Part shown: one piece after another, positions 1 to 64,000 of the stretch
How the letters are laid out: every line of letters starts with the position of its first letter
Numbering within the stretch: position 1 is the first letter of the stretch
Virus record (IMG/VR): IMGVR_UViG_3300037041_000399
Location: 14,237-78,236 of that record
Source: a virus
Strand: one strand, 5' to 3'
DNA: 64,000 nt
Notes under the pieces: model-generated
The model's database searches: none
What the model was told of the DNA's origin: nothing
Seen by the model: the letters and a program-made list of their open reading frames with translations, nothing else
Program-made: the position numbers and the translations under genes

Positions 1-5
1 CAGAA

Positions 6-1385
6 TTGCCAGGCATTACAGCACAATTTGCTAAGATGCTAGTAGGTGGTATGTTGAGAAAACCCCCTATTATTGAATTACCTGAGAATGCGCCTGAAGA
101 AGCATTAGACTGGCTTACTAATAACATTGGTAGAGATGATTGTACTCTTGTAGCTTTCTTAGATGATATCTTATGGGAAGAAGTACAGACTTCTAGAGCA
201 TGGATATTTGTAGATTATCCTAATGTAGAAAATCCAGATGCACTAGATAAAGAAGTTAAAGATCAAATTAAACCATATCCTATCTTGCAAAAAGCTGAAA
301 CAATTATTAACTGGTCTACTACAACAAATATGTTTGGCAAGACAGTATTAAATCGTGTTATTGTAAAAGGATATATGGATGATTATTCTGTAAACGAATT
401 TCATGCCACTCGTGTGCCTGCTGTTTGGGTACATGAATTAGATGAGAAAAATGAGTACAGAATTAGAATTTATGCTGGTACTGTTGCAGACAATGGTGAC
501 CAAACAATTAAGCCAGGGGATGCTGCTAGTAGAGGCGATCGTTTATTACCTTCAGGCGGCTTTGAGTTAGTAGCAGTTTTAGACAGCATTATGTCTAATG
601 GTGAAAAATTAACTCACATCCCTGCATGGCCTTTGAACGGCAATATCACTCCTGTAACACCCTTGTTAGCACCTATTGTTGACAAAGAAATTAGCTTGTA
701 CAATAAGATTAGTAGACGTAATCATTTATTATATGGTGCTTCTACGTATACACCTGTTATTGCATCTGATATGCCAGACGAAGAATTTGAGGATATTGTG
801 AATTCTGGATTAGGTGCTTGGATACGACTAAGACAGGGCGATACAGCGACTGTACTAGAAACGCCTACAGCAGCTTTAGCAGATATGCAGGCGGCTATTG
901 CAGCTACTATGGATGAGATGGCTAAGCTTGGTATTAGAATGCTAACAACAGAAAACGAACAATCTGGTGTTGCGTTAGAGATACGTAATGCCTCTCAGAC
1001 CGCACAGTTAGCTGTTTTAAGTACTAAAATATCAAATACAATGAAGCAAGTTATTTGCCTAATGCTTAACTGGCGTTATAACTTAGATTGTGAAGCTTGT
1101 GATATTACATTTGAGCTGTCTGCAGATTTTGATCCAGTACCATTAGGCGCTGATTGGCTAAACTTAATTACACAATGGTATCAAGGCGGATTATTGCCAA
1201 GATCTGTTTGGTTACAAATGTTGAAAGCTAATGATATTCTAAATGCTGAATATGATGACGAAGAGGCATTAGCAGAAGTTAATAACGATCAGCAAATTAT
1301 CCCTGCTGCAACTAAATACAATGATCAGTATGCCTTGCAAACTGAGGCAGCTGCAACTGGAAAGGCCTCTGCGCCTAAGGAGTAA
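6..1385 (+). CDS. Portal protein (DUF4055/SPP1-like), probably 5'-truncated by the window edge
   Basis: First gene of the head cluster; helical C-terminal half (SGVALEIRNASQTAQLA...SADF...LKANDIL) typical of siphovirus portals; followed by MuF, scaffold and capsid genes. Confidence 0.8.
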   Translation: MPGITAQFAKMLVGGMLRKPPIIELPENAPEEALDWLTNNIGRDDCTLVAFLDDILWEEVQTSRAWIFVDYPNVENPDALDKEVKDQIKPYPILQKAETIINWSTTTNMFGKTVLNRVIVKGYMDDYSVNEFHATRVPAVWVHELDEKNEYRIRIYAGTVADNGDQTIKPGDAASRGDRLLPSGGFELVAVLDSIMSNGEKLTHIPAWPLNGNITPVTPLLAPIVDKEISLYNKISRRNHLLYGASTYTPVIASDMPDEEFEDIVNSGLGAWIRLRQGDTATVLETPTAALADMQAAIAATMDEMAKLGIRMLTTENEQSGVALEIRNASQTAQLAVLSTKISNTMKQVICLMLNWRYNLDCEACDITFELSADFDPVPLGADWLNLITQWYQGGLLPRSVWLQMLKANDILNAEYDDEEALAEVNNDQQIIPAATKYNDQYALQTEAAATGKASAPKE

Positions 1386-1387
1386 AA

Positions 1388-1951
1388 ATGAAAAGTGTAA
1401 GAAGAAGTATGGCTCTTAAGGGCAATACAAATGCTAAAGGAGCTAGAGGTGGCGCTACTGTTGGTGCTATTGGCGGTTTATTTGGTGTACCAGGCTCTTT
1501 AGTGGCTGGTATGGTTGCACAGAATCATGCCAACAAGTCATTAGGCACAGCTAATAAAGCACAAGGCGAACGTGTTCTTAGTAGACAACGTAAGGCGTCA
1601 ACTGGAATCGGAGCAGCTTCTGTAGGCGCATCGATTGGTTATAAGTCGGCGATGATGGCTAGTCCTGCAACAATGCTAGCAGGTTTTAAAGGTGGCTCTA
1701 TGATATCGAGTGCTGCGTTAGCTTCTGGCGTTGGTATGACAAAAGGAATGGTTGTTGCTGGAGTAGGCGGTGCTGTTGCAGGTGCTATTATTGGTGGCGG
1801 TATGAATTACTTAGCCTCTCGTGCTGGTTCTGCAATTATTGGAAGTCCTGAGAAAAAGAAAAATGTAGCGCGTGATGTAAAAGCACTACAAGCACACATG
1901 AAGGCAGGTAAACCCTTATCTGCCACTAAGATGACTAAACTCGCTTATTAG
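1388..1951 (+). CDS. Basic Gly/Ala-rich protein with glycine-zipper-like hydrophobic segments
   Basis: ORF with RBS (aaggag); GxxxG repeats (GATVGAIGGLFG, GVGGAVAGAIIGGG); Lys/Arg-rich termini; no Cys. Confidence 0.6.
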   Translation: MKSVRRSMALKGNTNAKGARGGATVGAIGGLFGVPGSLVAGMVAQNHANKSLGTANKAQGERVLSRQRKASTGIGAASVGASIGYKSAMMASPATMLAGFKGGSMISSAALASGVGMTKGMVVAGVGGAVAGAIIGGGMNYLASRAGSAIIGSPEKKKNVARDVKALQAHMKAGKPLSATKMTKLAY

Positions 1952-1959
1952 GTTTAAAA

Positions 1960-4900
1960 ATGGCCGTTAATGCTAACACACAAATTTATGACAAGACGCT
2001 AGATCGTGCTGCAATGACACGCCTTTATGAAAGAAGAGTCTCCGGAAAAGTAGATTTAATCATTGATGGCCATGTCCTACGTCTTGACAAATTAATAAAA
2101 GCTTTTGAAAGTATGAACCCCTTTCGTAAAGAACTGGATAGAGAACTTACAAAGACTTACAAAAATGTAAATAATACTGTACATAAAGACTTATTGTCTT
2201 TAACAACAGACCAGTTATCTTTTGCCTATCAAAAGGTGGAAGTAGCTATGGGTAATATTTGGCGTACAGAAAGACCTAAGCAAAGAGTTGCAGAAGAAAT
2301 AGCACTAGCAAATCCACTTCACAAAAACCAAACAATGGAACAAGGTTGGAGTGGGATTGCTAATAATGAAAAGATTAGACTAGAAGCTGTAATACGTAAA
2401 GGTATTGCTGACGGAAAGACAATGGACCAGATAGCTCTTGAAGTTCGTACTGGTAATGTACATAAGATTACAAGAACACAAGCTAAGGGTTTAGTTATTA
2501 CTGCTGTTACTTCTGTGTGCTCTCAAGCTGATCATGCAATCTATAAAGCAAATGGTAAAGCCTTACAAGGGTGGCAATATGTATCTGTTCTTGATGCTCG
2601 CACAACCCCTATCTGCGCTGGTCGCGATGGGCATATTTATGACATTTCTGATACTGTACATCTCCCTCCAGCTCATTGGCATTGTCGTTCAACAACTACT
2701 CCTGTGTTTAAATCATGGGAAGATATGTCAAAGCTTGAAGGAGTTGCACAGGTTCGTAAACGAAACTTAGCAGGACTTACGGATGATCAGAAAGCCTTTT
2801 ATGATGGCAATACACCATTAAGAGAAAGTTATAATGACTGGCTGCTAAGACAACCTCAAGACATCCAATTAAGACACTTAGGTGATTATAAAAAAGTTAG
2901 TATGTTTAATAGTCAGCAGTTAACTTTAGACAAATTTACGAATGATGAAGGCAATACTATTGGTATTACTGAACTGAGACGTATGACGGACTCTACGTAT
3001 ACTCTTCCAAATGATACACAAAAGTTTGCTAATGCTAAAGCTAAATTAGATGCGATGCAATTACATGCAACAACGCCTGAAGCCTTTTATCAAGATACAA
3101 AATTAGTAAATACATTAAGAGATTATTATTTATTACAAGCTGGCGAATTAGATGGTACTCTATCCCTCACAAACTATCGCGGTTCCCTCTTACATACCAA
3201 GAAGGCTACCAAATCACGAGTACTCAACAGCTTGCCAACAGAAGAGCAAACAATCTTCAATCCAGTTACAGGTCGTTACGAAGACGTCAGATTGTACCAA
3301 CCAAACGTTGAGGTATTAAATAATAACCTAAGATTACTACGTGAAAGCCCTGTATTAAAGCAAGAAGATAAAGACTTCATTGAGAAGTTTATTGGCAGTC
3401 TTGATGAAAAGATGGGTGCTAATGAAAGAGCTGCTGTAGCAGATAATCTTCGTATTATATTCACTAGGTTCCGTAATAACGGAGAGCAATGGGGTAACTT
3501 CAAGGCTGTAGTACAAGGTCAGATTAAGTTTGATGTAATGAATGTATCAGATTCTCTTGAAACACAATTAAGAAGAGATACTGATGTACTTAAGAAATTA
3601 ACGCAAGACAATTACATTGACCCTATACTAGGCCCTACTCAGCTACAAGATCTTCATGATAATTTTATCAACAATATTCGTGCTAGAAATAACTGGGAAG
3701 ATAGTGTTGCTCCTAAGATTGCTAGAGAATTACGCAATGTATTTGATTACAAGATACCTATTAAATTAAAAAGAATGCCTAATGGCAAAGAACGATTATC
3801 AGAAGCTGATTTAGATCAATTTTATTTACGATTTGCGCACAGATTAAGTATGGCAGATATGCCGGATAGAGATCAATTTGCAGTTGCATTAGGACGTGAC
3901 TTATATAATATGTCAGGCTTAAATGGTAATCGCAAAGAATGGTATGATTTAGGGATGTCAATGTTAGAAGCAAAGAATGTTACTAAGTTCTTTGAAGTAG
4001 AAACATTTGGCGTTCAAAAGCGAAGAATGAAAAGCAGATTGAGCAACAGTCTGTTTGGCCCTTATTATGACACTCTGTCATATAACATACGGGTTACTGA
4101 TCCTCGTGTACAAGAGTATGCGCAGCTCACAAGGAAAGTGGAAGTCGGCCTACGTGTTGGCGTTACATCTGAGAAGAACAAGTTGCTATTCCGCGAGGGT
4201 TATAAAACGTACTTTATTGACAGAGGTCTCCTAGGTTTAGAAGATACTCGTATTCCCATTACATCTACAAACAGCTTTAGTGATTTTCCTGAACAATTTG
4301 TTGATAAGAACCTAGCTAATGCTTTAAATTGGGCATCAAAGTCTAAGTATAAAATTGACGAAGATTTTTATGATTTTACAAAGAAATTATTGTACTTCGA
4401 AGATGATAGAGGCAACGCTAAGAAGTATAACGAATTGAATGAATATAAACACTATATTTCTTCTAGGGGAGATGCCTATGAAAGATTCAAATCGATGGAC
4501 TGGTTACGGACACGAGGATATTCTTTTAGTAATCATGCTTTTGTTGACCATCGTGCTCGTATATATGATCGCGGACTCATTAGTCCTCAGTCAGGAGAGT
4601 CCTTCAGACCATTCCTTAATACCGAACAATCAAAAGTGTTGGGTGAGGCTGGATACAGAAACTTCAGAGACCAAATAGGTGCATTTATGGGCGGTCTTAA
4701 TGATACTTTTGAAGGGCGATATAATTCATTATCCTTTACTGGTAGACAAAAGATTGCTGATAAGCTATGGCCAGATATGGTAGATATTGGCAACAAGATG
4801 CTACGTGGTAAGCCTGCTGATCTTCGTGCTATATTAGAATCAGAAATGGTACAATTAGTAGATGGTGAAGAACTAGGCAAGTTCTTTAGGTTTGCTATGG

Positions 4901-7275
4901 AATCAGCTAAGATAGATAATCATTTAAAAGCTGGTGGTACTATGGAAGACTATAAGACAGCCTTAGCTTTAGAACAAGATGCTTCATCTTCTGGTGCTCA
5001 AATTATTGCATTAACAACAAAGAACAAACAGTTAGCTGAATTATCTAATGTTGTACCTACAAATCAAAAACGTAGATTGTACGATGAGATTGCTGCTGCC
5101 ACTTATAATGATCCTCGTTTTAAAGTATTAAACGAGAAGTTGGGGTTAAATGAAAAAGATTTACGGAAGGCGGCTAAAGCTCAGAACATGGTTACTTTTT
5201 ATGGTGCAGGTGAACGAACTGGCATCCTTAATGTGGAAGGCAAGCTCGCAAAGATTTTGGAAAAGGCACCTGCAAAGCCTATAGAGGTTAAGGTAACAGA
5301 GGGTTTGTTATCTGAAAGACAAGACTCAGCTGGTTTACTACGTGTATTAGGTGTTGAAAACAAAACAGATCCAAATTATGTAGGGACTCCCGAAGAGATT
5401 ATTAAAGCTCAAGGTGATCTAATTGCTAAAGCTATGAAAGGTAAGTTATCTCCTGCAGAATTAAAAGATACATTTAAATGGTTACATACTGCTGATATTG
5501 AATTGACAGATGCTCGTAGAGAAAGAGCTACATATAAAACATTTGATCATAAGACTGGTGAAAAATTCTCTAAAGAAAAGATAGCTGAAAATAAGGCTAA
5601 ATTTGAACAGCGCTCAAAAGGCGATACTAAGAAATATATTGCTATGCAAGTTGTAGAAGAACTCGGTGAGTTTTTGGATGAGCATTTAAAATCTTTAAAT
5701 GTCCCTTCCAATTCAAGAGCTTTTAAATTACTAGAAGCTCAAAAGCGTATCTTAAAGTCAAATAGATTTGGTGAAGACACTATTATTAAAGATGAAGCTA
5801 GTGTTTATAATTTAAAGACAAATAAACAAGCTGCTGAAATGGCTTTAGAAGATGCAGAATTTACCGTTGCTACAGCTGATACTGAAAAGACTATAGCAGA
5901 TCTTAACTTAGCATTACAAGAAGAATTAGTCAATGTAACTAAAAAGCCTGAATCTTTTGCATCTACTTTAGTTGTTAAAGCATCTGATCGTGATAAGGTA
6001 CTTAATGAAATATCTGCAAGAGCAGCGAGATACGAAAGGTTTGACCCTGAAACAGCTAATGAGCTTAAAGAACTCAGAGCGAATGTACGAGATATCTTTA
6101 ATAAAGGTCAGGATCCTGGCGACGATATTATGGAAGCGCTCTACTTCCTCGATCCAGAGACTAAACAGTTAGTTGAAAAGATGTCTCATCAATATGGCAG
6201 AGTCGTAACACCTGCTGACTTCCAAGCTATTGCTAAAATTATGTCTGAACAGTTAAGTGAGCAAGTACCTATCTTAAAAGACTTTACTAAGTTCTTTGGT
6301 AGACTTGCTGAAGACTTTTTAATTAACTCTAAGCCTTCTAAATCTGCATTTGATTGGAAAGATATTGGTGCTACTGGTATTCTAGGCACACGTAAGAGAG
6401 GTTATGTACTACCTGATCGTGTGAGTGAAATACTAGGGTTAAAAGCTGGTGAGCCTCTGTCTGAAAAGTTTTTGAGCAGATTTAACGGATGGAAACCAGA
6501 CGGACCTTTATCGGACTTACTATTTGGTGTTAAAGCACCAGATAATAGACGTACAGGTTTTAAAGTCTTTAAATTAGAACCTATTGAAAAAGCAACTATA
6601 TCAAAAGGTTTTGAAATATTCTATGCAAATAAACTTCCTACGTCATGGACTAATGTGCCTTGGGTTAATTTTGACGGTAAAATTATCGAACAAAATTTCA
6701 CTCAGACATTTGAGGAGCGTCTAGCTTATAAGGATAAAGACGGGAATTGGGTTAACAATATACTACAAATACCTCAAAAGACAGAAGCTACATGGTGGGA
6801 ACAAGTCGTAAACGCAGATGGGAAAATTAATGATATCGCAGACGCAGGAAAAGCAAGAACAGCTTTTGCCGTTAACGGGAACCATTCCAACGACGCCACA
6901 TTGGTCAAGAATTTCCATTTGTGGGGAAAGGAAAATGATATTGCCACAAGTACAATCCACGATGCCTTCTTTGCAAACGCAGCAGATATGCTCAATGCAA
7001 GAGCAGGGATTAGAAAGTTGTATGCACGAACTCTTGATGCGTCACCCGTCTTATCTACTCTGAATGAGATGAAAGCTCGCGGGTTGCCTAAAGAACTATA
7101 TGATCAGTACTTACAAGAAGCTATTGACAAGGGATTAATACCTGTAGAAGGGGTGTCCGTTGTTGGCGGCAAAGTACTAAAGAAATCCGATATTCTCACC
7201 AAAGAGAATATTATGTCAGATATACCTGATCCTACTAAATTTGAGGATGATTGGGGTTTTTATGGCATAGGCTGA
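1960..7275 (+). CDS. MuF/SPP1-gp7 head morphogenesis protein fused to a T7-family single-subunit RNA polymerase (candidate virion RNAP)
   Basis: aa ~205-250 WQYVSVLDARTTPICAGRDG...PPAHWHCRS (Phage_Mu_F signature); RNAP motifs DHRARIY (D863), A: EQDASSSGAQ (D1007), B: R1069-x3-K1073-x7-Y1081-G, C: NGNHSNDA...TIHDAF (D1668). Confidence 0.9.
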   Translation: MAVNANTQIYDKTLDRAAMTRLYERRVSGKVDLIIDGHVLRLDKLIKAFESMNPFRKELDRELTKTYKNVNNTVHKDLLSLTTDQLSFAYQKVEVAMGNIWRTERPKQRVAEEIALANPLHKNQTMEQGWSGIANNEKIRLEAVIRKGIADGKTMDQIALEVRTGNVHKITRTQAKGLVITAVTSVCSQADHAIYKANGKALQGWQYVSVLDARTTPICAGRDGHIYDISDTVHLPPAHWHCRSTTTPVFKSWEDMSKLEGVAQVRKRNLAGLTDDQKAFYDGNTPLRESYNDWLLRQPQDIQLRHLGDYKKVSMFNSQQLTLDKFTNDEGNTIGITELRRMTDSTYTLPNDTQKFANAKAKLDAMQLHATTPEAFYQDTKLVNTLRDYYLLQAGELDGTLSLTNYRGSLLHTKKATKSRVLNSLPTEEQTIFNPVTGRYEDVRLYQPNVEVLNNNLRLLRESPVLKQEDKDFIEKFIGSLDEKMGANERAAVADNLRIIFTRFRNNGEQWGNFKAVVQGQIKFDVMNVSDSLETQLRRDTDVLKKLTQDNYIDPILGPTQLQDLHDNFINNIRARNNWEDSVAPKIARELRNVFDYKIPIKLKRMPNGKERLSEADLDQFYLRFAHRLSMADMPDRDQFAVALGRDLYNMSGLNGNRKEWYDLGMSMLEAKNVTKFFEVETFGVQKRRMKSRLSNSLFGPYYDTLSYNIRVTDPRVQEYAQLTRKVEVGLRVGVTSEKNKLLFREGYKTYFIDRGLLGLEDTRIPITSTNSFSDFPEQFVDKNLANALNWASKSKYKIDEDFYDFTKKLLYFEDDRGNAKKYNELNEYKHYISSRGDAYERFKSMDWLRTRGYSFSNHAFVDHRARIYDRGLISPQSGESFRPFLNTEQSKVLGEAGYRNFRDQIGAFMGGLNDTFEGRYNSLSFTGRQKIADKLWPDMVDIGNKMLRGKPADLRAILESEMVQLVDGEELGKFFRFAMESAKIDNHLKAGGTMEDYKTALALEQDASSSGAQIIALTTKNKQLAELSNVVPTNQKRRLYDEIAAATYNDPRFKVLNEKLGLNEKDLRKAAKAQNMVTFYGAGERTGILNVEGKLAKILEKAPAKPIEVKVTEGLLSERQDSAGLLRVLGVENKTDPNYVGTPEEIIKAQGDLIAKAMKGKLSPAELKDTFKWLHTADIELTDARRERATYKTFDHKTGEKFSKEKIAENKAKFEQRSKGDTKKYIAMQVVEELGEFLDEHLKSLNVPSNSRAFKLLEAQKRILKSNRFGEDTIIKDEASVYNLKTNKQAAEMALEDAEFTVATADTEKTIADLNLALQEELVNVTKKPESFASTLVVKASDRDKVLNEISARAARYERFDPETANELKELRANVRDIFNKGQDPGDDIMEALYFLDPETKQLVEKMSHQYGRVVTPADFQAIAKIMSEQLSEQVPILKDFTKFFGRLAEDFLINSKPSKSAFDWKDIGATGILGTRKRGYVLPDRVSEILGLKAGEPLSEKFLSRFNGWKPDGPLSDLLFGVKAPDNRRTGFKVFKLEPIEKATISKGFEIFYANKLPTSWTNVPWVNFDGKIIEQNFTQTFEERLAYKDKDGNWVNNILQIPQKTEATWWEQVVNADGKINDIADAGKARTAFAVNGNHSNDATLVKNFHLWGKENDIATSTIHDAFFANAADMLNARAGIRKLYARTLDASPVLSTLNEMKARGLPKELYDQYLQEAIDKGLIPVEGVSVVGGKVLKKSDILTKENIMSDIPDPTKFEDDWGFYGIG

Positions 7276-7324
7276 AAAGCTATAGCTATTAACATTCTTT
7301 AAACTATACCGAAAGGACTTAAAA

Positions 7325-7789
7325 ATGGAAATTACACAAGACTTCTTGAAAAAGAATTATCATTATGGAGATGGATTTTTATATTCTATTACTACAGGAA
7401 ATTTAGTGGGTCATTTCAATGGGAGTGGGAGAGTTCAAATTACAATAAGACTAAATGGCAAAAAGAAACAATTTTATGCTCACCGTCTTATTTTCCTCTA
7501 TCATAATGGGTATTTACCAGAAATTGTAGATCATATTGATAGAGATCCTGCTAATAATAGAATAGAAAATTTAAGAGCGGCAACACCAACAGAAAGCTCT
7601 TGTAATAGGATTACACCAAATGCTTCAGGCTATCCTGGTGTAGATAAGTATAATAAAAGATGGCGTGCAAAAATTAGATATCAAAATAAATATATACATA
7701 TAGGATATTTTGATACACCTGAAGAAGCTTATAAAGCTTATAATACAACACGTCTAGAATTACATGGCGAATTTGCGCCACAAGGGTAA
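7325..7789 (+). CDS. HNH homing endonuclease with C-terminal AP2-like DNA-binding domain
   Basis: YAHRLIF...VDHIDRDPANNRIENLR (HNH_3) then SGYPGV...WRAKI...IGYFDTPEEAYKAY (AP2). Confidence 0.9.
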   Translation: MEITQDFLKKNYHYGDGFLYSITTGNLVGHFNGSGRVQITIRLNGKKKQFYAHRLIFLYHNGYLPEIVDHIDRDPANNRIENLRAATPTESSCNRITPNASGYPGVDKYNKRWRAKIRYQNKYIHIGYFDTPEEAYKAYNTTRLELHGEFAPQG

Positions 7790-7792
7790 ACT

Positions 7793-7927
7793 ATGAATAC
7801 TGAAATTAAAAGATGTAATTGTAAACACGAAGCGCAAGATAAACTCCACGGCAATGGGATGCGAGTTATGAATGCAACTCAAAAGAAAGACTTCCGTTGC
7901 ACTGTATGTGGAGCAACACATAAGTAA
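7793..7927 (+). CDS. 44-aa putative zinc-binding protein (not in ORF track)
   Basis: MNTEIKRCNCKHEAQDKLHGNGMRVMNATQKKDFRCTVCGATHK; CxC..H and CxxC motifs. Confidence 0.6.
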   Translation: MNTEIKRCNCKHEAQDKLHGNGMRVMNATQKKDFRCTVCGATHK

Positions 7928-7944
7928 CTATTTGGTTGGGAGAC

Positions 7945-7961
7945 CCCGTTAAATTAACCCT
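7945..7961 (+). promoter_or_regulatory. Repeated motif CCCGTTAAATTAACCCT, copy 1 (putative phage RNAP promoter)
   Basis: 16-nt core occurs 5 times, always in intergenic DNA and the same orientation; AATTAACCCTCA matches the start of the T3 promoter consensus. Confidence 0.75.
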
Positions 7962-8029
7962 CAGCCGTCTCCCCCTATATTATAATTAATTATAATGATA
8001 TATAATATAATATATATCTCTTATATAAC

Positions 8030-8054
8030 CCCGTTAAATTAACCCTAAATATAG
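8030..8054 (+). promoter_or_regulatory. Motif copy 2, putative late promoter for scaffold/capsid genes
   Basis: CCCGTTAAATTAACCCTAAATATAG; in T3 register (-17 at 8037) it gives TATA at -4..-1 and G at +1 (8054). Confidence 0.8.
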
Positions 8055-8127
8055 AAATTTAGAGATTCCATCATTATAGATTGTATCTGTAATATATAAA
8101 CGAGTTGTACTCAAAGGAAATAAACAA

Positions 8128-8775
8128 ATGTCTACCGAAACTGATGAAACAAAAACACAAGAAACTAATACTCCTGCTCCGGATAGTACTACTACCACTC
8201 CTCCTGTGGATGACGTGGACAGCAAAATCCAAGAAGCACTTAAGCCTATCAAATCGAAACTCGATAACGCGTATAAAGAGCGTGACGAAGCTTTAAGAAA
8301 AGCAGCAGAGTATGAACAGAAAGAAAAAGAAGCTAATATAGCACGTCTACAAGAAGAAGGAAAACACAAAGAAGCTTATGAACTTCAGTTGGCAGAAGCT
8401 AATGCAAAATTAGAGGCTGTAACAAAGCGTAACATAGAGCTTGCTCGTGATGCAGAAATTAAATCTGTATTAGCAAGTTATACGCTTAGAAATGATAAAG
8501 CTCGAGATATGGCCTATATGGATATAGCTAGCCAACTTGTACAAAATGAACAAGGTGTCTGGATTCACAAGAGTGGTGCTGATCTTAGAACGTTTGTAAA
8601 ACAATTTTCTGAAAACGACGATAATTCTTTCTTGTTTAAACAAAAAGCATCATCAGGTGCAGGTAGCACTTCATCTAGTACTACGCCTTCTACTGACACA
8701 AAACCGAAATCAATATTTCACATGTCTCAGGAAGAGGTACTAAAACTTGCGGCGGAAGGAAAACTACGCCAATAA
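8128..8775 (+). CDS. Capsid scaffolding protein
   Basis: Acidic/Thr-Pro N-terminus, coiled-coil core, S/G-rich linker and short C-terminal helix; directly upstream of the major capsid gene. Confidence 0.8.
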   Translation: MSTETDETKTQETNTPAPDSTTTTPPVDDVDSKIQEALKPIKSKLDNAYKERDEALRKAAEYEQKEKEANIARLQEEGKHKEAYELQLAEANAKLEAVTKRNIELARDAEIKSVLASYTLRNDKARDMAYMDIASQLVQNEQGVWIHKSGADLRTFVKQFSENDDNSFLFKQKASSGAGSTSSSTTPSTDTKPKSIFHMSQEEVLKLAAEGKLRQ

Positions 8776-8794
8776 ACTACTAAGGAATTAAAAA

Positions 8795-10015
8795 ATGGCT
8801 GCAACAAGCGTTAACTATACCAGCGGAACATCTGGTAATAATAACAATTATGTATTACAAGAAGCTATTGGTGCTTATAGCGATGAAGCTTACACCACTG
8901 CTCGTAAACTTTCTGGTACTGGAATCACATCTAGCAACCCACAAATTGATACTAACACAGAAACCTTTATTGGTCAAATGCGTTGGTTAAAACCTTTAAA
9001 TCCAACTATCAATATTGCGTCTTTAACAGATGCTACTGATGGTGCTAAAACTAACTATCAATCAGAATTTAGTACTTACATTAAAACTGTTCGTACTCAT
9101 GGTGCTGAAAAAGTCAACATGACTGAAGTAGTTACACGTCAAGATGGTTTAGCTAAAATTGGTCGTGACTTTGGCGAAACTCGTGCGCAAGACGAACACA
9201 ATGCAATTCTTTCTGTATTGAAAGGTGTTGCTATTTCTGAAGCACTATTAGGCACTGGCACAGGCGGCTTAGGCGGCCAAACTTTCACTAATGATCCTAC
9301 AAGCATGAACAACGGTTTCTACGTTGATTTAGGCTCTACAGGTAAAATTGTTAGTGCTAATGGTGTATCACCTGCTGGTGTTGCTAACTATGCATACCAA
9401 GGTGCATCACGTGCAGAAAGCCTTTTAAATGCGTTCGGTCAAGCTTTCAAAGACTACGAACCAGAATGGGCATACTTAGCTGTGTCTCCTGAAGTATTAG
9501 CGTCTTTCCGTTCAGCTAATTTCGTTGATGAAATTACTATTACCGAAGGCAACATGAACTTCCAAACAATCTTCAATGGTAAATTCCGTTTGATTGTTAC
9601 ACGTGCTAACCAATCTTTAAGCACTGATGAATTGACTGCCCTTAACTTAGGTGCTGGTGTTGACATTACAGGTACTAAAACCTCATTTATTATCTTACCT
9701 GGTGCTATTGCAATGGAATCATTAGCAGTGCCTGATTCTACTGAAGTATACCGTGATGCTAACAAATACAAAGGTGGTGGTGTTACTTCTGTCTGGTCAC
9801 GTTGGGGCTATGTATTAGCACCTGCTGGTTATGACTGGAATGGTGATGTAACTAAATTCCCAAGTGATTCTGATTACTCTCAATTCCGTGCTGCTGGCGC
9901 AACTGTTGCTGCTACTGGTGTTAATGCAGGTAACCGTGCAAGTGTACAAGGTGCTTGGAAACGTAAAGCGTCTTCTGCATTGTCTTTAGGTATCTTGCCT
10001 GTATTCCATTCTTAA
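8795..10015 (+). CDS. Major capsid protein
   Basis: 406 aa, strongly biased codon usage, strong RBS, position between scaffold and head-tail adaptor. Confidence 0.8.
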   Translation: MAATSVNYTSGTSGNNNNYVLQEAIGAYSDEAYTTARKLSGTGITSSNPQIDTNTETFIGQMRWLKPLNPTINIASLTDATDGAKTNYQSEFSTYIKTVRTHGAEKVNMTEVVTRQDGLAKIGRDFGETRAQDEHNAILSVLKGVAISEALLGTGTGGLGGQTFTNDPTSMNNGFYVDLGSTGKIVSANGVSPAGVANYAYQGASRAESLLNAFGQAFKDYEPEWAYLAVSPEVLASFRSANFVDEITITEGNMNFQTIFNGKFRLIVTRANQSLSTDELTALNLGAGVDITGTKTSFIILPGAIAMESLAVPDSTEVYRDANKYKGGGVTSVWSRWGYVLAPAGYDWNGDVTKFPSDSDYSQFRAAGATVAATGVNAGNRASVQGAWKRKASSALSLGILPVFHS

Positions 10016-10025
10016 GGAGTAGGTT

Positions 10026-10502
10026 ATGGCACTCGTTAAAGGTGTTAATTCTTATGCTAATTTGACAGAGGCCGATACTTATTTTGAAAACAAGTTAGAC
10101 GTGGCTGCTTGGCTTGATGCTGCTGATACTCAAAAAGAGCAAGCATTATGTACAGCCACAGCTATTCTCGATGAATTGGTATGGATCGGAGTCATTTATG
10201 ACCCTTCTCAAAGTTTGGCATTCCCTCGAAAAGATGCAGAATACTTCGATCCTAAACAAGGTACTATGGTAGAGTTATCTGGTATTCCATTGAGAATAAC
10301 AATCGCTACCTATGAACTTGCATATCATCTTTTAAACAATGATGGTCTATTTGATGACACAGGCATGGTAAAGAATCTTAATTTAGGTGATATTAGTTTA
10401 CAGACAGTGATGCCTGCTAACAAAATACCACGTATTGTAAGAAGCTATATCAACCCATTACTAACTAATAGTGGTGCAAGAACATGGTGGAGGGCTAACT
10501 AA
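10026..10502 (+). CDS. Head-tail adaptor (DnaT-like / SPP1 gp15-type)
   Basis: NSYANLTEADTYF...QSLAFPR...ATYELA motif pattern; position after capsid gene. Confidence 0.75.
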   Translation: MALVKGVNSYANLTEADTYFENKLDVAAWLDAADTQKEQALCTATAILDELVWIGVIYDPSQSLAFPRKDAEYFDPKQGTMVELSGIPLRITIATYELAYHLLNNDGLFDDTGMVKNLNLGDISLQTVMPANKIPRIVRSYINPLLTNSGARTWWRAN

Positions 10503-10843
10503 TGGCCTACAAAGGACTTATTGGAAACCAGTTGACATTGGCATTTAACATGGCTAAAGATTTAGCTGTGTCAATGACGTTCATGAGTGCCACAAAAGAA
10601 TTTGATTTTAGCACTGGTGCTGTAGACACTACTGCCTCAAGCAGTGTCATTGTAAAAGCTATTCCCGTGAAAACAAGAAAGACAAAAGACTCTGAATCCT
10701 TACAAATCTTAATTAAGAACAAGGATGTCGGTGACGTGTCTCTCTTTTCTACTGTTGTGAATGACGGCGTGGAATGGACTATTAGTGCTACGATCATCTC
10801 AAATACATACACGAGTATATTAGAACTTACGAGGTCATTATAA
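10502..10843 (+). CDS. Head closure (stopper) protein
   Basis: Synteny, size and beta-rich sequence. Confidence 0.5.
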   Translation: MAYKGLIGNQLTLAFNMAKDLAVSMTFMSATKEFDFSTGAVDTTASSSVIVKAIPVKTRKTKDSESLQILIKNKDVGDVSLFSTVVNDGVEWTISATIISNTYTSILELTRSL

Positions 10844-11247
10844 TGGGAAAATTCGTAGGTGTTGAGAAAGATATATTTAGTGTATTTGCTACCCCTGCGT
10901 GGGTGGCAGAGAGTATAAAGACATTCCCATCGAACTATATAACTGTGAATAGTGGCAAGGAATTTATCCGAGTCTCTGTGATACCTAGTGGTTACGGCAT
11001 AAACCGTACTTCTACTAGCGGTATCCTCATGATTGATATTTTTATACCTGCCGGAGGAGGCACAAGACGTGCTTTCGAGATTGCAGACACATTAGATTCC
11101 TATTTAGTGAATAAGGCTATCAGTCATTTAACCGATAATGCTCAAACCCAATTTGGGTTCAGTTCGATTAGTCCTAATGGGATCGACAAGGACAATCCCT
11201 CACTATATAGAGTCACTTACTCTATCACGTTTAACTACTTTTGTTAA
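10843..11247 (+). CDS. Tail terminator protein
   Basis: FIRVSV...GILMIDIFIPAGGGTRRAFEIADTL pattern; immediately upstream of tail-tube genes. Confidence 0.65.
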   Translation: MGKFVGVEKDIFSVFATPAWVAESIKTFPSNYITVNSGKEFIRVSVIPSGYGINRTSTSGILMIDIFIPAGGGTRRAFEIADTLDSYLVNKAISHLTDNAQTQFGFSSISPNGIDKDNPSLYRVTYSITFNYFC

Positions 11248-11256
11248 GGAATAAAA

Positions 11257-11814
11257 ATGGCGGCTAATCATATTAGTTCTATTAGTAGTGCAATGTATAC
11301 AAACCTTTGCATTACAACAGCTACAAAATCAGCTTCAGCATTACCTACTGGTGACGGTGTAGCAACACCTTTTGCCGTATATACTGCAGGCTCACCTGAG
11401 TTTACAGAAATTCGTAATATTAAAGAATTTCCTGCTATTGGTACACCAGCTAATATTGTCAAAGTGCCTGAATACGGTTCAGAAACTTCTTTCCAAATTC
11501 AAGGTCAAGCTGATGCTCCGCAAATGGAGATTACACTTAACTATGTACCTTCAGAATGGGCAGAAAATAAATTGCTTAATGGTGGCGGTATTAAAGTTGG
11601 CGATAAGAAAATCTATATGTTTAGGTTTGCTTTATTGTCTAAAGCAGCTAACAACACTCTTATCGATGGTTTTGGCGGTACTGCAAACTCTTGCTATTAT
11701 TTCTTAGGCAAATTGGAAGCCTTAGAAGTAACTCCAAGCTTAACAGACGCAATGACTGCTAAATTGACTATTTCTGTACAATCGTCAATCGTTGGCGCGT
11801 ACTCAGTTGCTTAA
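11257..11814 (+). CDS. Major tail (tube) protein, paralog 1
   Basis: IKEFPAIGTPANIVKVP...QIQGQADAPQMEITLNYVP, tail-tube-like; synteny. Confidence 0.75.
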   Translation: MAANHISSISSAMYTNLCITTATKSASALPTGDGVATPFAVYTAGSPEFTEIRNIKEFPAIGTPANIVKVPEYGSETSFQIQGQADAPQMEITLNYVPSEWAENKLLNGGGIKVGDKKIYMFRFALLSKAANNTLIDGFGGTANSCYYFLGKLEALEVTPSLTDAMTAKLTISVQSSIVGAYSVA

Positions 11815-11826
11815 GGAGATCAACTA

Positions 11827-12618
11827 ATGGCACATATTAAATCTTTGGGTGCTGCACGTTATGCAGACCTTTCTGTATCTTTGTTAGCAACCGGTACTGC
11901 AGCTGAATATACCAATGCCAATGGTATTACATTTGCGCACATGGAAACTATCTTAGCTACGATTAAATCAATTTCTGGTAAAAGTGGATTATCTTCTGCA
12001 GCTGGCGACAATACAGCATTAGCTGCTGCAATGTCAGCAGTACCTGTTACTGGTAATGCGGTTGGCTTGTTTGCAAAAGAAGCAGTAGCTTCTGGAGACA
12101 CCACTTTAAGTTTAGCTAATACTAAAAACTATATTAGAATTAAACATGTAAAAGAATTCCCTGCTATTGGTACACCTGCGAATATCGTTAAGGTGCCTAA
12201 TTATGGTAGAAAAAGTTCTTTGCAAATTCAAGGTCAAGCCGATTCTCCTACAATGGAGTTAACACTTAACTATGTACCTTCATTATGGGAAAGTAATACA
12301 CTCAGCACTGAAGACGCTAGCGGATTACCTGTTACTTCTTTTGCCAAAATTGGTGATGGTCGTGTTTATCTATTCAGATTTACCTTATTAGATACTAAAC
12401 CAGATGGCTATAATGCTATTAAAGGTACTATTACTAATGAAGATTCTATTGCTGATGATGGTAACTTGACAACTTTAACTGCTGCAGAAAACACAAGCTA
12501 TTATTTCTTGGGTAAACTTGAAGCTTTAGAAGTAACACCAAGCTTGACTGATGCAATTACAGCTAAACTAACAATTGCTGTACAATCAGATGTTTACGGT
12601 GCTTTCACTGTAGATTAA
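11827..12618 (+). CDS. Major tail (tube) protein, paralog 2
   Basis: Shares KEFPAIGTPANIVKVP, QIQGQAD, TLNYVPS and YYFLGKLEALEVTPSLTDA blocks with the previous gene. Confidence 0.75.
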   Translation: MAHIKSLGAARYADLSVSLLATGTAAEYTNANGITFAHMETILATIKSISGKSGLSSAAGDNTALAAAMSAVPVTGNAVGLFAKEAVASGDTTLSLANTKNYIRIKHVKEFPAIGTPANIVKVPNYGRKSSLQIQGQADSPTMELTLNYVPSLWESNTLSTEDASGLPVTSFAKIGDGRVYLFRFTLLDTKPDGYNAIKGTITNEDSIADDGNLTTLTAAENTSYYFLGKLEALEVTPSLTDAITAKLTIAVQSDVYGAFTVD

Positions 12619-12638
12619 TCTATATTTCCTATATGGAA

Positions 12639-12675
12639 TGCTCAACGGCTGGAGCAATTAAAACAAGAAGGCCGT
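12639..12675 (+). ncRNA. Predicted H-type pseudoknot in the tail operon intergenic region
   Basis: S1 TGCTC/GAGCA; loop ACGGCT pairs with GGCCGT (12670-12675); A-rich loop 3. Confidence 0.45.
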
Positions 12676-12688
12676 CTTTATATTAAGG

Positions 12689-12910
12689 ATGACTATGGAA
12701 TTCGATAAACCATTTAGCTTGGAATATGTAATTGGGATTACAGTCAAGCATATGCTGAAAAGCATAGATATAAGTATTAATAAAACATTCGAAAGAACTA
12801 AAGATGAGTCTCTGTCTCCTGCAAAGAAAACAGAAGCTTTCGAAACTCTCTCAATTTTACATCAAATGCGAGCACAACTAGATGAGCGCAAAATCAATAA
12901 AGGTAAGTAA
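12689..12910 (+). CDS. Hypothetical protein in tail module
   Basis: ORF with RBS aagga. Confidence 0.55.
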   Translation: MTMEFDKPFSLEYVIGITVKHMLKSIDISINKTFERTKDESLSPAKKTEAFETLSILHQMRAQLDERKINKGK

Positions 12911-12911
12911 C

Positions 12912-13229
12912 ATGTCAGAAGCAAAAGGTATTAAAGCACTTGTTGGTCAACGTATGACTAAAACAGTTAAGTTCTTAGGTGGAGATGTTAAGATCTCTAA
13001 GTTAACTGTTGCTGAAGTTTTAGAAATTCAAGCAAAAGCTAAAGACGCAGAAAAAGATGAAAACGCAGGTTTAGAATTATTGAAAACTGTTATTCGTTCT
13101 GCTGTTGAAGGCGGTTCTGACTTAGATGATAGTGATTTTGATAATTTCCCAATGGATGAATTATCACGTCTTTCTAATGAGATTATGAAGTATTCTGGAT
13201 TAGGCCAAGAAGCGGGAAAGTCTGCTTAA
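12912..13229 (+). CDS. Tail assembly chaperone (lambda gpG equivalent)
   Basis: Between tail-tube and tape-measure genes; ends in G-GGA-AAG slippery site; ATG 12912 has RBS aaggt. Confidence 0.8.
   Translation: MSEAKGIKALVGQRMTKTVKFLGGDVKISKLTVAEVLEIQAKAKDAEKDENAGLELLKTVIRSAVEGGSDLDDSDFDNFPMDELSRLSNEIMKYSGLGQEAGKSA
13214..13220 (+). promoter_or_regulatory. -1 programmed ribosomal frameshift site GGGAAAG
   Basis: Same heptamer as lambda G/T, correct phase (G GGA AAG); -1 frame is open through to the 13274-13564 ORF. Confidence 0.85.
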
Positions 13230-13564
13230 ATCCTGAAGAGCTTTCAATCTTTGAATTAGCTTTTCATCTTAAAATGCCTATCTATAAAATGTATGAAGAG
13301 ATGACTTATGAAGAACTACTAGGGTGGTTTAGTTATCTTGAACAAAGACCTATAGAATGGCGTGCGGATGACAGGGCAGCTAAGCTTATACAAGTACAGG
13401 GTGTCAAGGAAAAACCTTGGCAACTGTTTACTTCATTAGATGCTATTTACAATCCAAAATCTAATAGCAATAAAGAGGAAGGCGAATTTGATGCGAATAA
13501 CTTTAAACGCTCTGGATTCTTCCAACAGCTAATGAAAGCTTCAGGGGGAGAGGTATTAAAATGA
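13220..13564 (+). CDS. Tail chaperone T portion (gpGT-like, expressed via -1 frameshift)
   Basis: -1 frame reads VCLNPEELSIFELAFHLKMPIYKMYEEMTYEELLGWFSY..., a typical gpT-like segment. Confidence 0.75.
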   Translation, partial: VCLNPEELSIFELAFHLKMPIYKMYEEMTYEELLGWFSYLEQRPIEWRADDRAAKLIQVQGVKEKPWQLFTSLDAIYNPKSNSNKEEGEFDANNFKRSGFFQQLMKASGGEVLK

Positions 13565-13857
13565 GTATTAAAGTTACTTTAAATCTAAATGAAATTTTAC
13601 AGGCAAAAACACAAGCTGCTATAAATGATACTGTAGATACTTTAGTAGAAGCATTAAAAGCTGCCACTCCTGTAGACACTGGTCGCGCTAGAGATGGTTG
13701 GCAAAACGTAGATGGAAAAATAATTAATGATGTTGAATATATCAGTGAATTGAATGCAGGCAGCAGTAAACAAGCTCCTGCATACTTCATTGAACGGACA
13801 TTATTAGAACATAGTCAAGTAGACTCTAATGGTGTTATTGTTACACCTACAAACTAA
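13561..13857 (+). CDS. HK97 gp10-like tail completion/neck protein
   Basis: ATPVDTGRARDGW...NDVEYISELNAGSSKQAPAYFI motif. Confidence 0.75.
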   Translation: MSIKVTLNLNEILQAKTQAAINDTVDTLVEALKAATPVDTGRARDGWQNVDGKIINDVEYISELNAGSSKQAPAYFIERTLLEHSQVDSNGVIVTPTN

Positions 13858-13862
13858 TAACA

Positions 13863-13903
13863 CCCCTTTATTATTACCTTATGGTATTAGTGGAGGGGTT
13901 TTT
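13863..13903 (+). terminator. Intrinsic terminator before the tape measure gene
   Basis: CCCCTTTATTATTACC-TTAT-GGTATTAGTGGAGGGG followed by T-run. Confidence 0.6.
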
Positions 13904-13917
13904 AATGGAGAAACAGG

Positions 13918-16900
13918 ATGTCAGGTATAGTCATCGAAGTCGAAGCAAAGGTATCCCAAGCAGAGACTTCATTAGAACGATTAAACGATGTAGTACGAAA
14001 TATCACAGCAAGCCTTAAAGCTGTTGATAAAGGATTGGAAAATCTATCACTTAAGAAAGAAGTTCCATTAGACAAAACAGAGAAAGCTTTAAATAATTTA
14101 TCACCTAAAATCGATAAGTTGCAAAGCAGCACTGATAAGTTATTTAAAGGTTCTTCTAATGTAGATAATCGATATTCAAAGGAATTTGTTAATATTGGTG
14201 TATCTGCAGAAATGGCAGGTAAGCGAGTAGAAAAGGCTTTTAATGATATTACATTAAAACCTAACGATGCTGCATTAAAAAGTTTTTCATTTGAAATTGA
14301 TAGAACATCTAGAAAGATATCTAAACAAATGTCAGAAGGTATTTCTAAAAAAGATCTTAGAGATACTGAAAGTAGTCTATTAAACATAAATAAAAGTATT
14401 ACAGGTATTTCAGGTAATATTACAAGTGCCGTTGGTTCTATTGGTACTGCAATTGCCGCTTTTGGCTCTATTGCTACCATTGGAATGTTTGTAAAATCAC
14501 TATCAGATATTACGTCATCTTTTACTGAAATAGAATCTAAGATTGCAATGGTAACAGGGCGTACTGTTGCATTCTCAGAAGCACAACAAGCACTGTTAAA
14601 AGTTGCTGCAGAGACACGTACTACCTATGGAGCTACTGCAGATGCCTTCTCAGGTGTTGGGCGTGCTATGAAAGACGTTGGGGCAACTAGTGAGCAACTG
14701 TTCAGAGTTACTAAGGTATTGCAGCAATCGCAGGCGTTGTCTGGCGGCTCGTCAGAGGGCTTTAAAGCGGCAATGATGCAGTTGAATCAAGGCCTTTCTT
14801 CTGGCGCACTACGGGGCGAAGAACTCAATTCTGTGCTAGAACAGGCACCTGCTATTGCAGACGCACTTGCGCGGTCTTTACACGTTTCTGTAGGCGCATT
14901 AAAAGGAATTGCTGAACAAGGTAAACTAACAACTTCAGTAGTTTTCAGTTCATTGCTAAAGCAAGCCGATTATATTAATGATAAATTCAAAGCTATTAAC
15001 CCAACGCTAGGCAATGCAATGGAAGCTGGCTTTGAAGGTGCTAAACGATTTGCCTTTGAATTAGACAAAGGATTAGGTCTCTCTCAAGATCTTGCAAAAG
15101 CTGTTTCTAAACTAACATCCGGGTTAGGCACAAAAACCAGTGGCATTAGAGTCTTTGCAGCTGACTTTGATGTACAATTAAAAGAAGCAATTATACGTGT
15201 TAAATCGTATATGCAGCCTTTGACACAAGTCGTTACAGCACTGGGGCAAGAATTTTATAGAGTATTTTCTTCTTGGAAAATTCCAGAAGGTTCCCAAAAG
15301 CCTCTAGATGATCTGATACGTAAGTTTACAATATTTAAATTTGTACTTACGCATACAGACCCTGGAACAGATACTAAGATTTTATTTAGAAAAGTAGAAA
15401 CTGCAATTGTAGACAGTGTAAAAACTATCAGTGATTTATTAGATAAGGGGATAAAACTTAGCGATAAGTTTATTATGCCTATTATTGATAAGATTAAAGA
15501 TTTGTATCCTAAAGCCAGAAAAGCGTTATTAACAACCCTAGATGGTCTCAGAAGTGTCATAAAAGAATCAATGTCAGTACTTGCTGACGGCTTTGAAATT
15601 GGTGCTGAATTTGTTAAACCTATTATTAGAGAGTTGACTAAGCTGCCAGATCAGCTAATACTAATTTTTAATAAAGTAGCCAAGGCTTTAGGTAGTGCTG
15701 CTTCTGCTACCAGTTCGCTTGCTGATGGCGTTGCAGATTTATTAGATTCTGTTACCCTTAAAGTAGGTGATTTAGACGGTATTTACGAGTACTTAAATAG
15801 CTTTAAAGATAAAGTAATTACTATCTTCTTTAAAATATGGGATGCAGTTATTGGCCACTCATGGTGGACTGATACAATTGATAGTATTATAGATACTTCC
15901 AAGTCTCTTTGGGAAAAAGCTTCTCCTGGCCTTATACGCTTTAGAGATAGTATAATTGCGTTATTTAAAACTATTGCTAGTACGGTTACTACAGCATTTA
16001 ATGATGCTATGGTTAAGCTTAATATAGAACCTAAATCAGTCTCATTTAAAATACCAATAAGTATAGATGATGCTAAGGTACAATTTGAAGGCGTGTATGA
16101 CAGCTTTGTAAAAACGTTTGATAAATTTAAAGATGATTTCCCTTTACTATTCAAAGCAATAGCAGCAGGCGTTGGTGCGATTCTTGTAGGAATGTTCTTA
16201 CCTTCTGGCAATTTTGTATTATTGCTTGAAGCAGCTTTAATTTCAGCTTCGATTCAAAGTGCTACAATGTTTGCAGAAACAATTGGCAGAGACTTAGGGG
16301 ACGCAAGCCTTTTAGCTGGTTTAGGTAATAACTTAGGTGCTGCAGCTGGAAAGCTCTTTGCATCATTCCTTGCTAATATGCCACTACTTGTTAGCGCATT
16401 CCTTGGCTTTATTAGTGAATTTACAAAAGAATTCTTAAAGCAATTACCTATCATTGGAGTGGCATTTAAAGCTCTCTTCGGAATAGCTGGTGCCTTTGGC
16501 ATGGCAGGGCCTTTAGGTCTTGTAGGTGCTATATTCTTCGGCAGAGGTATATTAGGCATAATGGCAACATTTGGCTTTTATACTGAAGCGATAACGGGCT
16601 TCATGGCAAAAATGGCAATTCTTGGTAACTTCTTTGGAGGCGGTGGCGGGTTAATCTCTAGGTTATTATTTGGAGCAGGTAGAGCTTGGCATTTTCTTCC
16701 TATATTAGGATTAATAGCATCTCTATCAGGTGCTTTTGATGCATTGTATAATGATTCTAGTCTGAGTGCTTTAATCATTAATGGCGGTTTAATCTATTTT
16801 GCAATCTTTGGTAAAGGCGGTTTAGCTGGATTTGCTAAAATAGGTATGTTAGTTCGTGCTAATATTGTAGGCATACTATCAGAGTTTACTGCAACAGCAG

Positions 16901-19900
16901 GATTAGCATCTAGTATTGCAGCTGGCGGTGCCTTTGGTCCAATGTTAATGGCTGGTATTCGTAATTTCAGAAACTTCTTTAGAGGTGTTTCTGCGATGTC
17001 TGCAATGTTTTTCTCTTCTTCATTGAGCAGTTGGGCACAATACTTTACCAGATGGATAGCAGTTACAGGCTTTTCTGGCAATATACTTAGATTCTTTAGA
17101 ACCTTTTATTTAAATATCTTTGGTCCAATTACTGCAGCCTCATATTCCTTTGCACCGTTAGCACAATCTTTTGTAGCTGCAATTAGTGCTATGAAAGCAG
17201 CTGCTGTAAGCTTTATAATGACTGCAAGAACTGCAGGTATTGCGATGGGCGGCTGGCTTGCTGCACTGACAAGAATGTTATTAGGTGGACCAGGGATTTT
17301 AATACTTGTTGGATTAATTGCTTCTTTATTTAGCAAATCAGCTGATGCTGCTGAATCCTTTAGAGAAGAAAGTAACAAAGGTTTCTTTGAAAACTTAACT
17401 GATAATATTGCTAATCTTGATATTATAGGCTATTTTAGAGGACTGAAAGATAAGCTTGATGCAATTGATTTTGGAGGGATGCTTGGTGTAAACTTTAAAG
17501 TCTCTATATATGCTGCTCTAACAGCAGTCACTGCGGCTTTAATGCTGTTTAGTACAAATGTACGTAAAACACTTATGCTCTTGGCTGGCGACTTGTTAGT
17601 ATTTTCAGGTAAAGCTTTATTCAGCATTGCAGCATTATTTAGTCCTGTAGAAGTTTTAGCAGCTGGCGCACTATTGCTCAAAGCAGGCTGGTGGGCTGGT
17701 GTAAACCTCAATAGAGGTTTAACAATGGGCTTTGCGCTTAAAGATACTATTATCTCAATTATTATGAGACTTCAGGCAACAGCAGCTTTAGCTGGTGCAA
17801 TGAGAACCTTGGGCATAACAATGGCTGTCGGATTGTTAGGAGCGTTTTCTGCAGAGGCTATTGGATTTGCAGACTTCTCAGCAATGTCTGTGTTAGGCTT
17901 TACTGCAATTGCCGCATTTATTTATCCTATTTTAAACGGTTTAACGGTGATTCCTGCTGCTATTACTGCAGCATTTACTGGCGGTACGATTATGCAAGCT
18001 ATTGGTGTATTATCGGCTAGAATATTATTGATGTTTGCACCATTAGGCTTAGCTGCTGCAGGTGCCTTTGCAGGCGCATGGGCAGGTGGCCAGTTTGGTG
18101 ATGACATGGCTATGATAGGTGGACTTGCTGGCGCTTTGTTAGCCTTTAAGTTTACTGAATCAATTATGACAGGTATCACTGAGTTCTTGGCTGTTGGTGC
18201 AAGACTCATGACATTAGGTTGGGTAGGTTTAGCCTTAACAGCTGCTGGACTTATTTATGCATGGTTATTTGGTAGTGACAGTACTTCATTATCACAAGAT
18301 TTAGATAGTATAATTGAAAAGACTCGTACGCTGTTTGGTATGAAACCTAATCCTGTTGATTTTAGAACTGGATTGCGTTTAGATGATTTACAAGCAGCTG
18401 CAACAATGGGTATTAAGATTGATTATAAAATTGATCCTATTAGTGCTGCATTAGCTTCTGACTCCTCCAAAGAAGCTGTAACAAAAGCCACAGAAGATTT
18501 AGCACAGGCTATTAGAGATGCAAAAGCAGATTGGGATATTTCAGGTTTAACTCAGGATCAAAGAGATCTATTACAGAAGAAAGTAAAAGCTACTGCAGCT
18601 CGTGTTGATGCCGCTTCTGCTTCTACGCCTTTTGTATTTAAAGACTTTGGAAAGAACTTGACCCAAGCTCAAAGATATCGTCCAGATACTCTTTGGGGGC
18701 AATTGCAAAGACAAGGTGCACAAGCAGCTTTAGATGCTGAGTTTGAAGTTAAATTAAAGCAATTGTCTATAGCAAGTAGAATGCCATGGAACCAGACATC
18801 AGCTGCTAGATTAGATCTTAAAAGCCAAAGAGATGCAGTTTCTCTTTCTAAAGATACTACTTACAATGCTAACTATTCTCCATTAGATGCTGAAACAGCT
18901 AAGTTAGCGCAACTTACAAAAGGCTTTGATAATCTTGGCCCTGTTGGTCCTAAGATGATGGCGCATCTCAAAGATACTGGTAGAGAGATTATAGCTCTAA
19001 CTAAGCAAATAAATGAGAATAAGTATTGGTTCTGGGAGCACCCTAACGGTAAGATATGGGAAAATGCTGCTCCAGATCCTAAGCTAATTGCACAAATGAA
19101 AATGCTTCGTGCAGAGTATAAATCAACTGCAGAAGATATTGTGCGTTATAGTACTCTCATGAAAGCTGCTCAATCTTTTGCAGGCAGAATAAGTTCTATT
19201 GCTAGCAAGTTTGATATGAAAGGTGTTGAAAGTAAATTAGACACTAATAAAATATTTGCTAATAGTGACACTGCTGTTAATCGAATGGAAAAGCTTGGTG
19301 AAGCTGCTGAAAGACTTTCTAAAAGCCTTGAGGGTGTATTTGATGTAAAAGCTAAGAATGATATTATTCTTAATATTGAAGAAGTTGTTAAGCAGAAAGA
19401 AAGACTTAAAGAAGATTCTGTACAGTCTTACAAGTATGCATCTCCTGTAATACCTAAGATGGCAGAAGAATTAGGATTAGGTGCAGGCAAAGCAGCTGCA
19501 GGATTACCTGAAAATATATCAGGCCCTGTATTAGCACGTATGACTGAATTAAAAAGACAACGTGAAGACTTTTTAAATAAGCCAGTTAGACCTGTAAATC
19601 CTGATTTAGTGCCTCAAGACTTTGTAAAAGAAACTGCGCAAAATAAGCATGAAACAATGGTATACCAAGGTGATATGCGCCTTTGGCAGACCCGTAAAAA
19701 GAACCAAGAAACTGTTATTAAAACACTTGAAGAAGAGTTTGCAAATAATAAACTAGGTTCTACGCAAGCTGCATTAATTCAGGCTAAAAGAGAAGCCACT
19801 AAGATCCAGATGGAGGAGCCTGTTAAGCCAGCATTAGCAATGCTAGATGCTAAAGCACAACAAGCTAAAATGGAAAAGCTTCGTATTGAATACAAACAGA

Positions 19901-22900
19901 AATTAGAAATCTATAAGAATGATAATTTTGAGTATTTTGATAAGTACATGAAGAATCTTGTTGAGTCTTTTGATCTTGGTGACGAGTTACGTAAAGAGCT
20001 TTGGAGCAATGTCAAAACAAAACCAGGACAAATGGCGGATGTTGCTAATAAGCTTAATATTGATATTGGCGATTTGTATAGTACATTTGGTGCTGATGTA
20101 GCTGCAGGCTTACTACAACAAGCTGATGATGTTGCTGCTGCTATTGATCGTGCTATGGCTACTCAACAGTACGATAAACTACCAGCCTTAAAGCAACGTA
20201 AGGCCGCATTGACAACTAGAATGGCAACCCCTGAGTTTAAATCTCGTGGTGCTATGGCAGAATCAATGGGACTTGATCAGAGTTTAATCCCTGGTATTAG
20301 CACAGACGTTTTAGATTCGTTAGAAGCTGGTTACAAAAAGATTAAAGAAATTGATACGTATCTTGAGATGAACAAGAATACTATTAGCGATGCCACTTAT
20401 CAAGCTAAGATACAAGAGAAGTTAAATGAACAACTCTCAGGAAAGAAAGCTGCGTTAGATGCTAGCTTTGGAAGACCTTCTTTTGAACTTCAAGCACGTA
20501 TAGGAACTAATCTTACGGGTGCTCAGTTATCATTAATCTCACAAACAGATGTAGATAACTTAAAAGCTGCTGAATTAAACTTAGCTAAAATTAAATTAGA
20601 CTTAGATGGTTCAAATGCTAATGCAGATACTTTGACAGACTATTTCAAAGCACTAGCAGATGAAGCTGAAGCTCGTTATCAAGCATCTCGTAATGCTGCA
20701 TCCAAAACAGGTGCAGGAATGATGCAATCACTAGCTGATGTTAATTTTAGTGGTGCTAGTAAACTTAACTTGTTACCTCCTGCAATTGTACAAAATGTAA
20801 TTAAGCTTAGTAACTATATTAAAGATCTTAGACATAATCTAGAACAACCAACCTCTCCTGAAGCTTTTATTGCAATTAATAAAGAAATTGCTAAAACAGA
20901 AGAGGCGTTAAGTTCTATCAGAGATCAGTATACTAGTCTCCAAGACAAAATTAGTTCTGTCAATGAAGTGTTTGGCGTTAGCTTTAGTAATATTGATTTT
21001 GTATCGTTAGGCTCTTCTTTGACTAGCACTTTGATAACTGTTGCTCAAAGTCTTAAAACAGAACTTGCAAAAGAAATGGAGAAAGGTTTCTTAAGCGTAA
21101 GAGCTGAGAGTATTATTAAGGTATTAGATAGCTTAACTACAACTGGTACTTACTTAAAATTCTTTGCTGACTTTAAGAAAAATGCTAGAGAAAGTTTAAC
21201 AGATGGAATGAAATCTGCTTTTGATAAGATTAAATCAATTGCACCTAACTTTGGCTTTAGTCAAAATCAATTCCAAATGATGGATAAAGGTTCTCGTGAC
21301 CAATATTCCAAACAAGCTTCTGACATAACTGCATTAACAGCTATTCAAGGGCTAAATGGTTTAACACAGAATCAAACAGATATCATCAATCAAAAACAAC
21401 CTGTTGATGAAATGATGAAGCAACTGATTGATTCGTTTGATACTAATCAGTTAAAACAGTATGAAAAGCTAACTTCATCTCCTGTAGATCTTCAATTAAA
21501 AGCTGCTGATATACAATTAGAAGCTGCTAAAATGAACCTGGAGGCGGTTAAAGGCAAGGCACCTGAAGTAACAACACCTTTCAAAGAAGCTTCTAAGCAA
21601 ACTACAGAAAGAGCTTTAGCCACAGGCCCACGAAGTGGTGTAACTTCATTAGCTGAAATGGCTAAGGATATTCCTTGGTCAGCTAATGCGCCTAAGCCTA
21701 AATTTAGACCTGATGTAGAACGGTGGGATTCATTAATACAAGACGCAGTGAAAGAATTTCCACGTGTAACAGTAGAAATGGTTAAGGCCGTTGTTGAACA
21801 TGAATCTCGTGGATTAAATATTAAGTCAGGCATTACTCCAAAACCAGGTTATAAAGAAACCTCATTTGGATTAGGTCAGTTTAATGATGCTACTGCTAAA
21901 ACATTTGGAGTTGATAAGACAGATCCTGCGTCTACAATAAGAGGTATTGCACAATATTTATCTCTAAATATGAAAACGTTTGGAAATACTCGTGATGCCT
22001 TTAGAGCATATGCCGTTGGGCCGACAGGTGCCAAACAAGGTTTAGGTCAAGATAAAGCTGATGAGTTTATGACTACATTAGCAACTGGACGTGCGCCTAA
22101 ATCTGCACCTGTAACTACTTCTCCTGAGCTTATAAAGCCTACTGCTGAATCTGTTGCTAAATCTATTGAAGTCGCTGTTTCAAAACAAGGGGAGCTTAGC
22201 AGAGCTTTCAATGTAGACCTCATGGCTAGGATTAAAGAAATAGGTAAACAGAAACCGTTTGAAGCATATCAATTGGATAAACTTCAAAATCAGATTAACC
22301 CAAATGTTAGTACTCCAGCAGAATTATTATCTACTCATGGAGCTAAACTTGGCACTGATATTGTCGGTCAGATGAATGAAACTCAGATATCTTTGGCTAC
22401 ATCTCTTAACGAAAAATTGATGCAAGTTCAGCAACAATTTAATGCAAATCCAAGTACAGCTTTGCAACAAAGTATTACTACATACTCAGAAATGTTAAAA
22501 GCATTTACTGAAGGTGTTACAGCGGATGCTGAAGAGCTTGGTATAGCTAAGATGGTTGCATTCTCTTCTGCCAATTCTACCAACATCAGTAAATTCTTAA
22601 GTAGATTTAGCGGTATCAGTGAAGAACTTGTCATGACAATGAATGAAGCTGATAAAGCTTTAGCAAAGAATATGACAATTATTCGTGAGGATCTAAAAGA
22701 TAAGCTAGCAGCTGACGCTAAAGCTGGTAAATCAACTACTGCTACTGCACTTAAAATATTAGATTTAAGCGATAATATTTCAGACCTAGGTAATAAGGCA
22801 ATGGATGCAGCTAAAGAAATTAAAACAGCTGGTGAGTCTTTTGCTTCTGGATTTACATCTTCCTTTAAAGACGCTTTCAAAGGTTTAATGAATCAAGATA

Positions 22901-25398
22901 AAGCGGATGGTAAGTCTGTAATAGGTACATTTGGCAACAAACTCAAAACATCAATTAAAGACCAAGTACTAAACACTGTTGCTGATTCATTTACTAATGT
23001 ACTTGAATTAGGTAAAGGCGGTAAACTTACAAAAGTATTACAAAATGTAGGTAAGAATTTATTTAGTACTATTGGTTCAGCTGGTAGCGGCATTAAGAAG
23101 ATTCTTTCAGGCAATATGACTATGGAAGGATTTACGAGTGGTATTAGCGACTGGTGGAGTGGAATTACTGGCGGTGATACCACAGATACCTCTAATATGT
23201 CACCTGAAGAAATCCAGTTAACAGCTGCTGAGAAGTTTTCTAAAGCTGTCGATAAGTTTGCAAATGGTGGTGTAGGCGGTGGCTTAGGTGGTATTGCCAA
23301 AGCTGCAGCTGGTGGTGGATTCCTTAGTGGTTTAGGTGATACACTTATGAGTGCCTTGCCGTGGGTTGCAGGTGGCGCTGGTGTGCTAGGTTTAGGTGCT
23401 TTACTGTCAGGCAGTGGAAAAGGGAGTTGGAACGAAGGCACTAAAGGTCTTGGTGGTGATTTCTTCTCTTCATTTAATGGTGGTAAATCATCTAGTGGAA
23501 ATCCTACAAGTTTCTTAAATCCTGTTACAGGTATATTTGAAACAATAAGAGAAGGCGGTTCATCTCTTCTTAGCGGAGTAGGTAAAGCTGCATCTGGTAA
23601 TTGGAATGCAGATACCTTTGCAGGCATTCGAAGTGGAAACATGGATAAAGGCACTGGAGTGTTTGATAGTGTTACCAATGGGTTATCTAGCTTATTACCT
23701 GGCTCGCAAACAGGAGATATCTCTACGAAGTCTATAACAGCTCTCGGTCAATCTATGCAAAATAGTTTGCCTGATGCTAAAGTAGAGGGACTATGGGATA
23801 TTTTATTATCACCGCTTATGTTCTTATTTAAATTACTAAAAGATGGCTTTTTAGGGATAGTAGGGATGTTTACAGGCGTAGGTCAAGGAGTAGGTACAAG
23901 CTCTGGTACTGGTGAAAGCTCTACAAGTCCTTCTGCAGGCAATACATCTAAATCACCATTTAGTGGTATGTTTGGATTAGCTGCTGGTGGTCAAGTTAAA
24001 GGACCAGGGACTCCTACTTCAGATTCTATACCTGCACTACTATCTAACGGAGAGTTTGTAGTAAATGCTAAAGCTACTAAAGATCATAGGGATCTTCTAG
24101 AAAAGATTAATAGTGGCAAGGTAATTAAACGTTCACTAGGTGGCATGATTGGTATGGGCGCTAGTTTAGCCGGTACATTTATGAAAGGCAAAACTGGTAG
24201 TCTTATTGGCACATTAGGCTCTGGTATTAGTGGCATAATGGGTATGATCGATAAACAGCAAGCCGCAGCTGCTAGTGAAAAGTTACTTGCAGCAGCTACA
24301 CACCTAGAATCAGCTGCTACAGCATTAGAAAGTTTTGCAGCTAAGGGTGGTGTAGGTGGTGGTCTCCAATCAGCTGTCCAAGGTGAAGGTCAAGGCGGAG
24401 GTGGCGGTGGTCTGCTGCGAGGCGGTATTAAATCATTAATGAGCCAAGGGTCTAGTGGTGGTATCATGGATTCTATTCAAGGCTTCTTTAGTAATGGATT
24501 AAATGCTGAGCACGGTACAGATGCACTAGGTGGACAATCATTTGGTGTATTACAATCAGATGCCAACGCAAGTGTTGGAAGTTATGGTGTTCTTGCTGCT
24601 GATGCTAACTCTTCTATCAATGGTGCTGCAGCTGGTAACAGCTTTGGCGTAATGGCTTCTGACGCTAATGGCGGAGGAATGTTTGATGGCTTAACTAGTA
24701 TGTTCAGTGAAGGCGGTTCGCTTAGCAATATGTTTGGTGGATTAACCGATGGCATTTCAGGTATGTTCCAAGGCTTAGTAGGTGGCGAAGGCGGTGGTGG
24801 CATTATGAGCATGTTCCAAGGCTTAGTCGGCGGTGAAGGTGGTGGCGGTATTATGAGCATGTTCAGCGGCCTCATAGGTGGCGAAGGCGGTGGTGGTATC
24901 ATGGGTATGTTTAGCGGCCTCTTTGGTGGTGGTGGTGCAGGTGGCGCTCTTGGCGGCATTGGAGATATATTTGGCAGTCTTATGAGTATGTTACCATTTG
25001 GCTTTGCTGATGGTGGCAGTGTAAGAGGCCCAGGCTCTAGCACCTCTGATTCAATACCAGCTATGTTATCTAATGGCGAATTTGTTGTTAACGCAGCATC
25101 TACTCGAGAACATAGAGGATTATTAGAACATCTAAATAGCGGTAAGCCTCTGGCTAAACACTACCTAGGCGGTTTACACTTAGCTGATGGCGGAATAGCT
25201 ACTGCAGCTGCGCCTATAATGACCACACCTACTGCTAGTTCTGCCAAGCCGTTACGTAGCAATAAAGACTCTACAGTAGTAAATTTAAACATAACAGGCG
25301 ATATATCTCGTCAAACTCGCGCGGAAGTTTACAAGCTAATCCCTAATATAACACAGGGCGTAAACACGCATAATAAAGACAGCAACTATAAAGGATAA
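13918..25398 (+). CDS. Tape measure protein (3826 aa) with multi-TM region and SLT lytic transglycosylase domain
   Basis: N-terminal tape-measure motif QLNQGLSSGALRGEELNSVLEQAP; long hydrophobic stretch ~16.1-18.3 kb; SLT motifs AVVEHES...GLGQF...AY at ~21.72-22.08 kb; two GGxVxGPGxxTSDSIPAxLSNGEFVVNA motifs. Confidence 0.9.
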   Translation: MSGIVIEVEAKVSQAETSLERLNDVVRNITASLKAVDKGLENLSLKKEVPLDKTEKALNNLSPKIDKLQSSTDKLFKGSSNVDNRYSKEFVNIGVSAEMAGKRVEKAFNDITLKPNDAALKSFSFEIDRTSRKISKQMSEGISKKDLRDTESSLLNINKSITGISGNITSAVGSIGTAIAAFGSIATIGMFVKSLSDITSSFTEIESKIAMVTGRTVAFSEAQQALLKVAAETRTTYGATADAFSGVGRAMKDVGATSEQLFRVTKVLQQSQALSGGSSEGFKAAMMQLNQGLSSGALRGEELNSVLEQAPAIADALARSLHVSVGALKGIAEQGKLTTSVVFSSLLKQADYINDKFKAINPTLGNAMEAGFEGAKRFAFELDKGLGLSQDLAKAVSKLTSGLGTKTSGIRVFAADFDVQLKEAIIRVKSYMQPLTQVVTALGQEFYRVFSSWKIPEGSQKPLDDLIRKFTIFKFVLTHTDPGTDTKILFRKVETAIVDSVKTISDLLDKGIKLSDKFIMPIIDKIKDLYPKARKALLTTLDGLRSVIKESMSVLADGFEIGAEFVKPIIRELTKLPDQLILIFNKVAKALGSAASATSSLADGVADLLDSVTLKVGDLDGIYEYLNSFKDKVITIFFKIWDAVIGHSWWTDTIDSIIDTSKSLWEKASPGLIRFRDSIIALFKTIASTVTTAFNDAMVKLNIEPKSVSFKIPISIDDAKVQFEGVYDSFVKTFDKFKDDFPLLFKAIAAGVGAILVGMFLPSGNFVLLLEAALISASIQSATMFAETIGRDLGDASLLAGLGNNLGAAAGKLFASFLANMPLLVSAFLGFISEFTKEFLKQLPIIGVAFKALFGIAGAFGMAGPLGLVGAIFFGRGILGIMATFGFYTEAITGFMAKMAILGNFFGGGGGLISRLLFGAGRAWHFLPILGLIASLSGAFDALYNDSSLSALIINGGLIYFAIFGKGGLAGFAKIGMLVRANIVGILSEFTATAGLASSIAAGGAFGPMLMAGIRNFRNFFRGVSAMSAMFFSSSLSSWAQYFTRWIAVTGFSGNILRFFRTFYLNIFGPITAASYSFAPLAQSFVAAISAMKAAAVSFIMTARTAGIAMGGWLAALTRMLLGGPGILILVGLIASLFSKSADAAESFREESNKGFFENLTDNIANLDIIGYFRGLKDKLDAIDFGGMLGVNFKVSIYAALTAVTAALMLFSTNVRKTLMLLAGDLLVFSGKALFSIAALFSPVEVLAAGALLLKAGWWAGVNLNRGLTMGFALKDTIISIIMRLQATAALAGAMRTLGITMAVGLLGAFSAEAIGFADFSAMSVLGFTAIAAFIYPILNGLTVIPAAITAAFTGGTIMQAIGVLSARILLMFAPLGLAAAGAFAGAWAGGQFGDDMAMIGGLAGALLAFKFTESIMTGITEFLAVGARLMTLGWVGLALTAAGLIYAWLFGSDSTSLSQDLDSIIEKTRTLFGMKPNPVDFRTGLRLDDLQAAATMGIKIDYKIDPISAALASDSSKEAVTKATEDLAQAIRDAKADWDISGLTQDQRDLLQKKVKATAARVDAASASTPFVFKDFGKNLTQAQRYRPDTLWGQLQRQGAQAALDAEFEVKLKQLSIASRMPWNQTSAARLDLKSQRDAVSLSKDTTYNANYSPLDAETAKLAQLTKGFDNLGPVGPKMMAHLKDTGREIIALTKQINENKYWFWEHPNGKIWENAAPDPKLIAQMKMLRAEYKSTAEDIVRYSTLMKAAQSFAGRISSIASKFDMKGVESKLDTNKIFANSDTAVNRMEKLGEAAERLSKSLEGVFDVKAKNDIILNIEEVVKQKERLKEDSVQSYKYASPVIPKMAEELGLGAGKAAAGLPENISGPVLARMTELKRQREDFLNKPVRPVNPDLVPQDFVKETAQNKHETMVYQGDMRLWQTRKKNQETVIKTLEEEFANNKLGSTQAALIQAKREATKIQMEEPVKPALAMLDAKAQQAKMEKLRIEYKQKLEIYKNDNFEYFDKYMKNLVESFDLGDELRKELWSNVKTKPGQMADVANKLNIDIGDLYSTFGADVAAGLLQQADDVAAAIDRAMATQQYDKLPALKQRKAALTTRMATPEFKSRGAMAESMGLDQSLIPGISTDVLDSLEAGYKKIKEIDTYLEMNKNTISDATYQAKIQEKLNEQLSGKKAALDASFGRPSFELQARIGTNLTGAQLSLISQTDVDNLKAAELNLAKIKLDLDGSNANADTLTDYFKALADEAEARYQASRNAASKTGAGMMQSLADVNFSGASKLNLLPPAIVQNVIKLSNYIKDLRHNLEQPTSPEAFIAINKEIAKTEEALSSIRDQYTSLQDKISSVNEVFGVSFSNIDFVSLGSSLTSTLITVAQSLKTELAKEMEKGFLSVRAESIIKVLDSLTTTGTYLKFFADFKKNARESLTDGMKSAFDKIKSIAPNFGFSQNQFQMMDKGSRDQYSKQASDITALTAIQGLNGLTQNQTDIINQKQPVDEMMKQLIDSFDTNQLKQYEKLTSSPVDLQLKAADIQLEAAKMNLEAVKGKAPEVTTPFKEASKQTTERALATGPRSGVTSLAEMAKDIPWSANAPKPKFRPDVERWDSLIQDAVKEFPRVTVEMVKAVVEHESRGLNIKSGITPKPGYKETSFGLGQFNDATAKTFGVDKTDPASTIRGIAQYLSLNMKTFGNTRDAFRAYAVGPTGAKQGLGQDKADEFMTTLATGRAPKSAPVTTSPELIKPTAESVAKSIEVAVSKQGELSRAFNVDLMARIKEIGKQKPFEAYQLDKLQNQINPNVSTPAELLSTHGAKLGTDIVGQMNETQISLATSLNEKLMQVQQQFNANPSTALQQSITTYSEMLKAFTEGVTADAEELGIAKMVAFSSANSTNISKFLSRFSGISEELVMTMNEADKALAKNMTIIREDLKDKLAADAKAGKSTTATALKILDLSDNISDLGNKAMDAAKEIKTAGESFASGFTSSFKDAFKGLMNQDKADGKSVIGTFGNKLKTSIKDQVLNTVADSFTNVLELGKGGKLTKVLQNVGKNLFSTIGSAGSGIKKILSGNMTMEGFTSGISDWWSGITGGDTTDTSNMSPEEIQLTAAEKFSKAVDKFANGGVGGGLGGIAKAAAGGGFLSGLGDTLMSALPWVAGGAGVLGLGALLSGSGKGSWNEGTKGLGGDFFSSFNGGKSSSGNPTSFLNPVTGIFETIREGGSSLLSGVGKAASGNWNADTFAGIRSGNMDKGTGVFDSVTNGLSSLLPGSQTGDISTKSITALGQSMQNSLPDAKVEGLWDILLSPLMFLFKLLKDGFLGIVGMFTGVGQGVGTSSGTGESSTSPSAGNTSKSPFSGMFGLAAGGQVKGPGTPTSDSIPALLSNGEFVVNAKATKDHRDLLEKINSGKVIKRSLGGMIGMGASLAGTFMKGKTGSLIGTLGSGISGIMGMIDKQQAAAASEKLLAAATHLESAATALESFAAKGGVGGGLQSAVQGEGQGGGGGGLLRGGIKSLMSQGSSGGIMDSIQGFFSNGLNAEHGTDALGGQSFGVLQSDANASVGSYGVLAADANSSINGAAAGNSFGVMASDANGGGMFDGLTSMFSEGGSLSNMFGGLTDGISGMFQGLVGGEGGGGIMSMFQGLVGGEGGGGIMSMFSGLIGGEGGGGIMGMFSGLFGGGGAGGALGGIGDIFGSLMSMLPFGFADGGSVRGPGSSTSDSIPAMLSNGEFVVNAASTREHRGLLEHLNSGKPLAKHYLGGLHLADGGIATAAAPIMTTPTASSAKPLRSNKDSTVVNLNITGDISRQTRAEVYKLIPNITQGVNTHNKDSNYKG
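24763..24930 (+). repeat. 48-nt tandem coding repeat (MF[Q/S]GL[V/I]GGEGGGGIM[S/G]) x~3.5 in the tape measure gene
   Basis: Units start at 24763, 24811, 24859 and 24907. Confidence 0.85.
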
Positions 25399-25400
25399 TT

Positions 25401-26030
25401 ATGAGTTACGGTATCTGTAATGAAAATGGAGACGTTATTGCTAGATTTGTTGTACCAACAACACTTGTAAGCAATCAACCTGTCTTCGCTACAGATACCC
25501 TTTCCTTACATAGAAAGACAACGGCAAGAGGTGCTCAGCGTTGGGAATTAACGTCTAACGTTGAGCCTTTGTATAATAATGCCGAGGCACTCTTTGTCAA
25601 TCTAGTAAGAAGAGGGCATCATTCAGAAGTATGGATTAAGGCACCTCAAAATACAGGTGTAATTGCAAAACTGAGAAGTGTTACTGGAGATAATAATGTA
25701 CTTACATTAGATATTGGTGCACGCTCAAATGTGAATGGCAATGGAAATTTAGTAATTACATCAACGCCTGCATATACAATCCCTATGGGAACTTTGATAA
25801 CTCTATCAGGAGACAATAAGGTGTATATGTTATTACAAGATTTAGTACCAGACAGCTTATCTATTAGTGTATATCCTGAAATTCGTATTACTGCACCTAG
25901 CTCTGGCACTATGACTTATTCAGGTGTCAAGATGAGATGTTTATATGATATGGATACAATACAAGGTATGATGTATCAAGATGGGATTTTAATGGACATG
26001 GGCGCTATTAAATTTGTGGAGTACTTGTGA
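25401..26030 (+). CDS. Distal tail protein-like
   Basis: First gene after the tape measure gene; size and synteny. Confidence 0.55.
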   Translation: MSYGICNENGDVIARFVVPTTLVSNQPVFATDTLSLHRKTTARGAQRWELTSNVEPLYNNAEALFVNLVRRGHHSEVWIKAPQNTGVIAKLRSVTGDNNVLTLDIGARSNVNGNGNLVITSTPAYTIPMGTLITLSGDNKVYMLLQDLVPDSLSISVYPEIRITAPSSGTMTYSGVKMRCLYDMDTIQGMMYQDGILMDMGAIKFVEYL

Positions 26031-26659
26031 TGATCATTTTATCAGATCATAATATACAAATGTTAGAGACTCCCGGTGCATACGCAATATTTGTGGTATC
26101 AATTTTAAATAAGGATAATGAAGTTATTTATGCTTCTACTACTCACTTTTCAGATATTATTATACCATGTGCATCTTTATTTAGTACGCCAGTCAAGGAT
26201 TTAGGCGGTTATGTAATTTCCAATATGACGTATATTGCAGATGGTTCTCTAATGGCTTTACAAGCCCCTAAATTATCAACTTCAGTGGATAGAGAGCAAT
26301 ATAGTTTAAACATTGTGGATCCAGACTTACTTATTATTGCTGCAAAATATAATGGTCTTATTGGCTGTAAACTGAAGGTTGCATGCTTGTTTGCCTCTAA
26401 TAGCAATATTAATATAGCTAAAGAAAATTTATTAATAGTGTATGCGGGTAGAATTACAGGCACAACACATACAAGAAAAACTCAACACCAAGGAGAGTCA
26501 TTTTTGACTATTATAGGCGGTTCTCCAATGTATAATTTAGATCAAAAGAATGGTATTTATTTTTCTGATCCTAAAGTTAAAGAAAGAGACCCTCAAGATA
26601 CTTGCGCAGAAAGAGTTTATATATCATCTAGAAACTATGCTTTACATTGGGGAAGATAA
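26027..26659 (+). CDS. Minor tail/tip protein
   Basis: Synteny between distal tail and hub genes. Confidence 0.5.
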   Translation: MMIILSDHNIQMLETPGAYAIFVVSILNKDNEVIYASTTHFSDIIIPCASLFSTPVKDLGGYVISNMTYIADGSLMALQAPKLSTSVDREQYSLNIVDPDLLIIAAKYNGLIGCKLKVACLFASNSNINIAKENLLIVYAGRITGTTHTRKTQHQGESFLTIIGGSPMYNLDQKNGIYFSDPKVKERDPQDTCAERVYISSRNYALHWGR

Positions 26660-29600
26660 TGACAGATCCGTTTTCGATAATCATGGCGATTGTTTCAATT
26701 GCAATGACAATCTATCAAATCATTGCAGCACCTAAGCCAAAACCGCCTCCACAAAATATGCCACAAACAACTGGCATTGATGTTACAGCAGATGGTGTTC
26801 CTGCTTATTTACCTGTTGTATATGGTAGAGCACGTGTTAATGGCATACGCGCTTGTACTGACTTAAGCGCGGGATATGTGTATAACAATACACCTGAAGG
26901 GTTTAAGCGCTTTAATCCGACAGCGACTTCTGCACTTACAGCTAGGCTGACAGAGAGTAACACAGGATTAAAACAAGCTGTCATGGAGACTCAGATTGCA
27001 CTAGCACATGGGCCTATTCATGATGTTGTTGATATTCTTATTGAAGATTTTGGGCCTGACAATCCTAATTTTGCTTATAGAAATGACAATACTGCACATA
27101 AGAATATTACATTACGTAATAAATTACCTACAGCTACCTGGCAAATTGATGTCTGTAAGGCAGGTGGTGTTGCGCACCCTAATGGAGCTTCTACCAATAC
27201 TTTTAAAGATATTGCTTATGCGCATTGCACATTAGTATTAGATCCGGTAGAACCTCAATTTAATGGAATGCCAGATATTTCCTTTCTGGTAGAAGGCATA
27301 AAAGTGCAGAAATGGAAGTTAGTTGACAATATTCCTGTTGTTGATGGTGCTAAGCAATATTCTAACAATCCTGCTTGGTGCTTAATAGACTACCTTACTA
27401 ACGAAATATATGGAAAAGGTGTTACTATCGATGAAATTGATTTGCACTCTTTTATTAAAGTAGCTAACCTTTGTGAAACTGTATTTCCAACCCAATATAA
27501 AATTGGTGGACAGATCAACGCTGGTGTTCCTGCGCTTCAAACGAGAAAAATGTTTGAATGTAATATCGCACTAGATACTGGTAGACCAATGCGTGAAAAC
27601 ATTGATAGCTTACTGTCTACAATGAATGGCGGGATGCTAACATGGTCTGCTGGTAAATATAAGCTAAGTGCAATCCACCCTACAACAAAAGATGACTTAA
27701 TTGAACTAACAAAAGTAAATGGCCAAGTAAACTCTATTAATCAGTTAACAGATGATGATTTAATCTTAGATCAAGATCTAGAAATTGCATGGCCAGATGC
27801 AGGCACAAGGCTTAATCAAGTTACTATTCATTTTAAGAATGAAGCTAGAAACTTTAAAGATGATGCAATTACGTGGCCTGTGTTATATAAGGACGCTGAA
27901 TCTAACGTATCATCTACTTCGCAAAAAGTTCCTGGACATAAGTCTACGTATCAATGGTTAAAGGTTAGTAATGATGGCAAATTAAATTGGAGTAAGTGGG
28001 CCTTCCCTACTTATTTTGAGCAATTTGGGGTTAACAACAGAGGGCCTGTAGATCACGGTACTGATGTGTATCACGTGCTAGTACAAAAGAATTCAGGTGG
28101 TAATTATTTCTTAGATGCTGTTTGTACGGCTCGCATCAATCGTATTAAGATTGTAAGAATGTATCCAGAAAACCCTGGAACAGCCGAAACGGTAATGATA
28201 AATTCTACTCAGGCAGCTGCTCCTAAATTCTCTGGAAACTATGCTACGAGGTTTAACACAAACGGTGACAAATTCTATTATAATACACTACACAGTGGTG
28301 TTGTTACAATAGGTTATTATGGTGGCGACTGGTGGTGTGGTATAACGCGTGTAATGACAGACACTACAACACAAGCTGTTTTGACTATAGATCCTGGAGA
28401 AAAATATTATTTAAGAATTGAAATAGAGTATACTAATACGCCTTGTTATGCAGAAAGTCATAAAGGGACTGGACCTGAAAATCGTGATGCAGTGTATCTA
28501 GACTATAACCCTGCAGATGGTGTTGTTTATGGATTACAACTAATTGATTATGCAGCTGGAGAAAAAGTATTATGGCAAACAGGTCAAGATTATTATGAAT
28601 CATTTGATATTGCCACAACAAATCAGACTAATACTCTTATAAAAGCTAATCAGTTACACGAAGAATTAAAAGCAATTGATGGTGACTTATTATTAGAAAA
28701 GGATTTCACAATCCCCGGAATTAGTACTATTTACCATGCTTGGTTTAGAGGTGAAGAAGTAGTTAGAGCTAGTCGTTTTGGATTTAAGCTTTCACTAAAG
28801 TATTTAGTTAGAAATATGTATTTAGAGCCTGGGGATGTATTTACGCTAAATTCAGATACATTAGAGTTATTGCCGTACAAAGGTAATTGGACAGCTGGTA
28901 GTAGTTATTCTAAAGGAAATATTGTGTATTATAATAATAATTATTATATACGTATTTCAGGTTTTGATGTAGTAAGTGCAACGGTACCTAGTGCAGATAT
29001 TTCATGGGATACTACAGTATATCCGCTACCTTTTAGGGTAACAGCTAGTTCTTTGAATGAAGAGAATATATGTTCTATTTCTGCTGACTTTATTACAAAA
29101 GATTTCTTTGTAAGTGATGTAGATTTACCAGACTTTAAACATGACTTAGAAAGCCCTATCTATAGATTAACGGATACAACAATTAAGTATTTTGTATTTG
29201 AATCCGCTCGTAACAGTACAATAGGTAGCCCCGGAACACTAAGGGTATCTTCCAATAGCAGACTAGTAACAACATATACTTATCAAGCTTGTTACGATTA
29301 TGAGTTAGATTCTGGCAAAGAACCTACATTCATAACGTTAGCTGAAACAGGTGCAGTGTATTATGAAGTACCTCCAACAACAGCTACAACTGCAATCTTT
29401 AGAGTAATTCCTAAAGACTTTGAGAATAATACATTAGTGCCTGCTTATAGTATATTAGAGGGTGTACATACTTTATCTCATTTTGGAAATGCTTTAGTAC
29501 TAGCTGCTGATGACAACACAATTATGTATACGGATGACAAGCCTGCAAAAGCTACTACAATGTTACATGCTATTCTAGATGAACCAGCTCCTACTAGAGT

Positions 29601-32600
29601 CTATACATGGACAGTAGATAATATTGTACAAAATTGGACAGGTGCAGAACATGCTTTGACTTTACCTAATCCTAAAGCTGATAAGAAAGAGATTGTAATT
29701 TCAGTCAAGGTTACTGATTCAGTCGATACGTTCTATAAGTATGCAGATACTATTACAATTAGCTTTGTCAGTAACGCTGACTCATTGCCTTTGTTTAGAT
29801 TAAAAGATACGTTGTTATTGCTGAAGAAAGAATCATTTGCTGATAACTTACCGATCAATATTCCGATTGAGTATAAGGTAAAGGGTATTGATACAGCACT
29901 ACCTACATATACAATTGCAGCAACAGGTTGTACTGTCTCAGCTACATCAACAGGTGTTAGTATTACAGCAATTGATGCAACAGCTTCTGTAAATGAGTTT
30001 TCAGTGACATCTCCGCTTACTGTATCTAGTTGTAAAATTATATTGTATAGTGCAACAGCTACTGTTGTTACGACTGCTTTAGACAGTGCCAGACAGTACG
30101 TAAATTATAAGCTAGACAATACCTTGTCAACAGCCAATGACACAATTACATTTACTGCAAAAGTAATTGGAGGGAATGTATTAGACTACACGTATGCTTT
30201 CTATATTGACGCTGAAACGACAGCTAGGCAAAATAGTATTTCTAATGTATACACTTATACACCGCCTGCTAGTTTCACTGCAATGCCCCAATTACTCAAG
30301 GTATTTGTACGTCAAAATGGCGTTGATGTAGCTGCTGATTATGTATCTATAAGTGGTCATCAAGCTTCTAGTACGGTTGCTGATATTCATCTTTACAATC
30401 CATTACATATCTTACCGATAAATAATGATGGTACTGTATCAATGACAGGCAGTGGTACTAAATTAGATGTATACCTAGGCACCAATACACTCAATTTTGT
30501 ATCAACGTTAACTGGTGCTAGTAACGGCTCTTACACAGTAACAGCCAGCCAAGAAGGTTTATCAGGTAGTTCTTCTATAGTGGTAGTAGCAGACGGTCTC
30601 CAAAGTTGTAAGACAAGTGATTATGCAACAATCTTAACTACCTCACTATCAGCTAATATTTCATTTACTGTAACTGTTAAAGATTTTAACGGTGTTGTAT
30701 TCACATATCCTGTGATCTCTCAAAAATTGTTAAAACAAACTTCAGTAGAATTGAGTACTGAAGCACAAGATTTGTTAGATACATTAGCTTTTTCACATAG
30801 TACTGTTGCAACAGATATTCCAATACCAACATTTTCTTCTGACTCCTTCACATATAATGCAGATACAAATGCAGATGGAAAAGTAGATGGCTCAATTAAT
30901 TGGGTGTTTAATAGTGTAGCTTATCCTGCAATAGATGGCTTTGTTGTATGTTACGTAAGTAATTCAACAGCAGCACAAGCTAACTTAACTGTAGAAGATA
31001 TCTTAAAATCAACTACAAGGCAGATTGTAAAAAGCAATGTAAGAAGTATTTCATATCAAAACTTAGGTACAACTAAATATCAATGTGCTTTTGTATTTGC
31101 ATATAGAAAAGTTGTAAAGTCAGTTTATGACGCTTATGCAAAGACTAAAGTTATTACATCCGCAGGAGATTTATGGATTGTATCATCAATCGCTAGAAGT
31201 CATGCAGATGGTCTCTTAGATAAGTATATCGATAGACTAGTTATCAATGCTGACTTCAAAGATAGCCAAGGCAACTTAATTGTAATGTCAGATGTAGCTG
31301 CAAATATTGCTGACTTTAATGTTAACAACAATACTTCTGTTGCATACTTTAATCCAATTACTTTTAATAGTATTACATATGATAATACTAAAGTTAATTC
31401 AGGTAATATTGATTTCCTTGTTTCTTTTGAGGTACTAGGGAATGATGCTTTAAAACCTTTATCTGATATTGATGCTTTTGCAGTATTAGAGAAAACTACT
31501 CTTAATAATACTGTTGCATGGCCTGCTGTTACTGCTGCTGCTTTACTGAAAGATTTAAATACAGTGCATGTACCAGGAGACTCTCCTGCTATTCAAGTTG
31601 GAGATTATTTTAGATATAATGTACCATTTGATGAGGCAAAAGCTAATGTATTCAGAAATGTATATGTATGTGCTTATCGAGAAATATCTAAGAAGACTTA
31701 CGATTCGGTTTCATTCAATCAAGGTGGACATTCTAAAGTTAAAATAGGAACTCGATACTATTTTGCAGGGCCTGTTGTAGCTGCAATGACACCTACTACA
31801 TATTCTCAATATACAGACATTTTAACTATCAAAGCAAATCTTAAGTTGCCTGACGGTACTGTTGTTAGTACAGCTGATGTCTATGAGAATTTACAAGATT
31901 TTAATGATTCTAATAATACATCTATTGCAGCAATTGTAGAACCTTTGTTTTCTACAGATAAGATAACATATGATAATACACAATGCAATTCTGGAAATAT
32001 TAATTATGTGCTTAAATTTACACACGTAAACGCCATTAATACGGCTACTGATTCGATAGATGGTTTTGCTATTCTGGAAAAAACTGTAGCAACAGTTGCT
32101 AATATTAATAATGTAAGTGCTGGTGTTATTTTTAAAGATCCTGCTACAAAGTTTATAAGTGCTACTTCAACTGCAGACTTAACGCCTGAAACATCATTAA
32201 CAAGAACATATTATGTTGAAATGACTAATTCACCAGGACTAGCTTATCGTACAGTATTCGTTGTTGCGTATCGGGTAGTTAGTGCAACAAAAGCTAAACT
32301 ATCAACTGGCACTGTTATTAGGTATAATGGTAAAAATCATATTTGTTCTGATGTAGCTAGAAGTAATCCAAGTGTTAATTTAGACTACTATAATGGACCT
32401 TTATATTCTAAGATCACGCTATTAACATCTACAGGCGTTTCTATAAGTACTAATAGTATTTACGAAAATGTATATGACTTTAATAAGTCAAGTACAGGTA
32501 CCGATAATATTGAAGTAAACCCTAGTAATGTGCTTTTGGATTATGATATCAATATGGTATATCCTTCTGGTAATATTGACTTGATTTGTACTTTTACCTT

Positions 32601-34161
32601 TACAGGTATTACGGACCCTGTAAATAACAATGTTATTGAGGGTTTTTGTGTAGGTATTCTTGAAAGGAAAGATCAAGGCGCTCTCACAACACCAACACCA
32701 AGTGCTTTGTTAAAGGATCCTTTATCTGTATTTGTAGCTACTAGTAAAGATGTTACAACATATAATGCTATTTTTAAGAATGTTAATCCAACCTTATTTA
32801 GAACAGCGGTAGTATTACCATATCGTACAGTAATAAGAAGTGCTTATGATGTATATCCTCAAAACTTTACATCTGTTGCGGTCAAGGGCACTAAAACTTT
32901 GTATAATAAACTATACTTTGTAATGCCTGTTGCTGTAACAAGAAGTCATGTGAATAGTAGTTTGTATCAAGCTAAGACAGTTGCTTTAATGACAGGTAGT
33001 GTAGCTACCGCAAATGGTACATTTAATATTGTAAATGCTATTGGTGATTTCAGTTTGCTTAATACTGAAAATATGGCTAAGACAGCAGCTTTGACAGGGG
33101 TTACGTTTGGTGCTACTCCAATTACATTTGAAGGTAATTTAGAAAATGTAGATGTAATTGTTACATGGGCGTATGCAGGTCTTGAAGCTGATATTGACGG
33201 CTTTGTAATAGACTATCAATCTTCTGCAAAAAGTAATATTAGTAAACCAGCTATTGGCAAGGTAGCTAATAATGGTTATTATAGTGTTGCGCCTTCTTTG
33301 CGTAGCTTTAGATTACCAAATCAAAATCTTAAGAACTATTTTAACTTTTGTGTAATACCTTACCATGTAATTTCAGAACCTACTTATCAAAGTAATTATA
33401 AAGTGGTTGGTACGAAAGATCGTATTTGTACTATTAATAATACACGTATGGTATTTGATAACAGTTACGGATTAGCTTCAGCCACTGCACAACAGTATAG
33501 TAGAAGAGATACACAAAATGCATCTGCACCTGGTACTCCTGTGATAGGTGATTATTGGTTAAATACAAATAGTGTAACTGTTTCTGGTATTGATTCTTTT
33601 GTAACTGCTAAATTTAATGGTACCAATTGGGAGCCTTTAACAACAGCTGAATTGGCTGCTAAAAAGATTACTCAGACCTATAGCGGCATAACAGAGCCCG
33701 CTAATCATGCAGGTTTCTATTGGAAAAATGCATCATTACTTGATGTATCTGGTGTTAAAGCTGGTGATACTGTCAGCTTTGATGAGACATTAGGTATTTG
33801 GGTTTCGGCTACAGTTAAGGAAACTCTAACAATTGGCCTTGATTCTGCTAAGACTCAATATGTATTGGAAGGTAATTTGTATCTAACATCTGATCTAGTC
33901 AATGGCGGCTATAAGCTGTACTTGGCTAAGAATGGAAATTGGGTACCTTTCAAAATATTTGACACTGCTGGTGTGAGTACTAGTGCTCCTAGTAAAAATG
34001 CGGCAACAATATATCATTTGAAACTAGCAAAAGCTATGACAACTAAATCTCAAAATCTTCCTACATACTACTATCGAGCGGCTACAACAGATCCTTGGTT
34101 AACTGCTAATATATATGATAAGAAATTAATTAAATCAACGACAATTCCAACTAGAGTATAA
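26659..34161 (+). CDS. Tail tip/hub-central fibre protein (lambda gpJ-like N-terminus) with tandem beta-sandwich repeats
   Basis: LPVVYGRARV, YSNNPAWCLIDYLTNEIYGKG, LEPGDVF motifs; likely start MTDP at 26659; five ~205-aa repeats near 30.8-33.4 kb. Confidence 0.8.
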   Translation: MTDPFSIIMAIVSIAMTIYQIIAAPKPKPPPQNMPQTTGIDVTADGVPAYLPVVYGRARVNGIRACTDLSAGYVYNNTPEGFKRFNPTATSALTARLTESNTGLKQAVMETQIALAHGPIHDVVDILIEDFGPDNPNFAYRNDNTAHKNITLRNKLPTATWQIDVCKAGGVAHPNGASTNTFKDIAYAHCTLVLDPVEPQFNGMPDISFLVEGIKVQKWKLVDNIPVVDGAKQYSNNPAWCLIDYLTNEIYGKGVTIDEIDLHSFIKVANLCETVFPTQYKIGGQINAGVPALQTRKMFECNIALDTGRPMRENIDSLLSTMNGGMLTWSAGKYKLSAIHPTTKDDLIELTKVNGQVNSINQLTDDDLILDQDLEIAWPDAGTRLNQVTIHFKNEARNFKDDAITWPVLYKDAESNVSSTSQKVPGHKSTYQWLKVSNDGKLNWSKWAFPTYFEQFGVNNRGPVDHGTDVYHVLVQKNSGGNYFLDAVCTARINRIKIVRMYPENPGTAETVMINSTQAAAPKFSGNYATRFNTNGDKFYYNTLHSGVVTIGYYGGDWWCGITRVMTDTTTQAVLTIDPGEKYYLRIEIEYTNTPCYAESHKGTGPENRDAVYLDYNPADGVVYGLQLIDYAAGEKVLWQTGQDYYESFDIATTNQTNTLIKANQLHEELKAIDGDLLLEKDFTIPGISTIYHAWFRGEEVVRASRFGFKLSLKYLVRNMYLEPGDVFTLNSDTLELLPYKGNWTAGSSYSKGNIVYYNNNYYIRISGFDVVSATVPSADISWDTTVYPLPFRVTASSLNEENICSISADFITKDFFVSDVDLPDFKHDLESPIYRLTDTTIKYFVFESARNSTIGSPGTLRVSSNSRLVTTYTYQACYDYELDSGKEPTFITLAETGAVYYEVPPTTATTAIFRVIPKDFENNTLVPAYSILEGVHTLSHFGNALVLAADDNTIMYTDDKPAKATTMLHAILDEPAPTRVYTWTVDNIVQNWTGAEHALTLPNPKADKKEIVISVKVTDSVDTFYKYADTITISFVSNADSLPLFRLKDTLLLLKKESFADNLPINIPIEYKVKGIDTALPTYTIAATGCTVSATSTGVSITAIDATASVNEFSVTSPLTVSSCKIILYSATATVVTTALDSARQYVNYKLDNTLSTANDTITFTAKVIGGNVLDYTYAFYIDAETTARQNSISNVYTYTPPASFTAMPQLLKVFVRQNGVDVAADYVSISGHQASSTVADIHLYNPLHILPINNDGTVSMTGSGTKLDVYLGTNTLNFVSTLTGASNGSYTVTASQEGLSGSSSIVVVADGLQSCKTSDYATILTTSLSANISFTVTVKDFNGVVFTYPVISQKLLKQTSVELSTEAQDLLDTLAFSHSTVATDIPIPTFSSDSFTYNADTNADGKVDGSINWVFNSVAYPAIDGFVVCYVSNSTAAQANLTVEDILKSTTRQIVKSNVRSISYQNLGTTKYQCAFVFAYRKVVKSVYDAYAKTKVITSAGDLWIVSSIARSHADGLLDKYIDRLVINADFKDSQGNLIVMSDVAANIADFNVNNNTSVAYFNPITFNSITYDNTKVNSGNIDFLVSFEVLGNDALKPLSDIDAFAVLEKTTLNNTVAWPAVTAAALLKDLNTVHVPGDSPAIQVGDYFRYNVPFDEAKANVFRNVYVCAYREISKKTYDSVSFNQGGHSKVKIGTRYYFAGPVVAAMTPTTYSQYTDILTIKANLKLPDGTVVSTADVYENLQDFNDSNNTSIAAIVEPLFSTDKITYDNTQCNSGNINYVLKFTHVNAINTATDSIDGFAILEKTVATVANINNVSAGVIFKDPATKFISATSTADLTPETSLTRTYYVEMTNSPGLAYRTVFVVAYRVVSATKAKLSTGTVIRYNGKNHICSDVARSNPSVNLDYYNGPLYSKITLLTSTGVSISTNSIYENVYDFNKSSTGTDNIEVNPSNVLLDYDINMVYPSGNIDLICTFTFTGITDPVNNNVIEGFCVGILERKDQGALTTPTPSALLKDPLSVFVATSKDVTTYNAIFKNVNPTLFRTAVVLPYRTVIRSAYDVYPQNFTSVAVKGTKTLYNKLYFVMPVAVTRSHVNSSLYQAKTVALMTGSVATANGTFNIVNAIGDFSLLNTENMAKTAALTGVTFGATPITFEGNLENVDVIVTWAYAGLEADIDGFVIDYQSSAKSNISKPAIGKVANNGYYSVAPSLRSFRLPNQNLKNYFNFCVIPYHVISEPTYQSNYKVVGTKDRICTINNTRMVFDNSYGLASATAQQYSRRDTQNASAPGTPVIGDYWLNTNSVTVSGIDSFVTAKFNGTNWEPLTTAELAAKKITQTYSGITEPANHAGFYWKNASLLDVSGVKAGDTVSFDETLGIWVSATVKETLTIGLDSAKTQYVLEGNLYLTSDLVNGGYKLYLAKNGNWVPFKIFDTAGVSTSAPSKNAATIYHLKLAKAMTTKSQNLPTYYYRAATTDPWLTANIYDKKLIKSTTIPTRV

Positions 34162-34163
34162 TT

Positions 34164-36866
34164 ATGTCAACTGACTATATAATGGTCGGAGATTCGTGGG
34201 TAAATACAAGTTCCAGTTCAATTACGGATGCTGTAACCTCGCAGGTAATTCCTGCGGGGGCTACGGCTACGTGGACTGGTGATACTTGGATTATATCTGA
34301 CAAACCTACGGCTTCAGGCTCAACAGCTCCTGCTAATCCCACAGAGGGGCAACAATGGATAGATACCTCAACTACGCCAGCAGTATTAAAGGTCTATCAT
34401 CAATATTTGAATCCACAGTGGGTTTCAATATCCACATTTGTAACACAAGGTACTGATATTGGGGTAGCAAATGGTGCTACAAGGAACATGAATCAAGGGA
34501 CATATGATTCAACAAAAACGTATATATTAGGTGATATTGTAACACTTGTTGGGAATAGTTGGACATGTTCTGTAGCAACTAGTGGTAATGCACCTCCTAC
34601 AGATAGTACAACAGTATCAAATACTTGGTGGAAATTATTAGCAGCAAAGGGTACTGATGGTGCTTCAGTTACGATAGCTGATTTGTTATCAGAATCAGAT
34701 GTAGTACCTGCAGATGCTGAGGGTAAAAATTATACACTTCCAACCGGTAATAAGTTACGGCTATATATTGGAGCTACCATTCAAACAGCTAATGTTACAT
34801 ACTCTGTTAGTAGTGCTCAATCAGGGTTAATAGCTGTCATCGATCCGACAGGTTCAATCAGCTTTAGTGGAACTTGGACAAGTGATTTAGCACAATTTAC
34901 GTTTACTGCTACTTACTTCTCAGTGCAATATACGGCAGGTTATACAATAGCTAAAGCAAAGAAAGGCACTAATACTGTACTAGTGGATATCAAATCAGAT
35001 GCTGACGTTATACCTGCAAAAACTGACGGTACTGGATTTACGCTACCAACTGGTAATGCCATTGTGGTTTATGATGGTGGAACATTAGTTACTAATCCTG
35101 TTAGCGGAACTGCTGTTATTTCATATAGTGTTGCAGCAACCCCATTAAACAGGCTTGGTCTAGCTATTGATAACTTTGGTAATATAACTTTAAATCAAAG
35201 TACAGGCGCATGGAACAGTGACGGCGAGTCTTTTACAATCAATACTACTTATAAGGGGATTACATATACTAATATTTACACAATTGCTAAGGCTAAAGCG
35301 GGGGCTCAGGGCATTTCTACTTATCTAGCTTCTGTGTATTATAACGGTACGCCCTCAGGCGCTCCTACAGGTGGTTCATATAATTTTAGTAGTAATGTAT
35401 TTACTGGTCCAACAACTGCTGGCTGGCAGAAAACTCCATTTGCTGCTACCACAACAGGGCAATATGTATCAACACAGATATTCACATCTAATAATGGTGG
35501 GGTGTCTATATCATGGTCAACTCCTGTATTGTACAATAAGAATGGTATTGATGGTAATCCAGGTGGTCCAGGGACTCCGGGTACTTCATTTTATAGCGCT
35601 ACTGTGTATTTGCAGTCACTAAGCACGCCTAGTGCGCCTACTGGTGGTTCTTATACATTTGGTGGTACATTGACAGCGCCAAGCGGTTGGTCTAAGACAC
35701 AGCCTGCTACTACTACAACACCTACATGGAGTTGCGAGTATACGTTTAGTACGACAACAGCTGGTGCTACTGTAAACGGTGGTACATGGCAAAATGTTAA
35801 AATATGTGCTCAAAATGGTACTAATGGTGTTAGTATTAAAGGTGATCAAGGCAAATCAGCTACACGCGCGTTCACTTTAAGTACAGTTGGTACTCCAGCT
35901 ACTATTACAAATTACACAACAGATGGCGTAACAAGTCTACCTGCATCTACAGCTAATAGTTGGTCTAGTATAACTCTGTCTCCTAGTAATAACCAAGCGC
36001 AGTGGCAATCAGATGGCATAATAGACTATGTGACACAAAAAATTACATGGGGCGCACCTTACCTTACCGTATTTAAAGTTGATACATTATCTGCGTTTAC
36101 GACTAATACCGGTGAATTAAATGTTACCGGAAATATTAATATGACATCTAATAGTATGGCTATTAGATCAGGTACTGCAGTCACATTTGGCAGTGCTGGC
36201 TATTATATGGGGTTAAATGCTAGTGGTAAAGCTTTGTTATCTATAATGGCTGATGCTAGTAATGGTATTAAATACGATGGGTCAACTAACACTATTTCAT
36301 TACTAGGTAAAATAATTACTAGTGGAAATCTTGCTACTAACTCTGTATTAAATGACGCAATAAAAGCAGGAGAAGTAAGCACAGCTTCTGTAGCTACTAA
36401 CGCTATTACAAACTATTGGTATAAGCTTCGACAAACAACAGATAATACTGGCTATCCTTATGCTGTACCAACAGCTGGTGCAATTACTTCAGATTCTTTT
36501 GACGAATTCACAGTAACCGCTGCAGGCGTATTAGAGATAACTATAATTAGTGTTGTGCAAAATAAATCAACATCTACTGCATATCGAATAGAAGGATGGA
36601 CGTCTATCTCAAAGAATGGAACTTTTAAAGATACGCTTAGAGATACTAGATTTGAGGCATTGGATGCTGGGGTTGCTAGTAATAACTTCCAAGCGGGTAA
36701 CTCAGGCGGCACTTCAGGTTCAATGCGTAGTTTTGTAATAATGCAACAAATTGAAGTAGCAGCTAATGATAAGATTATTGTAAAAGTTTCGCACAGACCA
36801 CATGCAAGTCAAAGTGTGTTGTTTGTAAAATCAAACAGTTATTCAGCTGTATTATATAAGAGATAA
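34164..36866 (+). CDS. Tail fibre / receptor-binding protein
   Basis: Thr/Gly/Ser-rich; internal duplications (LPTGN modules, APTGGSY modules); CBM5/12-like YDSTKTYILGDIV; followed by fibre chaperone. Confidence 0.7.
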   Translation: MSTDYIMVGDSWVNTSSSSITDAVTSQVIPAGATATWTGDTWIISDKPTASGSTAPANPTEGQQWIDTSTTPAVLKVYHQYLNPQWVSISTFVTQGTDIGVANGATRNMNQGTYDSTKTYILGDIVTLVGNSWTCSVATSGNAPPTDSTTVSNTWWKLLAAKGTDGASVTIADLLSESDVVPADAEGKNYTLPTGNKLRLYIGATIQTANVTYSVSSAQSGLIAVIDPTGSISFSGTWTSDLAQFTFTATYFSVQYTAGYTIAKAKKGTNTVLVDIKSDADVIPAKTDGTGFTLPTGNAIVVYDGGTLVTNPVSGTAVISYSVAATPLNRLGLAIDNFGNITLNQSTGAWNSDGESFTINTTYKGITYTNIYTIAKAKAGAQGISTYLASVYYNGTPSGAPTGGSYNFSSNVFTGPTTAGWQKTPFAATTTGQYVSTQIFTSNNGGVSISWSTPVLYNKNGIDGNPGGPGTPGTSFYSATVYLQSLSTPSAPTGGSYTFGGTLTAPSGWSKTQPATTTTPTWSCEYTFSTTTAGATVNGGTWQNVKICAQNGTNGVSIKGDQGKSATRAFTLSTVGTPATITNYTTDGVTSLPASTANSWSSITLSPSNNQAQWQSDGIIDYVTQKITWGAPYLTVFKVDTLSAFTTNTGELNVTGNINMTSNSMAIRSGTAVTFGSAGYYMGLNASGKALLSIMADASNGIKYDGSTNTISLLGKIITSGNLATNSVLNDAIKAGEVSTASVATNAITNYWYKLRQTTDNTGYPYAVPTAGAITSDSFDEFTVTAAGVLEITIISVVQNKSTSTAYRIEGWTSISKNGTFKDTLRDTRFEALDAGVASNNFQAGNSGGTSGSMRSFVIMQQIEVAANDKIIVKVSHRPHASQSVLFVKSNSYSAVLYKR

Positions 36867-36869
36867 AAT

Positions 36870-37322
36870 ATGTACTATTTATTAATATTTGACAAGAATA
36901 CAAAACTTTCAACAGGATCTGCCATTGTATCCGAATTGGAGAAAACTCCTGACTATATTCAAGTAGAACTTTCTGAGGATGAATTTTATAACCTTAAGAA
37001 TAACTCTAATACGTTAAAGTATGAAAATGGGGAGATTAAAAAATATCTGCCAAGACCTTCGTTTGCGCACTACTGGGATAATAATCTCAATGAATGGTTA
37101 TTAGACACTGCTCTCGAATTTAGTTTAAAATCTGATGAAGTAAGAGATTTACGTCTAGCTAAGTTAAACGAGTTAGATAAATTTACACAGAACCCCCTTC
37201 GTTGGATGAGCTTGTCAGATGAGCTTAAGAATCAGTTAGCGGTTTATAGGCAAGCTTTATTAGACGTACCTCAACAAGAAGGTTTCCCATTAACTATAAC
37301 TTGGCCGGAGAGTCCAGTATGA
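36870..37322 (+). CDS. Tail fibre assembly chaperone
   Basis: C-terminal YRQALLDVPQQEGFPLTITWPESP motif. Confidence 0.8.
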   Translation: MYYLLIFDKNTKLSTGSAIVSELEKTPDYIQVELSEDEFYNLKNNSNTLKYENGEIKKYLPRPSFAHYWDNNLNEWLLDTALEFSLKSDEVRDLRLAKLNELDKFTQNPLRWMSLSDELKNQLAVYRQALLDVPQQEGFPLTITWPESPV

Positions 37323-37501
37323 GTTATTTATTTGCACGATTAAAAGAGCCATCTACATGGTTTGGTATTATCTCATCTACTCTAGCATCATTAAGTGCTT
37401 TTAAAGTGGTAGAATTGTCACCAGAACAAATGGACGGTATATTAGCATTGTCTGTTGCCATCTTAGGTGGCGGACATGTAACTTCAAAGGATCCTGAATA
37501 A
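37319..37501 (+). CDS. Putative holin
   Basis: MSYLFARLKEPSTWFGI plus two hydrophobic segments; ATG overlaps the upstream stop (ATGA). Confidence 0.6.
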   Translation: MSYLFARLKEPSTWFGIISSTLASLSAFKVVELSPEQMDGILALSVAILGGGHVTSKDPE

Positions 37502-37509
37502 AGGAGATT

Positions 37510-37534
37510 GCCCTGACTTCGGTTGGGGCTTTTT
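37510..37534 (+). terminator. Intrinsic terminator ending the late operon
   Basis: GCCCTGAC-TTCG-GTTGGGGC-TTTTT (cUUCGg loop). Confidence 0.85.
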
Positions 37535-37537
37535 AAT

Positions 37538-38056
37538 ATGAAATTTAGAAAATCAAACATAAAAGAATTAAATAAATATTATGATGTAGCAATTGAGTGC
37601 TCATTATCAAGTAGAGTACCTGAATTTACATTAGACAAAGATTATGTACTTAAGGTGATATCAGATCTAATGCATGGAGAATACTTTAGAGTAATAGAAT
37701 ACAAAGATGAAGTTGTTGGCTGGATGGCGGCTAATAAGAATAATGTACAGTTATATAATACCAGAGATGTATTATCAGTCACTAGTTATCAATGTATACT
37801 CAAAGGTCGTAAGGCAATTGAGGCACTAATAGATATTCATGAGGATCTATATGATTTTGCTATATCTAGAAAGTATGAGCTAGTTGTAACCAATTCAGTA
37901 CTTAATTCAAGGAATACATTTAATCGAATACTTACGCAAGAAGGCTGGCTGGATCGCAACAGCGTGTTACTGCGAAAAACCCCCCATTATTTGGCCAGTA
38001 GCGGGGGCAGACGTGCCGTTCGGCCTCAGACCATTACGGAAGCCATGGGGCGGTGA
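37538..38056 (+). CDS. Hypothetical protein, possibly GNAT-fold
   Basis: MKFRKS...FRVIEYKDEVVGWMAA pattern; C-terminal tail runs into the GC island. Confidence 0.4.
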   Translation: MKFRKSNIKELNKYYDVAIECSLSSRVPEFTLDKDYVLKVISDLMHGEYFRVIEYKDEVVGWMAANKNNVQLYNTRDVLSVTSYQCILKGRKAIEALIDIHEDLYDFAISRKYELVVTNSVLNSRNTFNRILTQEGWLDRNSVLLRKTPHYLASSGGRRAVRPQTITEAMGR

Positions 38057-38220
38057 AAACGGGGTAGAGAGGGGCAGATTTGCAAACTGGTCGCCTGTGG
38101 CACGCGGGGCGTGGGGCATGGCTGAGGGATCGGGGCGGCAGTTGCGGGGCAAGACGGGTGGTTTCTGGTTGCAGAATGGGTAGTTCTGTGGCTGGTTATC
38201 GCCCGTTTTTTACGCACCAC
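38001..38220 (+). repeat. GC-rich island with iterated GGGGC
   Basis: ~63% GC by hand count; GGGGC at about 38004, 38047, 38071, 38106, 38113, 38132 and 38146, all on the + strand. Confidence 0.75.
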
Positions 38221-38223
38221 AAA

Positions 38224-38240
38224 CCCGTTAAATTAACCCT
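38224..38240 (+). promoter_or_regulatory. CCCGTTAAATTAACCCT motif, copy 3
   Basis: Exact motif; downstream CCG..CCCCCTATATTA also shared with copy 1. Confidence 0.75.
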
Positions 38241-38274
38241 TCTCCGTTCCCCCTATATTATTAATTCTAATAAT

Positions 38275-38304
38275 GCGGAAATAATAGTATCTTATATGAA
38301 GTAC
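38275..38304 (+). promoter_or_regulatory. Second motif class GCGGAAA-N5-GTATCTTATATGAAGTAC, copy 1 (putative early promoter)
   Basis: 25/30 nt identical with 39386-39415, same spacing; 24 nt upstream of ATG 38329. Confidence 0.7.
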
Positions 38305-38328
38305 TATAATAACCTTTGGAGATACATT

Positions 38329-38724
38329 ATGTTAAGATTAATTGCTACAAAAGATCGTAAAACAATTGCTGTTGTTTATGGTAACATCGTTGCAGATATG
38401 GCTGAGTTTTTACCTGTGTGGCGGTCACACAAGTGGTTTAACATTTATACAAACTTGGAATACAAGTCTTTAGAGGAATTCCTTTGGAAATCTCTAGAGG
38501 AGAATGATTCGTTGTTTCAATATAGACCTTGGGATGATCATTACTATGTGCCAACTACAATGACTATTAGACACAACGGGCATGAGGCTTATAGCAGATT
38601 TATGCAGAATATTGATTGTACTTATACTTTGTATACTGTGTATGAAGACTTGACGGGCGTCGTTGCTAACTTTAAAGATAAGAAAGCTATTAAGAAATGG
38701 CTTAAAGAACAGGGGATTAAATAA
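38329..38724 (+). CDS. Early hypothetical protein (true start MLRLIATK)
   Basis: RBS ggag before ATG 38329; the upstream extension in the ORF track is GC-island/promoter DNA. Confidence 0.6.
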   Translation: MLRLIATKDRKTIAVVYGNIVADMAEFLPVWRSHKWFNIYTNLEYKSLEEFLWKSLEENDSLFQYRPWDDHYYVPTTMTIRHNGHEAYSRFMQNIDCTYTLYTVYEDLTGVVANFKDKKAIKKWLKEQGIK

Positions 38725-39226
38725 TGAAATATGAAGTAGTTATACTCAATCAGAATGCTGATCTTTATACCAAGACAAGCTTATTAGACGCTTACTTAAA
38801 CTTTGAAAAGTACACAAGTAAGATTGTAATTGCGGTAGACAAAGAAACAGGTGCTTTTAAACATGTTGCTAATGTACAGCAATTAAGAGAAGTATCTGCA
38901 AGATTATTTTATATGGGAGAGTTCAAATGAGTACTGTAATGTTTATGATCGATGCAGTTTTAGATATACGCGTTAGAACACACAGTGTGTTTGATTATGT
39001 TCTTTTTGAAGCTGAGTGCTACGATGAATGTATTACACTCCTGGACAGTGCTGATGCACGTCTTAGGGTTGGTGACAACTATTCATACAGCTGGAATCAC
39101 GTTCACTGGGACGGACAAAGGCTGGAATCTTTTATAACTTTGTTAGATCTTATTGAGCATGACAAGTACAAACTTAACGTCCTAACAGAAGGACATCTAT
39201 TTCAGCAAGGGGTATTAGTATTATGA
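38724..39226 (+). CDS. Two translationally coupled early hypothetical proteins (38724-38930, 38927-39226)
   Basis: Overlapping stop/start codons and RBSs. Confidence 0.55.
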
Positions 39227-39385
39227 GTGAATGGTATAGCTTTATTGAAGCAATGTTAACAATTGGTTTTTATTGTGTTTATGTGTTTTACAATGTGTTT
39301 GCAGAGCATTGCGAAGGACAGCGTAAGTATCGTAAAGTGCGTAGCTGGAATCGTTCAGCTATGCAAAAAGATTATAAATAAAAAC

Positions 39386-39415
39386 GCGGAAAATGGGGTA
39401 TCTTATATGAAGTAC
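39386..39415 (+). promoter_or_regulatory. Second motif class, copy 2
   Basis: GCGGAAAATGGGGTATCTTATATGAAGTAC, 40 nt upstream of ATG 39456. Confidence 0.7.
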
Positions 39416-39455
39416 AATAAGGTACCTCAATCAATTAATTATTTGGAGTATTATC

Positions 39456-39890
39456 ATGAACCTATTGAACACAACAACAGCAACTACAGTAAACAACGTT
39501 AGTATCCGTTTCGCAGACAATGGCACACGTATTGAAATGCGTGGTGAGTTTGCAGCCATCCGCGAAGTAATCGCAAGCAACCCAGGAGTATGCATCGACA
39601 TGGACATGTATCAAGAAGGCCTCGACGAAGTAGTCGGAGGTATCTTCAATCGTGATGCACAACGCATCATCCTTGAGTTGACCTCAATGGGTGTTGAGCT
39701 TGAGAGAGACGGCTACAACACTTTCCGTGAAACAGGCCTAATGAATAACGGCTTTGTTCGCATTCGTGTATCAGAAGTAAATCTTCAGTTGCTAGCTGGA
39801 GAATCAATAGCTCGCCAAACAGCTGTAGCGGATGCAATCGGCGCATCAGTTACAGGCTCAATGCGTGGCTATGTAGTCTCAATGTGGTAA
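39456..39890 (+). CDS. Early hypothetical protein, highly-expressed-type codon usage
   Basis: RBS ttggag; C-ending codon preference (atc, ttc, aac). Confidence 0.65.
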   Translation: MNLLNTTTATTVNNVSIRFADNGTRIEMRGEFAAIREVIASNPGVCIDMDMYQEGLDEVVGGIFNRDAQRIILELTSMGVELERDGYNTFRETGLMNNGFVRIRVSEVNLQLLAGESIARQTAVADAIGASVTGSMRGYVVSMW

Positions 39891-39933
39891 ATGTATAAGA
39901 TAGTGCCAACAACTAACTTTAAAGGTGAACAAC

Positions 39934-40080
39934 ATGAATCCAGTACAAGCAGCACAAGCAGCAGTAGACGCGAAATTATTAGCAATGAAGATCGAACATG
40001 ATGCAAGAATTAAAGCATTAGATGAAGATAAAGAATTCGCTAAAATGCTAGCAGAAATGCAAGCTAAGCTTAAATGCTAA
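39934..40080 (+). CDS. 48-aa coiled-coil early protein (not in ORF track)
   Basis: MNPVQAAQAAVDAKLLAMKIEHDARIKALDEDKEFAKMLAEMQAKLKC; RBS aaggtg. Confidence 0.55.
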   Translation: MNPVQAAQAAVDAKLLAMKIEHDARIKALDEDKEFAKMLAEMQAKLKC

Positions 40081-40084
40081 TAAA

Positions 40085-40112
40085 AGACCTGAGTAGGTCT
40101 CTAAACTGCTTA
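40085..40112 (+). ncRNA. H-type pseudoknot RNA motif, copy 1
   Basis: AGAC-C-TGAGTA-G-GTCT-CTAAAC-TGCTTA; covaries with the copy at 45170. Confidence 0.65.
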
Positions 40113-40167
40113 GTGTCTAAGGGATGTGTATCCCATACTGATGATGGTTCAAAAGAACCGAAACACT
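40112..40167 (+). ncRNA. Type III hammerhead ribozyme
   Basis: GUC cleavage triplet 40115-17; stem I TA-A-GGGAT/ATCCC-A-TA; CUGAUGA 40138-44; stem II GGTTC-AAAA-GAACC; GAAA 40160-63; stem III AGTGT/ACACT. Confidence 0.85.
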
Positions 40168-40187
40168 TAATTATTTGGAGTATTACT

Positions 40188-41298
40188 ATGTTTAACAAAA
40201 TCAAAAATTATTTAAATGGCAACAGAAAAGAAATCGATGAAGCCAGAGAATTCCTTATCACATGGCAAGAAGGCCAAAAAGCTGCTGATGAACTAGTAGC
40301 TAAGTTTGAAGCAAAAGCCTTAGTAATGAAACTTGAAAGATTAGCGAGAGAACGTCATGCTTAATGCTAAAGTGTTGGACTACACTAAAAAGTTCGGGAA
40401 AGAAGTTCTTAATGTTCTTCAAACACCTGTCTTTGAGATTAAAATTGGGGAACCCAAACCTCAAGAACCAACACAAGAAGTTAATGATAAAGCAGATGAA
40501 TTAGCTGCTATGGTCGAACTCTTACAACGAAAATTTAATGGCTTATAAAGGATATTATTATGTTTACTTTTATTTCACACTTGTTCATGTCTCCATTTGA
40601 AATTTTTATGGAAACACTATTAAGCCCAATGGGTTTAATTATGATTGTAACGTTTGCATTAGCCATTGTTGGTTACTTCAAAGTACGTCAAGCCAGAAAG
40701 AATCATGCGCACATTGTTGTTATCAACTTGTGGGAATTGATCTTCTGGGTATCAGTTGTTATAACTTCAGGTTGTAACTTAGTATATGCAATCATGCATC
40801 CTTCAGTCTTTTGGTGATTTATGAAATTAAAATTTGCTTTCTATACATTGCTAACTATTCTAGTAGCAATTACAATGCTGTATGTAGGTGCGCTTCTTTA
40901 CAAAGTAGCGTTGTTGTTAATCGCGGTATTATTACTAATCATCGGATACCAAGTATCTGAATTAACACGGAGATTTACAAATGGCAGCTAACATAAGGCT
41001 TCAAGGTTTCTATCCAGTAGCAACTGAAAAGGTTTTAAATGAAGAAGCTCCTGGGGATCTATTCTTATCTCCTTTAGTGTATAGGCATACCGTGCGTGAA
41101 GTTGATGCAAGTCAGTTAGTTGTAATGGAAGATGTAGAAAAATTCATGTGTGGTTCCGGATGGGACTTCGCAGATGTAGTAGCTGTAGCAGATTTAACAG
41201 GAACAATTCCAATACCATTTTATGTGTTGAAGGAAAAGATTCCAAGGCTTTTAACCTTGGTTAATAGGTACAAACCAAGATTTATAGAAACTGTGTAA
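40188..41298 (+). CDS. Cluster of small early hypothetical genes (40188-40364, 40357-40548, 40560-40817 membrane protein, 40981-41298)
   Basis: Tightly packed ORFs with RBSs; first start reassigned to ATG 40188 (MFNKIK) after ttggag. Confidence 0.55.
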
Positions 41299-41304
41299 AA
41301 CAAA

Positions 41305-41359
41305 CCCTCTCTGGCTCCTTCGGGAGCTGGGGAGGGCTTTCTCTCTTATTTTTTTTTTT
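41305..41359 (+). terminator. Long cUUCGg hairpin with displaced T11 tract
   Basis: CCCTCTCTGGCTCC-TTCG-GGAGCTGGGGAGGG, 12-nt spacer, T11. Confidence 0.75.
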
Positions 41360-41556
41360 CTCAAACTGCAAACTTTGTAACCTTAGCTCATAACTGATGC
41401 CTTCGGGCATCGAATCTTTGTAGTCTACCAGGACAGCTATGAAGAATATTCTACAGGATTCGATTCTGTTATGTGCTTTAATTTTGTTTAATGGCATTCG
41501 TATTGAAACATTTACGATGTTTATCTTTTTAACCTTAATACTACCTAGGAATCATA

Positions 41557-43776
41557 ATGCGGAATAAGTTATTAAAGTCTTTACGTACAAGAATTGCTGT
41601 AGAAATTGCACCACAATCTCCAATTAAGTTTTTAAAGAAGCTTGACATAGAAGAGCATCTAGATGAGATTATTGCAAACACTTACTTGTACACAAGACCT
41701 AAAAAGGGTTCTGACAAGGAAATTATAATGTCAGAAGTAATTTGTATTATTGGGCACAATATGCGAAAGGGCGAAAAGAAAGATTCAGCTACAGCAGCCA
41801 GATGTGGTGCTTTTATTTTATACTCATTTGCAGAGCTAGGCCTCACAGAAATAGTAATGACTAGTGCAGCTAATGGCCACGGCACATACGTAGTTAAAGT
41901 CGTAGATGAAAAGAGTATGCAGGAATTATGGGAAACAGTATCTAGACAGGGTGGTAAGGGTAAATTACCATCAGCAACACCATATGCAGATTGGACAAGT
42001 TTTAGGCATGATACAGGTGCCGTTTTAGTTAAGACACAATCAAAAGCTGTAGCAGAAATCTTAACACCTGAAACACATCCAATTGTATTTGAGTCTATTA
42101 ATAAAAGTCAAAGAGTAGGTTGGCTGATTAACAAAGAAGTCTATAATATTGCTAAGTGGGCTTTAAGTAACAAAACAGAAGCATTCAGTGATATTTGGGA
42201 ACAGCATAATCCACAAGCACGTACAACTAAATTAAGAGAGACTAAAGCTATTCTTAGTATTGCAGACAAGTTTACTGATATTCCTTTTTACCATTTGTAC
42301 TATCTAGACTTTAGAGGTCGTAAATATCCAACTACAGCGTATCTACATGAGCAGTCTTCTGACATTGCTAAGGGCTTATTAATGCGTCAAGACAAGAAGG
42401 TTATTGGACAAGATGGTTTCTTTTGGCTATGCGTATCAATTGCAAGTAACTGGGCAGGTAACTCAGGTAGAGAAGATGGTGCTAAGACAGATAAAATACC
42501 TCTAAAAGACAGATATCAGTGGGTACTAGACAATGAAGAAATTCTGACAGCGTATGCACTTTCGCCTAAGCTAAATCAAGGCTGGATGGAAGCTGATAAG
42601 CCTTGGCAATTCTTAGCTGCTTGTATTGAGCTTAAGAACGCGTTAAGTATGGGTTCTAGTTATCTTCAGTATGAGTCTCATGTAGAGTGTTTCATTGACG
42701 GTTCTACTAATGGCTCACAGCATTTAAGTGCTCTCACTAGAGATGAAATTACAGCACCATATGTTAATTTAGTACCATTAGAAATGCCTGGAGATTTATA
42801 TGCATACGTGGCTAACCATGTGTGGAGTAAAATCTCGACTATTGTAAATGCAATGTCGCCAAGCTTAGTATTAGAGTGTGAAGAATTTATTGATGGATTA
42901 ATAGCGTTAAAAAGAAAGATTGTTGCGGCTGAACCCAAATCAGAGTTACGTAGTCAATTAGTGTCACAAATAAGAGCATACAAAACAAAATGGACAGATG
43001 TCGGTGAAAAGGCTTCTCCAGTATTTTGGCATAGAATTAAAGATAGTAAGCAACGTAGAAAGATTGTTAAAAGGAATGTAATGACATTACCGTATGGCGG
43101 TTCAGGGTATGGCTTGTCAGAACAACAAATTGATGATTCTAAAAAGCATGGTATAGAATTGTTAATGAATATGGAACACAAATGGGCATCATGGATGGGA
43201 CGATTAGTATTTGAAGATGCTAAAGAATCTTTACAAAGACCTATGATGCTATTAGAAGTATTTGAGAAAGCTGGAGCAGCTGCTGAGAAGAAAGGTAAAT
43301 TCTTAGAGTGGACAGTGCCTGTTACAAATTTCCCTGTAGTGCAAAATTATACAGAAGGTCGTACTAAAAAGATACATATTCAATGGGGTCCGAGAATTGG
43401 CATTAGGAGTGAAACCACCGGATACTTTGGAAATGATATACAATTACATATATGTTTTATTGAGGATCAAGTACCCTCAAAAGGAAAGCAGTCCCAAGGA
43501 GCAGCACCAAATGTAATCCATTCATTGGATGCAGCGCACTTAGCGATGACAACAGCTAAATGCGATTTTCCTATTACGACTATACATGATTCCTATGGCT
43601 GCCTGCTTGCAGATATGCCTAAGCTATATCAATGTGTGCGTGATACTTTTGTCGAGCTTTACCAAGAGAATCCTTTGTTTCCCCTGATCGATAAGATAAA
43701 TGGCGATTTAAGCTATTTAGATATGGGTGAGCTGGATGTTAATTTAATTCTAGAAAGTGAATATGCTTTCGCATAG
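41557..43776 (+). CDS. T7-like single-subunit DNA-directed RNA polymerase (second RNAP)
   Basis: DFRGRKY; motif A FIDGSTNGSQH; motif B RKIVKRNVMTLPYG; PNVIHSLDAAH; motif C TIHDSY. Confidence 0.95.
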   Translation: MRNKLLKSLRTRIAVEIAPQSPIKFLKKLDIEEHLDEIIANTYLYTRPKKGSDKEIIMSEVICIIGHNMRKGEKKDSATAARCGAFILYSFAELGLTEIVMTSAANGHGTYVVKVVDEKSMQELWETVSRQGGKGKLPSATPYADWTSFRHDTGAVLVKTQSKAVAEILTPETHPIVFESINKSQRVGWLINKEVYNIAKWALSNKTEAFSDIWEQHNPQARTTKLRETKAILSIADKFTDIPFYHLYYLDFRGRKYPTTAYLHEQSSDIAKGLLMRQDKKVIGQDGFFWLCVSIASNWAGNSGREDGAKTDKIPLKDRYQWVLDNEEILTAYALSPKLNQGWMEADKPWQFLAACIELKNALSMGSSYLQYESHVECFIDGSTNGSQHLSALTRDEITAPYVNLVPLEMPGDLYAYVANHVWSKISTIVNAMSPSLVLECEEFIDGLIALKRKIVAAEPKSELRSQLVSQIRAYKTKWTDVGEKASPVFWHRIKDSKQRRKIVKRNVMTLPYGGSGYGLSEQQIDDSKKHGIELLMNMEHKWASWMGRLVFEDAKESLQRPMMLLEVFEKAGAAAEKKGKFLEWTVPVTNFPVVQNYTEGRTKKIHIQWGPRIGIRSETTGYFGNDIQLHICFIEDQVPSKGKQSQGAAPNVIHSLDAAHLAMTTAKCDFPITTIHDSYGCLLADMPKLYQCVRDTFVELYQENPLFPLIDKINGDLSYLDMGELDVNLILESEYAFA

Positions 43777-43785
43777 GAGTTTATA

Positions 43786-45163
43786 ATGCAGTTAATGACA
43801 ATTCGTGAGTACTTAGAAATGATTGAGTTTGAAGTGTGCTATCAGACATTGAGCCACAGGCTAACCTTGCTAGGGGTCAAACCTCTTCATTTCAAACGAG
43901 TTGGTAAGAATTTAGCAGGGTTATTTAAATTGTCTGATTTACAAGCTGCTGGTAATTACAAGAAAAGGCTACCACGTAAGCCACAACCTATAGTCTTGCA
44001 AACAGAAATACTTACTTTTCTTAGTAACCCTTTAACACCTGTACATCGCTGGTACGGCTACAGAAATGAGGAATTAAAATGGCTTTAACAATGTTTCCAG
44101 GCGGTATTAAAGAGCCTCAAGATAGAATACTTCTTGTGGTACAAGGCAAGCCAGAGCATATAGAGCAACTCAATGAGATGCTTAAAGCTGGATGGAGAGT
44201 AGCTGAAATTATTTCTCTTAGTGGATTTGCAAATCTACCGGGAGAAGCACATTATTTACTTAATAGAGGAGATACGTTATGAAGATCTTAAGAACACCTT
44301 TACACAAGATTGTATCAGGTTCAACTGGAGTAGCTAATCCAGCTTTCTTAAATGCAGCAGCTTTAGGGCCAGAAGAAACTATAACTGAGATTATTAACAA
44401 GGCTATGACATACACAAGAGAACCTGCAACAGAAAAGTTCTCTACAGAAGTTTTGGCATACGTTAATAATGTAATTAATATGTACCTAAGAGAAATCTTA
44501 GTTAACGGTACTTGCTATAAGCATCACTTAGCTACAAATGATGTAGGGTTTGTATTTGATGTATCCTACTCTACAACAGTAGGTAAAGGTACAGGAATTA
44601 GCGCTGAAGTGCAAGTACTACAAGATGATGATACAATTAGAGATTTCTATTTGCATTATCGTGTTGTGCTACCAAACGGTACTACAACAACATGGCGCAT
44701 TGACAGCGTTGAAGATAGCAACTGGTTGAGCTATATGGCTCAAGAATAATAGGAGAATAAAATGAAAGATAAATTAGATACACTATTAGCATTAGCTTTA
44801 GTCCACAATTGGACTGTTGATAGAGAAATGGGCTATGAAATTGCAGAAGTAAAAGAATTTCATGGCACCGATCTTATAGAGTGGGACGAAGACTTTGCTG
44901 AAGAGATTGAAGAAGAATATGATGAAATGATGTATGTCTTTAGAAAAGACGGCACTGTCTTAACGTATAATGAAGAATCAGGCAGCTACTTTAACTTCTA
45001 TGATGCATTACAAGTAGAGCCTGATCCTCTTGAAACCTATTGGAGAGAAGCAATAGCTGATAGTACATATGATACATTCTTAACAGAAAATATCAAACGC
45101 GGTAGCATACGAGAACCGAATCCAAACTATCCGTCTGAAGAAGACTTAAGAGTGACTTACTAA
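43786..45163 (+). CDS. Four hypothetical genes (43786-44088, 44079-44282, 44279-44749, 44762-45163 acidic)
   Basis: Coupled ORFs with RBSs downstream of the RNAP gene. Confidence 0.55.
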
Positions 45164-45169
45164 GTAATA

Positions 45170-45197
45170 AAGCCTGGGTATGCTTCTTAACTGCCCA
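45170..45197 (+). ncRNA. H-type pseudoknot RNA motif, copy 2
   Basis: AAGC-C-TGGGTA-T-GCTT-CTTAAC-TGCCCA; same geometry as 40085-40112 with compensatory changes. Confidence 0.65.
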
Positions 45198-45219
45198 CAA
45201 CTGACAGAAGGAGGTAGTC

Positions 45220-45597
45220 ATGTTAGGAATGACTCCAACACTATGTCTCGTTGCTGCAATGTACTTCGAGGCTAGAAACCAAACGTCCGATGCCATGTTA
45301 GGTGTCGGTCAAGTATTAATGGAGAATACAGAGAATGGCAAAACTATGTATGACACATTGAAAAAGAAGGGGCTGTTCTCTTGGGCTAGGAAAGGAGTTA
45401 AAATACCTAAACCTAAGAGTCCGGCGGACGTTGAAGTTTTTGAGCATCAGCAGAAGCTGGCGCGAAAAATGCTTTTCAAACAACTTAGAACACCTTTATT
45501 ACGAGGTAAGTATAGGTATTTTAATAATTGGCAACTAGGCAGGCGATTTAAGACTAATGTACCGTTAGTTAGAATTGATGACTTAGTTTTCTATTGA
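45220..45597 (+). CDS. SleB/CwlJ-like cell wall hydrolase (Hydrolase_2)
   Basis: CLVAAMYFEARNQ...GVGQV...FSW...IDDLVFY signature. Confidence 0.75.
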   Translation: MLGMTPTLCLVAAMYFEARNQTSDAMLGVGQVLMENTENGKTMYDTLKKKGLFSWARKGVKIPKPKSPADVEVFEHQQKLARKMLFKQLRTPLLRGKYRYFNNWQLGRRFKTNVPLVRIDDLVFY

Positions 45598-45604
45598 GGA
45601 TTTT

Positions 45605-46526
45605 ATGGACAATATTAGAGCAGTAATTGATTATGTAATTGGGTCTGAGGCGTATGACTATGAAAACTACGTAACTGAAGTTTGGTGGGATCGAGACTTT
45701 TCACTAGAGAATAAAGAGCAACTAGAGATATCTTTGATAGATCCAGAAGTTGATCATCCCTATAAGACTGCAGTACTAGCACAGAGAGAGCTAGGAACCT
45801 TAGGAAAACCTGAACCTGTTTTTCTAGACCTAACAATGGATCAGTTTGCGGCATTAGTATCATGAGTGTCTGGGAATATCTACTAATTGCCTACGCTATA
45901 TTAGCTACGTATCGATTAGGCAAAGTTCTACAAGAGCTTATGCGATACAAAGAACATTGTGCTGATTTAGAAGCACGATTAATTTTAACAACACTAGGTA
46001 AAAGACCTGATGACAGCCTTCACTAACGATGAAAGCCTTGAGCTATTACATTTATTAACTTTACTTGGCGCTATAATAGGAATGCCTGAAGATCACGAAG
46101 CAGACAACTATAAGTTAACTGCAATTAAAATTATTGAATTTAAGGAGAACCTACATGCTAGTCTTGAAAACCGTTTATGATGTACGTGTATTGCCTGAAA
46201 GCTATAAAGATGTATTAGTTGATTTGGAGCCTGTCATTGGTGACCTTTCAAATCACCATGAGCTAATGGATAAGCTAGGCGGTAACGTATATATCCTTGA
46301 AGAAGAAGCAGAGTTAGAGAATATCGAAGTATATGACTTAGATCATGGAAATGGTACCTTACTTACTATGCCAGGCTCATTTGACATGGCTGAGAGATTT
46401 GCAGGTGACTGGGTAAAAGTCATGAATGTTACTTCTAATTCAGGAGGTGCTGTTTATTATATACCGCCTGCAGTTGCAGACCTTAACGATCATGTGTCCG
46501 AAAGTATTGATCTTTCGAATTACTAG
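45605..46526 (+). CDS. Small hypothetical genes (45605-45865, 46134-46526 and two short ORFs between)
   Basis: ORFs with RBSs; acidic. Confidence 0.45.
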
Positions 46527-46528
46527 AC

Positions 46529-46544
46529 CCCGTTAAATTAACCC
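46529..46544 (+). promoter_or_regulatory. CCCGTTAAATTAACCC motif, copy 4 (ahead of replication operon)
   Basis: Exact 16-nt core 30 nt upstream of the SSB start. Confidence 0.75.
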
Positions 46545-46574
46545 CTTCTAAACATTTATACATGAGATTTAAAA

Positions 46575-47045
46575 ATGGCAAATTTATATAATTTGGAAAT
46601 ACACCACCCAAACCTTGTAAAAGGTAAGAATAACTATGATCCAAGTAAACCTAAATGGTCTGCTATGTTAGTAACTAAAAAAGAAGCACAAGCAAAAGAA
46701 GTTGCAAGTATGGGAATTAAAGTTACTGAGTTTAAAACTAACGAGGGTAAGATAGCTTGGAAATTTAACGTAAGCAAGAATGTAACAAAGTTTACAGGAG
46801 AGCCAAGTACCCCTATTAGTGTTGTAGATATGGACGATAATCCATTGCCGAAAGATAATATTGGTAATGGTAGTATTGTAAATGTCAGATTATTTGAACG
46901 AGAATACGTAAACAAAGCCGGTAAGCCTGCAATAAGTTATATACTAATGGCAATACAAATTGTTAAATTGATTGAGTATAAGCCTACAAAACCTGGTGAT
47001 TTTCCTCCTGCTGCTATTGAGTACGAAGATGGAGATGTATTCTAA
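46575..47045 (+). CDS. Single-stranded DNA-binding protein (T7 gp2.5-like)
   Basis: IGNGSIVNV motif, AIQIVKLIEY, acidic tail ending in Phe (EYEDGDVF). Confidence 0.75.
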   Translation: MANLYNLEIHHPNLVKGKNNYDPSKPKWSAMLVTKKEAQAKEVASMGIKVTEFKTNEGKIAWKFNVSKNVTKFTGEPSTPISVVDMDDNPLPKDNIGNGSIVNVRLFEREYVNKAGKPAISYILMAIQIVKLIEYKPTKPGDFPPAAIEYEDGDVF

Positions 47046-47545
47046 TGGCACGCTACAAGTATACTGTAGTAGATGGACTTGGCATTGAAGGCGCAGAATA
47101 TTTCGACTTTAAAGAGATCCCTATTAATGCTATTATGGGAGACTATGGGCACGTTATATCTACACGTATCGAAGACGGCACAAAAGCAGGTGCCTTAGTG
47201 ACCAGAGATGATTATGAAGCTTGGCGTGAAATGCTTGATCGCTGTCATTGGCTCCCAAAGTCTGAAATTGTACAAGCTGTAGATCCAAAGCATTATAAAG
47301 GCTACGTAGAAGAGTTCCAGTGGATCGATACTATGAGCCGTATCCCTACGTTAAAAGATCCTAAGATATTTTCTGGTGCTGTAGAAATGCAAATTAGAAA
47401 ATACCTTGACCGCAATGGTCAGAAAGATGATGTTGTACAAGAGCTACTTAAAGCGCGATGGTATTTAAACTACTTGATTGCTTATAAGATTGCAGACAGA
47501 CCAATCATGGTAGATGAGGTCGAAGATATTATATCTTCAATTTAA
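47045..47545 (+). CDS. DUF3310-like protein (T7 gp1.7 nucleotide kinase-like)
   Basis: VDPKHY...IRKYLDRNGQKDDVVQELLKARWYL. Confidence 0.65.
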   Translation: MARYKYTVVDGLGIEGAEYFDFKEIPINAIMGDYGHVISTRIEDGTKAGALVTRDDYEAWREMLDRCHWLPKSEIVQAVDPKHYKGYVEEFQWIDTMSRIPTLKDPKIFSGAVEMQIRKYLDRNGQKDDVVQELLKARWYLNYLIAYKIADRPIMVDEVEDIISSI

Positions 47546-47553
47546 CAACAAAA

Positions 47554-47584
47554 GGGCGTTTCGTTTAATACGGAGCGCCTTTTA
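47554..47584 (+). terminator. Intrinsic terminator
   Basis: GGGCGTTTCGT/ACGGAGCGCCT stem with T-run. Confidence 0.6.
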
Positions 47585-47593
47585 TTCGAGGCT

Positions 47594-49543
47594 ATGATGA
47601 ATTATATATTCGATGTAGAGACAGATGGTCTCTTACCTAATGTAACACGCATGTGGATTATGGTCGTTAAAGATCTAAGTACAGGAAAGAAAACACGCTA
47701 CTTAGAAGGAGACTTTGGTTGGAAAACTCTATTTAACAATGCTAACCAGCTAATTGGGCACAATATAATTGGGTATGATATTTGTGTGCTAGAGAAATTG
47801 TTTGGATACAAAGTACCTGAGAAGACTAAAATAGTTGACACATTAATTCTTTCTCAAGTATTAGACTACAAACGTTTCGGAGATAAAGGACACTCACTAA
47901 AAGTATGGGGTGAACATCTAGGGTATCCTAAGCAAGAATTTGAAGACTGGACACAGTATTCAGAAACTATGGCTGAGTATTGCGAAAACGACGTAGAGGT
48001 TAACTTCAGAATCCTAAAAGACTTACGGGATGAACTTAAGAAAGGTGAAGAGAAGTATCCAGAGCAGTTTAAAGTCTTGACACAATATATCAAGGTAGAA
48101 CATGCTGTAGCTAAATGGTGCGCTGAAGCTAGTCTTCATGGGTGGCCTTTCGATACTAATAAGGCTTATGAACTTTACGATGAACTCGAAGCAAAGATGA
48201 ATAGTACTTATGAGATTCTGAATAAAAAGCTAGGTCTTAAGGTAGTTGCAGTTGACAAGAAGCTTGGTGTAGTAGAAGCTAAAAAGCCTAAGTACAAGAA
48301 AGATGGTAGTTATGATGCGCATACAGCTAGGTGGTTTGATGTCAATCCTTGGAGTGGCTTTGAGCCTGAAGATAGAATTGTTGATGGCGAGTATTGTCGT
48401 ATTACGATTGAACCTCTTAGTCTTAATTCTGTAACTGATGTAAAGGTATTCTTGTATAGGCACGGCTGGAAACCAACAGATTGGAACTACAAGCTAACTG
48501 AAGACTTAAAGCGTGAAAGAACAACACCTAAGATTACTGAAGATAGTTTAGAATTCTTAGGTGGTGATGGCAAGTTGTATAGTAACTATTTAACTGAAAA
48601 AGCAAGGCATTCGATTGTAAAAACATGGTTGGAGAATGTAGATGGCAATAGTAGACTTCATGGAGACTGTATGGTTATCGGGACCCCTAGTATGCGTTCA
48701 CGTCATAGTATTATTGTTAATATCCCTAGTCCTGATGCTCCATACGGGAAACAAATGAGAGCATTGTTTAAATGTATCCCTGGTTGGAAAGTAGTAGGCT
48801 GTGATAGTGCTGGTAATCAAGCTAGAGGTCTAGCACATTTCTTAGAAGATGAAGGCTTTACAGATATCTTACTTAATGGTGATATTCATACCTTTAATGC
48901 AGATACTCTCAATCGTATCTTGAAAGAAACACTTAATATAGATTGGAATGACTACTGGATTAAGCAAGGTGTAACGGCAGATGAGAAGCATACTCTAGAA
49001 GAGAATCTAGCATTAAGAAGAAGAAATTGTGCTAAGCGTGTATTATACGCTTTCTTATTTGGTGCCTCAGGTGGTAAGCTTTGGAGCTATATGTTCAATG
49101 GTGAAATGAATGATACAAAGGGTGCTAAAGTTAAGAAAGAGTTTATTAAAGCCGTGCCAGGATTCAAGGCACTCTTAGATAAGCTTGAAGCTATCTTTGG
49201 TAAAACGAAACAGAGAGGACTTGGGTATATCCCTAGTCTAGCGCACAATAGGGTATACGTAGACTCCTTTCATAAACTATTGGTGTATCTCTTACAATCC
49301 GCAGAAAAGATTACTTGTGGTGCAGCTTGTATGCTAGTACAACAGTATCTTAAAGAAGAGAAAATTCCGTATCAACCTTTGATTATGTACCATGATGAAT
49401 TCCAATTAATGGTACCAGAGGAATATGCAGAACGTGCAGTAGAGCTTGGCATTAAGGCTTTCCAAGAAGGCCCTAAACTATTTGGAGTCACTATCATGGA
49501 TGGCTCTGGTTCCTTTGGCGATAATTGGTTGGAGACACACTAG
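47594..49543 (+). CDS. Family A DNA polymerase with 3'-5' exonuclease (T7 gp5-like)
   Basis: Exo motifs FDVETDG, HNIIGYD, YCENDV; pol motifs GCDSAGNQAR, AKRVLYAFLFG, YHDE. Confidence 0.95.
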   Translation: MMNYIFDVETDGLLPNVTRMWIMVVKDLSTGKKTRYLEGDFGWKTLFNNANQLIGHNIIGYDICVLEKLFGYKVPEKTKIVDTLILSQVLDYKRFGDKGHSLKVWGEHLGYPKQEFEDWTQYSETMAEYCENDVEVNFRILKDLRDELKKGEEKYPEQFKVLTQYIKVEHAVAKWCAEASLHGWPFDTNKAYELYDELEAKMNSTYEILNKKLGLKVVAVDKKLGVVEAKKPKYKKDGSYDAHTARWFDVNPWSGFEPEDRIVDGEYCRITIEPLSLNSVTDVKVFLYRHGWKPTDWNYKLTEDLKRERTTPKITEDSLEFLGGDGKLYSNYLTEKARHSIVKTWLENVDGNSRLHGDCMVIGTPSMRSRHSIIVNIPSPDAPYGKQMRALFKCIPGWKVVGCDSAGNQARGLAHFLEDEGFTDILLNGDIHTFNADTLNRILKETLNIDWNDYWIKQGVTADEKHTLEENLALRRRNCAKRVLYAFLFGASGGKLWSYMFNGEMNDTKGAKVKKEFIKAVPGFKALLDKLEAIFGKTKQRGLGYIPSLAHNRVYVDSFHKLLVYLLQSAEKITCGAACMLVQQYLKEEKIPYQPLIMYHDEFQLMVPEEYAERAVELGIKAFQEGPKLFGVTIMDGSGSFGDNWLETH

Positions 49544-49872
49544 TGTTTGAATGTGATTGTTGCGGTAAGATATTTCACAATGCACCATCAATTATTGATG
49601 GCATTGACAAGATGTTTTGTTCTGGGCGTTGTTCTAAGCTTGAACAAGGCATGGTAACTGAGTACACTCATGCACAAAGAGAAGCTGTTAATAAGCATCT
49701 CGATAAAAAGAGTCTACACCCTAGAAAGAAACCTACAATAACTAATACACTAGCCTTATCACCTTCTTTAACTAAGGCTGAATATGACATGCAACGTGTA
49801 GAGTCAGATAGAATTGCTAGAGTTCTTAAGACAAGGGATAGAATGAGAAAGAATAATGTAAGGGGTCGTTGA
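49525..49872 (+). CDS. Small Cys-rich (CxxC...CSxxC) protein
   Basis: ECDCCGK...FCSGRC. Confidence 0.5.
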   Translation: MVGDTLVFECDCCGKIFHNAPSIIDGIDKMFCSGRCSKLEQGMVTEYTHAQREAVNKHLDKKSLHPRKKPTITNTLALSPSLTKAEYDMQRVESDRIARVLKTRDRMRKNNVRGR

Positions 49873-49873
49873 T

Positions 49874-50167
49874 ATGAATTCAGAACAGTATTTATTAGTA
49901 TGCCTAATGGAAGAGTTATCAGAAGCAGCACAAGAAGCTTCTAAGTGTATTAGATTCACACTAGATCATCAGTATGAAGAGTACGAACACACTAACAAGC
50001 AAAAGCTAAAGAATGAATTAGCTGATGTACAAGCTATTCTTATTATGCTGGCTAGCGAGTGCAATATTAGACTGAATTGCGATATGAAATCTCACATAAG
50101 GGATAAGATAGCCAAAACAGAAATGCGTATGATTTTGTCACAAGATATGGGAGTTTTAGGAAAATGA
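49874..50167 (+). CDS. MazG-like nucleotide pyrophosphohydrolase
   Basis: EELSE...NELADV (ExxE...ExxD) pattern. Confidence 0.65.
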   Translation: MNSEQYLLVCLMEELSEAAQEASKCIRFTLDHQYEEYEHTNKQKLKNELADVQAILIMLASECNIRLNCDMKSHIRDKIAKTEMRMILSQDMGVLGK

Positions 50168-50949
50168 TAGCACTAATCGATGCGGATGGTTTAACTTATT
50201 CTGTTTGTTTCAATAGAGAGAAGCAGAATGCAATTGTTAACCTCGATGATGAAGGTAATACAAGCTATACAGCTGAAGAGGAGGCTCAGTACAAAGCAGA
50301 AATCTTTAAAAACTTCTGTAGAGAGCTTAGAGAAGTTAGTGAGAATGTATTTGCAGAAGAGGCTCGAATTGTGTTACGCGGTAAAGGCAATTTTAGGCAT
50401 GAAGTAGATCCGTTTTATAAGTCTAAACGTAACGCAGGCGGTGTTAAGTACTACGCAGATGGTATTAAAGATGTAGCGCTAAGTCTAGAAATGGCGGTAC
50501 CTTCTACTGGTTGTGAGGCTGATGACTATATCAGAATGTGGGCAGAAGAGTTACGTGCAGAAGGCAAGGATTTTATTGTATGTACAACAGACAAAGATTT
50601 AAAGATGATCCCTGGTAAACACTACCATTTAAAGACTAAACAAATTAGTACTGTTACTGAGCATGAAGCACTAATGTCTTATCATCAGCAATTACTAATG
50701 GGTGATGCTGTAGATAGTATACCAGGTATCTGGAAAATGGGGCCTGTAAAGTCTGCAAAGGCTTTAAAGGATTGCACAACACTTGAATCCTTTCAAGAAG
50801 TAGTAATTGATGAATATATTAAAGCGTATGGTGATAAGTGGCACGAAGAGCTTACACTTACAGGAAAACTTATTCATCTATGGCGTTGGCCTGAAGACTA
50901 CTTTAGTTTGGATGAATGGCCATTGGCTAAGGAAATGTTAGGTACATGA
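50164..50949 (+). CDS. 5'-3' exonuclease / RNase H (T7 gp6-like)
   Basis: LIDADG, NFR...YKSKR, EADD, DKDL, GDAVDSIPGI. Confidence 0.9.
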   Translation: MIALIDADGLTYSVCFNREKQNAIVNLDDEGNTSYTAEEEAQYKAEIFKNFCRELREVSENVFAEEARIVLRGKGNFRHEVDPFYKSKRNAGGVKYYADGIKDVALSLEMAVPSTGCEADDYIRMWAEELRAEGKDFIVCTTDKDLKMIPGKHYHLKTKQISTVTEHEALMSYHQQLLMGDAVDSIPGIWKMGPVKSAKALKDCTTLESFQEVVIDEYIKAYGDKWHEELTLTGKLIHLWRWPEDYFSLDEWPLAKEMLGT

Positions 50950-51446
50950 AATTTGAAGGAGTCGTTCCTGTAGCGGCTCCAGTTTCGATTAGTAAATTCT
51001 CTAATGGACACTGGAGATATTTTAAACAAATGGGAGAGGATACAGCGTATGTGGGATTTATATATGCTATCTATGATAAAGTTCTTAAACGATTTTATAT
51101 TGGGAAGAAGAACTATAGAAGTGCTGGTAAAGCTACTTTCGGACGAGAGTCTGATTGGAAGAGATACAAGAGTAGTAGTTCAACAATTGCAGCTCACCTC
51201 AAAGAACGACCAGCAGAAGAATTTATGTATATCTGCTTGGGCGAATACAAGACAAAAAGTGGACTCGCTTGGGCCGAAACATGGTCGCTGGTAAGTATAA
51301 AAGCACCACTCAGAGAAGATGTGTACAACAAAAGGATAGAAGAAATCACATGGAAGATTAGTGAAGAAGTTACGAATGAGCATGTAAGTAGGCTGAATTT
51401 AATTTCAAGTGGGTATATTCCTTATGACGAGCAGAGAGATTGGTAA
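50946..51446 (+). CDS. GIY-YIG family nuclease
   Basis: GFIYAIYD...FYIGKK...WKRYKSSS. Confidence 0.7.
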   Translation: MKFEGVVPVAAPVSISKFSNGHWRYFKQMGEDTAYVGFIYAIYDKVLKRFYIGKKNYRSAGKATFGRESDWKRYKSSSSTIAAHLKERPAEEFMYICLGEYKTKSGLAWAETWSLVSIKAPLREDVYNKRIEEITWKISEEVTNEHVSRLNLISSGYIPYDEQRDW

Positions 51447-53046
51447 GACATCTTGCCCAAAGTGTAACTCTTCAGATGCAAGAGCACTCTATTCAGATGG
51501 CAAGAGTCATTGTTTTTCTTGTGGTACATCATTTAAACCGGATACAGCAATGGTAACAGACTTTAGAGGTACAGTTCCAGCGGTTAAGAATAAAGTGGCT
51601 CATGTAGATATTAGCACATTGAGATCTACTGCAATCAAAGAAAGAAAGATATCAAAAGATATAACGGAATTCTTTGGTGTTAAAATGCGCTTTGGTGAGG
51701 ACGGAGAAGTTGATGGACATTTCTATCCATATGGTGACTCTTATAAGATGAGAGCATTGCCTAAGACATTTACTTGGGTTGGTCCAAATACAAATAAATT
51801 ATTTGGTCAGGAAAAGTTCAATGGAGATGGAAAGCGATTAATCATTACTGAAGGTGAAATTGATGCAATGTCAGTTGCACAAGCAGCATTTGAAAAGTAC
51901 GGTAAGATATATCCAGTAGTTTCAATGTCATCTGCAACAGGCACAAAAGCTCTGCTAGAAAATAGAGAGTGGATTAGATCTTTTAATGAAGTTGTTTTGT
52001 GCTTTGATAATGATGATGCAGGTAAAGAAGCTACAGAAAAAGCTACTAAAATTATTGGTGTTGATAAAGTACGGCTAACAAAGCTGCCTGTTAAAGACCC
52101 TAATCAGTTACTGCTTGAAAAGGGTGGTAATGCATTAATGATGTGTATCTTTGAGGCAGCTAAGTATGTACCTTCTGGTATCATGCGTAGAGATGAGTTA
52201 TGGCAGGCAATGGTTGAGTACAATTCAATCCCTGTTGTGCCGTATCCAAATTGTTTAAGTGGCTTGAATACTAAACTCAAAGGTATGAGAGAACACACAA
52301 TAACTCTATTTACTTCAGGTACAGGTTCTGGTAAGTCTACAATCACTAGGGAAATTGCATTACATCTAGTGTCTACACAAGATACAATGGTTGGTATTGT
52401 AGCGTTAGAAGAACCACCAGCAGAGACAGCACGTAAGTTAGCGGGTATGGCTATTAGTAGAAATCCAGCCAATGAAGAGCTGTCTGTAGATGACTTGAAA
52501 TGTGGTTTTGATAGTGTATTTGGAGATGATAGAATCATGGTGCTTGATCATCAAGGCTCTATGGATGATACATCACTAATGGATAAGTTAGAATATATGT
52601 GCTTATCGGGATGCCGTTACATTATCCTAGATCACATAACAATTCTGGTATCTGAAGGAGTTGATGGCTTACAAGGCAACGAAGCTATTGACAGAACTAT
52701 GAATGATTTATTGAGGTTAGTAAACAAGTACCCTGTCTGGTTATGCTTAATTTCCCATTTAAGAAAAACACCTACAGGTAAGAAGTCGTTTGAAGAGGGT
52801 CAATTACCTTCTCTAGATGATATTAAAGGCTCAGGCTCTATTAAGCAAGTATCAATGGAGATTGTAGCTTTTTCAAGAGACATGTCAAATGATGATGAAT
52901 CAATTCGAAATCATATTAATATGCGAGTTTTAAAAAGCAGATTCACGGGACTAACTGGTTCAATACCTGGTGTAGATTACATACATGAAACAGGAAGATT
53001 AAGAGCTAGTGACTTTGGCCTAGACGATTTTATTACATTAGTATAA
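51424..53046 (+). CDS. Primase-helicase (T7 gp4-like)
   Basis: Zn finger CPKC/CFSC, TOPRIM ITEGEIDA and FDND, Walker A GTGSGKST, ILDHI; ATG at 51424. Confidence 0.95.
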   Translation: MTSREIGKTSCPKCNSSDARALYSDGKSHCFSCGTSFKPDTAMVTDFRGTVPAVKNKVAHVDISTLRSTAIKERKISKDITEFFGVKMRFGEDGEVDGHFYPYGDSYKMRALPKTFTWVGPNTNKLFGQEKFNGDGKRLIITEGEIDAMSVAQAAFEKYGKIYPVVSMSSATGTKALLENREWIRSFNEVVLCFDNDDAGKEATEKATKIIGVDKVRLTKLPVKDPNQLLLEKGGNALMMCIFEAAKYVPSGIMRRDELWQAMVEYNSIPVVPYPNCLSGLNTKLKGMREHTITLFTSGTGSGKSTITREIALHLVSTQDTMVGIVALEEPPAETARKLAGMAISRNPANEELSVDDLKCGFDSVFGDDRIMVLDHQGSMDDTSLMDKLEYMCLSGCRYIILDHITILVSEGVDGLQGNEAIDRTMNDLLRLVNKYPVWLCLISHLRKTPTGKKSFEEGQLPSLDDIKGSGSIKQVSMEIVAFSRDMSNDDESIRNHINMRVLKSRFTGLTGSIPGVDYIHETGRLRASDFGLDDFITLV

Positions 53047-53055
53047 GGAATATAA

Positions 53056-54060
53056 ATGACAGCACAAATATTGACACCTAGAGAATCCTATGGTGTAGAC
53101 TATCCTGCTGCAGTTGAATTTGCAATTAAACAAGCTGAAATAGCTTGGTTTGCACATGAGATTGAAGTGGAAAAAGATATTCATGAGTTAAGAACTAATT
53201 GCACCGAGGCAGAATATTTCGGTATTGTTAATACACTAAAGATCTTTGTACACTACGAAATACATGTTGGTAACAACTATTGGAGAGATTATATACCTAA
53301 GTTCTTTCCACGCCCAGATGTACAAAGAGCAGCTTCAGTGCATGCAATGACTGAGTTGAATATCCATGCTCCATTCTACTTCAAAATAAATGAGCTATTA
53401 GGTTTGAATACCGATGAGTTTATGAACTCCTACCAAGAAGACGTAATTCTTGCTGAGAGATTAGATTGGATGGAACGTGTAGTTTCTAAGCATGAGACTA
53501 CAATGGATAAGCTGACATCAGTAGCAATCTTCAGTATGATTGAAGGTGCAGTCCTATACTCATCATTTGCCTTCTTGAAGCACTTCAACTCAGACGGTAA
53601 AAACAAATTCCAGAATATAAACGCTGGCATTAATTTTAGTGCTATTGATGAAGATATTCATGCTAGAACGGGTGCCTGGATCTTTAATACAACACTCCAC
53701 GAAGCCCTCAACGATTCTGAAGAGTACATTAATTTAGAAGTTTTATACAACGATCTAGAAGTAACTGCATGGATCATTGCAGAAAATGAAAGAGATATCA
53801 TTAAGAAGATGTTCGAGTTTGGCCCAATTGAAGGTATTACACCTTTAATGTTAGAGAACTTTGTACAAAGTAGACTTGATCTGTGCTTAACTAGATTAGG
53901 TGCTAAAGTCTTGTTTGATCCAAAATATAATCCAATCGCTGATTGGTTCTATGATGATATTGAATCTAGTACCTTGCATGATACATTTATTGCTATGGGA
54001 AATGATTACAAACGCAATTGGACTGAAACTAAATTTACATGGAACATTCGAAATGACTAG
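53056..54060 (+). CDS. nrdB: Class I ribonucleotide reductase, beta subunit
   Basis: Di-iron motifs ELNIH, IEG...LYSSFA, DEDIH. Confidence 0.85.
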   Translation: MTAQILTPRESYGVDYPAAVEFAIKQAEIAWFAHEIEVEKDIHELRTNCTEAEYFGIVNTLKIFVHYEIHVGNNYWRDYIPKFFPRPDVQRAASVHAMTELNIHAPFYFKINELLGLNTDEFMNSYQEDVILAERLDWMERVVSKHETTMDKLTSVAIFSMIEGAVLYSSFAFLKHFNSDGKNKFQNINAGINFSAIDEDIHARTGAWIFNTTLHEALNDSEEYINLEVLYNDLEVTAWIIAENERDIIKKMFEFGPIEGITPLMLENFVQSRLDLCLTRLGAKVLFDPKYNPIADWFYDDIESSTLHDTFIAMGNDYKRNWTETKFTWNIRND

Positions 54061-55759
54061 TATTTATCGAGAATTAAGTATTGAAAGAAAAAGACTTCAA
54101 AAGGAAGGTAAGCTTCCTGAATGGGTTATTACTAATAGCTGGCAGCTCCTAAAGGAAAAATATGTTAGTGAAAAATATCCAGATCTACATTCGATCTATA
54201 CTCGTATTGCTAAGCACGCGAGTACTTACACAGATAGTCCTGCAGCTTGGGAAACCAAATTCTTCGAACTTCTCTGGAACGGTTGGCTTATTCCTTCTAC
54301 GCCTGTTTGTGCCAATATGGGGACGGGTAACGGATGCCCCGTATCATGTTCCGGAAGTACAGTCCAGGATTCAGTATTTGACTTCTATGCCAAGCAGCAA
54401 GAAGCAGCAGTCCTCTCTCAACAAGGATATGGTACGAGTAATTACTTGGGTCGTATTCGTAAACGTGGTGCTCCTATTACTGGTGTGGCCGGATCTGCTT
54501 CAGGCGTGTTACCAGTATTTAAAGGGTTTGTTAAGGTAGCACAAGATATTAGTCAAGGCTCACAGCGCAGAGGTGCTTGGGCAGGTTATTTGGAGATTGA
54601 ACATGGTGATTTTGACGAACTCGCTACTCACATTCTTAACTTTCCTGATGATGCTAATGTTGGTTGGATTATCAGTGACGATTTTACTCGTAGGTTAGCT
54701 GCTGGAGATAAGGATGCATTGAGACGCTATCAGAAGGCAATGAAACTTAGACTGTTAGGTAAAGGCTATTTCTTCTTTAAAGACAAAGTAAACAGAGCTA
54801 ACCCTCATGCGTACAAGAGAAGAGATCTAGAAGTTAATGCATCTAATCTATGTACTGAGATTACATTGTTTAGCGGTATACATGAAGATGAAGAGTATAC
54901 ATTCTCTTGTGTACTGTCATCGATGAATGCATCTAAGTATGATGAATGGAAAGGCACAGATGCTGTTTTCAATGCAACTGTATTCTTAGACTGTGTAAAT
55001 GAAGACCAAATCCGTATTGGCAGAACAAAGCCAGGTATGGAGCGTATTACAAGGTTTGCTGAAAAGTCTAGAGCATTAGGCTTAGGGCTGTTAGGCTTTC
55101 ATAGCTATCTACAGCAAAATATGATTCCATTTGAATCATTCGATGCACATTTAGTTAGTCAAGAGATATTCAAGTATCTTAATACTGAATCATTAATGGC
55201 TTCTAAGTGGATGGCTAAAGTGTGGGGTGAACCTGAGTGGTGCTTAGAGCTTGGTATTCGTAATACACACAGAATAGCTATTGCACCTAATCTCTCTAGT
55301 TCATTAATTGCAGGTGGTATGTCGCAAGGTATTGAACCGATATACAAGAATGCTTTTGTACAAAACACTGCCGGTGGTAAGATGAGAAGATCATCGCCTA
55401 TGCTAGTACATTTAATTGAAAAAGCAGGGCTTAATGTACAGGATACGCTGAAGGATATTATTAGAAATAATGGTTCTGTACAGCATGTAGAGTGGTTGTC
55501 TGACTTTGAGAAGGATGTATTTAAAACTGCATTCGAAATTAATCAGAAGACTATTCTAAAACTAGCAGCAGCTAGACAGCCTTATATTGATCAGGCTCAA
55601 TCTATCAATCTATTCTTTGATGCTGATGAGAGTGAAGAGTATATCTCTGAAATCCATCAAGAAGCATTTGAGTTAGAAGGTATTAAATCGTTGTATTATA
55701 TTCGCACTACTAACGGTGCAAGGACTAATAAAGATGAATGTATATCATGTCATGGGTGA
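54053..55759 (+). CDS. nrdA: Class I ribonucleotide reductase, alpha subunit (compact)
   Basis: STPV, PVSC, SQGSQRRG, SNLCTEI, GLGLLG, AIAPNLSSS, DQAQS, KSLYY, C-terminal CISCHG; likely start 54053. Confidence 0.92.
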   Translation: MTSIYRELSIERKRLQKEGKLPEWVITNSWQLLKEKYVSEKYPDLHSIYTRIAKHASTYTDSPAAWETKFFELLWNGWLIPSTPVCANMGTGNGCPVSCSGSTVQDSVFDFYAKQQEAAVLSQQGYGTSNYLGRIRKRGAPITGVAGSASGVLPVFKGFVKVAQDISQGSQRRGAWAGYLEIEHGDFDELATHILNFPDDANVGWIISDDFTRRLAAGDKDALRRYQKAMKLRLLGKGYFFFKDKVNRANPHAYKRRDLEVNASNLCTEITLFSGIHEDEEYTFSCVLSSMNASKYDEWKGTDAVFNATVFLDCVNEDQIRIGRTKPGMERITRFAEKSRALGLGLLGFHSYLQQNMIPFESFDAHLVSQEIFKYLNTESLMASKWMAKVWGEPEWCLELGIRNTHRIAIAPNLSSSLIAGGMSQGIEPIYKNAFVQNTAGGKMRRSSPMLVHLIEKAGLNVQDTLKDIIRNNGSVQHVEWLSDFEKDVFKTAFEINQKTILKLAAARQPYIDQAQSINLFFDADESEEYISEIHQEAFELEGIKSLYYIRTTNGARTNKDECISCHG

Positions 55760-55882
55760 AGCACACGTAACGTTAACTGGTGATAGCCACCAAAGACGTA
55801 AGCAGTTAAGACAACTGTATCGTACTTATAAATATGTACAGATGAAATTCTATTGCGGCTACTTTGTAAATAACACATATAT

Positions 55883-56218
55883 TTGTTGGAATTAATTATG
55901 ACATATTATCTTGCACTTTTCTTTAAAAAACATAATATCAAAAGTCGGTACGAAATTCTACCGAAAGATGAACTAATACTGCGAAAAGTTTTTGGTGCTT
56001 TATATGATCATCCGGTTGCTGTTAGGACAGCTGATAAGAAATTGATTCTTATTTTAAGTCCATACCGAACTGCATTAAGCGAAGGCGCTGTACAGAAGCA
56101 TAAAAGGTTTTTATATTCAGAGCCTTTATATCATAATGAAGCAAATTCATACTGCTTTGAATATGAGAATTTAGCTGAATTTAAAAGAGCTATAGCTAAC
56201 GCTAAAACTTGGCTATAG
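55883..56218 (+). CDS. Hypothetical protein
   Basis: ORF track. Confidence 0.45.
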   Translation: MLELIMTYYLALFFKKHNIKSRYEILPKDELILRKVFGALYDHPVAVRTADKKLILILSPYRTALSEGAVQKHKRFLYSEPLYHNEANSYCFEYENLAEFKRAIANAKTWL

Positions 56219-56228
56219 ATTTAACACA

Positions 56229-56253
56229 GGGAGGACTTCGGTCTTCCCTTTTT
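56229..56253 (+). terminator. Intrinsic terminator
   Basis: GGGAGGAC-TTCG-GTCTTCCC-TTTTT. Confidence 0.85.
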
Positions 56254-56266
56254 AACGGAGAGTAGT

Positions 56267-57580
56267 ATGAACACAGATGAAATATATGAATGCTTACAAG
56301 GTATTGCAGCAGAACCTTCTAAGAATGCTAAGATAGAAATGTTGGAATTCTATCTACAAGATGAAGAATTTGAAAAAGTAATTGTATATGCGTACAATCC
56401 ATTCATTACCTTTGGTGTACGTAAAGTGCCGAGTGTTTCACATAAAGTTGGTTTATTAAAGTCATTTGATTATGACACATGGGGTCTGCTTGACTTACTA
56501 AGCCAAAGATATGTAACAGGTAAGCTTGCAATTGAAACCTTATTAGCGACAATGAGAAAGCTTTATAACGGTTCTGAGGCGGTGTTAAGAGGTATTTTAG
56601 AAAAAGATCTCAGAGCAGGCTTTGATGCTAAGACTATTAACAAAGCTGTTCCTGGTTTAATACCTGTAGCAGCTTACATGCGATGTAGCTTACCTAAACA
56701 TGTTAAGATGAATGAGTTTCATTTCCCTGCATTTAGTCAGGAAAAGGCTGATGGTCTATTTGTAAACATTACGATAGAAGGCGCAGCTACTACAATGCTA
56801 AGCCGTAAGTATCAAGAAATGCCTGTTGAGTCTTATCGAGAGCTATTGATACAAGCAGAAGGTCTTAACGTAATTCGAGAAGGCTACCAAACACATGGTG
56901 AATTAGTTGTAGAAGTTAACGGTGTGCCGTTAGAACGTAAGACTAGTAATGGTGTGTTAAGACGTGTTAACCTAGGTGGTGAGTTTAAGAATGGTGAGTA
57001 CCCTGTATTTCATTATTGGGATATTGTACCAATCACATCTATAAGAAAGAATATAGACAATACTATGTACATGGATAGATATCAATCTATTAATAACTGT
57101 GATCGGAAATATGTCAAAGCGATTCCTTCTAAGTTAGTTACAACATTACAGGAGGCTGAAGACCACTTTGTAGAGTTGAGTAAACAAGGTAAAGAAGGCA
57201 CTGTACTAAAGTCTTACCGTGCTATTTGGAAGAATGGTGTTAGTAAAGAGATTGTTAAGTTCAAGAAGGAGCTACATTGTGAGTTAAGAGTAATTGACTT
57301 TAATCCAGGTACAGGTCAGAATGCTGATACATTTGGCTCTCTTAGATGTAGTACAGAAGATGGACAGCTTGTAGTTAACGTAGGCAATCTAACTGATGAA
57401 TTAACGTGGGAAATCCATGAGAATTATGATGGCTGGATGTATGCTATTATTGAAGTGACTTATTCATCTGTTATCACTAATGAGAAAGGTGAGTATAGTT
57501 TGTTTGAACCAAAATTTGTAGAGCGTCGATATGATAAAGACACTGCAGATACATTAGAATCACTGTTGGAGGTAAAATGA
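56267..57580 (+). CDS. ATP-dependent DNA ligase
   Basis: Motif I QEKADG, HGEL, EGTVLK, KFK, FEPKFVERRYDK. Confidence 0.9.
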   Translation: MNTDEIYECLQGIAAEPSKNAKIEMLEFYLQDEEFEKVIVYAYNPFITFGVRKVPSVSHKVGLLKSFDYDTWGLLDLLSQRYVTGKLAIETLLATMRKLYNGSEAVLRGILEKDLRAGFDAKTINKAVPGLIPVAAYMRCSLPKHVKMNEFHFPAFSQEKADGLFVNITIEGAATTMLSRKYQEMPVESYRELLIQAEGLNVIREGYQTHGELVVEVNGVPLERKTSNGVLRRVNLGGEFKNGEYPVFHYWDIVPITSIRKNIDNTMYMDRYQSINNCDRKYVKAIPSKLVTTLQEAEDHFVELSKQGKEGTVLKSYRAIWKNGVSKEIVKFKKELHCELRVIDFNPGTGQNADTFGSLRCSTEDGQLVVNVGNLTDELTWEIHENYDGWMYAIIEVTYSSVITNEKGEYSLFEPKFVERRYDKDTADTLESLLEVK

Positions 57581-57707
57581 TAGAATTTACAGGCGTTATG
57601 GAATGGTTAATAGAGGCTAGTTTAGTTGTTATAACAGGCTCATTGGCGGTAATTATATTTGCATTTGCAGTATTTGCTATTAAGAACATGTATGAGGATT
57701 TAATGAA

Positions 57708-58340
57708 ATGAGTAAACAAGCAATATTTACAGTAGGTATTAGTGGTTCAGGTAAGTCAACTTGGGCATGGCAACATCAAGATGAATGGCGGATAATCGAT
57801 AGAGATGTCATTAGACGTACACATCTTATTCTTAATGTTAAAGAGTACGATCCCTCAGAGGCTAATATGTGGGATCATTGGGATTTTGAAACAATGGAAG
57901 CTACTTGTAACAGACGTAGGGAAGAGCTTATTGAGGCTGTTCTTCTTGAAGGTAGTAATGTTATATTCGCAGATACAAATCTTAACTATAGAAAGTTAGA
58001 GCCTTTGATGCAGCGATTACTTAGAGAAGATTATAGTGTTAAGTTTCAATTCTTTCCGACAACATTAGAAGACGCTAAGTACAGAAATGCATGTAGACGT
58101 GATGCTGTGCCTGATCACTTGCTACAGCTTCAGTATACAGCTTATAATGCATTTAAAGGAGCACCTATTAGATTAGATTATGGTGATGTGCCTTTTGATG
58201 TAATACTTGACTGTATGACAGGAGAAATTGATGCCGTTGAAATAGCTGGTATTTATGTAGGTAATGTCTTAGCTGAACATGTAATAATGAGCCTAAGAGA
58301 CGATATAATTGAACTTAAATTAATGGATGTAAGACCATGA
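57708..58340 (+). CDS. P-loop kinase (polynucleotide-kinase-like, AAA_33)
   Basis: VGISGSGKSTWA, DRDVIR, DTNL, RNACR. Confidence 0.75.
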   Translation: MSKQAIFTVGISGSGKSTWAWQHQDEWRIIDRDVIRRTHLILNVKEYDPSEANMWDHWDFETMEATCNRRREELIEAVLLEGSNVIFADTNLNYRKLEPLMQRLLREDYSVKFQFFPTTLEDAKYRNACRRDAVPDHLLQLQYTAYNAFKGAPIRLDYGDVPFDVILDCMTGEIDAVEIAGIYVGNVLAEHVIMSLRDDIIELKLMDVRP

Positions 58341-59899
58341 GTGATAATTTTGCTGCATTAGTAGACCTATTAGGCTTTGACCAAACTGATGACCTTGATA
58401 ATATTTTAGGGCATGCTGTACTGGAGATATTGGATGCTAGGTACACAATTAAGGAAATGGGTGCTGAGCTTAGATATCAAAAAGCTAAGTATATTGAACT
58501 TCGTAAAAAAGCTTTATTAGCAGGAGCATTAAAATGAATTTTGAACATGATGTCGAGGGTGACTGGATTGATGATGATGAAGTCAACGATGAAGATCTGG
58601 ACTGGGACGATGAAGATGAATGGGATGAGGAAAACACATGAACATGTATCAAGAGCTAATTGATGAAGGTTGTAATATCCCAGACTTACTGAGAGCTAAC
58701 GCAGATAATGTGGGAGACATGAGTGTTTTATTAGAAGCAGCAGCTGCTCATATTGAGGCCTTAGAAGCTAACTTAAAAGATACAAGAGATTATTTTGCAA
58801 GGGTTGATAAAATTGCTAAGGCTATTAGCCAAAACAATAGTAACCTTCAAGAAACTTTAAGGATAGCTAAAGCATTTGGGAGAATCAAGTGATATTAACT
58901 GATGAACAAGAATGCGAGTACGACCCAGAGCCTGAAGAGCTTAATTGGGAAGAAGATGGCGACAGAATCCTAGGGCCACATGGCTATAATAGAAACTGTA
59001 TGTGTTATCAATGCAATCCACCGGGGTGAGTTATGTTAGATTATTGCGGTGAAGTAGAGTTCTATCCAATAGACGGAGACAATGACTGCTATGATTCCTA
59101 TACACCAAATTTTAGCAAAGCTGATTTTCCAAGTAGCCCAAAAAGGTCTGAGAAATATTTCATGCCTAATCATAATTATTATGATGTTTGGAGGAAGTTT
59201 GACAGAATCATTGAAAGAGCTACTTGCTATTCAATTTTAAGAGCTAATGTTTGGTATAATATACCTAAGAAGATTGTCAGAGAAATTAAAGACAATCAGA
59301 TGCTGGTATACAGGCCTGTTTTTAATAAAATTTGTAATCCACCGGGGTAATTATGGTTATCTTTTTAGTACTCTTGTATACTTACGCAAGTGTAGGTATA
59401 TTTGGAGTTCTGACAATGCTTTACAGTTTCTCGGATTTTGAAGCATTTTTACTAGTAACTTTACTAGGGCTAATAATATGGAGTCTAATATGAACATTGA
59501 AATACAAAAGAAGTACAAAACACAGTGTGGTTTTAAGGTTGAAATAAACCAAATTCTTGAACGTTCTCTATATCCAGTCATTGGTAGGTATTTTGACGGG
59601 GACTACAATGAGTGGATTGATGAGCGTTGGATGAATGATGGTAGATGTGACGATGCGGTTATTGACAATGATTTAGACTTAGTGGAGGAGTTATGAACAA
59701 GATTACAAATAGAGAAGTGATGGCATTTCTTCTTGGTACTTTAATAGCTACAGCATTACAAATTGTACGTGCAGATTTTAAGTATGAAGATTATCGTTTA
59801 GTACATCAAACAAACATCGGTGGCGTTGTAATCGATGGGAAGCACATCTTTGAGTTGGTGGAATTATCTGATCCAGCTCAAGGAGTAGTTAGAAAATGA
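58337..59899 (+). CDS. Run of small hypothetical genes (58337-58537, 58638-58892, 59033-59350, 59478-59696, 59693-59899 and shorter ORFs)
   Basis: Coupled ORFs. Confidence 0.5.
58534..58641 (+). CDS. 35-aa hyperacidic peptide (not in ORF track)
   Basis: MNFEHDVEGDWIDDDEVNDEDLDWDDEDEWDEENT; coupled by ATGA overlaps at both ends. Confidence 0.6.
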   Translation: MNFEHDVEGDWIDDDEVNDEDLDWDDEDEWDEENT

Positions 59900-60573
59900 A
59901 AATAAAAGTTGGAGGTAAATACAAAAACCGTAACGGTCATTTAGTTGAAATTGTAGAAGAGTTGTCTGGTGAGTCAATATACCCTTTCATTGATACAGCA
60001 GATTGTTCGTATACACCTGAGGGCAGTTATTTGATAGATCATCCTGACCATCGTAATAATTTAATTGAGGAGATTCACGTGTTTGATTTAAACAAAACGT
60101 ATGTAACAACATTTGGGCACCAGGTAATAATCCTAGCAAGAATTCCAAAAGATACATATCACATCCTTGGTCTTTATAAAAGTAATGATGATTGGAATGT
60201 AGCGACTTGGACGGAAGAAGGTATCTATGATGTAAACGAGCCTGACCGCCCTTTAAATATTGTAGAAGTAGATACTAATCAATTACGCACCCGTAACGGC
60301 ACTCTTGTTAAGATATATGAAAGATACCCTAATGAAATACACGGTGCTTACTTTTCAGATGGCGAGTGGAGGTCAGCTACGTGGACTGTTGAAGGTGGTT
60401 TTTATCAAACGGGAGAGGAACAGTCGTGTCTCGACATCGATTGGACACCACCTAAAAACTGGACGGCAGGCATCGAATTTTGCGCACAGGCGGGGGCAGG
60501 TGTGCCAACCGTGGGCAGGGCATTACACCAGCCACACCCTGCGGCAGTCGGGGCAGAGCGCGTCAACCTGTAG
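59896..60573 (+). CDS. Protein with three tandem copies of a ~60-aa repeat domain
   Basis: YKNRNGHLVEIV / YVTTFGHQVII / LRTRNGTLVKI each followed by ..(W/Y)TxEG.. Confidence 0.6.
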   Translation: MKIKVGGKYKNRNGHLVEIVEELSGESIYPFIDTADCSYTPEGSYLIDHPDHRNNLIEEIHVFDLNKTYVTTFGHQVIILARIPKDTYHILGLYKSNDDWNVATWTEEGIYDVNEPDRPLNIVEVDTNQLRTRNGTLVKIYERYPNEIHGAYFSDGEWRSATWTVEGGFYQTGEEQSCLDIDWTPPKNWTAGIEFCAQAGAGVPTVGRALHQPHPAAVGAERVNL

Positions 60574-60600
60574 CAAATTTTGTATCCTTTGACGGGCGTT
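60461..60600 (+). repeat. Second GC-rich GGG(G)C island
   Basis: ~67% GC over 60461-60570; GCGGGGGCAGGTGTGCC (60490) is 15/17 identical to 38001-38017. Confidence 0.7.
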
Positions 60601-60622
60601 GGTTTTAACTCGTGTGTCCAAC

Positions 60623-60639
60623 CCCGTTAAATTAACCCT
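60623..60639 (+). promoter_or_regulatory. CCCGTTAAATTAACCCT motif, copy 5
   Basis: Exact motif upstream of ATG 60701. Confidence 0.75.
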
Positions 60640-60700
60640 ATTTTCAAAAACGAAGATAGAAAACACACATATTTAATTATTTTATTATTGGAGTATTATC

Positions 60701-61276
60701 ATGTCACAAATTCAACAAGCTTTCGTTATTGATGGAAAAATCTTTGCAAGTAAAGCAGAAGCACAAGCGTTCATTCGTCGTCCTTTGATCTTGAAAGCAT
60801 TCCTAGACTTAACAAATAACAATCAAGAATTATCTGGTTGGTTAGTTGAAAATCAGGAAGTGGTTGAAGCCGCATTCGAAACCGGTACAATTAGACGTGT
60901 AACTAAATCTGACTATGCTAAATTAGATAAAGCATTGGCTGAGTTAACATCAGGCTTCTTGTTCGATAACTTAGAAGCTGTTCGTGAATCATTCAGATGG
61001 CCTACAGTTAAACGTATGTCACCAGAAGAAAAGACTGCTGAAGCTACTAGCATTATCTTTAAAGCTTCTGAAAATGCTGAATTAGCTGGTTGGGTAGTAG
61101 AAAACCAAAAAGCAGTATTAGAAGGCTATAAAGCTGGCGTTGAGAAACGTGAAGTATCAGAAAAAGCTGTTGCTGGTTTAGCTAAATGGCGTGCTGAAAA
61201 AGCTGAAATGGAAGCTGCAACTGCAGAAGGCCCAGATGCTGTAGAAGCATTATTAGCAAAACGCGCTGCACAATAA
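60701..61276 (+). CDS. Hypothetical helical protein with internal duplication, likely highly expressed
   Basis: NQELSGWLVENQEVV / NAELAGWVVENQKAV repeat; own promoter motif, RBS and terminator. Confidence 0.7.
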   Translation: MSQIQQAFVIDGKIFASKAEAQAFIRRPLILKAFLDLTNNNQELSGWLVENQEVVEAAFETGTIRRVTKSDYAKLDKALAELTSGFLFDNLEAVRESFRWPTVKRMSPEEKTAEATSIIFKASENAELAGWVVENQKAVLEGYKAGVEKREVSEKAVAGLAKWRAEKAEMEAATAEGPDAVEALLAKRAAQ

Positions 61277-61288
61277 TAAATTAATAAG

Positions 61289-61319
61289 ACCCCTTGACCT
61301 TTACGGTTGAGGGGTTTTT
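61289..61319 (+). terminator. Intrinsic terminator
   Basis: ACCCCTTGACC/GGTTGAGGGGT stem with T-run. Confidence 0.75.
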
Positions 61320-61487
61320 AATCGAGATTCTTATGAAAATACTATTGATACTAGTTTTAAGCATTACAACAGCTCATGCTGATGTTAAGTGGATCGGCAG
61401 GGGTAAATGTAAGGTACAATTAATCACTGAGAAGAGACATGATATTCTTGGTGGACTTGCAACAACACATAGATTTGGGAAATTACA

Positions 61488-61808
61488 ATGTACTCGGTAG
61501 TAGGTATTACATTCAGACCAGACCCTGTTCAGGCCTTTTACTTTAGAATCCAATCCGGTGATGTTGGCTACTTACAAAGAGAGCCCTCTAACCCGTACGA
61601 TCCAGATGCTGTAAGAGTACTAGCTTTGGATAGTACAGTAAATAAATTTGTGTTTATAGGCTACCTTCCTAAAGGTATGTCTAAGGTGTTTAAGAAAGAG
61701 TATGCAACAATTAAGTTCATTGAAAACCGTAGATTTGAAATTCTCGATGAATACGACAACAATCCGAAAGGAGAAATCATAAATGCTAATCAAACTGAGT
61801 CTGTGTAA
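61488..61808 (+). CDS. HIRAN domain protein
   Basis: VVGITFR...LQREPSNPYDPDAVRV...IGYLPK. Confidence 0.8.
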   Translation: MYSVVGITFRPDPVQAFYFRIQSGDVGYLQREPSNPYDPDAVRVLALDSTVNKFVFIGYLPKGMSKVFKKEYATIKFIENRRFEILDEYDNNPKGEIINANQTESV

Positions 61809-63798
61809 TAACCCGAATAAGCTTGTTGTATTAAATATAGCTATGACGCAGTCTACTGAAATGTACAGAGAGGGTAGTACTTTTAAATTAGCTGCATACT
61901 ATAGTGATGGTACGCCAGGTATGCTGTACGATATTACTGAAAATTGCTACAATCGCTTACTTCACAAATTGGAGATGGTGTCATGATTTTTACTTTAACC
62001 GATATAAATGATGGTGTTAAATATGTATTGAATGTAGAGCACTTATCAGGCCTTGTTTTAGATCCGCCAGAAGGCAATGAAGTGGATATTACCATTATGT
62101 ACCCACAAGCTATTCGCTATGTAACTGTTAACTTAGAAGATGCCAAACGTATTGGAGACTATTATGCTACAATTAGATAAAATTTATTATGATATGAATA
62201 GTCACCGTGTTAAGACTGTACATGAACAAGATGACAGACTAGTAGGTGTTAATTTGTTTAATGGAGACTTAAATTGGTATAGGCTTGATGGTAAAAGCCT
62301 TGCAGGTGCTGATATTATAATGCCATTAGAGTTGGAGCTTAATCATGTTTATAAGGATCGTGCAAATAGACTTGTTAAAATTGTTTACATTGCTGATGAT
62401 AAGGATGACTTTATGCGCTGCTTAGGTGTGTTTAAGAGCCTCACAAAAGAGTGTGCCAATTGGTACGGTACTACAGGGCATTACCATCACGATTGTAGTT
62501 TTGCGTCTTATGATTTAATAGGAGAATGCCATGAAGGTTGGAGATAAGGTTTGTACATTTGCAAATGAAGGTCTTATTGTGTATATAGATAATAATCCTG
62601 GGACACGTTTCCCTTATCTTGTTGTTTATATAAATACTAATGGTGGCGCATATTCTAATTGGCATACAGGAAACGATTTAAAGCCAGTGCCTAAGTTTAA
62701 AACAGGTGAAGTTTGGTTAACCCGAAATGGGAAGAAACTTACTATTGTTAGCGTTCATGGTAATACTATATTAGCCGTTCGAGACCCTAATACTGAGCAT
62801 GCTGCAATATTCGACTTTGAACCAGACGGTAAATATCATGCCGACTGCGAAAATGATTATGACTTAATGGAGAAAGTAAATGTTTAAAGTCAACGATAAA
62901 GTTTATATAGATAATAGTGTTGCAACAGTCTATACAATTGTATTTATAGCTGATCTGTATCTACTTGTGTATAAGAACTTAGATGATAGCTATAGCAGTC
63001 GATGGGTACATCCATCCAAAATTATGCCAGTACCTAAGTTTAAGCTACATCAAGTTTGGGAAATGCGTGATGGTGACCATGCTGAAATTGTTAGCATTTC
63101 TTCACGCAACATGATGGTGGTATACAGTAAGAATAGTGAGGCACATGGTACAGTAGGGCTAGATTTAAGTGGTCGCTACTATGGCACTGGTACATTATCT
63201 GATTATGACTTAGTGAGACAAATACGATGATTTTAAAAATTCATGCATTGTATTATACTGCTACAGGCAGACCGATTCGAATAGCGTATAAGGCTGGTGG
63301 AAAGTTCCCTGTGATTGCGCTTGACGTGCTTACCGGCGACACGGTTTACTACAAGCGTAACGGTGAGCATAAAGACCCTTTAAAAAATATTACTGAAAAG
63401 GCTCCTAAGCCTGGAATAGGAGATACGTGGCAAATGAAGAATGGTCTTTGCGTCGATATTGTTAGTATTAACAAAAAAGAAATGCTTGTGTTAATGAATA
63501 AAAACACTGCTAATCATGACTGTATGTTTTTAGATTTAGATGGCCGTGAGAATAACGGCTGGGGAAATGAATACGATTTGGTGAGAAAAGTACGATGATT
63601 ATTTTAATACAAACTAAAGATAAGGTAGAGTCATTTATTAATTTAGATAACGTTGCTGGCTTTACACTAGATAAGACTAACTTAGACTTTCCAGCACTAG
63701 ATGTTAGTCTTAACGACGGACGGGATTACCGTTTTCGCTTAACCATAAACGAATACATGCATTTTATTGAGCGTCTTCGCGATTATAACGACTCCTAA
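61783..63798 (+). CDS. Array of small paralogous genes (61783, ~61983, 62140, 62531, 62880, 63227, 63595)
   Basis: Coupled ORFs; four share the TRNG/MRDG...IVS...G...YDL repeat domain. Confidence 0.6.
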
Positions 63799-63802
63799 AT
63801 AA

Positions 63803-63887
63803 CCCCCTCTCTACTCTCTCATTTGGATGCCTTCGGGTGTTCATTTGGGAGGGTAGGGAGGGATTCCCTTATTTTTTTTTTTTTTTT
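63803..63887 (+). terminator. Very long cUUCGg hairpin with displaced T16 tract
   Basis: CCCTCTCTACTCTCTCA...GGATGCC-TTCG-GGTGTTC...TGGGAGGGTAGGGAGGG, then ATTCCCTTA, T16. Confidence 0.75.
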
Positions 63888-64000
63888 ATGGTCTCAGAAC
63901 ACAGTAAAGATGGTGATATTACGTCTCCTTATAAGGGAGTTTTTTGGCACACTAAAAGATGCAAGTGGATAGCAGATACTAGAATAGTACAAAAGTTTAG
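63888..64000 (+). CDS. Partial ORF with AP2-like motif, truncated by window end
   Basis: TSPYKGVFWHTKRCKWIA. Confidence 0.35.
   Translation, partial: MVSEHSKDGDITSPYKGVFWHTKRCKWIADTRIVQKF

Follow-up and report, generated by a model that had tools for sequence, protein, structure and literature searches.

We analysed a 64,000-nucleotide stretch of a viral genome, hereafter the window. This genome was assembled from metagenomic data, and its ends overlap by 127 bp. All genes have the same orientation, and G+C content is ~37% over the first 12 kb of the window. At the locus of interest, a gene encoding a MuF head protein fused to an RNA polymerase (RNAP) lies within the late head/structural operon, downstream of the portal gene. 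The features referred to below are as follows.

1–1385, + strand: portal protein, 530 aa (Pfam DUF4055; PHROG 145 'portal', E 9e-48); the gene begins at genome position C1:14029, 207 nt before the window
1388–1951, + strand: 187-aa ORF without cysteine, between the portal and MuF-RNAP genes
1960–7275, + strand: MuF-RNAP fusion gene (P0001), 1771 aa, a single stop-free ORF
1960–2994, + strand: MuF/SPP1-gp7 head-morphogenesis domain, aa 1–345 (Pfam PF04233, PHROG 241)
2995–3756, + strand: region between MuF and the T7-superposable part, aa 346–599, conserved and mostly helical
3757–7272, + strand: T7-type single-subunit RNA polymerase, aa 600–1771, reaching the C-terminus (AlphaFold model, Foldseek, VIA)
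4546–4560, + strand: D863-H-R865-A-R867, a T/DxxGR-type motif equivalent to T7 D421...R425
4972–5001, + strand: motif A, EQDASSSGAQ, with catalytic D1007 (alignments)
5164–5211, + strand: motif B, R1069...K1073...Y1081-G-A-G (the intron site in EBPR siphovirus 1)
5269–5958, + strand: insert module after motif B, aa ~1104–1333, ~230 aa (low-confidence prediction)
6952–6969, + strand: motif C, TIHDAF, with H1667 and catalytic D1668 (alignments)
7325–7789, + strand: free-standing HNH-AP2 homing-type endonuclease (Pfam HNH_3, 1e-16, and AP2; PHROG 99)
7793–7927: 44-aa CxC/CxxC ORF, downstream of the HNH-AP2 gene
7945–8047, + strand: promoter-like 16-mer CCGTTAAATTAACCCT in two copies (starts 7946 and 8031), before the scaffold and capsid genes
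8128–10015, + strand: scaffold (8128–8775) and major capsid protein (8795–10015) (PHROG 206, 247)
41557–43776, + strand: stand-alone canonical T7-like RNAP, 739 aa, 10 cysteines (Pfam RNA_pol, 1.9e-68)

A preliminary description had placed the fusion between the portal and scaffold genes. The head cluster setting stands, but the 187-aa ORF intervenes upstream, and the HNH-AP2 gene, the 44-aa ORF and two promoter-like motifs intervene downstream. The 187-aa ORF has no match in Pfam or PHROG and is missing at the equivalent position in phage DSS3_VP1. Neither Pfam nor PHROG identified a prohead protease gene between portal and capsid. We found no + strand terminator ahead of the fusion gene and no enrichment of sigma-70-like sites. 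Rfam, at gathering thresholds, gave zero matches in the window. The genome also encodes a Toprim primase-helicase, a T7-like DNA polymerase and a tape measure protein of 3826 aa, which points to a very long tail.

As first described, one ORF runs from 1960 to 7275 on the + strand, encoding 1771 aa with no stop. MuF and RNA_pol are the sole Pfam domains of its product. Phage_Mu_F (PF04233) matches aa 142–246 (E 1.3e-13; 52 bits, cut-off 29.6) and PHROG 241, 'head morphogenesis', matches aa 53–380 (E 4e-58). Hence, the N-terminal ~340 residues do form the complete MuF/SPP1-gp7 protein originally claimed. Scanning the complete genome returned this gene as the only PF04233 match (57.9 bits). Hence, the head function of MuF must come from the fusion. 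Within the domain, the PPxHxxCRS motif (aa 236–244) is invariant among aligned homologues. Comparing a model of the N-terminal 640 aa with 48,161 PDB chains turned up only helical bundles of a generic kind (Z <= 9.4) and no solved MuF-like structure. Complex prediction with the portal (530 aa) and MuF aa 1–345 scored 0.00, which counts neither for nor against docking. The region that follows, aa 346–599, is modelled with a pLDDT of 84 and has invariant residues in the homologue alignment (G408, K414, R420, P435, T437, Y446 and P448). It is probably a linker together with the beginning of the polymerase N-terminal domain.

The remainder of the protein resembles T7 RNAP. PF00940 (RNA_pol) matches in two stretches at E 1.8e-11, scoring 44 bits (cut-off 22) and, when the whole genome was scanned, 45.8 bits. 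PHROG 414, 'RNA polymerase', matches aa 861–1092 (E 7.5e-22). An AlphaFold model (m93051ad0ea75) has a T7-type fold, with Z of 28 to T7 and mitochondrial RNAPs. Mean pLDDT was only 65, with core segments at 80–95. The best Foldseek match was T7 RNAP (1cez, E 5e-12). Using VIA, ~520 residues superposed on T7 and mitochondrial RNAPs (Z 27.9–28.4, rmsd 3.3–3.9 Å, 16–18% identity), extending to T7 residue 883, the C-terminus. The N4 mini-vRNAP scored lower (Z 19.5, 10% identity). The sequence itself is very divergent; phmmer against T7 RNAP gave an E of only 0.1.

Catalytic motifs were identified by alignment. The segment VDHRARIY (aa 863–869) pairs with T7 MDWRGRVY, and IHDAF (aa 1666–1670; H1667, D1668) with T7 IHDSF. 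D1007, in EQDASSSGAQ, pairs with motif A of the phage's second RNAP. The spacing of R1069, K1073 and Y1081 equals that of T7 R627, K631 and Y639. All catalytic residues named in the preliminary description are present, and D863, R865, R867, D1007, K1073, Y1081, H1667 and D1668 are conserved. However, R1069 is not invariant, being Q in homologue P0108 and A in DSS3_VP1; the adjacent K1070 is nearly invariant. D1007 and D1668 correspond to T7 D537 and D812. D1007 is invariant even when a 32-sequence distant set is included, all 13 aligned homologues have K1073 and Y1081, and D1668 is nearly invariant. The catalytic aspartates, the motif B Lys and Tyr, and the DxRxR and HS.D motifs persist down to ~20% identity. 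Mean identity is 76% for palm and fingers (aa 851–1100), 71% for aa 1561–1771 and 62% for MuF. In the distant set, the corresponding values are 36%, 31% (C-terminal part) and 28%. Judged by its intact motifs, this part of the protein is apparently a divergent yet complete T7-type RNAP, predicted to be active.

The ~230-aa insert after motif B is missing from most relatives. Some orthologues instead carry the module ~95 aa further upstream, before motif A. It has no Pfam match and no Atlas lead. It does not resemble an intein. Two unrelated giant proteins also contain the module: P0195, of 3748 aa, and P0198, which carries GGDEF.

Searching for the combined MuF and RNA_pol architecture confirmed that it is widespread. 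Among metagenomic protein clusters, 344 match the fusion protein at E<=1e-3, nearly all with both PF04233 and PF00940. MuF is present in 30 of 32 diverse full-length representatives (18–52% identity). In IMG/VR, 529 loci encode a relative, many of full length, and the cultured roseophages DSS3_VP1 and DSS3_PM1 (Naomviridae) share the fusion. The clade may extend from freshwater phages, possibly with Flavobacterium hosts, to marine Naomviridae. One relative, EBPR siphovirus 1, appears split and has the region annotated as three genes. The break lies inside motif B, where a group I intron that carries an HNH ORF interrupts the gene. Briefly, exon 1 ends ...KAQNMV and exon 2 restarts TFYGAG...; the 5' splice site follows a U and the last intron base is G. 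The fusion is real, ancient and deeply conserved.

Cysteine content distinguishes the polymerase part from other enzymes of the phage. The fusion protein has only three cysteines (C187, C219 and C242), all in MuF, and none in aa 350–1771. The post-MuF part is cysteine-free in 127 of 136 full-length homologues. The DSS3_VP1 orthologue has none in its 1113 post-MuF residues. N4 gp50 likewise has no cysteine in 3500 aa. In contrast, cysteine makes up 1.0–2.2% of non-virion RNAPs (the phage's second RNAP, that of DSS3_VP1, and N4 gp15/gp16) and 1–2% of the phage's second RNAP and replication enzymes. Hence, as in N4, the second RNAP contains cysteine and the putative virion polymerase has none. 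Such avoidance is not confined to ejected proteins: cysteine is missing from the capsid and scaffold proteins too, while the portal has six.

The second RNAP is a conventional enzyme (phmmer against T7 RNAP in the PDB, 2e-44) encoded among the early and replication genes. The same pairing of fusion and second RNAP occurs in DSS3_VP1 and in more complete IMG/VR relatives (G001, G002, G004 and G008). Pairwise BLAST and fold link the two polymerases of the phage; hhalign of the fusion family against the second RNAP gave a probability of 2.6%, with no profile link beyond the motifs.

We also searched for promoters. The T3-like 16-mer has seven intergenic copies in the genome and is the only over-represented motif. 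It precedes late, early and replication blocks alike and is assignable to neither RNAP. A further element, GCGGAAA-N5-GTATCTTATATGAAGTAC, occurs twice in the early region (38275 and 39387) as an imperfect palindrome with poor hairpin potential. Two copies and a poor hairpin were insufficient, and we rejected it as a promoter for a virion enzyme. N4-style hairpin promoters were sought and not found. When the sequences preceding the second RNAP gene were aligned from 10 relatives, no conserved block emerged.

N4, a podovirus, encodes an established ejected virion RNAP, gp50. Virion RNAPs are also known in crAss-like phages and AR9/PBS-type jumbo phages. The preliminary description named virion RNAPs from N4-like podoviruses, with none known to have a MuF carrier. 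It omitted crAss-like phages, AR9/PBS-type phages and P23-45. Like gp50, the fusion places a T7-family RNAP module in a large protein of the virion module, with its gene among late structural genes. Also as in N4, there is a second, early-expressed T7-like RNAP, with the 739-aa enzyme in place of N4 RNAPII (gp15/gp16). Unlike gp50, which has 3500 aa and no MuF, the fusion has 1771 aa and its polymerase reaches the C-terminus. Its fold is nearer to T7 and mitochondrial RNAPs than to the N4 enzyme. No vRNAP-like protein of ~3500 aa with a polymerase-core match was present among 158 sequence relatives. In gp50, the N-terminal region acts in ejection and the C-terminal region in encapsidation, and there is a zincin-like peptidase domain (PMC5512222).

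A second precedent is the Thermus siphovirus P23-45, in which experiments showed that the virion RNAP gp96 is fused to the tape measure protein (PMC10770324). There too, a long-tailed phage joins an RNAP to a structural protein and a separate, non-virion RNAP continues transcription. Hence, delivery by a structural carrier has precedent in a long-tailed phage, although the polymerase types are unrelated. The proposed carrier here is MuF, not the tape measure protein, and the enzyme is T7-type, not the two-barrel, cellular type.

MuF proteins carry C-terminal effector domains thought to be delivered with DNA (Iyer et al. 2017, PMC5512222), and MuF-RelA_SpoT is another such protein (PMC11806420). 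The fusion shares their layout: an N-terminal MuF, encoded beside the portal gene, and then a variable enzymatic domain at the C-terminus, presumably packaged and delivered with the DNA. The MuF effectors known so far, whether toxins or enzymes that modify the host, span a few hundred residues (RNases, ARTs, RelA/SpoT, PRTases); they often belong to temperate phages and are accompanied by immunity genes. In contrast, the genome here is lytic in style. The fusion does not conform to a MuF polymorphic toxin: the cargo is a ~1400-aa RNAP and the downstream gene encodes the HNH-AP2 endonuclease, with no immunity gene. Iyer et al. considered virion RNAP modules restricted to N4-like phages (PMC5512222).

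The closest described phages are DSS3_VP1 and DSS3_PM1 (PMC8323127). Both carry the fused gene under the annotation 'minor head protein-like' (1463 aa; identity ~31%), with portal, MuF-RNAP, scaffold and capsid in the same order. They also encode a second RNAP of 732 aa and T7-like replication genes. Two papers on DSS3_VP1 mention neither RNAP. These phages infect Ruegeria, differ from the window's phage in base composition, and have dU-substituted DNA made via a dCTP deaminase. No such enzyme is encoded by the window's phage, whose genome lacks dCMP/dCTP deaminase, ThyA and ThyX. Hence, the fusion is not tied to uracil DNA, and we rejected such a link. With T7 RNAP itself, the fusion shares the fold, all catalytic motifs and a polymerase domain reaching the very C-terminus. 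The T7 enzyme (gene 1) is an 883-aa, free cytoplasmic early protein that is not packaged. Relative to it, the fusion is extended by ~600 aa at the N-terminus and carries an insert of 230 aa, and identity in structural alignment is only ~16%.

We propose, with a probability of roughly two in three, that the fusion is a virion RNAP, packaged and ejected to start transcription that the second RNAP relays. As SPP1 gp7 suggests by analogy, the MuF/gp7 domain would anchor the protein, in a few copies, to the portal within the procapsid. The C-terminal ~1300–1400 residues would be an active T7-type RNAP, made late and packaged. At the next infection, this polymerase would exit the capsid with the DNA. 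It could then begin transcribing the first genes independently of host RNA polymerase and fresh protein synthesis. The second T7-like RNAP, expressed from among the early/replication genes, would take over in an N4-like relay. In this scheme, we infer portal docking, packaging, ejection through the long tail and the use of promoters by each enzyme. The sole MuF of the genome, the late head operon and the conserved second RNAP all indirectly favour virion delivery. So do the cysteine-free polymerase, as in N4 gp50, and the catalytic regions being the best conserved. Conversely, a ~200 kDa protein would need to pass a very long tail unfolded. In addition, no promoter class can be assigned to the fused enzyme, and the sole enriched motif heads all block types.

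The polymerase could instead act only in the producing cell, either on late genes or, while packaging proceeds, at the portal or procapsid. In that case, MuF would be no more than a partner for localisation or co-expression, with the RNAP cleaved off or not ejected. Expression of the fusion with late structural genes fits this, and because one promoter-like motif heads all gene blocks, an RNAP made late could use it. However, a stand-alone RNAP is already present and conserved beside the fusion. Furthermore, a cell-bound role offers no obvious reason for a cysteine-free enzyme across >120 homologues, given 1–2% cysteine in the phage's other cytoplasmic enzymes. The lack of a prohead protease gene between portal and capsid speaks against cleavage, and retention of the fusion across very deep divergence speaks against the role as a whole. 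We consider it unlikely.

A packaged and ejected enzyme might chiefly prime DNA replication, or serve as a transcription motor that pulls the genome from the tail. T7 and mitochondrial RNAPs are able to prime DNA replication. All genes are co-oriented, as in phages with transcription-driven genome entry, a line of reasoning that draws on what is established for T7 and N4. The genome also encodes its own primase-helicase and T7-like DNA polymerase. However, with a dedicated Toprim primase-helicase, a priming RNAP is not needed. Pulling of DNA is compatible with early transcription, so this proposal, improbable as a distinct function, is largely a refinement of virion delivery.

An inactive relic, retained as an internal head or ejection protein with a DNA-binding or structural role, would fit the strong divergence from T7 RNAP (phmmer E 0.1; low hhalign probability), the variable R1069 and the large low-confidence inserts. 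Against this, both catalytic aspartates, the motif B Lys and Tyr, DxRxR and HS.D are conserved to ~20% identity, and conservation within the protein is highest in the catalytic regions. The homing group I intron in motif B of EBPR siphovirus 1 is also typical of essential, conserved sites. Loss of activity is thus very improbable. Finally, an artefact joining two genes can be dismissed: although the genome is a metagenome assembly with overlapping ends and EBPR siphovirus 1 has three annotated genes, the ORF is continuous in hundreds of independent contigs and sequenced isolates, and the intron explains the split.

Virion RNAPs and MuF-carried effectors are precedents; the joining of MuF to a T7-type RNAP appears to be new. 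We found no paper describing it in the literature searched, which excluded most subscription journals. To our knowledge, T7-type virion RNAPs were known until now only from N4-like podoviruses. With a virion-carried RNAP, a phage bypasses the host transcription machinery, and defences aimed at host transcription, from the first second of infection. Packaging of the MuF fusion would mean that a widespread siphovirus group shares this strategy with a different, modular carrier. The range of MuF cargo would extend from small toxins to a full polymerase, and MuF would be a general cargo adaptor even for a 160-kDa nucleic-acid enzyme. Enzymology would gain a compact, self-contained, cysteine-free family of T7-type polymerases. 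MuF-RNAP could also explain how transcription starts in dU-DNA roseophages. DSS3_VP1, on Ruegeria pomeroyi, provides a cultured member in which the idea can be tested directly. On balance, we favour the view that a globally distributed clade of ~60–80 kb long-tailed phages has its own route to host-independent early transcription. A T7-type RNAP welded to MuF would be packaged in few copies and ejected through a tail of up to ~half a micron, before a second T7-like enzyme acts. This route would be independent of those in N4, crAss-like phages, jumbo phages and P23-45.

The MuF-RNAP fusion is confirmed. Window positions 1960-7275 (+) form one open frame of 1771 codons, as the preliminary description had it, and base composition shows no break across the gene. 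In Pfam, aa 142-246 match Phage_Mu_F (52 bits, cut-off 29.6) and two stretches match RNA_pol PF00940 (44 bits, cut-off 22). In PHROGs, aa 53-380 match phrog_241 'head morphogenesis' (E 4e-58) and aa 861-1092 match phrog_414 'RNA polymerase' (E 7.5e-22). A fold search with the N-terminal part returned no informative match. The gene and its surroundings are as follows.

Upstream of the fusion gene: portal gene (DUF4055, phrog_145)
Upstream of the fusion gene: 187-aa ORF with no Pfam or PHROGs matches
5269-5958 (fusion aa ~1104-1333): ~230-aa module after polymerase motif B, predicted with low confidence
Downstream of the fusion gene: HNH-AP2 endonuclease gene
7793-7927: 44-aa zinc-ribbon-like ORF (CxC...CxxC), between the HNH endonuclease gene and the promoter-like motifs
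Downstream of the fusion gene: two copies of a promoter-like motif, with the scaffold and major capsid genes

The same architecture recurs in databases. Among 5.8 billion proteins, a word-indexed search matched 344 clusters. Both Pfam domains are present in nearly all of them; the majority are ~1540 aa long and come from contigs reaching 60-108 kb. When 1.84 billion representatives were scanned exhaustively with HMMER, only 158 relatives emerged. Those of full length have 1300-2073 aa, with the polymerase part beginning around residue 600-740. MuF is present in 30 of 32 diverse representatives, and 529 IMG/VR loci encode a relative. Among deposited phages, the polymerase part is shared only by EBPR siphovirus 1, at 57% identity, and by the roseophages DSS3_VP1/PM1, at 31%. 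Published descriptions of DSS3_VP1 mention no RNAP, and we found no description of a MuF-RNAP fusion in the literature searched.

By direct sequence comparison, T7 RNAP is only a weak match (E 0.1), yet the correct motifs align: VDHRARIY (863-869) pairs with T7 MDWRGRVY, and IHDAF (1666-1670; H1667, D1668) with IHDSF. By BLAST, EQDASSSGAQ (D1007) and the NGNHSNDA...IHDAF region align with motifs A and C, respectively, of the phage's second RNAP. Residue conservation was assessed by aligning the fusion with 12 metagenomic homologues and DSS3_VP1. Invariant positions are D863, R865, R867, D1007, K1073, M1077, Y1081, G1082, N1639, H1642, S1643 and D1645; H1667 and D1668 are absent from one truncated sequence only. 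D1007 and R867 remain invariant across 32 sequences, with identity down to 18%. Of the T7-RNAP catalytic residues first proposed, D863 (DxRxR), D1007, K1073, Y1081 and D1668 stand. R1069 is present but is not among the invariant positions. Conservation across the fusion is highest in the catalytic regions, above that of MuF.

For aa 600-1771, the AlphaFold model reaches a mean pLDDT of 65, and 80-95 in core segments. Its top Foldseek match is T7 RNAP (E 5e-12). The model superposes on T7 and mitochondrial RNAPs (Z ~28, ~520 residues, 3.3-3.9 A), as far as the final residue of T7 RNAP. The equivalent Z for N4 mini-vRNAP is 19.5. Hence, the polymerase part is a complete T7-type enzyme, outside the lineage of gp50, the virion RNAP of coliphage N4.

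In EBPR siphovirus 1 (JF412302), GenBank annotates the region as gp47, gp48 and gp49: a head protein, an HNH endonuclease and a hypothetical protein. The three-gene split is, by sequence, a group I intron carrying the HNH endonuclease ORF (~9188-10039), inside catalytic motif B (NMV|TFYGAG). Exon 1 ends ...KAQNMV, and exon 2 restarts TFYGAGERTG right behind the HNH stop codon. A U precedes the 5' splice site and the last intron base is G. The Rfam group I model matches the junction at full length with 40.5 bits, short of the gathering score of 50 (E 1.4e-8). The position of a homing intron in motif B argues that the site is essential and conserved. In a 92%-complete IMG/VR relative (G001), both RNAP genes appear interrupted. 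The MuF-RNAP match covers 6.3 kb, and a TGA separates the two pieces of the second RNAP. G001 may contain more introns.

The ~230-aa module is missing from most relatives. In three orthologues (P0018, P0027 and P0039) it lies ~95 residues upstream instead, before motif A (56-60% identical); other relatives have unrelated inserts at that site. It also occurs within unrelated giant proteins, P0195 (3748 aa) and P0198 (with a GGDEF domain). The module looks like a relocatable domain.

The IMG/VR viral record is complete (78.2 kb), with every gene on one strand. Positions C1:1-127 and 78110-78236 (whole-record coordinates) are identical; this 127-bp end overlap probably reflects the assembler's k-mer, the assembly being circular or permuted, and not a true terminal repeat. 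Features outside the fusion region are as follows.

13918-25398: tape measure protein, 3826 aa, zero cysteine
41557-43776 (+): second RNAP, canonical T7-like, 739 aa (Pfam 1.9e-68; 2e-44 to T7 RNAP)
7946, 8031, 38225, 46530, 60624 and C1:246, 346: seven copies of CCGTTAAATTAACCC(T/C)

From the size of the tape measure protein, the tail should be exceptionally long. After this protein come tail proteins of 2504 aa and 900 aa. G+C is ~37% over the first 12 kb of the window and two homologues, P0071 (RNAP part) and P0308 (portal), are labelled Flavobacterium sp.; together these hint weakly at a Bacteroidota host. Rfam gave no match in the window at gathering thresholds, and none to a hammerhead ribozyme at 40112-40167 when 39900-40400 was searched even at E <= 1.

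CCGTTAAATTAACCC(T/C) is the sole over-represented sequence in the genome. All copies are intergenic and co-oriented, and stand before the terminase, capsid, early, replication and accessory blocks. Three run on into a conserved CCGT..CCCCCT..ATTAT(A/T)AATT extension. The AATTAACCCT core is similar to the T3 promoter. The motif may belong to either of the two RNAPs. Neither a motif present twice in the early region nor the regions upstream of the second RNAP in relatives yielded a firm promoter candidate.

Small early-type ORFs form a block ahead of the second RNAP gene, and replication genes follow it. At 41300-41360, between the small ORFs and the gene, a strong hairpin that resembles a terminator carries a long T run; several relatives have comparable hairpin and T-run elements ahead of the RNAP gene. 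The pairing of MuF-RNAP with a second RNAP is also found in DSS3_VP1 and the more complete IMG/VR relatives. The fusion gene belongs to the late structural operon, and no + strand terminator precedes it. The fusion is the only MuF homologue in the complete genome. Hence, it must itself perform the head function.

The fusion has three cysteines, all within MuF, and none in aa 350-1771. The post-MuF part is also cysteine-free in 127 of 136 full-length homologues, as are the phage's capsid and scaffold proteins. Cysteine makes up 1.35-2.0% of its second RNAP, DNA polymerase, primase-helicase and terminase. We used N4 as the established case for testing this idea. None of the 3500 residues of N4 gp50 is a cysteine, against 1.1-2.2% in N4 RNAPII, DNA polymerase, primase and helicase; DSS3_VP1 has a matching split. 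Cysteine avoidance, which extends to the capsid and scaffold proteins, falls short of proof, but it is an independent conserved signature that places the fused polymerase among virion proteins and apart from cytoplasmic enzymes.

One survey states that virion RNAP modules are confined to N4-like phages (PMC5512222); small effector domains are a known cargo of MuF (PMC5512222; PMC11806420). The siphovirus P23-45 has a virion RNAP fused to a structural carrier; that enzyme is of the two-barrel type and its carrier is the tape measure protein (PMC10770324), whereas here a T7-type enzyme is joined to MuF. The dU-DNA deaminase of Naomviridae was not found in the window phage, so there is no fixed link between the MuF-RNAP design and uracil DNA. 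The N4 relay is functionally the closest system. As in N4, there are two very different RNAPs, one encoded among head genes and the other among early genes. By architecture and structural distance, however, the fusion stands outside the gp50 family. From the sole MuF, the late-operon site, the conserved second RNAP and the cysteine pattern, we infer that the fused polymerase is packaged as a virion enzyme. The original proposal, that MuF is a tag delivering a packaged RNAP, is partly supported.

Follow-up and report, generated by a model that had tools for sequence, protein, structure and literature searches.

A MuF–RNA polymerase fusion gene near the portal gene

We analysed a 64,000-nt stretch of viral DNA (IMG/VR record IMGVR_UViG_3300037041_000399, positions 14,237 to 78,236), referred to here as "the window". 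It begins with the 3′ part of the portal protein gene (3..1385, plus strand), which encodes 530 aa in the genome and is identified by a PHROG portal match and DUF4055. The portal gene is followed by an ORF of 187 aa (1388-1951) that is unique to this phage relative to its relatives, then by the gene considered here (1960..7275, plus strand), which the ORF list gives as one unbroken ORF of 1771 aa, and then by the scaffold and capsid genes. In four relatives (G001–G004), the 1771-aa protein's counterpart is encoded immediately 3′ of the portal gene, and the order portal, MuF-RNAP, scaffold, capsid is syntenic in all five genomes (G000–G004). Phage SPP1 has the same order, with its MuF gene (gene 7) directly after the portal gene. 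The tail module is of the siphovirus type and lambda/SPP1-like, comprising a tape measure protein of 3826 aa (13918..25398, plus strand; PHROG tape-measure matches), Dit, and a J-like tip. A second, free T7-like RNA polymerase (RNAP) of 739 aa, with the motif A sequence DGSTNG, is encoded at 41557..43776 on the plus strand and serves as an internal control. One relative that is 98% complete (G003) has no second RNAP. A sequencing-run look-up for this phage gave small shares in runs from lakes and sediments and 23–33% of words in lake metatranscriptomes, figures from which neither expression nor habitat was inferred.

The N-terminal part of the 1771-aa protein (~aa 1–380; 1960..3100, plus strand) is a MuF (SPP1 gp7-like) head-morphogenesis module, as indicated by a Pfam match to Phage_Mu_F (PF04233) at aa 142–246 (52 bits, gathering cut-off 29.6) and a PHROG head-morphogenesis match spanning aa 53–380 (phrog_241, E = 4e-58). 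The C-terminal part (aa 850–1771; 4507..7272, plus strand) has the features of a T7-family single-subunit RNAP core. RNA_pol (PF00940) scores 44 bits in two stretches, with a cut-off of 22, and 45.8 bits in frame; the Pfam span is aa 1610–1714, and a PHROG RNAP match covers aa 861–1092. The motifs comprise a T/DxxGR-like element (R867), motif A (D1007-ASSSG), motif B (R1069..K1073..Y1081-G1082), and motif C (H1667-D1668). Across 29 fusions with identity as low as 22%, R867, D1007, K1073, Y1081, and G1082 show no variation, and D1668 shows almost none. Since sequence searches of the PDB (phmmer with the polymerase part, a search with the MuF part, and a search with the family profile) gave no useful match, we used fold prediction. 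The AlphaFold model of the polymerase has a pLDDT of 73, with the core above 90, and the top 40 Foldseek matches in the PDB are all T7 or mitochondrial RNAPs (probability 1.00, TM ~0.35 over about 860–930 columns). By its motifs and predicted fold, the gene joins a MuF/SPP1 gp7-type domain to a predicted complete, catalytically intact T7-family RNAP. A literature search found no described MuF-RNAP fusion, although such a fusion may still have been described.

The consensus of the family alignment delimits a 232-aa insert after motif B (aa 1103–1335; 5266..5964, plus strand). It is free of Cys, is modelled with low pLDDT, and is missing from most homologues, which have ~1541 aa. Segments resembling this insert are found in two other large Cys-free proteins, P0175 and P0179.

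Cysteine content within the genome

The fusion protein contains only three Cys residues, at aa 187, 219, and 242, all of them in the MuF part. The remaining 1529 aa (aa 243–1771; 2686..7272, plus strand), i.e., a linker or N-terminal region followed by the polymerase, contain none. Even the motif A position that is Cys in T7 RNAP (DGSCSG, residues 537–542) is Ser here (DASSSG). An earlier note on this DNA had reported these features, together with about 10 Cys in the second RNAP and none in the tape measure and 187-aa proteins; our counts agree, with exactly 10 in the second RNAP and 0 in each of the other two. In other respects, the composition of the Cys-free part is ordinary (Trp 1.1%, His 1.1%, Met 1.9%).

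For a single genome, the significance of this absence varies with the background chosen. At the frequency in the ORFs of this genome (0.83%), a 1529-aa stretch would lack Cys with a probability of 2.9e-6, and at the free-RNAP frequency (1.57%) with one of 3e-11. With the head and tail-shaft genes (8128–13857) as background, the probability is no lower than 0.034; the scaffold, capsid, connector, and tube proteins encoded there together contain 4 Cys among 1856 residues (0.22%). With these proteins already so poor in Cys, the signature is tied to virion membership, and the earlier note's description of it as "independent" support for ejection does not hold. Other virion proteins contain Cys, with 6 in the 530 aa of the portal, 23 in the 2504 aa of the J-like tail tip, and about 0.64% in the other structural genes of this phage together. 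The 187-aa protein, a Gly-zipper protein that the note had also cited in support, adds nothing: it is unconserved, and because the ORF is so short, its Cys count carries no meaning (P about 0.2).

Cysteine across the fusion family

The absence of Cys extends to homologous fusions. Among 80 such loci from IMG/VR, with 28–89% identity, only 2 Cys occur in 90,844 residues downstream of MuF, and Cys is present in just 2 of 1512 columns of the fusion alignment despite at least 6,180 amino-acid changes. The family of the free RNAP (RNAP2), by contrast, has 1.57% Cys, distributed over 84 of 739 columns, and no Cys-free members; in phages that carry the fusion, the free RNAPs contain 10, 9, 8, and 5. 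Unlike Cys, His and Trp are only mildly lower in the fusion family. The 120 nearest homologues have the MuF pair of Cys described below and, beyond that, five stray single Cys; more distant fusions (26–42% identity, 1100–2073 aa) have the same pattern, which also persists in relatives with 46–48% GC. Stray C-terminal Cys in homologue "fragments" (~1100–1300 aa) were considered as exceptions and rejected as annotation artefacts. In EBPR siphovirus 1, the stray Cys come from reading on into an insertion that carries HNH and lies within motif B. The tape measure orthologues (1288–4352 aa) have 0 Cys.

We conclude that Cys exclusion is family-wide, specific to Cys, and in contrast to the free RNAPs. 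The family-level evidence, i.e., the 80 loci and the column test, settles the absence as real. Of the two outcomes that the earlier note had named as refuting its reading, neither was observed: Cys is not common in homologous fusions, and its absence is significant. The siphophage group with the fusion includes >500 IMG/VR contigs, in which the MuF-RNAP fusion is kept at the SPP1 gp7 position, as well as EBPR siphovirus 1 and the cultured Naomviridae.

Cysteines retained in the MuF domain

The only conserved Cys residues are C219 and C242, which lie in the sequences TTPIC and PPAHWHCRS. Together with H239, R243, and S244, they are present in 80 of 80 loci; C187 is not conserved, as position 187 is never Cys in the other loci. 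The same MuF motif carries Cys in SPP1 gp7 (CNCRC) and in the MuF protein of an E. coli phage; in the fusion family, Ser invariably takes the place of one of the canonical Cys of the MuF CRC motif. C219 and C242 may bind metal; alternatively, the MuF part may be left behind or removed by cleavage. A "MuF-ADP-ribosyltransferase" of an E. coli phage was considered as a cargo control and rejected, since the protein consists of a 370-aa MuF only.

Comparison with known systems

N4-like podophages, crAss-like phages, and jumbo phages are known to package RNAPs in their virions. N4 gp50 has 0 Cys in 3500 aa, in line with the earlier note's statement that the N4 virion RNAP is Cys-free; gp51 and gp52 also have 0, while N4 RNAPII has 4 and 9. 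The T7 RNAP has 12 Cys in 883 aa, and the ejected T7 proteins gp14, gp15, and gp16 have 2 in 2261 aa. Across the Schitoviridae (n = 191), the virion RNAP (vRNAP) has 0.00075% Cys versus 0.865% for the proteome (PMC11445570), and the idea that the Cys-free state of N4-like vRNAPs is linked to ejection has already been published (PMC3715699; PMC11445570).

Like N4 gp50 and gp71 of Pseudomonas phage DEV (Schitoviridae), the fusion carries a single-subunit T7-type RNAP on a much larger polypeptide. As with N4-like vRNAPs, it is encoded among late/virion genes, and its polymerase is Cys-free while the second RNAP of the same phage has Cys. By analogy, the presumed logic may also be the same, with an enzyme delivered alongside the DNA to start transcription. 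There are also clear differences. N4 gp50 has helical N-terminal and zincin-like C-terminal regions (PMC5512222), whereas the fusion has MuF at its N-terminus and the RNAP at its C-terminus; gp50 is about 3500 aa long, compared with 1771 aa; and gp50 is thiol-free throughout, while the fusion retains C219 and C242, joined in this phage by C187. N4 is a podovirus with a gp51/gp52/gp50-type ejection operon, whereas the virus described here is a siphovirus. Homology to gp50 was not detected by BLASTP of aa 850–1771 (best E = 0.31), and the N4 mini-vRNAP is absent among the Foldseek matches listed.

With SPP1 gp7 and Mu gpF, the fusion shares PF04233, a position right after the portal, and the LD-x-RT...C / PP-x-H-x-x-CR motif. 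MuF domains are known to carry cargo that is presumably delivered along with DNA, and other MuF-cargo fusions (polymorphic toxins and polyvalent proteins) have the same arrangement of N-terminal MuF and C-terminal cargo (PMC5512222); the same survey reports modules of virion RNAPs in N4-like phages only. Unlike in other MuF proteins, the cargo here would be a complete RNAP, and one Cys of CRC is invariantly replaced by Ser. The fused enzyme shares its predicted fold and motifs A, B, C, and T/DxxGR with T7 RNAP and free phage RNAPs, although BLAST matches to T7 RNAP and RNAP2 are weak. It differs in having large insertions between motifs B and C, and in having no Cys where the free enzymes have 1–2%.

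The roseophages DSS3_VP1 and DSS3_PM1 (Naomviridae), which infect Ruegeria pomeroyi DSS-3, have a homologous fusion, gp108 (1463 aa, 31% identity), which is annotated as "head morphogenesis" only. DSS3_VP1 gp108 has Cys at 216 and 239 only, i.e., the MuF pair; in both phages, the tape measure is likewise devoid of Cys, and a free RNAP is encoded. The DSS3_VP1 paper mentions neither an RNAP nor virion proteomics of gp108. In contrast to the roseophages, the phage described here and its four relatives lack the dU-DNA pathway enzymes PF12917 and PF00383; a dU-DNA genome was considered as the reason for a virion RNAP and dropped on account of this absence.

Possible explanations for cysteine exclusion

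The Cys pattern fits a packaged, ejected enzyme, and we regard a virion-borne, injected polymerase with selected loss of Cys as the best explanation, with a probability of roughly 70%. The MuF part would carry the RNAP into the procapsid beside the portal, and the polymerase would remain in the mature virion. At infection, it would pass in a largely unfolded state through the portal and then the long tail, with or just before the DNA, and would afterwards refold in the cell and transcribe the earliest phage genes. The free RNAP would, in most relatives, be made next for later transcription; an "early only" role may not hold family-wide because G003 lacks the second RNAP. Free thiols would be a liability outside the reducing cytoplasm and during channel threading and refolding, being prone to mis-oxidation and cross-links. 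Because the enzyme would spend part of its existence outside the reducing cytoplasm and would have to thread a narrow channel and refold, selection would have removed every Cys from the ~1500 residues past the MuF motif, replacing even the T7 motif A Cys and one MuF CRC Cys with Ser. Several points count against this reading. Low Cys content is general in head and tail-shaft proteins, so the signature marks a "virion protein" more than an "ejected protein"; two invariant MuF Cys persist, such that the whole polypeptide is not thiol-free like N4 gp50; and no precedent is known for the threading of a 200-kDa protein through a tail built on a tape measure of 3826 aa.

The first of these points underlies an alternative in which the enzyme is packaged, but Cys is excluded due to the long oxidising exposure of the virion in lake water or sediment, or due to the general make-up of virion proteins, rather than the periplasm. 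The pattern would then be uninformative on the host envelope and hardly informative on ejection. The scarcity of Cys in the scaffold, capsid, connector, and tube proteins is as expected from such an effect, and it is not confined to this phage: the capsid, scaffold, and tube proteins of SPP1 and TP901-1, their tape measures (1032 aa and 937 aa, respectively), and the lambda tape measure gpH all have 0 Cys. Gram-positive Firmicutes likewise exclude Cys from exported proteins (PMC2823432), and the source DNA is from sediment and lake-water metagenomes. However, the portal, the J-like tip, and other virion proteins tolerate Cys, and a complete lack of Cys along 1500 aa, upheld through thousands of substitutions, goes beyond what ordinary structural proteins show and matches instead the known ejected proteins of N4 and T7. 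We therefore consider this alternative unlikely.

It is less likely still that the polymerase is not virion cargo, being freed from MuF in the cytoplasm or never encapsidated, and that it lost its Cys for another reason, such as resistance to a thiol-directed or oxidative host defence, or lineage history. The fused RNAP is very divergent from free RNAPs, making an old, Cys-poor ancestor conceivable, but at least 6,180 substitutions that admit no Cys require ongoing selection, not history. Moreover, cytoplasmic RNAPs (in the same phages, T7, and N4) keep 1–2% Cys, and the MuF fusion has been retained at the SPP1 gp7 position in the >500 contigs. Chance or a compositional artefact (low complexity, or a bias against TGY codons) could draw on the single-genome probability of 0.034 against the head and tail-shaft background; it is refuted by the 80-locus counts, the free-RNAP family counts, and the column test, and we give it virtually no weight. 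Trp, His, and Met content is ordinary, the 2504-aa tail protein and RNAP2 have 0.9–1.35% Cys in the same genome at the same GC, and relatives of 46–48% GC keep the pattern.

Returning to the virion-borne, injected polymerase, we lean slightly towards the broader view that a large, globally distributed group of siphophages evolved a virion-delivered T7-type RNAP by MuF fusion, independently of N4, and convergently purged Cys from it. If so, ordinary long-tailed phages would have solved separately, with a MuF-carried T7-type RNAP, the problem also solved by N4-like, crAss-like, and jumbo phages, and one would have to ask how an enzyme of 200 kDa gets through a very long tail. Total Cys exclusion would then be a general marker, readable from sequence alone, of phage proteins that pass along the tail; further candidates would include P0243 and P0263, two long RNAPs that lack MuF and are nearly free of Cys. 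The signature, which is shared by hundreds of relatives, is the sole available sequence-level evidence that the life history of the fused RNAP differs from that of its free paralogue, and it is directly testable because the relative DSS3_VP1 is cultured.

Envelope type and host

The earlier note had proposed that the RNAP is ejected across a Gram-negative envelope. The pattern fits the first part of this proposal, a virion-borne, ejected enzyme, but not the second. By the controls above, the signature identifies proteins that exit the cytoplasm or virion and says nothing about Gram type; the Cys-free tape measure is equally uninformative. It provides no argument for a Gram-negative host because the tape measures of SPP1 and TP901-1, both Gram-positive phages, have no Cys, the head and tail-shaft background of this phage is 0.22%, and Firmicutes keep Cys out of exported proteins.

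There are indirect hints of a Gram-negative host: the cultured relative DSS3_VP1 infects Gram-negative Ruegeria, the 151-aa endolysin has a single domain, and metagenome-assembled genome (MAG) labels point the same way. A contig scan located the fusion solely on phage-like contigs from a single "Gammaproteobacteria" MAG, and one UniRef homologue is labelled Flavobacterium sp.; such labels are weak for phage contigs. No tRNAs were found in this phage, and no spanin was recognised near the endolysin. Shine-Dalgarno motifs precede 66% of genes, compared with 14% of random positions, a frequency that speaks against a Bacteroidota host.

Architecture and predicted fold of the fusion

The source record is an IMG/VR phage of 78,236 bp with direct terminal repeats, of which the window is bases 14237–78236. 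Its gene order is portal, MuF-RNAP fusion, scaffold and major capsid, with the fusion in the place of SPP1 gene 7. The fusion ORF (1960–7275, + strand; 1771 aa) matches Phage_Mu_F at aa 142–246 and RNA_pol at aa 1610–1714 in Pfam; the PHROGs matches are to head morphogenesis (aa 53–380) and RNA polymerase (aa 861–1092). No sheath protein was found in the tail module, which comprises a major tail protein, a 3826-aa tape measure, Dit and a J-like tip, and the phage therefore looks like a siphovirus.

Motifs, conservation and predicted fold together indicate that the polymerase part is a real RNAP. The sequence contains a T/DxxGR-like motif (R867), motif A (D1007-ASSSG), motif B (R1069..K1073..Y1081-G1082) and motif C (H1667-D1668), and across 29 aligned fusions, with identity down to 22%, these positions vary hardly or not at all. 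An AlphaFold model of aa 850–1771 has a mean pLDDT of 73, with core blocks >90; its top PDB matches in Foldseek are all yeast/human mitochondrial RNAP and T7 RNAP (probability 1.00, 860–930 columns). By BLAST, the fusion polymerase has only weak similarity to T7 RNAP and this phage's free enzyme, and no significant similarity to N4 gp50. We therefore rejected homology to gp50; the enzyme is best described, from sequence and model, as a very divergent T7-family RNAP.

A 232-aa insert follows motif B (aa 1103–1335; window 5266–5964). It is Cys-free, modelled at low confidence and missing in most ~1541-aa homologues, although found in P0001, P0013 and P0014. Comparable stretches are found in further proteins of very large size with almost no Cys, P0175 (3748 aa, no Pfam match) and P0179 (with a GGDEF domain).

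Cysteine exclusion across the family

The cysteine counts in the earlier note are all exact. The fusion has Cys only at aa 187, 219 and 242, so that codon 243 (window 2686) opens a stretch of 1529 residues, up to the C-terminus, without a single Cys; the 739-aa free RNAP (41557–43776, + strand) has 10, and the tape measure (13918–25398, + strand) and a 187-aa ORF have none. T7 RNAP has 12 Cys, with motif A reading DGSCSG, and N4 gp50, as stated, has none in 3500 aa. The chance of finding no Cys in 1529 aa depends on the background: it is 2.9e-6 against all genome ORFs (0.83% Cys), 3e-11 against the free-RNAP family (1.57%) and 0.034 against the head and tail-shaft genes at 8128–13857 (0.22%).

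Comparison of homologous sequences provides what we consider decisive evidence for Cys exclusion beyond chance. A protein search returned 402 relatives; the best 120 of the 402 are 58–87% identical, and in almost all of these Cys is limited to a pair spaced 23 residues apart within the MuF domain. Distant fusions (26–42% identity, 1100–2073 aa), found as 50%-identity representatives in an exhaustive HMMER search, have the same pattern, while free RNAPs among the weak matches of that search have 1.0–1.7% Cys. The contrast that the earlier note drew between fusion and free enzyme holds among homologues: the post-MuF part contains 2 Cys in 90,844 aligned residues from 80 IMG/VR loci, whereas free RNAP relatives contain 453 in 28,774 (1.57%), with 0/63 loci Cys-free. 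A column count with minimum amino-acid changes, a measure robust to relatedness, places Cys in 2/1512 columns of the fusion despite at least 6,180 amino-acid changes, compared with 84/739 columns of the free RNAP family. The fusion has normal or slightly lowered levels of Trp, His and Met, so the depletion is specific to Cys. These comparisons indicate that the absence of Cys is a genuine signature under strong selection.

Four related, nearly complete genomes (G001–G004) have 2 Cys per fusion, none in the tape measure, and 9, 8 and 5 in the free RNAP. In the cultured roseophage DSS3_VP1, gp108 (1463 aa) is a homologous fusion with Cys at 216 and 239 only. In the 98%-complete G003 (L063 record; fusion 63% identical), the fused enzyme is the sole PF00940 match and no free T7-like RNAP was found in the whole record, so a two-polymerase scheme is not valid family-wide.

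Several 1100–1300-aa homologue “fragments” carry one or two terminal Cys. In EBPR siphovirus 1 (L105, 6049–11422), an insertion with an HNH endonuclease gene interrupts the fusion gene within motif B, and the annotated first half ends ...AQNMV-KCCLV, a read-through into the insertion. We therefore regard the terminal Cys as artefacts and reject them as true exceptions. Such interruptions probably represent self-splicing introns or insertions of a related kind. Loci L040, L042–L046 and L054–L056 are also interrupted, and several IMG/VR match spans are 5.0–6.3 kb vs 4.6 kb. In the window, an HNH-AP2 endonuclease gene (7325–7789) lies just 3′ of the intact fusion gene.

C219, H239, C242, R243 and S244 are invariant in 80/80 loci, and position 221 is His in most; C187 is found in this phage alone. 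SPP1 gp7 (CNCRC) and an E. coli phage MuF (TTPQC ... HFCCRS) carry Cys in the same motif, although the position of the last Cys of the SPP1 CRC is always Ser in fusions. C219 and C242 thus belong to the MuF signature, and we infer that they probably form a metal site.

Probable ejection and the host envelope

For N4-like phages, the lack of Cys in virion RNAPs has already been connected in print with transit through the tail or periplasm (PMC3715699), and it has been quantified across 191 Schitoviridae (PMC11445570). The signature is real, with a kind of meaning that is already known. N4 gp50, gp51 and gp52 have no Cys, compared with 4 and 9 in N4 RNAPII, and the T7 ejected proteins gp14, gp15 and gp16 have 2 in 2261 aa, compared with 0.5–2% in other T7 virion proteins. 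By analogy, the fusion pattern fits an ejected protein. To that extent it agrees with the earlier proposal that the RNAP is ejected across a Gram-negative envelope, but Cys loss does not single out Gram-negative hosts. The tape measure has no Cys in SPP1 and TP901-1, whose hosts are Gram-positive, or in lambda; the same is true of their capsid, scaffold and tube proteins, with Cys in the tail tips as in this phage, and exported proteins of Firmicutes exclude Cys (PMC2823432). The Cys-free tape measure and 187-aa ORF, both offered as support, therefore add none; the latter is also short and missing from relatives. As to host envelope type, the earlier note over-interpreted the signature.

Among structural proteins of this phage, Cys is concentrated in the J-like tail tip (26647–34161; 2504 aa, 23 Cys, 0.92%); Cys is also present in the orthologous tips and in those of SPP1, TP901-1 and lambda. 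The 187-aa ORF (1388–1951), Gly/Ala/Ser-rich and without a match in PHROG or Pfam, separates the portal gene from the fusion; in G001–G004, which lack it, the fusion is directly 3′ of the portal gene with no ORF between.

Cultured relatives, which grow on Ruegeria pomeroyi (PMC8323127), the endolysin, and MAG/UniRef labels hint at a Gram-negative host. The endolysin is a single-domain, GH24-like protein of 151 aa, encoded directly before the portal gene and just upstream of the window (record positions 13387–13842); it is flanked by 55-aa and 62-aa ORFs, and no spanin was recognised beside it. Shine-Dalgarno-like motifs precede 44–68% of genes vs 9–21% of random positions in this record and its relatives, and such strong usage argues against a Bacteroidota host. 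The dU-DNA pathway enzymes of DSS3_VP1 are absent from this phage.

Every long gene of the record is on one strand, and no tRNA genes were found in the window. Upstream of the window, ~10 kb between terminase and endolysin/portal (record positions ~3346–13100) contains genes that lack orthologues in the four relatives; among their products are a 412-aa protein resembling a tail fibre and one of 1189 aa (9 Cys, no family match).

Proposed mechanism

At the portal, the MuF domain would carry its fused polymerase into the procapsid; the enzyme would be ejected via the tail and would then initiate phage transcription. Cys exclusion would shield a protein that has to traverse an oxidising space and refold. 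By analogy, the fusion would work like the N4 virion RNAP. It falls outside that family because it has no homology to it, a different carrier domain, half the size, a siphovirus context and two retained Cys. A survey of injected “polyvalent” proteins recorded virion RNAP modules in N4-like phages only (PMC5512222), and our literature search found no published description of a MuF-RNAP fusion.

Lake-water metatranscriptome runs contain 23–33% of the sampled words of the fusion gene (1960–7275), which may derive from RNA or from carried-over DNA. Two long RNAPs with PF00940 and no MuF domain, P0243 (1048 aa) and P0263 (1242 aa), contain a single Cys apiece (position 21 and the penultimate residue, respectively); they too may be borne in virions, on carrier regions of another kind.

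Follow-up and report, generated by a model that had tools for sequence, protein, structure and literature searches.

The window analysed here, a stretch of 64,000 nt whose coordinates are used throughout, belongs to a 78,236-bp record of a long-tailed phage with a siphovirus-type genome, which was searched as a whole. The 127-bp 'terminal repeat' has the length of a common assembler k-mer and probably reflects an overlap from circular assembly. Its early region (Table 1) consists of two units of small co-directional ORFs, followed by a terminator-like element and by the gene of a free T7-like RNA polymerase (RNAP2), which matches T7 RNAP strongly (E 2e-44). Another polymerase is encoded as a fusion, in which an N-terminal MuF/SPP1-gp7 head domain precedes a divergent T7-family RNAP; the latter gave no match among PDB sequences and retains the T7 catalytic residues (D421/R423/R425, D537, H784, H811/D812). 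Two classes of promoter-like motifs accompany these genes. Class-1 sites head all replication and structural modules, and those with an AT-rich start region (subtype 1b) occur only downstream of the RNAP2 gene. A class-1 site of subtype 1a is in addition located 50 bp upstream of the first class-2 copy, and a class-1 site likewise precedes the early region in relatives.

The class-2 motif, GCGGAAA-N5-GTATCTTATATGAAGTAC, is present in exactly two copies in the 78-kb genome, at 38275-38304 and 39386-39415, with the same N5 spacing, just as the initial annotation had claimed, while 0.00 matches to the full 30-nt pattern were expected in shuffled sequence. The 18-mer GTATCTTATATGAAGTAC itself lies on the + strand at 38287-38304 and 39398-39415, and no third copy with up to three mismatches was found either in the window or in the 78,236-bp record. 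The short TATATGAAG end taken alone is at chance level (28 matches with at most one mismatch versus 32.9 expected). Both class-2 copies are intergenic, oriented as the genes are, and situated 31 and 47 nt ahead of RBS-led ORFs; the observation that each copy shortly precedes an RBS was thus correct, as GGAG and an ATG follow both. For the second copy, the stop codon of the ORF at 39223-39381 is followed 5 nt on by the GCGGAAA pattern. The predicted transcript from this copy would start with a stem-loop, and no comparable hairpin is present at copy 1.

Table 1. Coordinates of the early region, the class-1 and class-2 sites and the two polymerase genes in the window.
Feature	Position	Strand	Remarks
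MuF-RNAP fusion, 1771 aa, candidate class-2 reader; polymerase part from about residue 400	1960..7275	+	
Class-1 motif, subtype 1a (class-1 site at 38221-38241; AAACCCGTTAAATTAACCC, C-rich tract, TATTAT)	38221..38261	+	
Class-2 promoter copy 1 (-27..+2), predicted	38271..38299	+	pattern match and family logo
Copy 1 upstream element GCGGAAA	38275-38281	+	
Copy 1 core, GTATCTTATAT followed by GA	38287-38299	+	predicted +1 at G38298
First early unit, four small ORFs (38329-38724, 38724-38930, 38927-39226, 39223-39381)	38329..39381	+	RBS GGAG 38318-38321, ATG 38329
Class-2 promoter copy 2 (-27..+2), predicted	39382..39410	+	pattern match and family logo
Copy 2 upstream element AAACGCGGAAAA	39382-39393	+	
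Copy 2 core	39398-39410	+	predicted +1 at G39409
5'-terminal stem-loop GAAGUACAAUAAGGUACCUC of the predicted copy 2 transcript	39409..39428	+	-4.6 kcal/mol
Second early unit, small ORFs	39456..41298	+	RBS GGAG 39445-39448, ATG 39456
Terminator-like 14-bp stem then T-run, between early ORFs and RNAP2 gene	41305..41360	+	
RNAP2, free T7-like RNA polymerase, 739 aa	41557..43776	+	downstream of both class-2 sites
First class-1 site downstream of RNAP2	46526..46546	+	heads replication genes

Conservation of the class-2 motif across a phage family

The class-2 motif is a family-wide element of a large uncultured phage family rather than the product of a recent duplication. Each of the 15 long relatives that were scanned, 13 of them at least 90% complete (CheckV), carries two to four exact copies of the 13-mer core on the gene strand, against a single match in 17 records for the backwards-read core that served as control. 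In IMG/VR, more than 119 stretches bear the motif, and 180 polymerase stretches belong to the family. The consensus of 128 distinct sites reads AAA-Y-GCG-S-AAAA (-27 to -16), R (-12) and GTATCTTATAT followed by GA (-11 to +2), with AAAA at -19 to -16, ATAT at -4 to -1, G then A at the proposed +1/+2, and about 25 conserved positions between -27 and +2 (51-128 distinct sites). Position -24 is a pyrimidine in 126/128 sites. Since these large site sets were collected with the exact core as query, the invariance of the core in them is in part an ascertainment effect; at positions outside the query, the 51 sites of a core-only search have C-22 in 51/51, G-21 in 50/51, A-18 and A-17 in 49/51 and a purine at -12 in 51/51. 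Furthermore, the motif is identical among relatives with GC-rich or AT-rich flanks. In DSS3_VP1 (Naomviridae) and in the contigs L022-L024, the early region opens, upstream of RNAP2, with a diverged version, AAAAAGTGAGAAAA(A)-N4-6-G(T/C)ATCTATAATGA; the DSS3_VP1 sites are at 35,810 and 36,257. At the nucleotide level, no match to the early region was found among GenBank phages, and we found no paper on the class-2 motif, on the MuF-RNAP fusion or on how transcription is organized in the Naomviridae.

The motif had initially been described as restricted to the early region and not noticed elsewhere. This holds for the 78,236-bp genome but is not universal among relatives, some of which have one more full copy, located 14-20 kb downstream from their early cluster.

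Conservation ends at +2 in both the 51-site and the 128-site sets, and in 59/128 sites a variable, covarying hairpin begins exactly at +1 (47 of these at -4 kcal/mol or below), as compared with 18.5% of random GA-start windows (7.2% at -4 kcal/mol or below). The proposed +1 was derived from the end of conservation and from the hairpins starting at +1, and initiation would take place at the G of the GA that follows the core. Three lake metatranscriptomes contain relatives, as assembled contigs; in a close relative, one contig from an RNA library stops at 38317, 19 nt past the proposed +1, which in assembled contigs is at best a weak hint. With respect to gene context, an RBS and a same-strand ORF follow 102 of 116 sites at a median distance of 43 nt.

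The hairpin that follows the motif in many copies, as well as the location of copy 2 within a co-directional gene string, where processing is plausible, could alternatively suggest that the motif serves as the operator of an early regulator, takes part in RNA processing or stability, or acts as a signal in replication or packaging. We regard such a function as highly improbable, the least credible of the readings considered, given the strict orientation of the motif and the RBS-led ORFs at that median distance. Moreover, the conserved stretch of DNA precedes the variable hairpin and extends no further than +2, and no Rfam family was found over 37300-46700 at E values up to 0.1. Copy 1 and the copies in bacterial islands described below head gene strings, and one island copy is placed in a divergent intergenic region without an upstream co-directional gene, where the motif therefore cannot be an RNA-processing site.

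Promoter type and candidate polymerases

Conservation over about 29 nt in the family, co-orientation with genes, short 5' UTRs, the end of conservation at +2 and the hairpin at +1 back the earlier proposal of a second promoter-like class, and the comparative evidence strongly supports a phage-specific promoter class heading the early region. Being long, near-invariant, strand-specific and directly upstream of genes, as are promoters of the T7 group, the motif resembles a promoter used by a single-subunit phage RNAP. The suggested resemblance to the SP6-type initiation region (TATAGAAG) stood only for the generic TATA then G; it is otherwise weak, because relatives conserve only TATAT followed by GA and not the following AAGTAC.

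Could the class-2 sites instead be promoters of the host RNA polymerase, with a housekeeping or alternative sigma factor, as are the early promoters A1-A3 of T7? Their location upstream of a phage RNAP gene is where T7-like phages put host promoters, the Naomviridae version includes a perfect TATAAT, and the motif is also found in bacterial chromosomes. However, a scan with the sigma-70 consensus listed no + strand site on either class-2 copy, and the region shows no excess of sigma-70-like sites (27 versus 29.9 expected). GCGGAAA is just 11-13 nt from any -10-like hexamer, a spacing at odds with sigma-70 hexamers 16-18 bp apart, no -35/-10 register is common to the window clade and the Naomviridae clade, and the window-clade core has T in place of the essential -11 A. 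In addition, about 25 (near-)invariant positions are shared across phages of very different GC and presumably different hosts, and the bacterial genomes contain exactly one copy, within a mobile island. Host promoters therefore appear very unlikely to us.

Promoters of the N4 type do not fit the motif either: folding of the DNA from -30 to +2 gave an MFE of 0 kcal/mol for both strands of both copies, and the class-2 logo (51 sites) contains no conserved inverted repeat. The placement and low copy number are N4-like, as just two copies (38.3-39.4 kb) precede RNAP2 (41.6 kb), and relatives show the same arrangement.

We think it reasonably probable that the class-2 sites are early promoters whose likeliest reader is the MuF-fused RNAP, and that RNAP2 then takes over. 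According to this model, the fused polymerase (1960-7275) would be packaged in the capsid, as judged solely from its MuF homology, ejected with the DNA and active on double-stranded DNA at time zero. It would recognize a bipartite promoter composed of AAA-Y-GCG-(G/C)-AAAA at -27 to -16, the purine at -12 and the invariant core at -11 to -1, and would from there drive the two co-directional units of small early genes. Read-through of the hairpin/T-run attenuator would lead to transcription of the RNAP2 gene, and RNAP2 would subsequently serve the replication and structural modules from the class-1 promoters (CCGTTAAATTAACCC) that precede them. The assignment of class 2 to the MuF-fused virion RNAP was made by elimination and should be read as provisional.

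Several features of the genome bear on this order of events. All class-2 sites are upstream of the RNAP2 gene, and no separate conserved promoter was found directly before that gene, here or in relatives, but only hairpins and T-runs; for instance, L005, L016, L020 and L021 have a hairpin and long T-runs at the place of the terminator-like element. Together with the AT-rich-start class-1 sites downstream, this agrees with the two-step cascade that had been put forward initially, which nevertheless leaves the 1a site at 38221-38241 unexplained. The MuF-RNAP fusion is encoded in 4/4 long motif-bearing relatives tested (three complete, one a 59% fragment), and 12/12 vRNAP-bearing contigs carry the class-2 motif. 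A phyletic test cannot separate the two enzymes, because each informative genome has the two motifs together with the two polymerases. Three candidates for such a test or its control were set aside: EBPR siphovirus 1 is partial, without the early region, and has class-1-like sites only; the fusion is missing from the L022 contig, which is, however, incomplete and would stop short of the corresponding genome region; and Pelagibacter phage Kolga, with a MuF protein without polymerase, a free RNAP and no convincing class-2 site, is too distant.

The assignment might also be reversed, such that RNAP2 reads class 2 and the packaged MuF-RNAP reads class 1, starting at the 1a site. This is conceivable because class 2 is the more canonically T7-like motif, having the T7-group layout (A-rich -19 to -16, ATAT before the proposed +1, G at that position) to a greater extent than class 1, and RNAP2 is the more T7-like enzyme, the fused polymerase being without a PDB sequence match; furthermore, the first motif of the early region is a class-1 site, here and in relatives. 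Yet RNAP2 would then be left mainly re-transcribing the early genes and its own gene, and, as all replication and structural modules are headed by class 1, few injected molecules would have to drive them. The AT-rich-start class-1 sites are moreover downstream of the RNAP2 gene, as T7 promoters are of gene 1. Every known virion-RNAP phage limits the packaged polymerase to the earliest genes (N4; P23-45, PMC10770324). Taken as a whole, we consider the reversed assignment unlikely.

Class-2 copies in polymerase-less chromosomal islands

The class-2 motif also occurs in integrase/VapE islands of Brevundimonas, Sphingomonadales and others, with one exact copy per genome, the hosts being Caulobacterales, Sphingomonadales, Marinomonas and other Gammaproteobacteria. 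Integrases and VapE primase/helicases are found downstream of the motif, and the cargo comprises two small paralogous ORFs, a VapE-type primase/helicase and an integrase, with a restriction-modification pair in one case. A tRNA-Thr gene adjoins two of the islands. A search for PF00940 (T7-like RNAP) in 10 island-bearing genomes gave no match, and the same search finds both polymerases in the phage records; these are thus integrase-bearing islands with a putative phage-polymerase promoter and no phage polymerase gene. No homology was detected between island ORFs and phage early proteins, and the class-1 motif is at chance level in the island-bearing bacterial genomes, save for one site inside the Brevundimonas SH203 island. 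The class-2 motif in polymerase-less islands is new here and parallels the published 'T7 islands'.

We count the presence of the motif in genomes lacking a polymerase as support for a reader that would act in trans. Tentatively, and with less assurance than for the cascade, we propose that class 2 is the promoter of a capsid-delivered, MuF-tethered T7-type RNAP that islands of Alpha- and Gammaproteobacteria have captured as an infection switch, because the signal hardly varies within a phage family of very large size. Such islands may be satellites or defence islands, some with restriction-modification genes, and their transcription by the packaged polymerase of an incoming phage would begin within seconds and precede the expression of any phage gene.

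If the assignment holds, it would represent a third virion-polymerase solution, after N4 and the two-barrel enzymes (crAss-like phages, phiKZ, P23-45), namely a T7-type enzyme, carried by the MuF head protein, that reads a simple linear element of 29 nt instead of a hairpin. A compact polymerase/promoter pair, new and orthogonal to T7, would be a useful tool. Since the family extends to the cultured dU-DNA Naomviridae, the cascade is testable with DSS3_VP1 and Ruegeria pomeroyi. The islands, in turn, point to likely hosts of hostless metagenomic phages, such as Brevundimonas, Sphingomonadales, Cellvibrionales and Methylococcales.

Comparison with known systems

Among the T7-group promoters (T7, T3, SP6 and K11), those of T7 are conserved to +6. 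Class 2 shares with this group a long, near-invariant, strand-specific signal with an A/T-rich upstream part, a specificity block around -11 to -5 and an easily melted TATA-like -4 to -1 before the proposed initiating G; many of the predicted transcripts start with a stem-loop, and the candidate readers are themselves T7-family RNAPs. Beyond TATA-then-G, however, the sequences are unrelated. Class 2 is bipartite and longer (-27 to +2), with a variable gap at -15 to -13 and a GCG at -23 to -21 without T7 counterpart, and it is unconserved past +2. Its proposed reader is a capsid-carried fusion and not an early-expressed free enzyme.

In N4 (Schitoviridae), the virion RNAP gp50 reads early promoters and switches on a second phage polymerase. 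The likeness consists of few phage-specific signals heading early genes, a proposed virion-delivered reader of the T7 family and a second polymerase. N4 promoters are DNA hairpins with a 5-7 bp stem and a 3-nt loop, whereas the class-2 sites form none on either strand. Furthermore, the polymerase is fused here to a MuF head protein in a siphovirus-type phage, while that of N4 resides within a 3,500-aa podovirus protein, and RNAP2 is a single 739-aa chain instead of the gp15/gp16 heterodimer.

In Thermus phage P23-45, the virion RNAP is fused to the tape measure and has AT-rich pre-early promoters of its own, as assigned by ChIP-seq and TSS mapping (PMC10770324). Its RNAPs are of the two-barrel (cellular) type and the fusion partner is the tape measure, whereas both enzymes are T7-type here, the fusion is to MuF and the assignment of enzymes comes from comparative inference only. 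Like P23-45, the phage studied here is long-tailed and would employ a structural-protein-fused RNAP for one motif class before genes that include a second, non-virion RNAP, which would read another class, and in both systems motif and fusion co-occur in relatives.

With regard to the islands, the 'T7 islands' reportedly described by Chen and Schneider in 2006 are enterobacterial genetic islands with tandem T7-like promoters. Those discussed here differ in promoter, phage family and hosts, and usually carry a single promoter instead of a tandem. They are alike in being integrase-bearing islands, some beside a tRNA gene, with the promoter of a lytic-phage polymerase and without the polymerase gene, and carry the 'T7 island' idea over to another phage family and to other hosts.

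The class-2 element, its conservation and its putative start

The class-2 pattern is real and lies far above chance: the 18-mer GTATCTTATATGAAGTAC occurs at 38287-38304 and 39398-39415 on the + strand, with no further copy at up to three mismatches in the window or up to four in the whole record, and the 30-nt pattern of GCGGAAA, a 5-nt gap and the 18-mer gives two matches against 0.00 expected. The two equally spaced copies described in the initial annotation are thus borne out, as is their location shortly before ribosome-binding sites. Both are intergenic and oriented like all genes, and the second starts 5 nt past the stop codon of the preceding ORF. The proposed likeness to the SP6 initiation region proved weak, TATATGAAG alone being at chance level and relatives retaining just TATAT and the adjoining GA. 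Restriction to the early region holds in this genome, which has no third copy, but not in some relatives, where a string of small ORFs begins with an extra complete copy, 14-20 kb beyond the early cluster (L175:1501 and L177:1501, corresponding to G012:54332 and G011:59723, and contigs G013, G018 and G004).

Relatives found via RNAP2, the free T7-like polymerase (47-98% identity), have one to four motif copies on the gene strand upstream of the RNAP2 gene. Relatives found via the fused polymerase comprise 180 stretches in IMG/VR (67-98% identity) and show the same arrangement, and the long contigs from this search have the exact 13-mer core two to four times in 12 of 12; three more long relatives bring the total to 15, 13 of them at least 90% complete (CheckV). 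A control pattern read backwards matched once in the 17 records of the two scans, and scanning IMG/VR with the bipartite pattern returned at least 119 stretches. Among 51 distinct sites gathered by the core alone, with upstream positions outside the query, A-27/A-26, a pyrimidine at -24, G-23 (45/51), C-22 (51/51), G-21 (50/51), G/C at -20, AAAA at -19 to -16 and a purine at -12 (51/51) are conserved; the non-query positions were confirmed in 128 distinct sites among the matches listed. Since one-mismatch searches yielded few core variants that also bear the upstream element (GCATCTT..., CCATCTT..., ATATCTT..., ...TATGC), the core is nearly invariant, while RNAP2 diverges to ~50% identity.

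A promoter read by the host enzyme is very unlikely: neither copy matches a sigma-70 consensus, the 27 sigma-70-like sites in 37.9-46.7 kb show no enrichment over the 29.9 expected, the conserved upstream element lies just 11-13 nt from any -10-like hexamer, and the motif is unaltered in relatives with AT-rich and with GC-rich flanks. Instead, judged by its sequence, the element looks like a conserved promoter for a phage polymerase.

Conservation ends abruptly after GA, and the sequences downstream vary among sites. When the first 30 nt are folded, the minimum-energy structure at 28/51 sites is a hairpin in which pairing begins at the G of GA itself (at ≤ -4 kcal/mol, 23/51), for instance GAUAAGC...GCUUAUC and GAAUAGGA...UCCUAU; pairing starts there at 59/128 sites among the matches listed (47/128 at that energy), against 18.5% and 7.2%, respectively, of random GA-start windows from the same loci. 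The signal falls when the folded segment is moved by -2 or +1, and the 3' arm covaries with the variable bases +3 to +8. In this genome such a hairpin (-4.6 kcal/mol) is present at copy 2 and absent at copy 1. At 102/116 sites a ribosome-binding site and an ORF ≥40 aa long follow within 200 nt, at a median distance of 43 nt. Because conservation ends after GA, hairpins begin at that G and translation signals lie close behind, we infer that transcription would start at G38298 and G39409. Many T7 late transcripts begin with a 5'-terminal stem-loop, and the same is expected of a primary transcript beginning at the G of GA.

Three lake metatranscriptomes contain relatives at 90-99% identity as assembled contigs. 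One RNA contig ends at 38317, 19 nt past the proposed +1. Another aligns solely over the 54 nt at 39386-39439 around copy 2 with unlike flanks, so that the putative promoter and leader are far better conserved than their surroundings. Neither contig is proof of a start.

A stretch of ~260 bp (37960-38220), after the last late gene and before the class-1a/class-2 pair, looks strikingly GC-rich against the 37% GC genome, has no Rfam match and could be a packaging site, genome end or origin. An Rfam scan of 37300-46700 (E ≤0.1) returned no family and so lends no support to a hammerhead ribozyme proposed in the early operon at 40112-40167.

Coordinates of features (window numbering unless marked; L-numbers denote database stretches)
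Feature	Position	Strand	Remarks
Portal	3-1385	+	
MuF-RNAP fusion	1960-7275	+	1771 aa; N-terminal MuF/SPP1-gp7 head domain, divergent T7-family RNAP domain
Capsid	8795-10015	+	
Tape measure	13918-25398	+	3826 aa; other tail genes on to ~38.0 kb
Small early ORFs	38.3-41.3 kb	+	
RNAP2	41557-43776	+	free, T7-like, 739 aa
Small ORFs, then DNA polymerase, primase/helicase, ribonucleotide reductase, ligase	after RNAP2	+	
Class-2 copy 1, downstream signals	GGAG 38318-38321; ATG 38329	+	
Class-2 copy 2, downstream signals	GGAG 39445-39448; ATG 39456	+	
Class-1a sites	7942-7985; 38221-38261; record 246-290		core, CCGT, C-run, TATTAT/TATAAT; followed by 1b, class 2 and 1b, respectively
Hairpin and T-run	41305-41360; 63845-63885		first before RNAP2
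Hairpin and T-run, relatives	L020:~9900-9990; L021:~9940-9990		>40 T in L020
DSS3_VP1 class-2-like sites	35,810; 36,257 (L067:35775-35821, 36222-36268)		core alone also at 67,794
Island, Erythrobacter assembly	L204:8795-12974		
Island, Brevundimonas terrae	L205:4520-15000		
Island, Sphingomonas sp. CFBP 13720	L206:4544-19536		
Island, Brevundimonas sp. SH203	L196:986-4509		

Counterparts in Naomviridae and in bacterial islands

Among cultured phages the nearest are two dU-DNA roseophages of the Naomviridae, DSS3_VP1 and DSS3_PM1, which share the gene order, the MuF-RNAP fusion (31% identity) and the free RNAP (33%). DSS3_VP1 has a T7-like motif, ATAGGGTGCGTTAAAGAGG, in 13 copies over the middle and late modules, and at the start of the early region, after the tape-measure gene, AAAAAGTGAGAAAA-N6-GCATCTATAATGA (also given as GTGAGAAAA-N6-GCATCTATAATGA) twice, as a diverged class-2-like motif. 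In the uncultured relatives L022-L024, AAAAAGTGAGAAAAA-N4-GTATCTATAATGA occurs twice upstream of RNAP2, its core equal to ours at 10/13 positions, with G-N-G and an A-run equally distant and the genome position the same; this likeness in core, spacing and position implies that the two-motif layout predates the split of the two clades. As Naomviridae DNA carries dU for dT, T-rich promoters there would be read as U-rich DNA. The Naomviridae papers mention neither RNA polymerases nor promoters.

The motif also occurs in bacteria. Screening prokaryotes, one genome per species, with GCGNAAA-N5-GTATCTTATATGA returned 23 stretches against ~4 by chance (our own estimate, assuming uniform composition), several of them MAG contigs of uncertain bin membership. 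One, L189, is a mis-binned phage contig identical to the 74,179-bp contig G017. Copies lie on large isolate contigs of Brevundimonas terrae, B. halotolerans, Brevundimonas sp. SH203 and Sphingomonas sp. CFBP 13720, with others in an Erythrobacter assembly and in MAGs of Marinomonas, Caenibius, Cellvibrionales, Crenothrix and Methylococcaceae; all of these copies keep the upstream element in full, and +1 is often the start of a hairpin. The exact core occurs once per genome in 5/5 genomes checked.

The sites lie in low-GC islands, two of which adjoin tRNA-Thr(CGT). Downstream on the same strand follow two tandem paralogous small ORFs without Pfam match, then a VapE-type primase/helicase or primase-like protein and, after it, tyrosine integrases; in Sphingomonas, the island further encodes a C5-methylase/BglII-like pair. 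The Erythrobacter-assembly element is whole in ~4.3 kb (putative promoter, two small ORFs, VapE, integrase), flanked by puhA, on the opposite strand, and by trkH. There the motif stands in a divergent intergenic region, where it can only be a promoter. That class 2 in general serves some other purpose is highly improbable. The phages have no homologues of the island ORFs, the putative promoter alone being in common. A search for PF00940 polymerases found none in 10/10 genomes, while recovering both polymerases in phage records. The SH203 island has a class-1-like site before its primase gene; class 1 is otherwise at chance level in island-bearing genomes. The island copies support a trans-acting, phage-supplied reader and give no discrimination between the two phage polymerases. 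The islands, which parallel the enterobacterial "T7 islands" reportedly described by Chen and Schneider in 2006, may be satellites or defence islands turned on by infection with phages of this family.

Two polymerases and the probable reader of class 2

The window spans positions 14,237-78,236 of an IMG/VR virus record of 78,236 bp. The record ends share a 127-bp overlap, indicating a circular assembly, and genes run on the + strand throughout. RNAP2 matches T7 RNAP structures (E 2e-44, PDB sequence comparison); the fused polymerase has no PDB match by sequence, and keeps the T7 catalytic residues when aligned with T7 RNAP, RNAP2 and both DSS3_VP1 enzymes. A stretch of ~232 aa in the fused polymerase (residues ~1103-1334; window ~5266-5964) is missing from G001 and G003, two close relatives that align without a break across this point; the gene is in three pieces in relative G004, and in EBPR siphovirus 1 an HNH endonuclease gene lies between gp47 and gp49. 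This gene seems to be an insertion hot spot. The tape measure has 48-nt tandem Gly-rich repeats in its C-terminal part (24715-24944), and at the usual 1.5 Å per residue its length implies a tail of roughly at least 0.5 µm.

The class-1 motif, CCGTTAAATTAACCC, has seven copies in the record, before capsid, replication and other modules. All its sites of subtype 1b, in which an AT-rich start region follows, come after RNAP2 in the direction of transcription, an arrangement like that of gene 1 and the T7 promoters behind it. Each 1a site, also readable as sigma-70-like TTAACC-17-TATTAT, is 50-100 bp upstream of another promoter, and the first class-2 site has a class-1 copy 50 bp before it.

The RNAP2 gene lies downstream of every class-2 site, and the region directly upstream of it, here and in relatives, holds no conserved promoter of its own. 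Just before it stands a strong hairpin with a long T-run, here and in several relatives (L005, L016, L020, L021), which suggests that RNAP2 is dosed by attenuated read-through. As RNAP2 is absent until its own gene is transcribed, the class-2 reader must be available at time zero; with the host enzyme unlikely, the fused polymerase is left. By homology with MuF/gp7 proteins (PMC5512222), it should sit in the capsid and accompany the DNA on ejection, and of the long relatives with the motif, 4/4 tested (three complete genomes and a 59% fragment) encode the fusion. That RNAP2 reads class 2 is also unlikely, as its gene lies downstream of the class-2 sites and the enzyme would not be there first. 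In favour of that reading, class 2 resembles T7 promoters more than class 1 does, RNAP2 is closer to the T7 enzyme than the fused polymerase is, and class 1a stands just before the early region, both here and in relatives. An N4-type hairpin promoter was discarded, as -30 to +2 is unfolded as DNA on both strands.

On balance, class 2 is probably read by the packaged virion polymerase, an assignment drawn from sequence and gene order. The cascade proposed in the initial annotation, virion RNAP and then RNAP2, is plausible and consistent with position: the packaged MuF-RNAP would transcribe from class-2 sites at time zero, transcription would pass the hairpin and T-run into the RNAP2 gene, and RNAP2 would then use the class-1 sites downstream of its gene. 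The papers searched hold no description of the class-2 promoter. What the present analysis adds is a logo for the whole family, statistics on hairpins at +1, the counterpart in Naomviridae and the copies in chromosomal islands. Because every informative genome has the two enzymes together with the two motifs, the phyletic argument made for P23-45 is not reproducible here. The logic we propose is that of P23-45 (PMC10770324) and of N4, in which a virion polymerase reads a motif of its own before the gene of a second polymerase.

Follow-up and report, generated by a model that had tools for sequence, protein, structure and literature searches.

A predicted type III hammerhead ribozyme joined to a pseudoknot between two early genes of an uncultured phage

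What might a hammerhead ribozyme do in the middle of a phage operon? The question is raised by the 107-nt intergenic gap between two small genes in the analysed window, i.e. the whole stretch of 64,000 nucleotides that corresponds to positions 14,237–78,236 of IMG/VR record IMGVR_UViG_3300037041_000399 (coordinates without a contig name are those of the window, and all features described lie on its plus strand). The initial annotation had proposed that a type III hammerhead located there processes the early polycistronic mRNA independently of the host.

The 78-kb record has terminal repeats and represents a complete virus genome, that of an uncultured phage from lake or sediment; all its genes lie on one strand. 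The presence of a T7-type RNA polymerase, the second of the genome, was confirmed. As judged by RNA polymerase, the closest cultured phage is DSS3_VP1 (Naomviridae), with 33% identity and the same gene order. The Naomviridae roseophages are the closest cultured relatives by both polymerase and gene order, and they are devoid of the ribozyme: no hammerhead was detected in DSS3_VP1, this negative resting on an 18.9-bit match without the core, about 2 kb before the tape-measure gene (the other match scored 15.5 bits). An earlier guess based on ORF sizes, that of an N4-like podophage, was dropped, as the gene order matches that of Naomviridae-like long-tailed phages. The T7-type RNA polymerase gene of one relative (54% identity) is split by a group I intron (L021:7500–7734; RF00028, 63.7 bits, above the cut-off).

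The gap is bordered by an upstream gene of 48 aa (39934–40080), whose stop codon TAA (40078–40080) ends 4 nt before a pseudoknot described below, and by a downstream gene of 58 aa (40188–40364), with the RBS GGAG at 40177–40180 and the ATG at 40188. Pfam analysis assigned the small flanking proteins to no family, and BLASTN detected no counterpart of region 39600–40700 among 50,697 phage records. Two different early genes are preceded by versions, 87% identical, of a 30-nt translation-initiation leader (..TTAATTATTTGGAGTATTA..ATG), at 39429–39458 and 40161–40190.

The predicted type III hammerhead occupies positions 40112–40167, directly upstream of the 58-aa gene. It consists of (i) stem III, AGUGU 40112–40116 paired with ACACU 40163–40167, (ii) stem I, 40118–40125 with 40130–40137 (eight positions including one A.A mismatch, closed by the loop GUGU at 40126–40129), (iii) the core sequence CUGAUGA at 40138–40144, (iv) stem II, GGUUC 40146–40150 with GAACC 40155–40159, closed by the loop AAAA, and (v) the core GAA at 40160–40162. 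One extra nucleotide, U40145, separates A9 from G10.1, the first nucleotide of stem II. All core residues of published hammerheads (PMC3088659) are present in this segment (C3 U4 G5 A6 N7 G8 A9, and G12 A13 A14). The pair A15.1–U16.1 corresponds to A40163–U40116, and position 17 is C40117, in line with the rule that H17 is not G. The other pairs flanking the core are also standard, namely U40118–A40137 (1.1–2.1) and G40146–C40159 (10.1–11.1). Stem III is open, while stems I and II are closed by loops, which is the type III topology, and the covariation reported below agrees with it. Based on hammerhead chemistry and the register of the motif, the scissile bond is predicted between C17 and U1.1 (40117–40118).

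Every detail of the initial annotation was recovered at its position: the type III assignment, the core, the three stems, the loops GUGU and AAAA, and the extra U. The GUC cleavage site, with the predicted cut after 40117 (C17), agrees with the sequence register; the placement between the 48-aa and 58-aa genes on the gene strand was borne out, and the RBS of gene 40188, said to follow stem III directly, was found as GGAG nine nt behind it. The comparison with the Rfam hammerhead model, which the annotation had named as a check, gave a divided result, in that the RF00008 alignment ran from end to end, but its score of 27.7 bits (E 6.6e-4 on 401 nt, in a permissive scan) remained below the gathering score of 48.5 bits. 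For this reason the default Rfam scan of the window, run at gathering scores, reported nothing. This failure is a limit of the curated model and not of the hammerhead core.

The isolated 56 nt were predicted to fold into the three-way junction, with an energy z-score of −1.8, which is not significant by itself. Our own hammerhead descriptor produced exactly one match in the window; in 200 dinucleotide shuffles any descriptor match occurred in 9%, and stems as good as those of the real copy in 0. The evidence from the single sequence is suggestive, and the comparative data are decisive for this element.

Two relatives from IMG/VR (L002 and L003) showed no differences in the 56 nt of the hammerhead (0/56), against a divergence of 16% in the flanking genes; the probability of such invariance is about 5e-5. 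In the upstream gene, 15 of the 17 differences from L002 fall at third codon positions. The analysis was extended to 63 relative loci, gathered by means of a nearby T7-type RNA polymerase and scanned by descriptor and then by covariance model, the first of which (R1) was built from the window copy. Hammerheads were recovered in the early block of 17 contigs among these 63 loci, and represented 12 distinct sequences. In the 12 distinct copies 94.8% of cells were paired, against 31–50% in the slid control, and 13 of the 18 pairs displayed changes on both sides. None of the 12 lineage copies departs from the 13 positions of the catalytic core or from the UH rule of the cut site, while the helices vary freely. 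The element lies between genes and in their orientation in all 12 copies, 11–24 nt ahead of an ATG preceded by an RBS, with 8 different, unrelated downstream genes behind the ribozyme.

A second model, R2, rebuilt from the lineage copies, gave no false matches at E<=1 in 831 kb. When applied to whole genomes, it revealed 1–2 hammerheads in each genome searched, all in the early block. The window genome carries a single copy, and L009, L021 and L092 carry two each, 450–540 nt apart. The RF00008 scores of the relatives were 31.6–36.2 bits, all under the curated cut-off. A near-identical copy, L092b, is without the U between A9 and stem II, and the insertion appears, from this alignment, to be a minor variant within the lineage. 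In the syntenic copy of an 85% relative (L009a, L009:4365–4419) the core is kept, but stem III is broken, with 3 pairs only. Here the 5' strand belongs to one type of stem III and the 3' strand to a different type, and the copy is probably a recombinant, weakened version; therefore, not every copy need be active.

The pattern of stem I and core characteristic of these elements was found in more than 120 metagenome contigs among the matches listed, originating from lakes, oceans, soils and groundwater. R2 identified 121 hammerheads, 108 of them distinct, in 99 of the listed metagenome loci. Among these matches, the 108 distinct relatives were 96.4% paired (26–45% in the slid control), changes on both sides were observed in 17 of 17 pairs, and all 13 core positions and the UH rule were again retained. 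The marks of the clade are stem I of the form ..GGAU-GUGU-AUCC.. and loop II RAAA. Loop I GUGU is partnered across the clade by loop II AAAA (31), GAAA (25) and a few others, and this conservation suggests a tertiary contact between the two loops. Pairing and conservation thus assign the window copy to a large type III clade from the environment, which, to judge from the sequences compared, lies below the curated Rfam threshold; conservation and covariation place the predicted hammerhead far beyond chance.

Some members of the clade are densely clustered. In L370 (Ga0222713_10047008) the clade is represented seven times in a 3.3-kb locus, where each small gene has roughly one hammerhead, and at least three of the seven are preceded by a near-identical hairpin. 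In metagenome loci L337–L435, a stable hairpin ends <=6 nt from stem III in about 44% of clade members, often with an A-rich 3' side of the loop, e.g. GGGAAGU..UAAAAACUUCCC. A structured element adjoining the ribozyme therefore seems to be a common design.

The window copy is itself adjoined by a structured element. A 27-nt H-type pseudoknot (40085–40111) borders stem III without any spacer. Its first stem, S1, is a 5-bp hairpin (40085–40089 with 40096–40100), the second, S2, pairs GAGUA 40091–40095 with UGCUU 40107–40111, and the two are connected by the A-rich linker CUAAAC (40101–40106). A second, ribozyme-free copy of the knot was found at 45170–45196 (S2 GGGUA/UGCCC), after a stop codon and before the ATG at 45220. 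The knot precedes the hammerhead in 8 distinct relatives, and the distance between knot and stem III is 0–1 nt in all fused copies.

The knot is very widespread in viral contigs (IMG/VR loci L220–L336, e.g. L245, L311, L313 and L243, among the matches listed). In 131 distinct IMG/VR knots among these matches, loop position 8 and tail position 26 form A–U in 103, G–C in 26 and G–U in 2 cases, and A–C in none (0/131). The S1 pairs, among the same matches, are 83–98% paired against 13–55% in the slid control, with 4–6 pair types each. The knot also has an invariant U.G pair (C–G in L002), which makes it strand-specific, and it therefore acts at the RNA level. Among the matches listed, knots are usually located behind a stop codon and are followed by a U run in 29%, or else by an RBS, a tRNA gene or a hammerhead. 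A hammerhead stands behind only 8 of the 108 well-formed copies among these matches, mainly in the lineage whose hairpin is AGACC; a metagenome scan added, among the matches listed, a few further knot–hammerhead fusions with hairpin AGUCC on other contigs. Some of the L220–L336 contigs carry the knot directly before tRNA genes. A variant in L434 (2870–2920), in which the loop AAGCA pairs with UGCUU and an extra hairpin precedes the linker UUAAAC, adds covariation to the second stem of the knot.

The 27-nt knot is absent from Rfam. A search of prokaryote genomes with its 16-nt hairpin gave at least 120 matches, and none of those listed has the conserved tail; they are therefore all ascribed to chance and give no clue to the host. 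Literature searches with the exact motifs of knot and stem I yielded unrelated papers only, and nothing relevant was found that links coremin with bacteriophages.

The closest likeness found for the knot is the coremin motif of plant RNA viruses (xrRNA_C; PMC6546385, PMC10520033), which shares a short first hairpin of 3–5 bp defined by structure rather than by sequence, as is S1. Coremin requires a hairpin immediately behind its spacer (PMC6546385), a position held by the ribozyme in the fused copies. In both, the loop starts with a pyrimidine and carries G..A, the tested coremin heptaloop CGAGUAA being very close to CUGAGUAN, and the spacer has a UAAACU core. The coremin consensus (YGAD or YGNNAD plus the 10-nt spacer GUUAAACUAC) is not literally matched: the knot has the 8-nt loop CUGAGUAG, which resembles CGAGUAA, and the spacer-plus-tail CUAAACUGCUU, which shares UAAACU. 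The phage knot differs further in its Watson–Crick pairing between loop and tail, supported by covariation, in its location after stop codons of DNA phages, and in that, with a ribozyme behind it, it would lie at a 3' end and not at a 5' end. To our knowledge, bacteria are without Xrn1.

Folding predictions were made for the whole cassette. When S1 of the knot was imposed, 7 of 8 relatives had the hammerhead as their optimal fold. The nearest-neighbour MFE structure of the window phage and of L085 favours a long hairpin in which the cut site would be buried, as predicted by an algorithm that cannot score the pseudoknot. A switch gated by translation or structure through this alternative hairpin was rejected as a conserved feature, because the hairpin occurs only in these two of the 8 relatives. 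The predicted 3' product of cleavage has its RBS unpaired in the centroid fold. In the uncut RNA, the MFE structure pairs 40073–40078, at the end of the upstream gene, with 40179–40184, in the RBS spacer, through a weak helix of six pairs predicted for the window sequence; cleavage would then free the RBS of the downstream gene.

The initial annotation had placed the ribozyme inside an early operon, and the surroundings fit this claim. A promoter-like 42-nt repeat at 39379–39420 (second copy 38268–38309) is the likely transcript start, and a strong intrinsic-terminator-like hairpin with a T run at 41305–41336 the likely end of the operon; as it lies between them, the hammerhead is in mid-operon, within boundaries that are predicted. 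In two lake metatranscriptome runs, both belonging to one study, seven RNA contigs start at 39400 or 39401, inside the repeat, some with a depth above 140, which is a hint of transcription start and strong early expression in relatives. The RNA contigs over this region, which come from relatives and the same study, stop at 40061 and resume near 40178. The resulting gap (40062–40177) is centred on the cut site and compatible with a cut, but was discounted as evidence of cleavage in view of its origin (one study, contigs, relatives). None of the metagenome contigs listed ends exactly at the predicted cleavage site.

Could the motif have arisen by chance, or does it belong to a coding sequence? 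A frame open from ATG 40074 does run through the ribozyme, in frame, into the 58-aa gene (ORF 40074–40364), and the Rfam score is sub-threshold. However, this ATG has no RBS, the L077 ortholog (with the same N-terminus and the same ATG) has a stop codon between hammerhead and ATG, and half of the 12 relatives have the frame shut within or just past the hammerhead, with no conserved upstream start codon even where it is open. The 56 nt are free of the third-position drift seen in the neighbouring genes, and 0/200 shuffles reached equal quality. With the frame not conserved, no drift in comparison with the neighbours and covariation in 108 relatives, we regard this explanation as refuted and leave it a negligible probability; on these sequence comparisons, region 40112–40167 is taken to be non-coding.

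The remaining alternatives accept the fold and dispute its role. It is improbable that the hammerhead is kept mainly as the structural partner of the pseudoknot, in the place of the second hairpin of coremin, and cleaves poorly or never. The 0–1 nt between knot and stem III in all fused copies, the need of coremin for a hairpin right behind its spacer (PMC6546385) and the preserved core of L009a, despite its disrupted stem III, would agree with such a role, but a mere structural hairpin would not conserve CUGANGA and GAAA, and the 13 core positions and the UH rule are kept in the 12 copies and in the 108 relatives (among the matches listed) while the helices are free to change; moreover, most knot copies among the matches listed are without a hammerhead. 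We also give little credence to the idea that transcription starts just upstream, the hairpin being a promoter at the DNA level and the ribozyme trimming a short triphosphate leader. The phage does encode its own polymerases, and a hairpin with a conserved tail resembles a recognition element; against this, the pairing in the knot is of RNA type and strand-specific (the invariant U.G, and alternation of G.U with G–C and of A–U with G–C), the knot also precedes U runs and tRNA genes, and the element was counted as unique in the window genome, where the promoter-like repeats lie elsewhere. The pairs of hammerheads 450–540 nt apart in L009, L021 and L092 recall a further possibility, raised by Perreault 2011 (PMC3088659), that an RNA the length of a gene is released by two ribozymes, to be ligated or circularised. 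This seems very improbable for a genome with one copy only, and no spliced or circular products were found in that study.

The explanation that we prefer is that segment 40112–40167 is most probably an active type III hammerhead, belonging to the large clade of such elements from environmental phages, which splits the early polycistronic RNA between cistrons. As the initial annotation proposed, the ribozyme most likely cuts this RNA without host help. The sequence comparisons show the motif and its conservation, covariation in each of the three helices, the strictly intergenic location ahead of an RBS, and the knot; we infer that cleavage takes place, where the operon begins and ends, and how the stability of the RNA is affected. 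The early RNA would be transcribed from the repeat at 39379–39420 toward the terminator at 41305–41336, probably by the T7-type polymerases of the phage; the knot (40085–40111) would fold first and the hammerhead second, and the RNA would then cut itself between C40117 and U40118. The participation of G12 and G8 is the established mechanism of hammerhead cleavage. After the cut, the five-pair stem III would be expected to melt. The upstream message (genes 39456–39890 and 39934–40080) would then end six nt past the knot with a 2',3'-cyclic phosphate, while the downstream message would start with a 5'-OH; what were stems I and II would follow as two hairpins, ahead of an RBS free of structure and the AUG at 40188. 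The outcome would be two independently stable, translatable messages, obtained without a host RNase.

More tentatively, knot and ribozyme may form one cassette that cuts and caps, the widespread coremin-like knot being a nuclease-resistant or terminator-type module of 3' ends. We consider this a possibility of rather low probability. The hammerhead would be docked in register onto the knot and would generate, autocatalytically, a 3' end six nt behind it, a job that the U run would do in other phages. As U runs and hammerheads would both make a 3' end just behind the knot, we favour the knot as cap or terminator and the ribozyme as cutter.

The element can be compared with several known systems. 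Hammerheads of phages and prophages cleave in vitro and in vivo (Perreault 2011, PMC3088659), and their occurrence in phage intergenic regions, which the initial annotation cited as established, is indeed published. Self-processing of phage transcripts into gene-length mRNAs has been proposed for intergenic, clustered hammerheads, and in halovirus HF2 the 5' end of an early transcript lies <=3 nt from the hammerhead cut site (PMC3088659). The window copy shares with that set the canonical core, the intergenic location on the gene strand, and the presence of one or a few copies by small genes; it differs in being of type III with a U after A9, in its fusion, in register, to a conserved knot, and in its residence in the early block of a Naomviridae-like phage with T7-type RNA polymerases. 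With RF00008 (Hammerhead_3, built from viroid, satellite and eukaryotic sequences) it has in common the topology, an identical catalytic core and a full-length alignment, but the seed of that model lacks the clade signature (stem I GGAU-GUGU-AUCC, loop II RAAA), and scores are low.

The inserted nucleotide also has counterparts. The (+) hammerhead of CChMVd has an extra A10 between A9 and G10.1, whose change to U makes cleavage 3–4 fold faster (PMC3705267), and an insertion at the same site is conserved in PLE hammerheads (PMC4209133). These belong to RNA replicons and retroelements, respectively, whereas in the phage lineage the single extra nucleotide (U40145) is a minor variant. By analogy, it may even be beneficial.

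As for the RNase III processing sites of the early region of phage T7, reportedly described by Dunn and Studier, the likeness consists of a cut between cistrons of a polycistronic RNA driven by a polymerase, with an upstream message that has a structured 3' end. The cut in the window RNA would instead be autocatalytic and leave 2',3'-cyclic phosphate and 5'-OH ends. The long irregular double-stranded hairpin of an RNase III site was not found here (the longest helices are 5–8 bp), and the resemblance, drawn by analogy, would be functional only.

Phage intergenic hammerheads, their clustering and the processing hypothesis have been known since 2011, and the window copy is an ordinary use of a known class; less familiar is its fusion with a widespread, uncatalogued knot. 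Phage hammerheads are abundant, and their purpose is still argued from context. The present locus offers a clean test case: the genome is complete and has only one such ribozyme, the operon is probably read by polymerases that the phage encodes, and the hammerhead has a fixed place between a conserved knot and an RBS. The knot itself may be a widespread RNA element of phages that has so far escaped cataloguing. Its fusion with the hammerhead implies that an RNA 3' end forms directly behind it, and thereby offers a way to approach its function.
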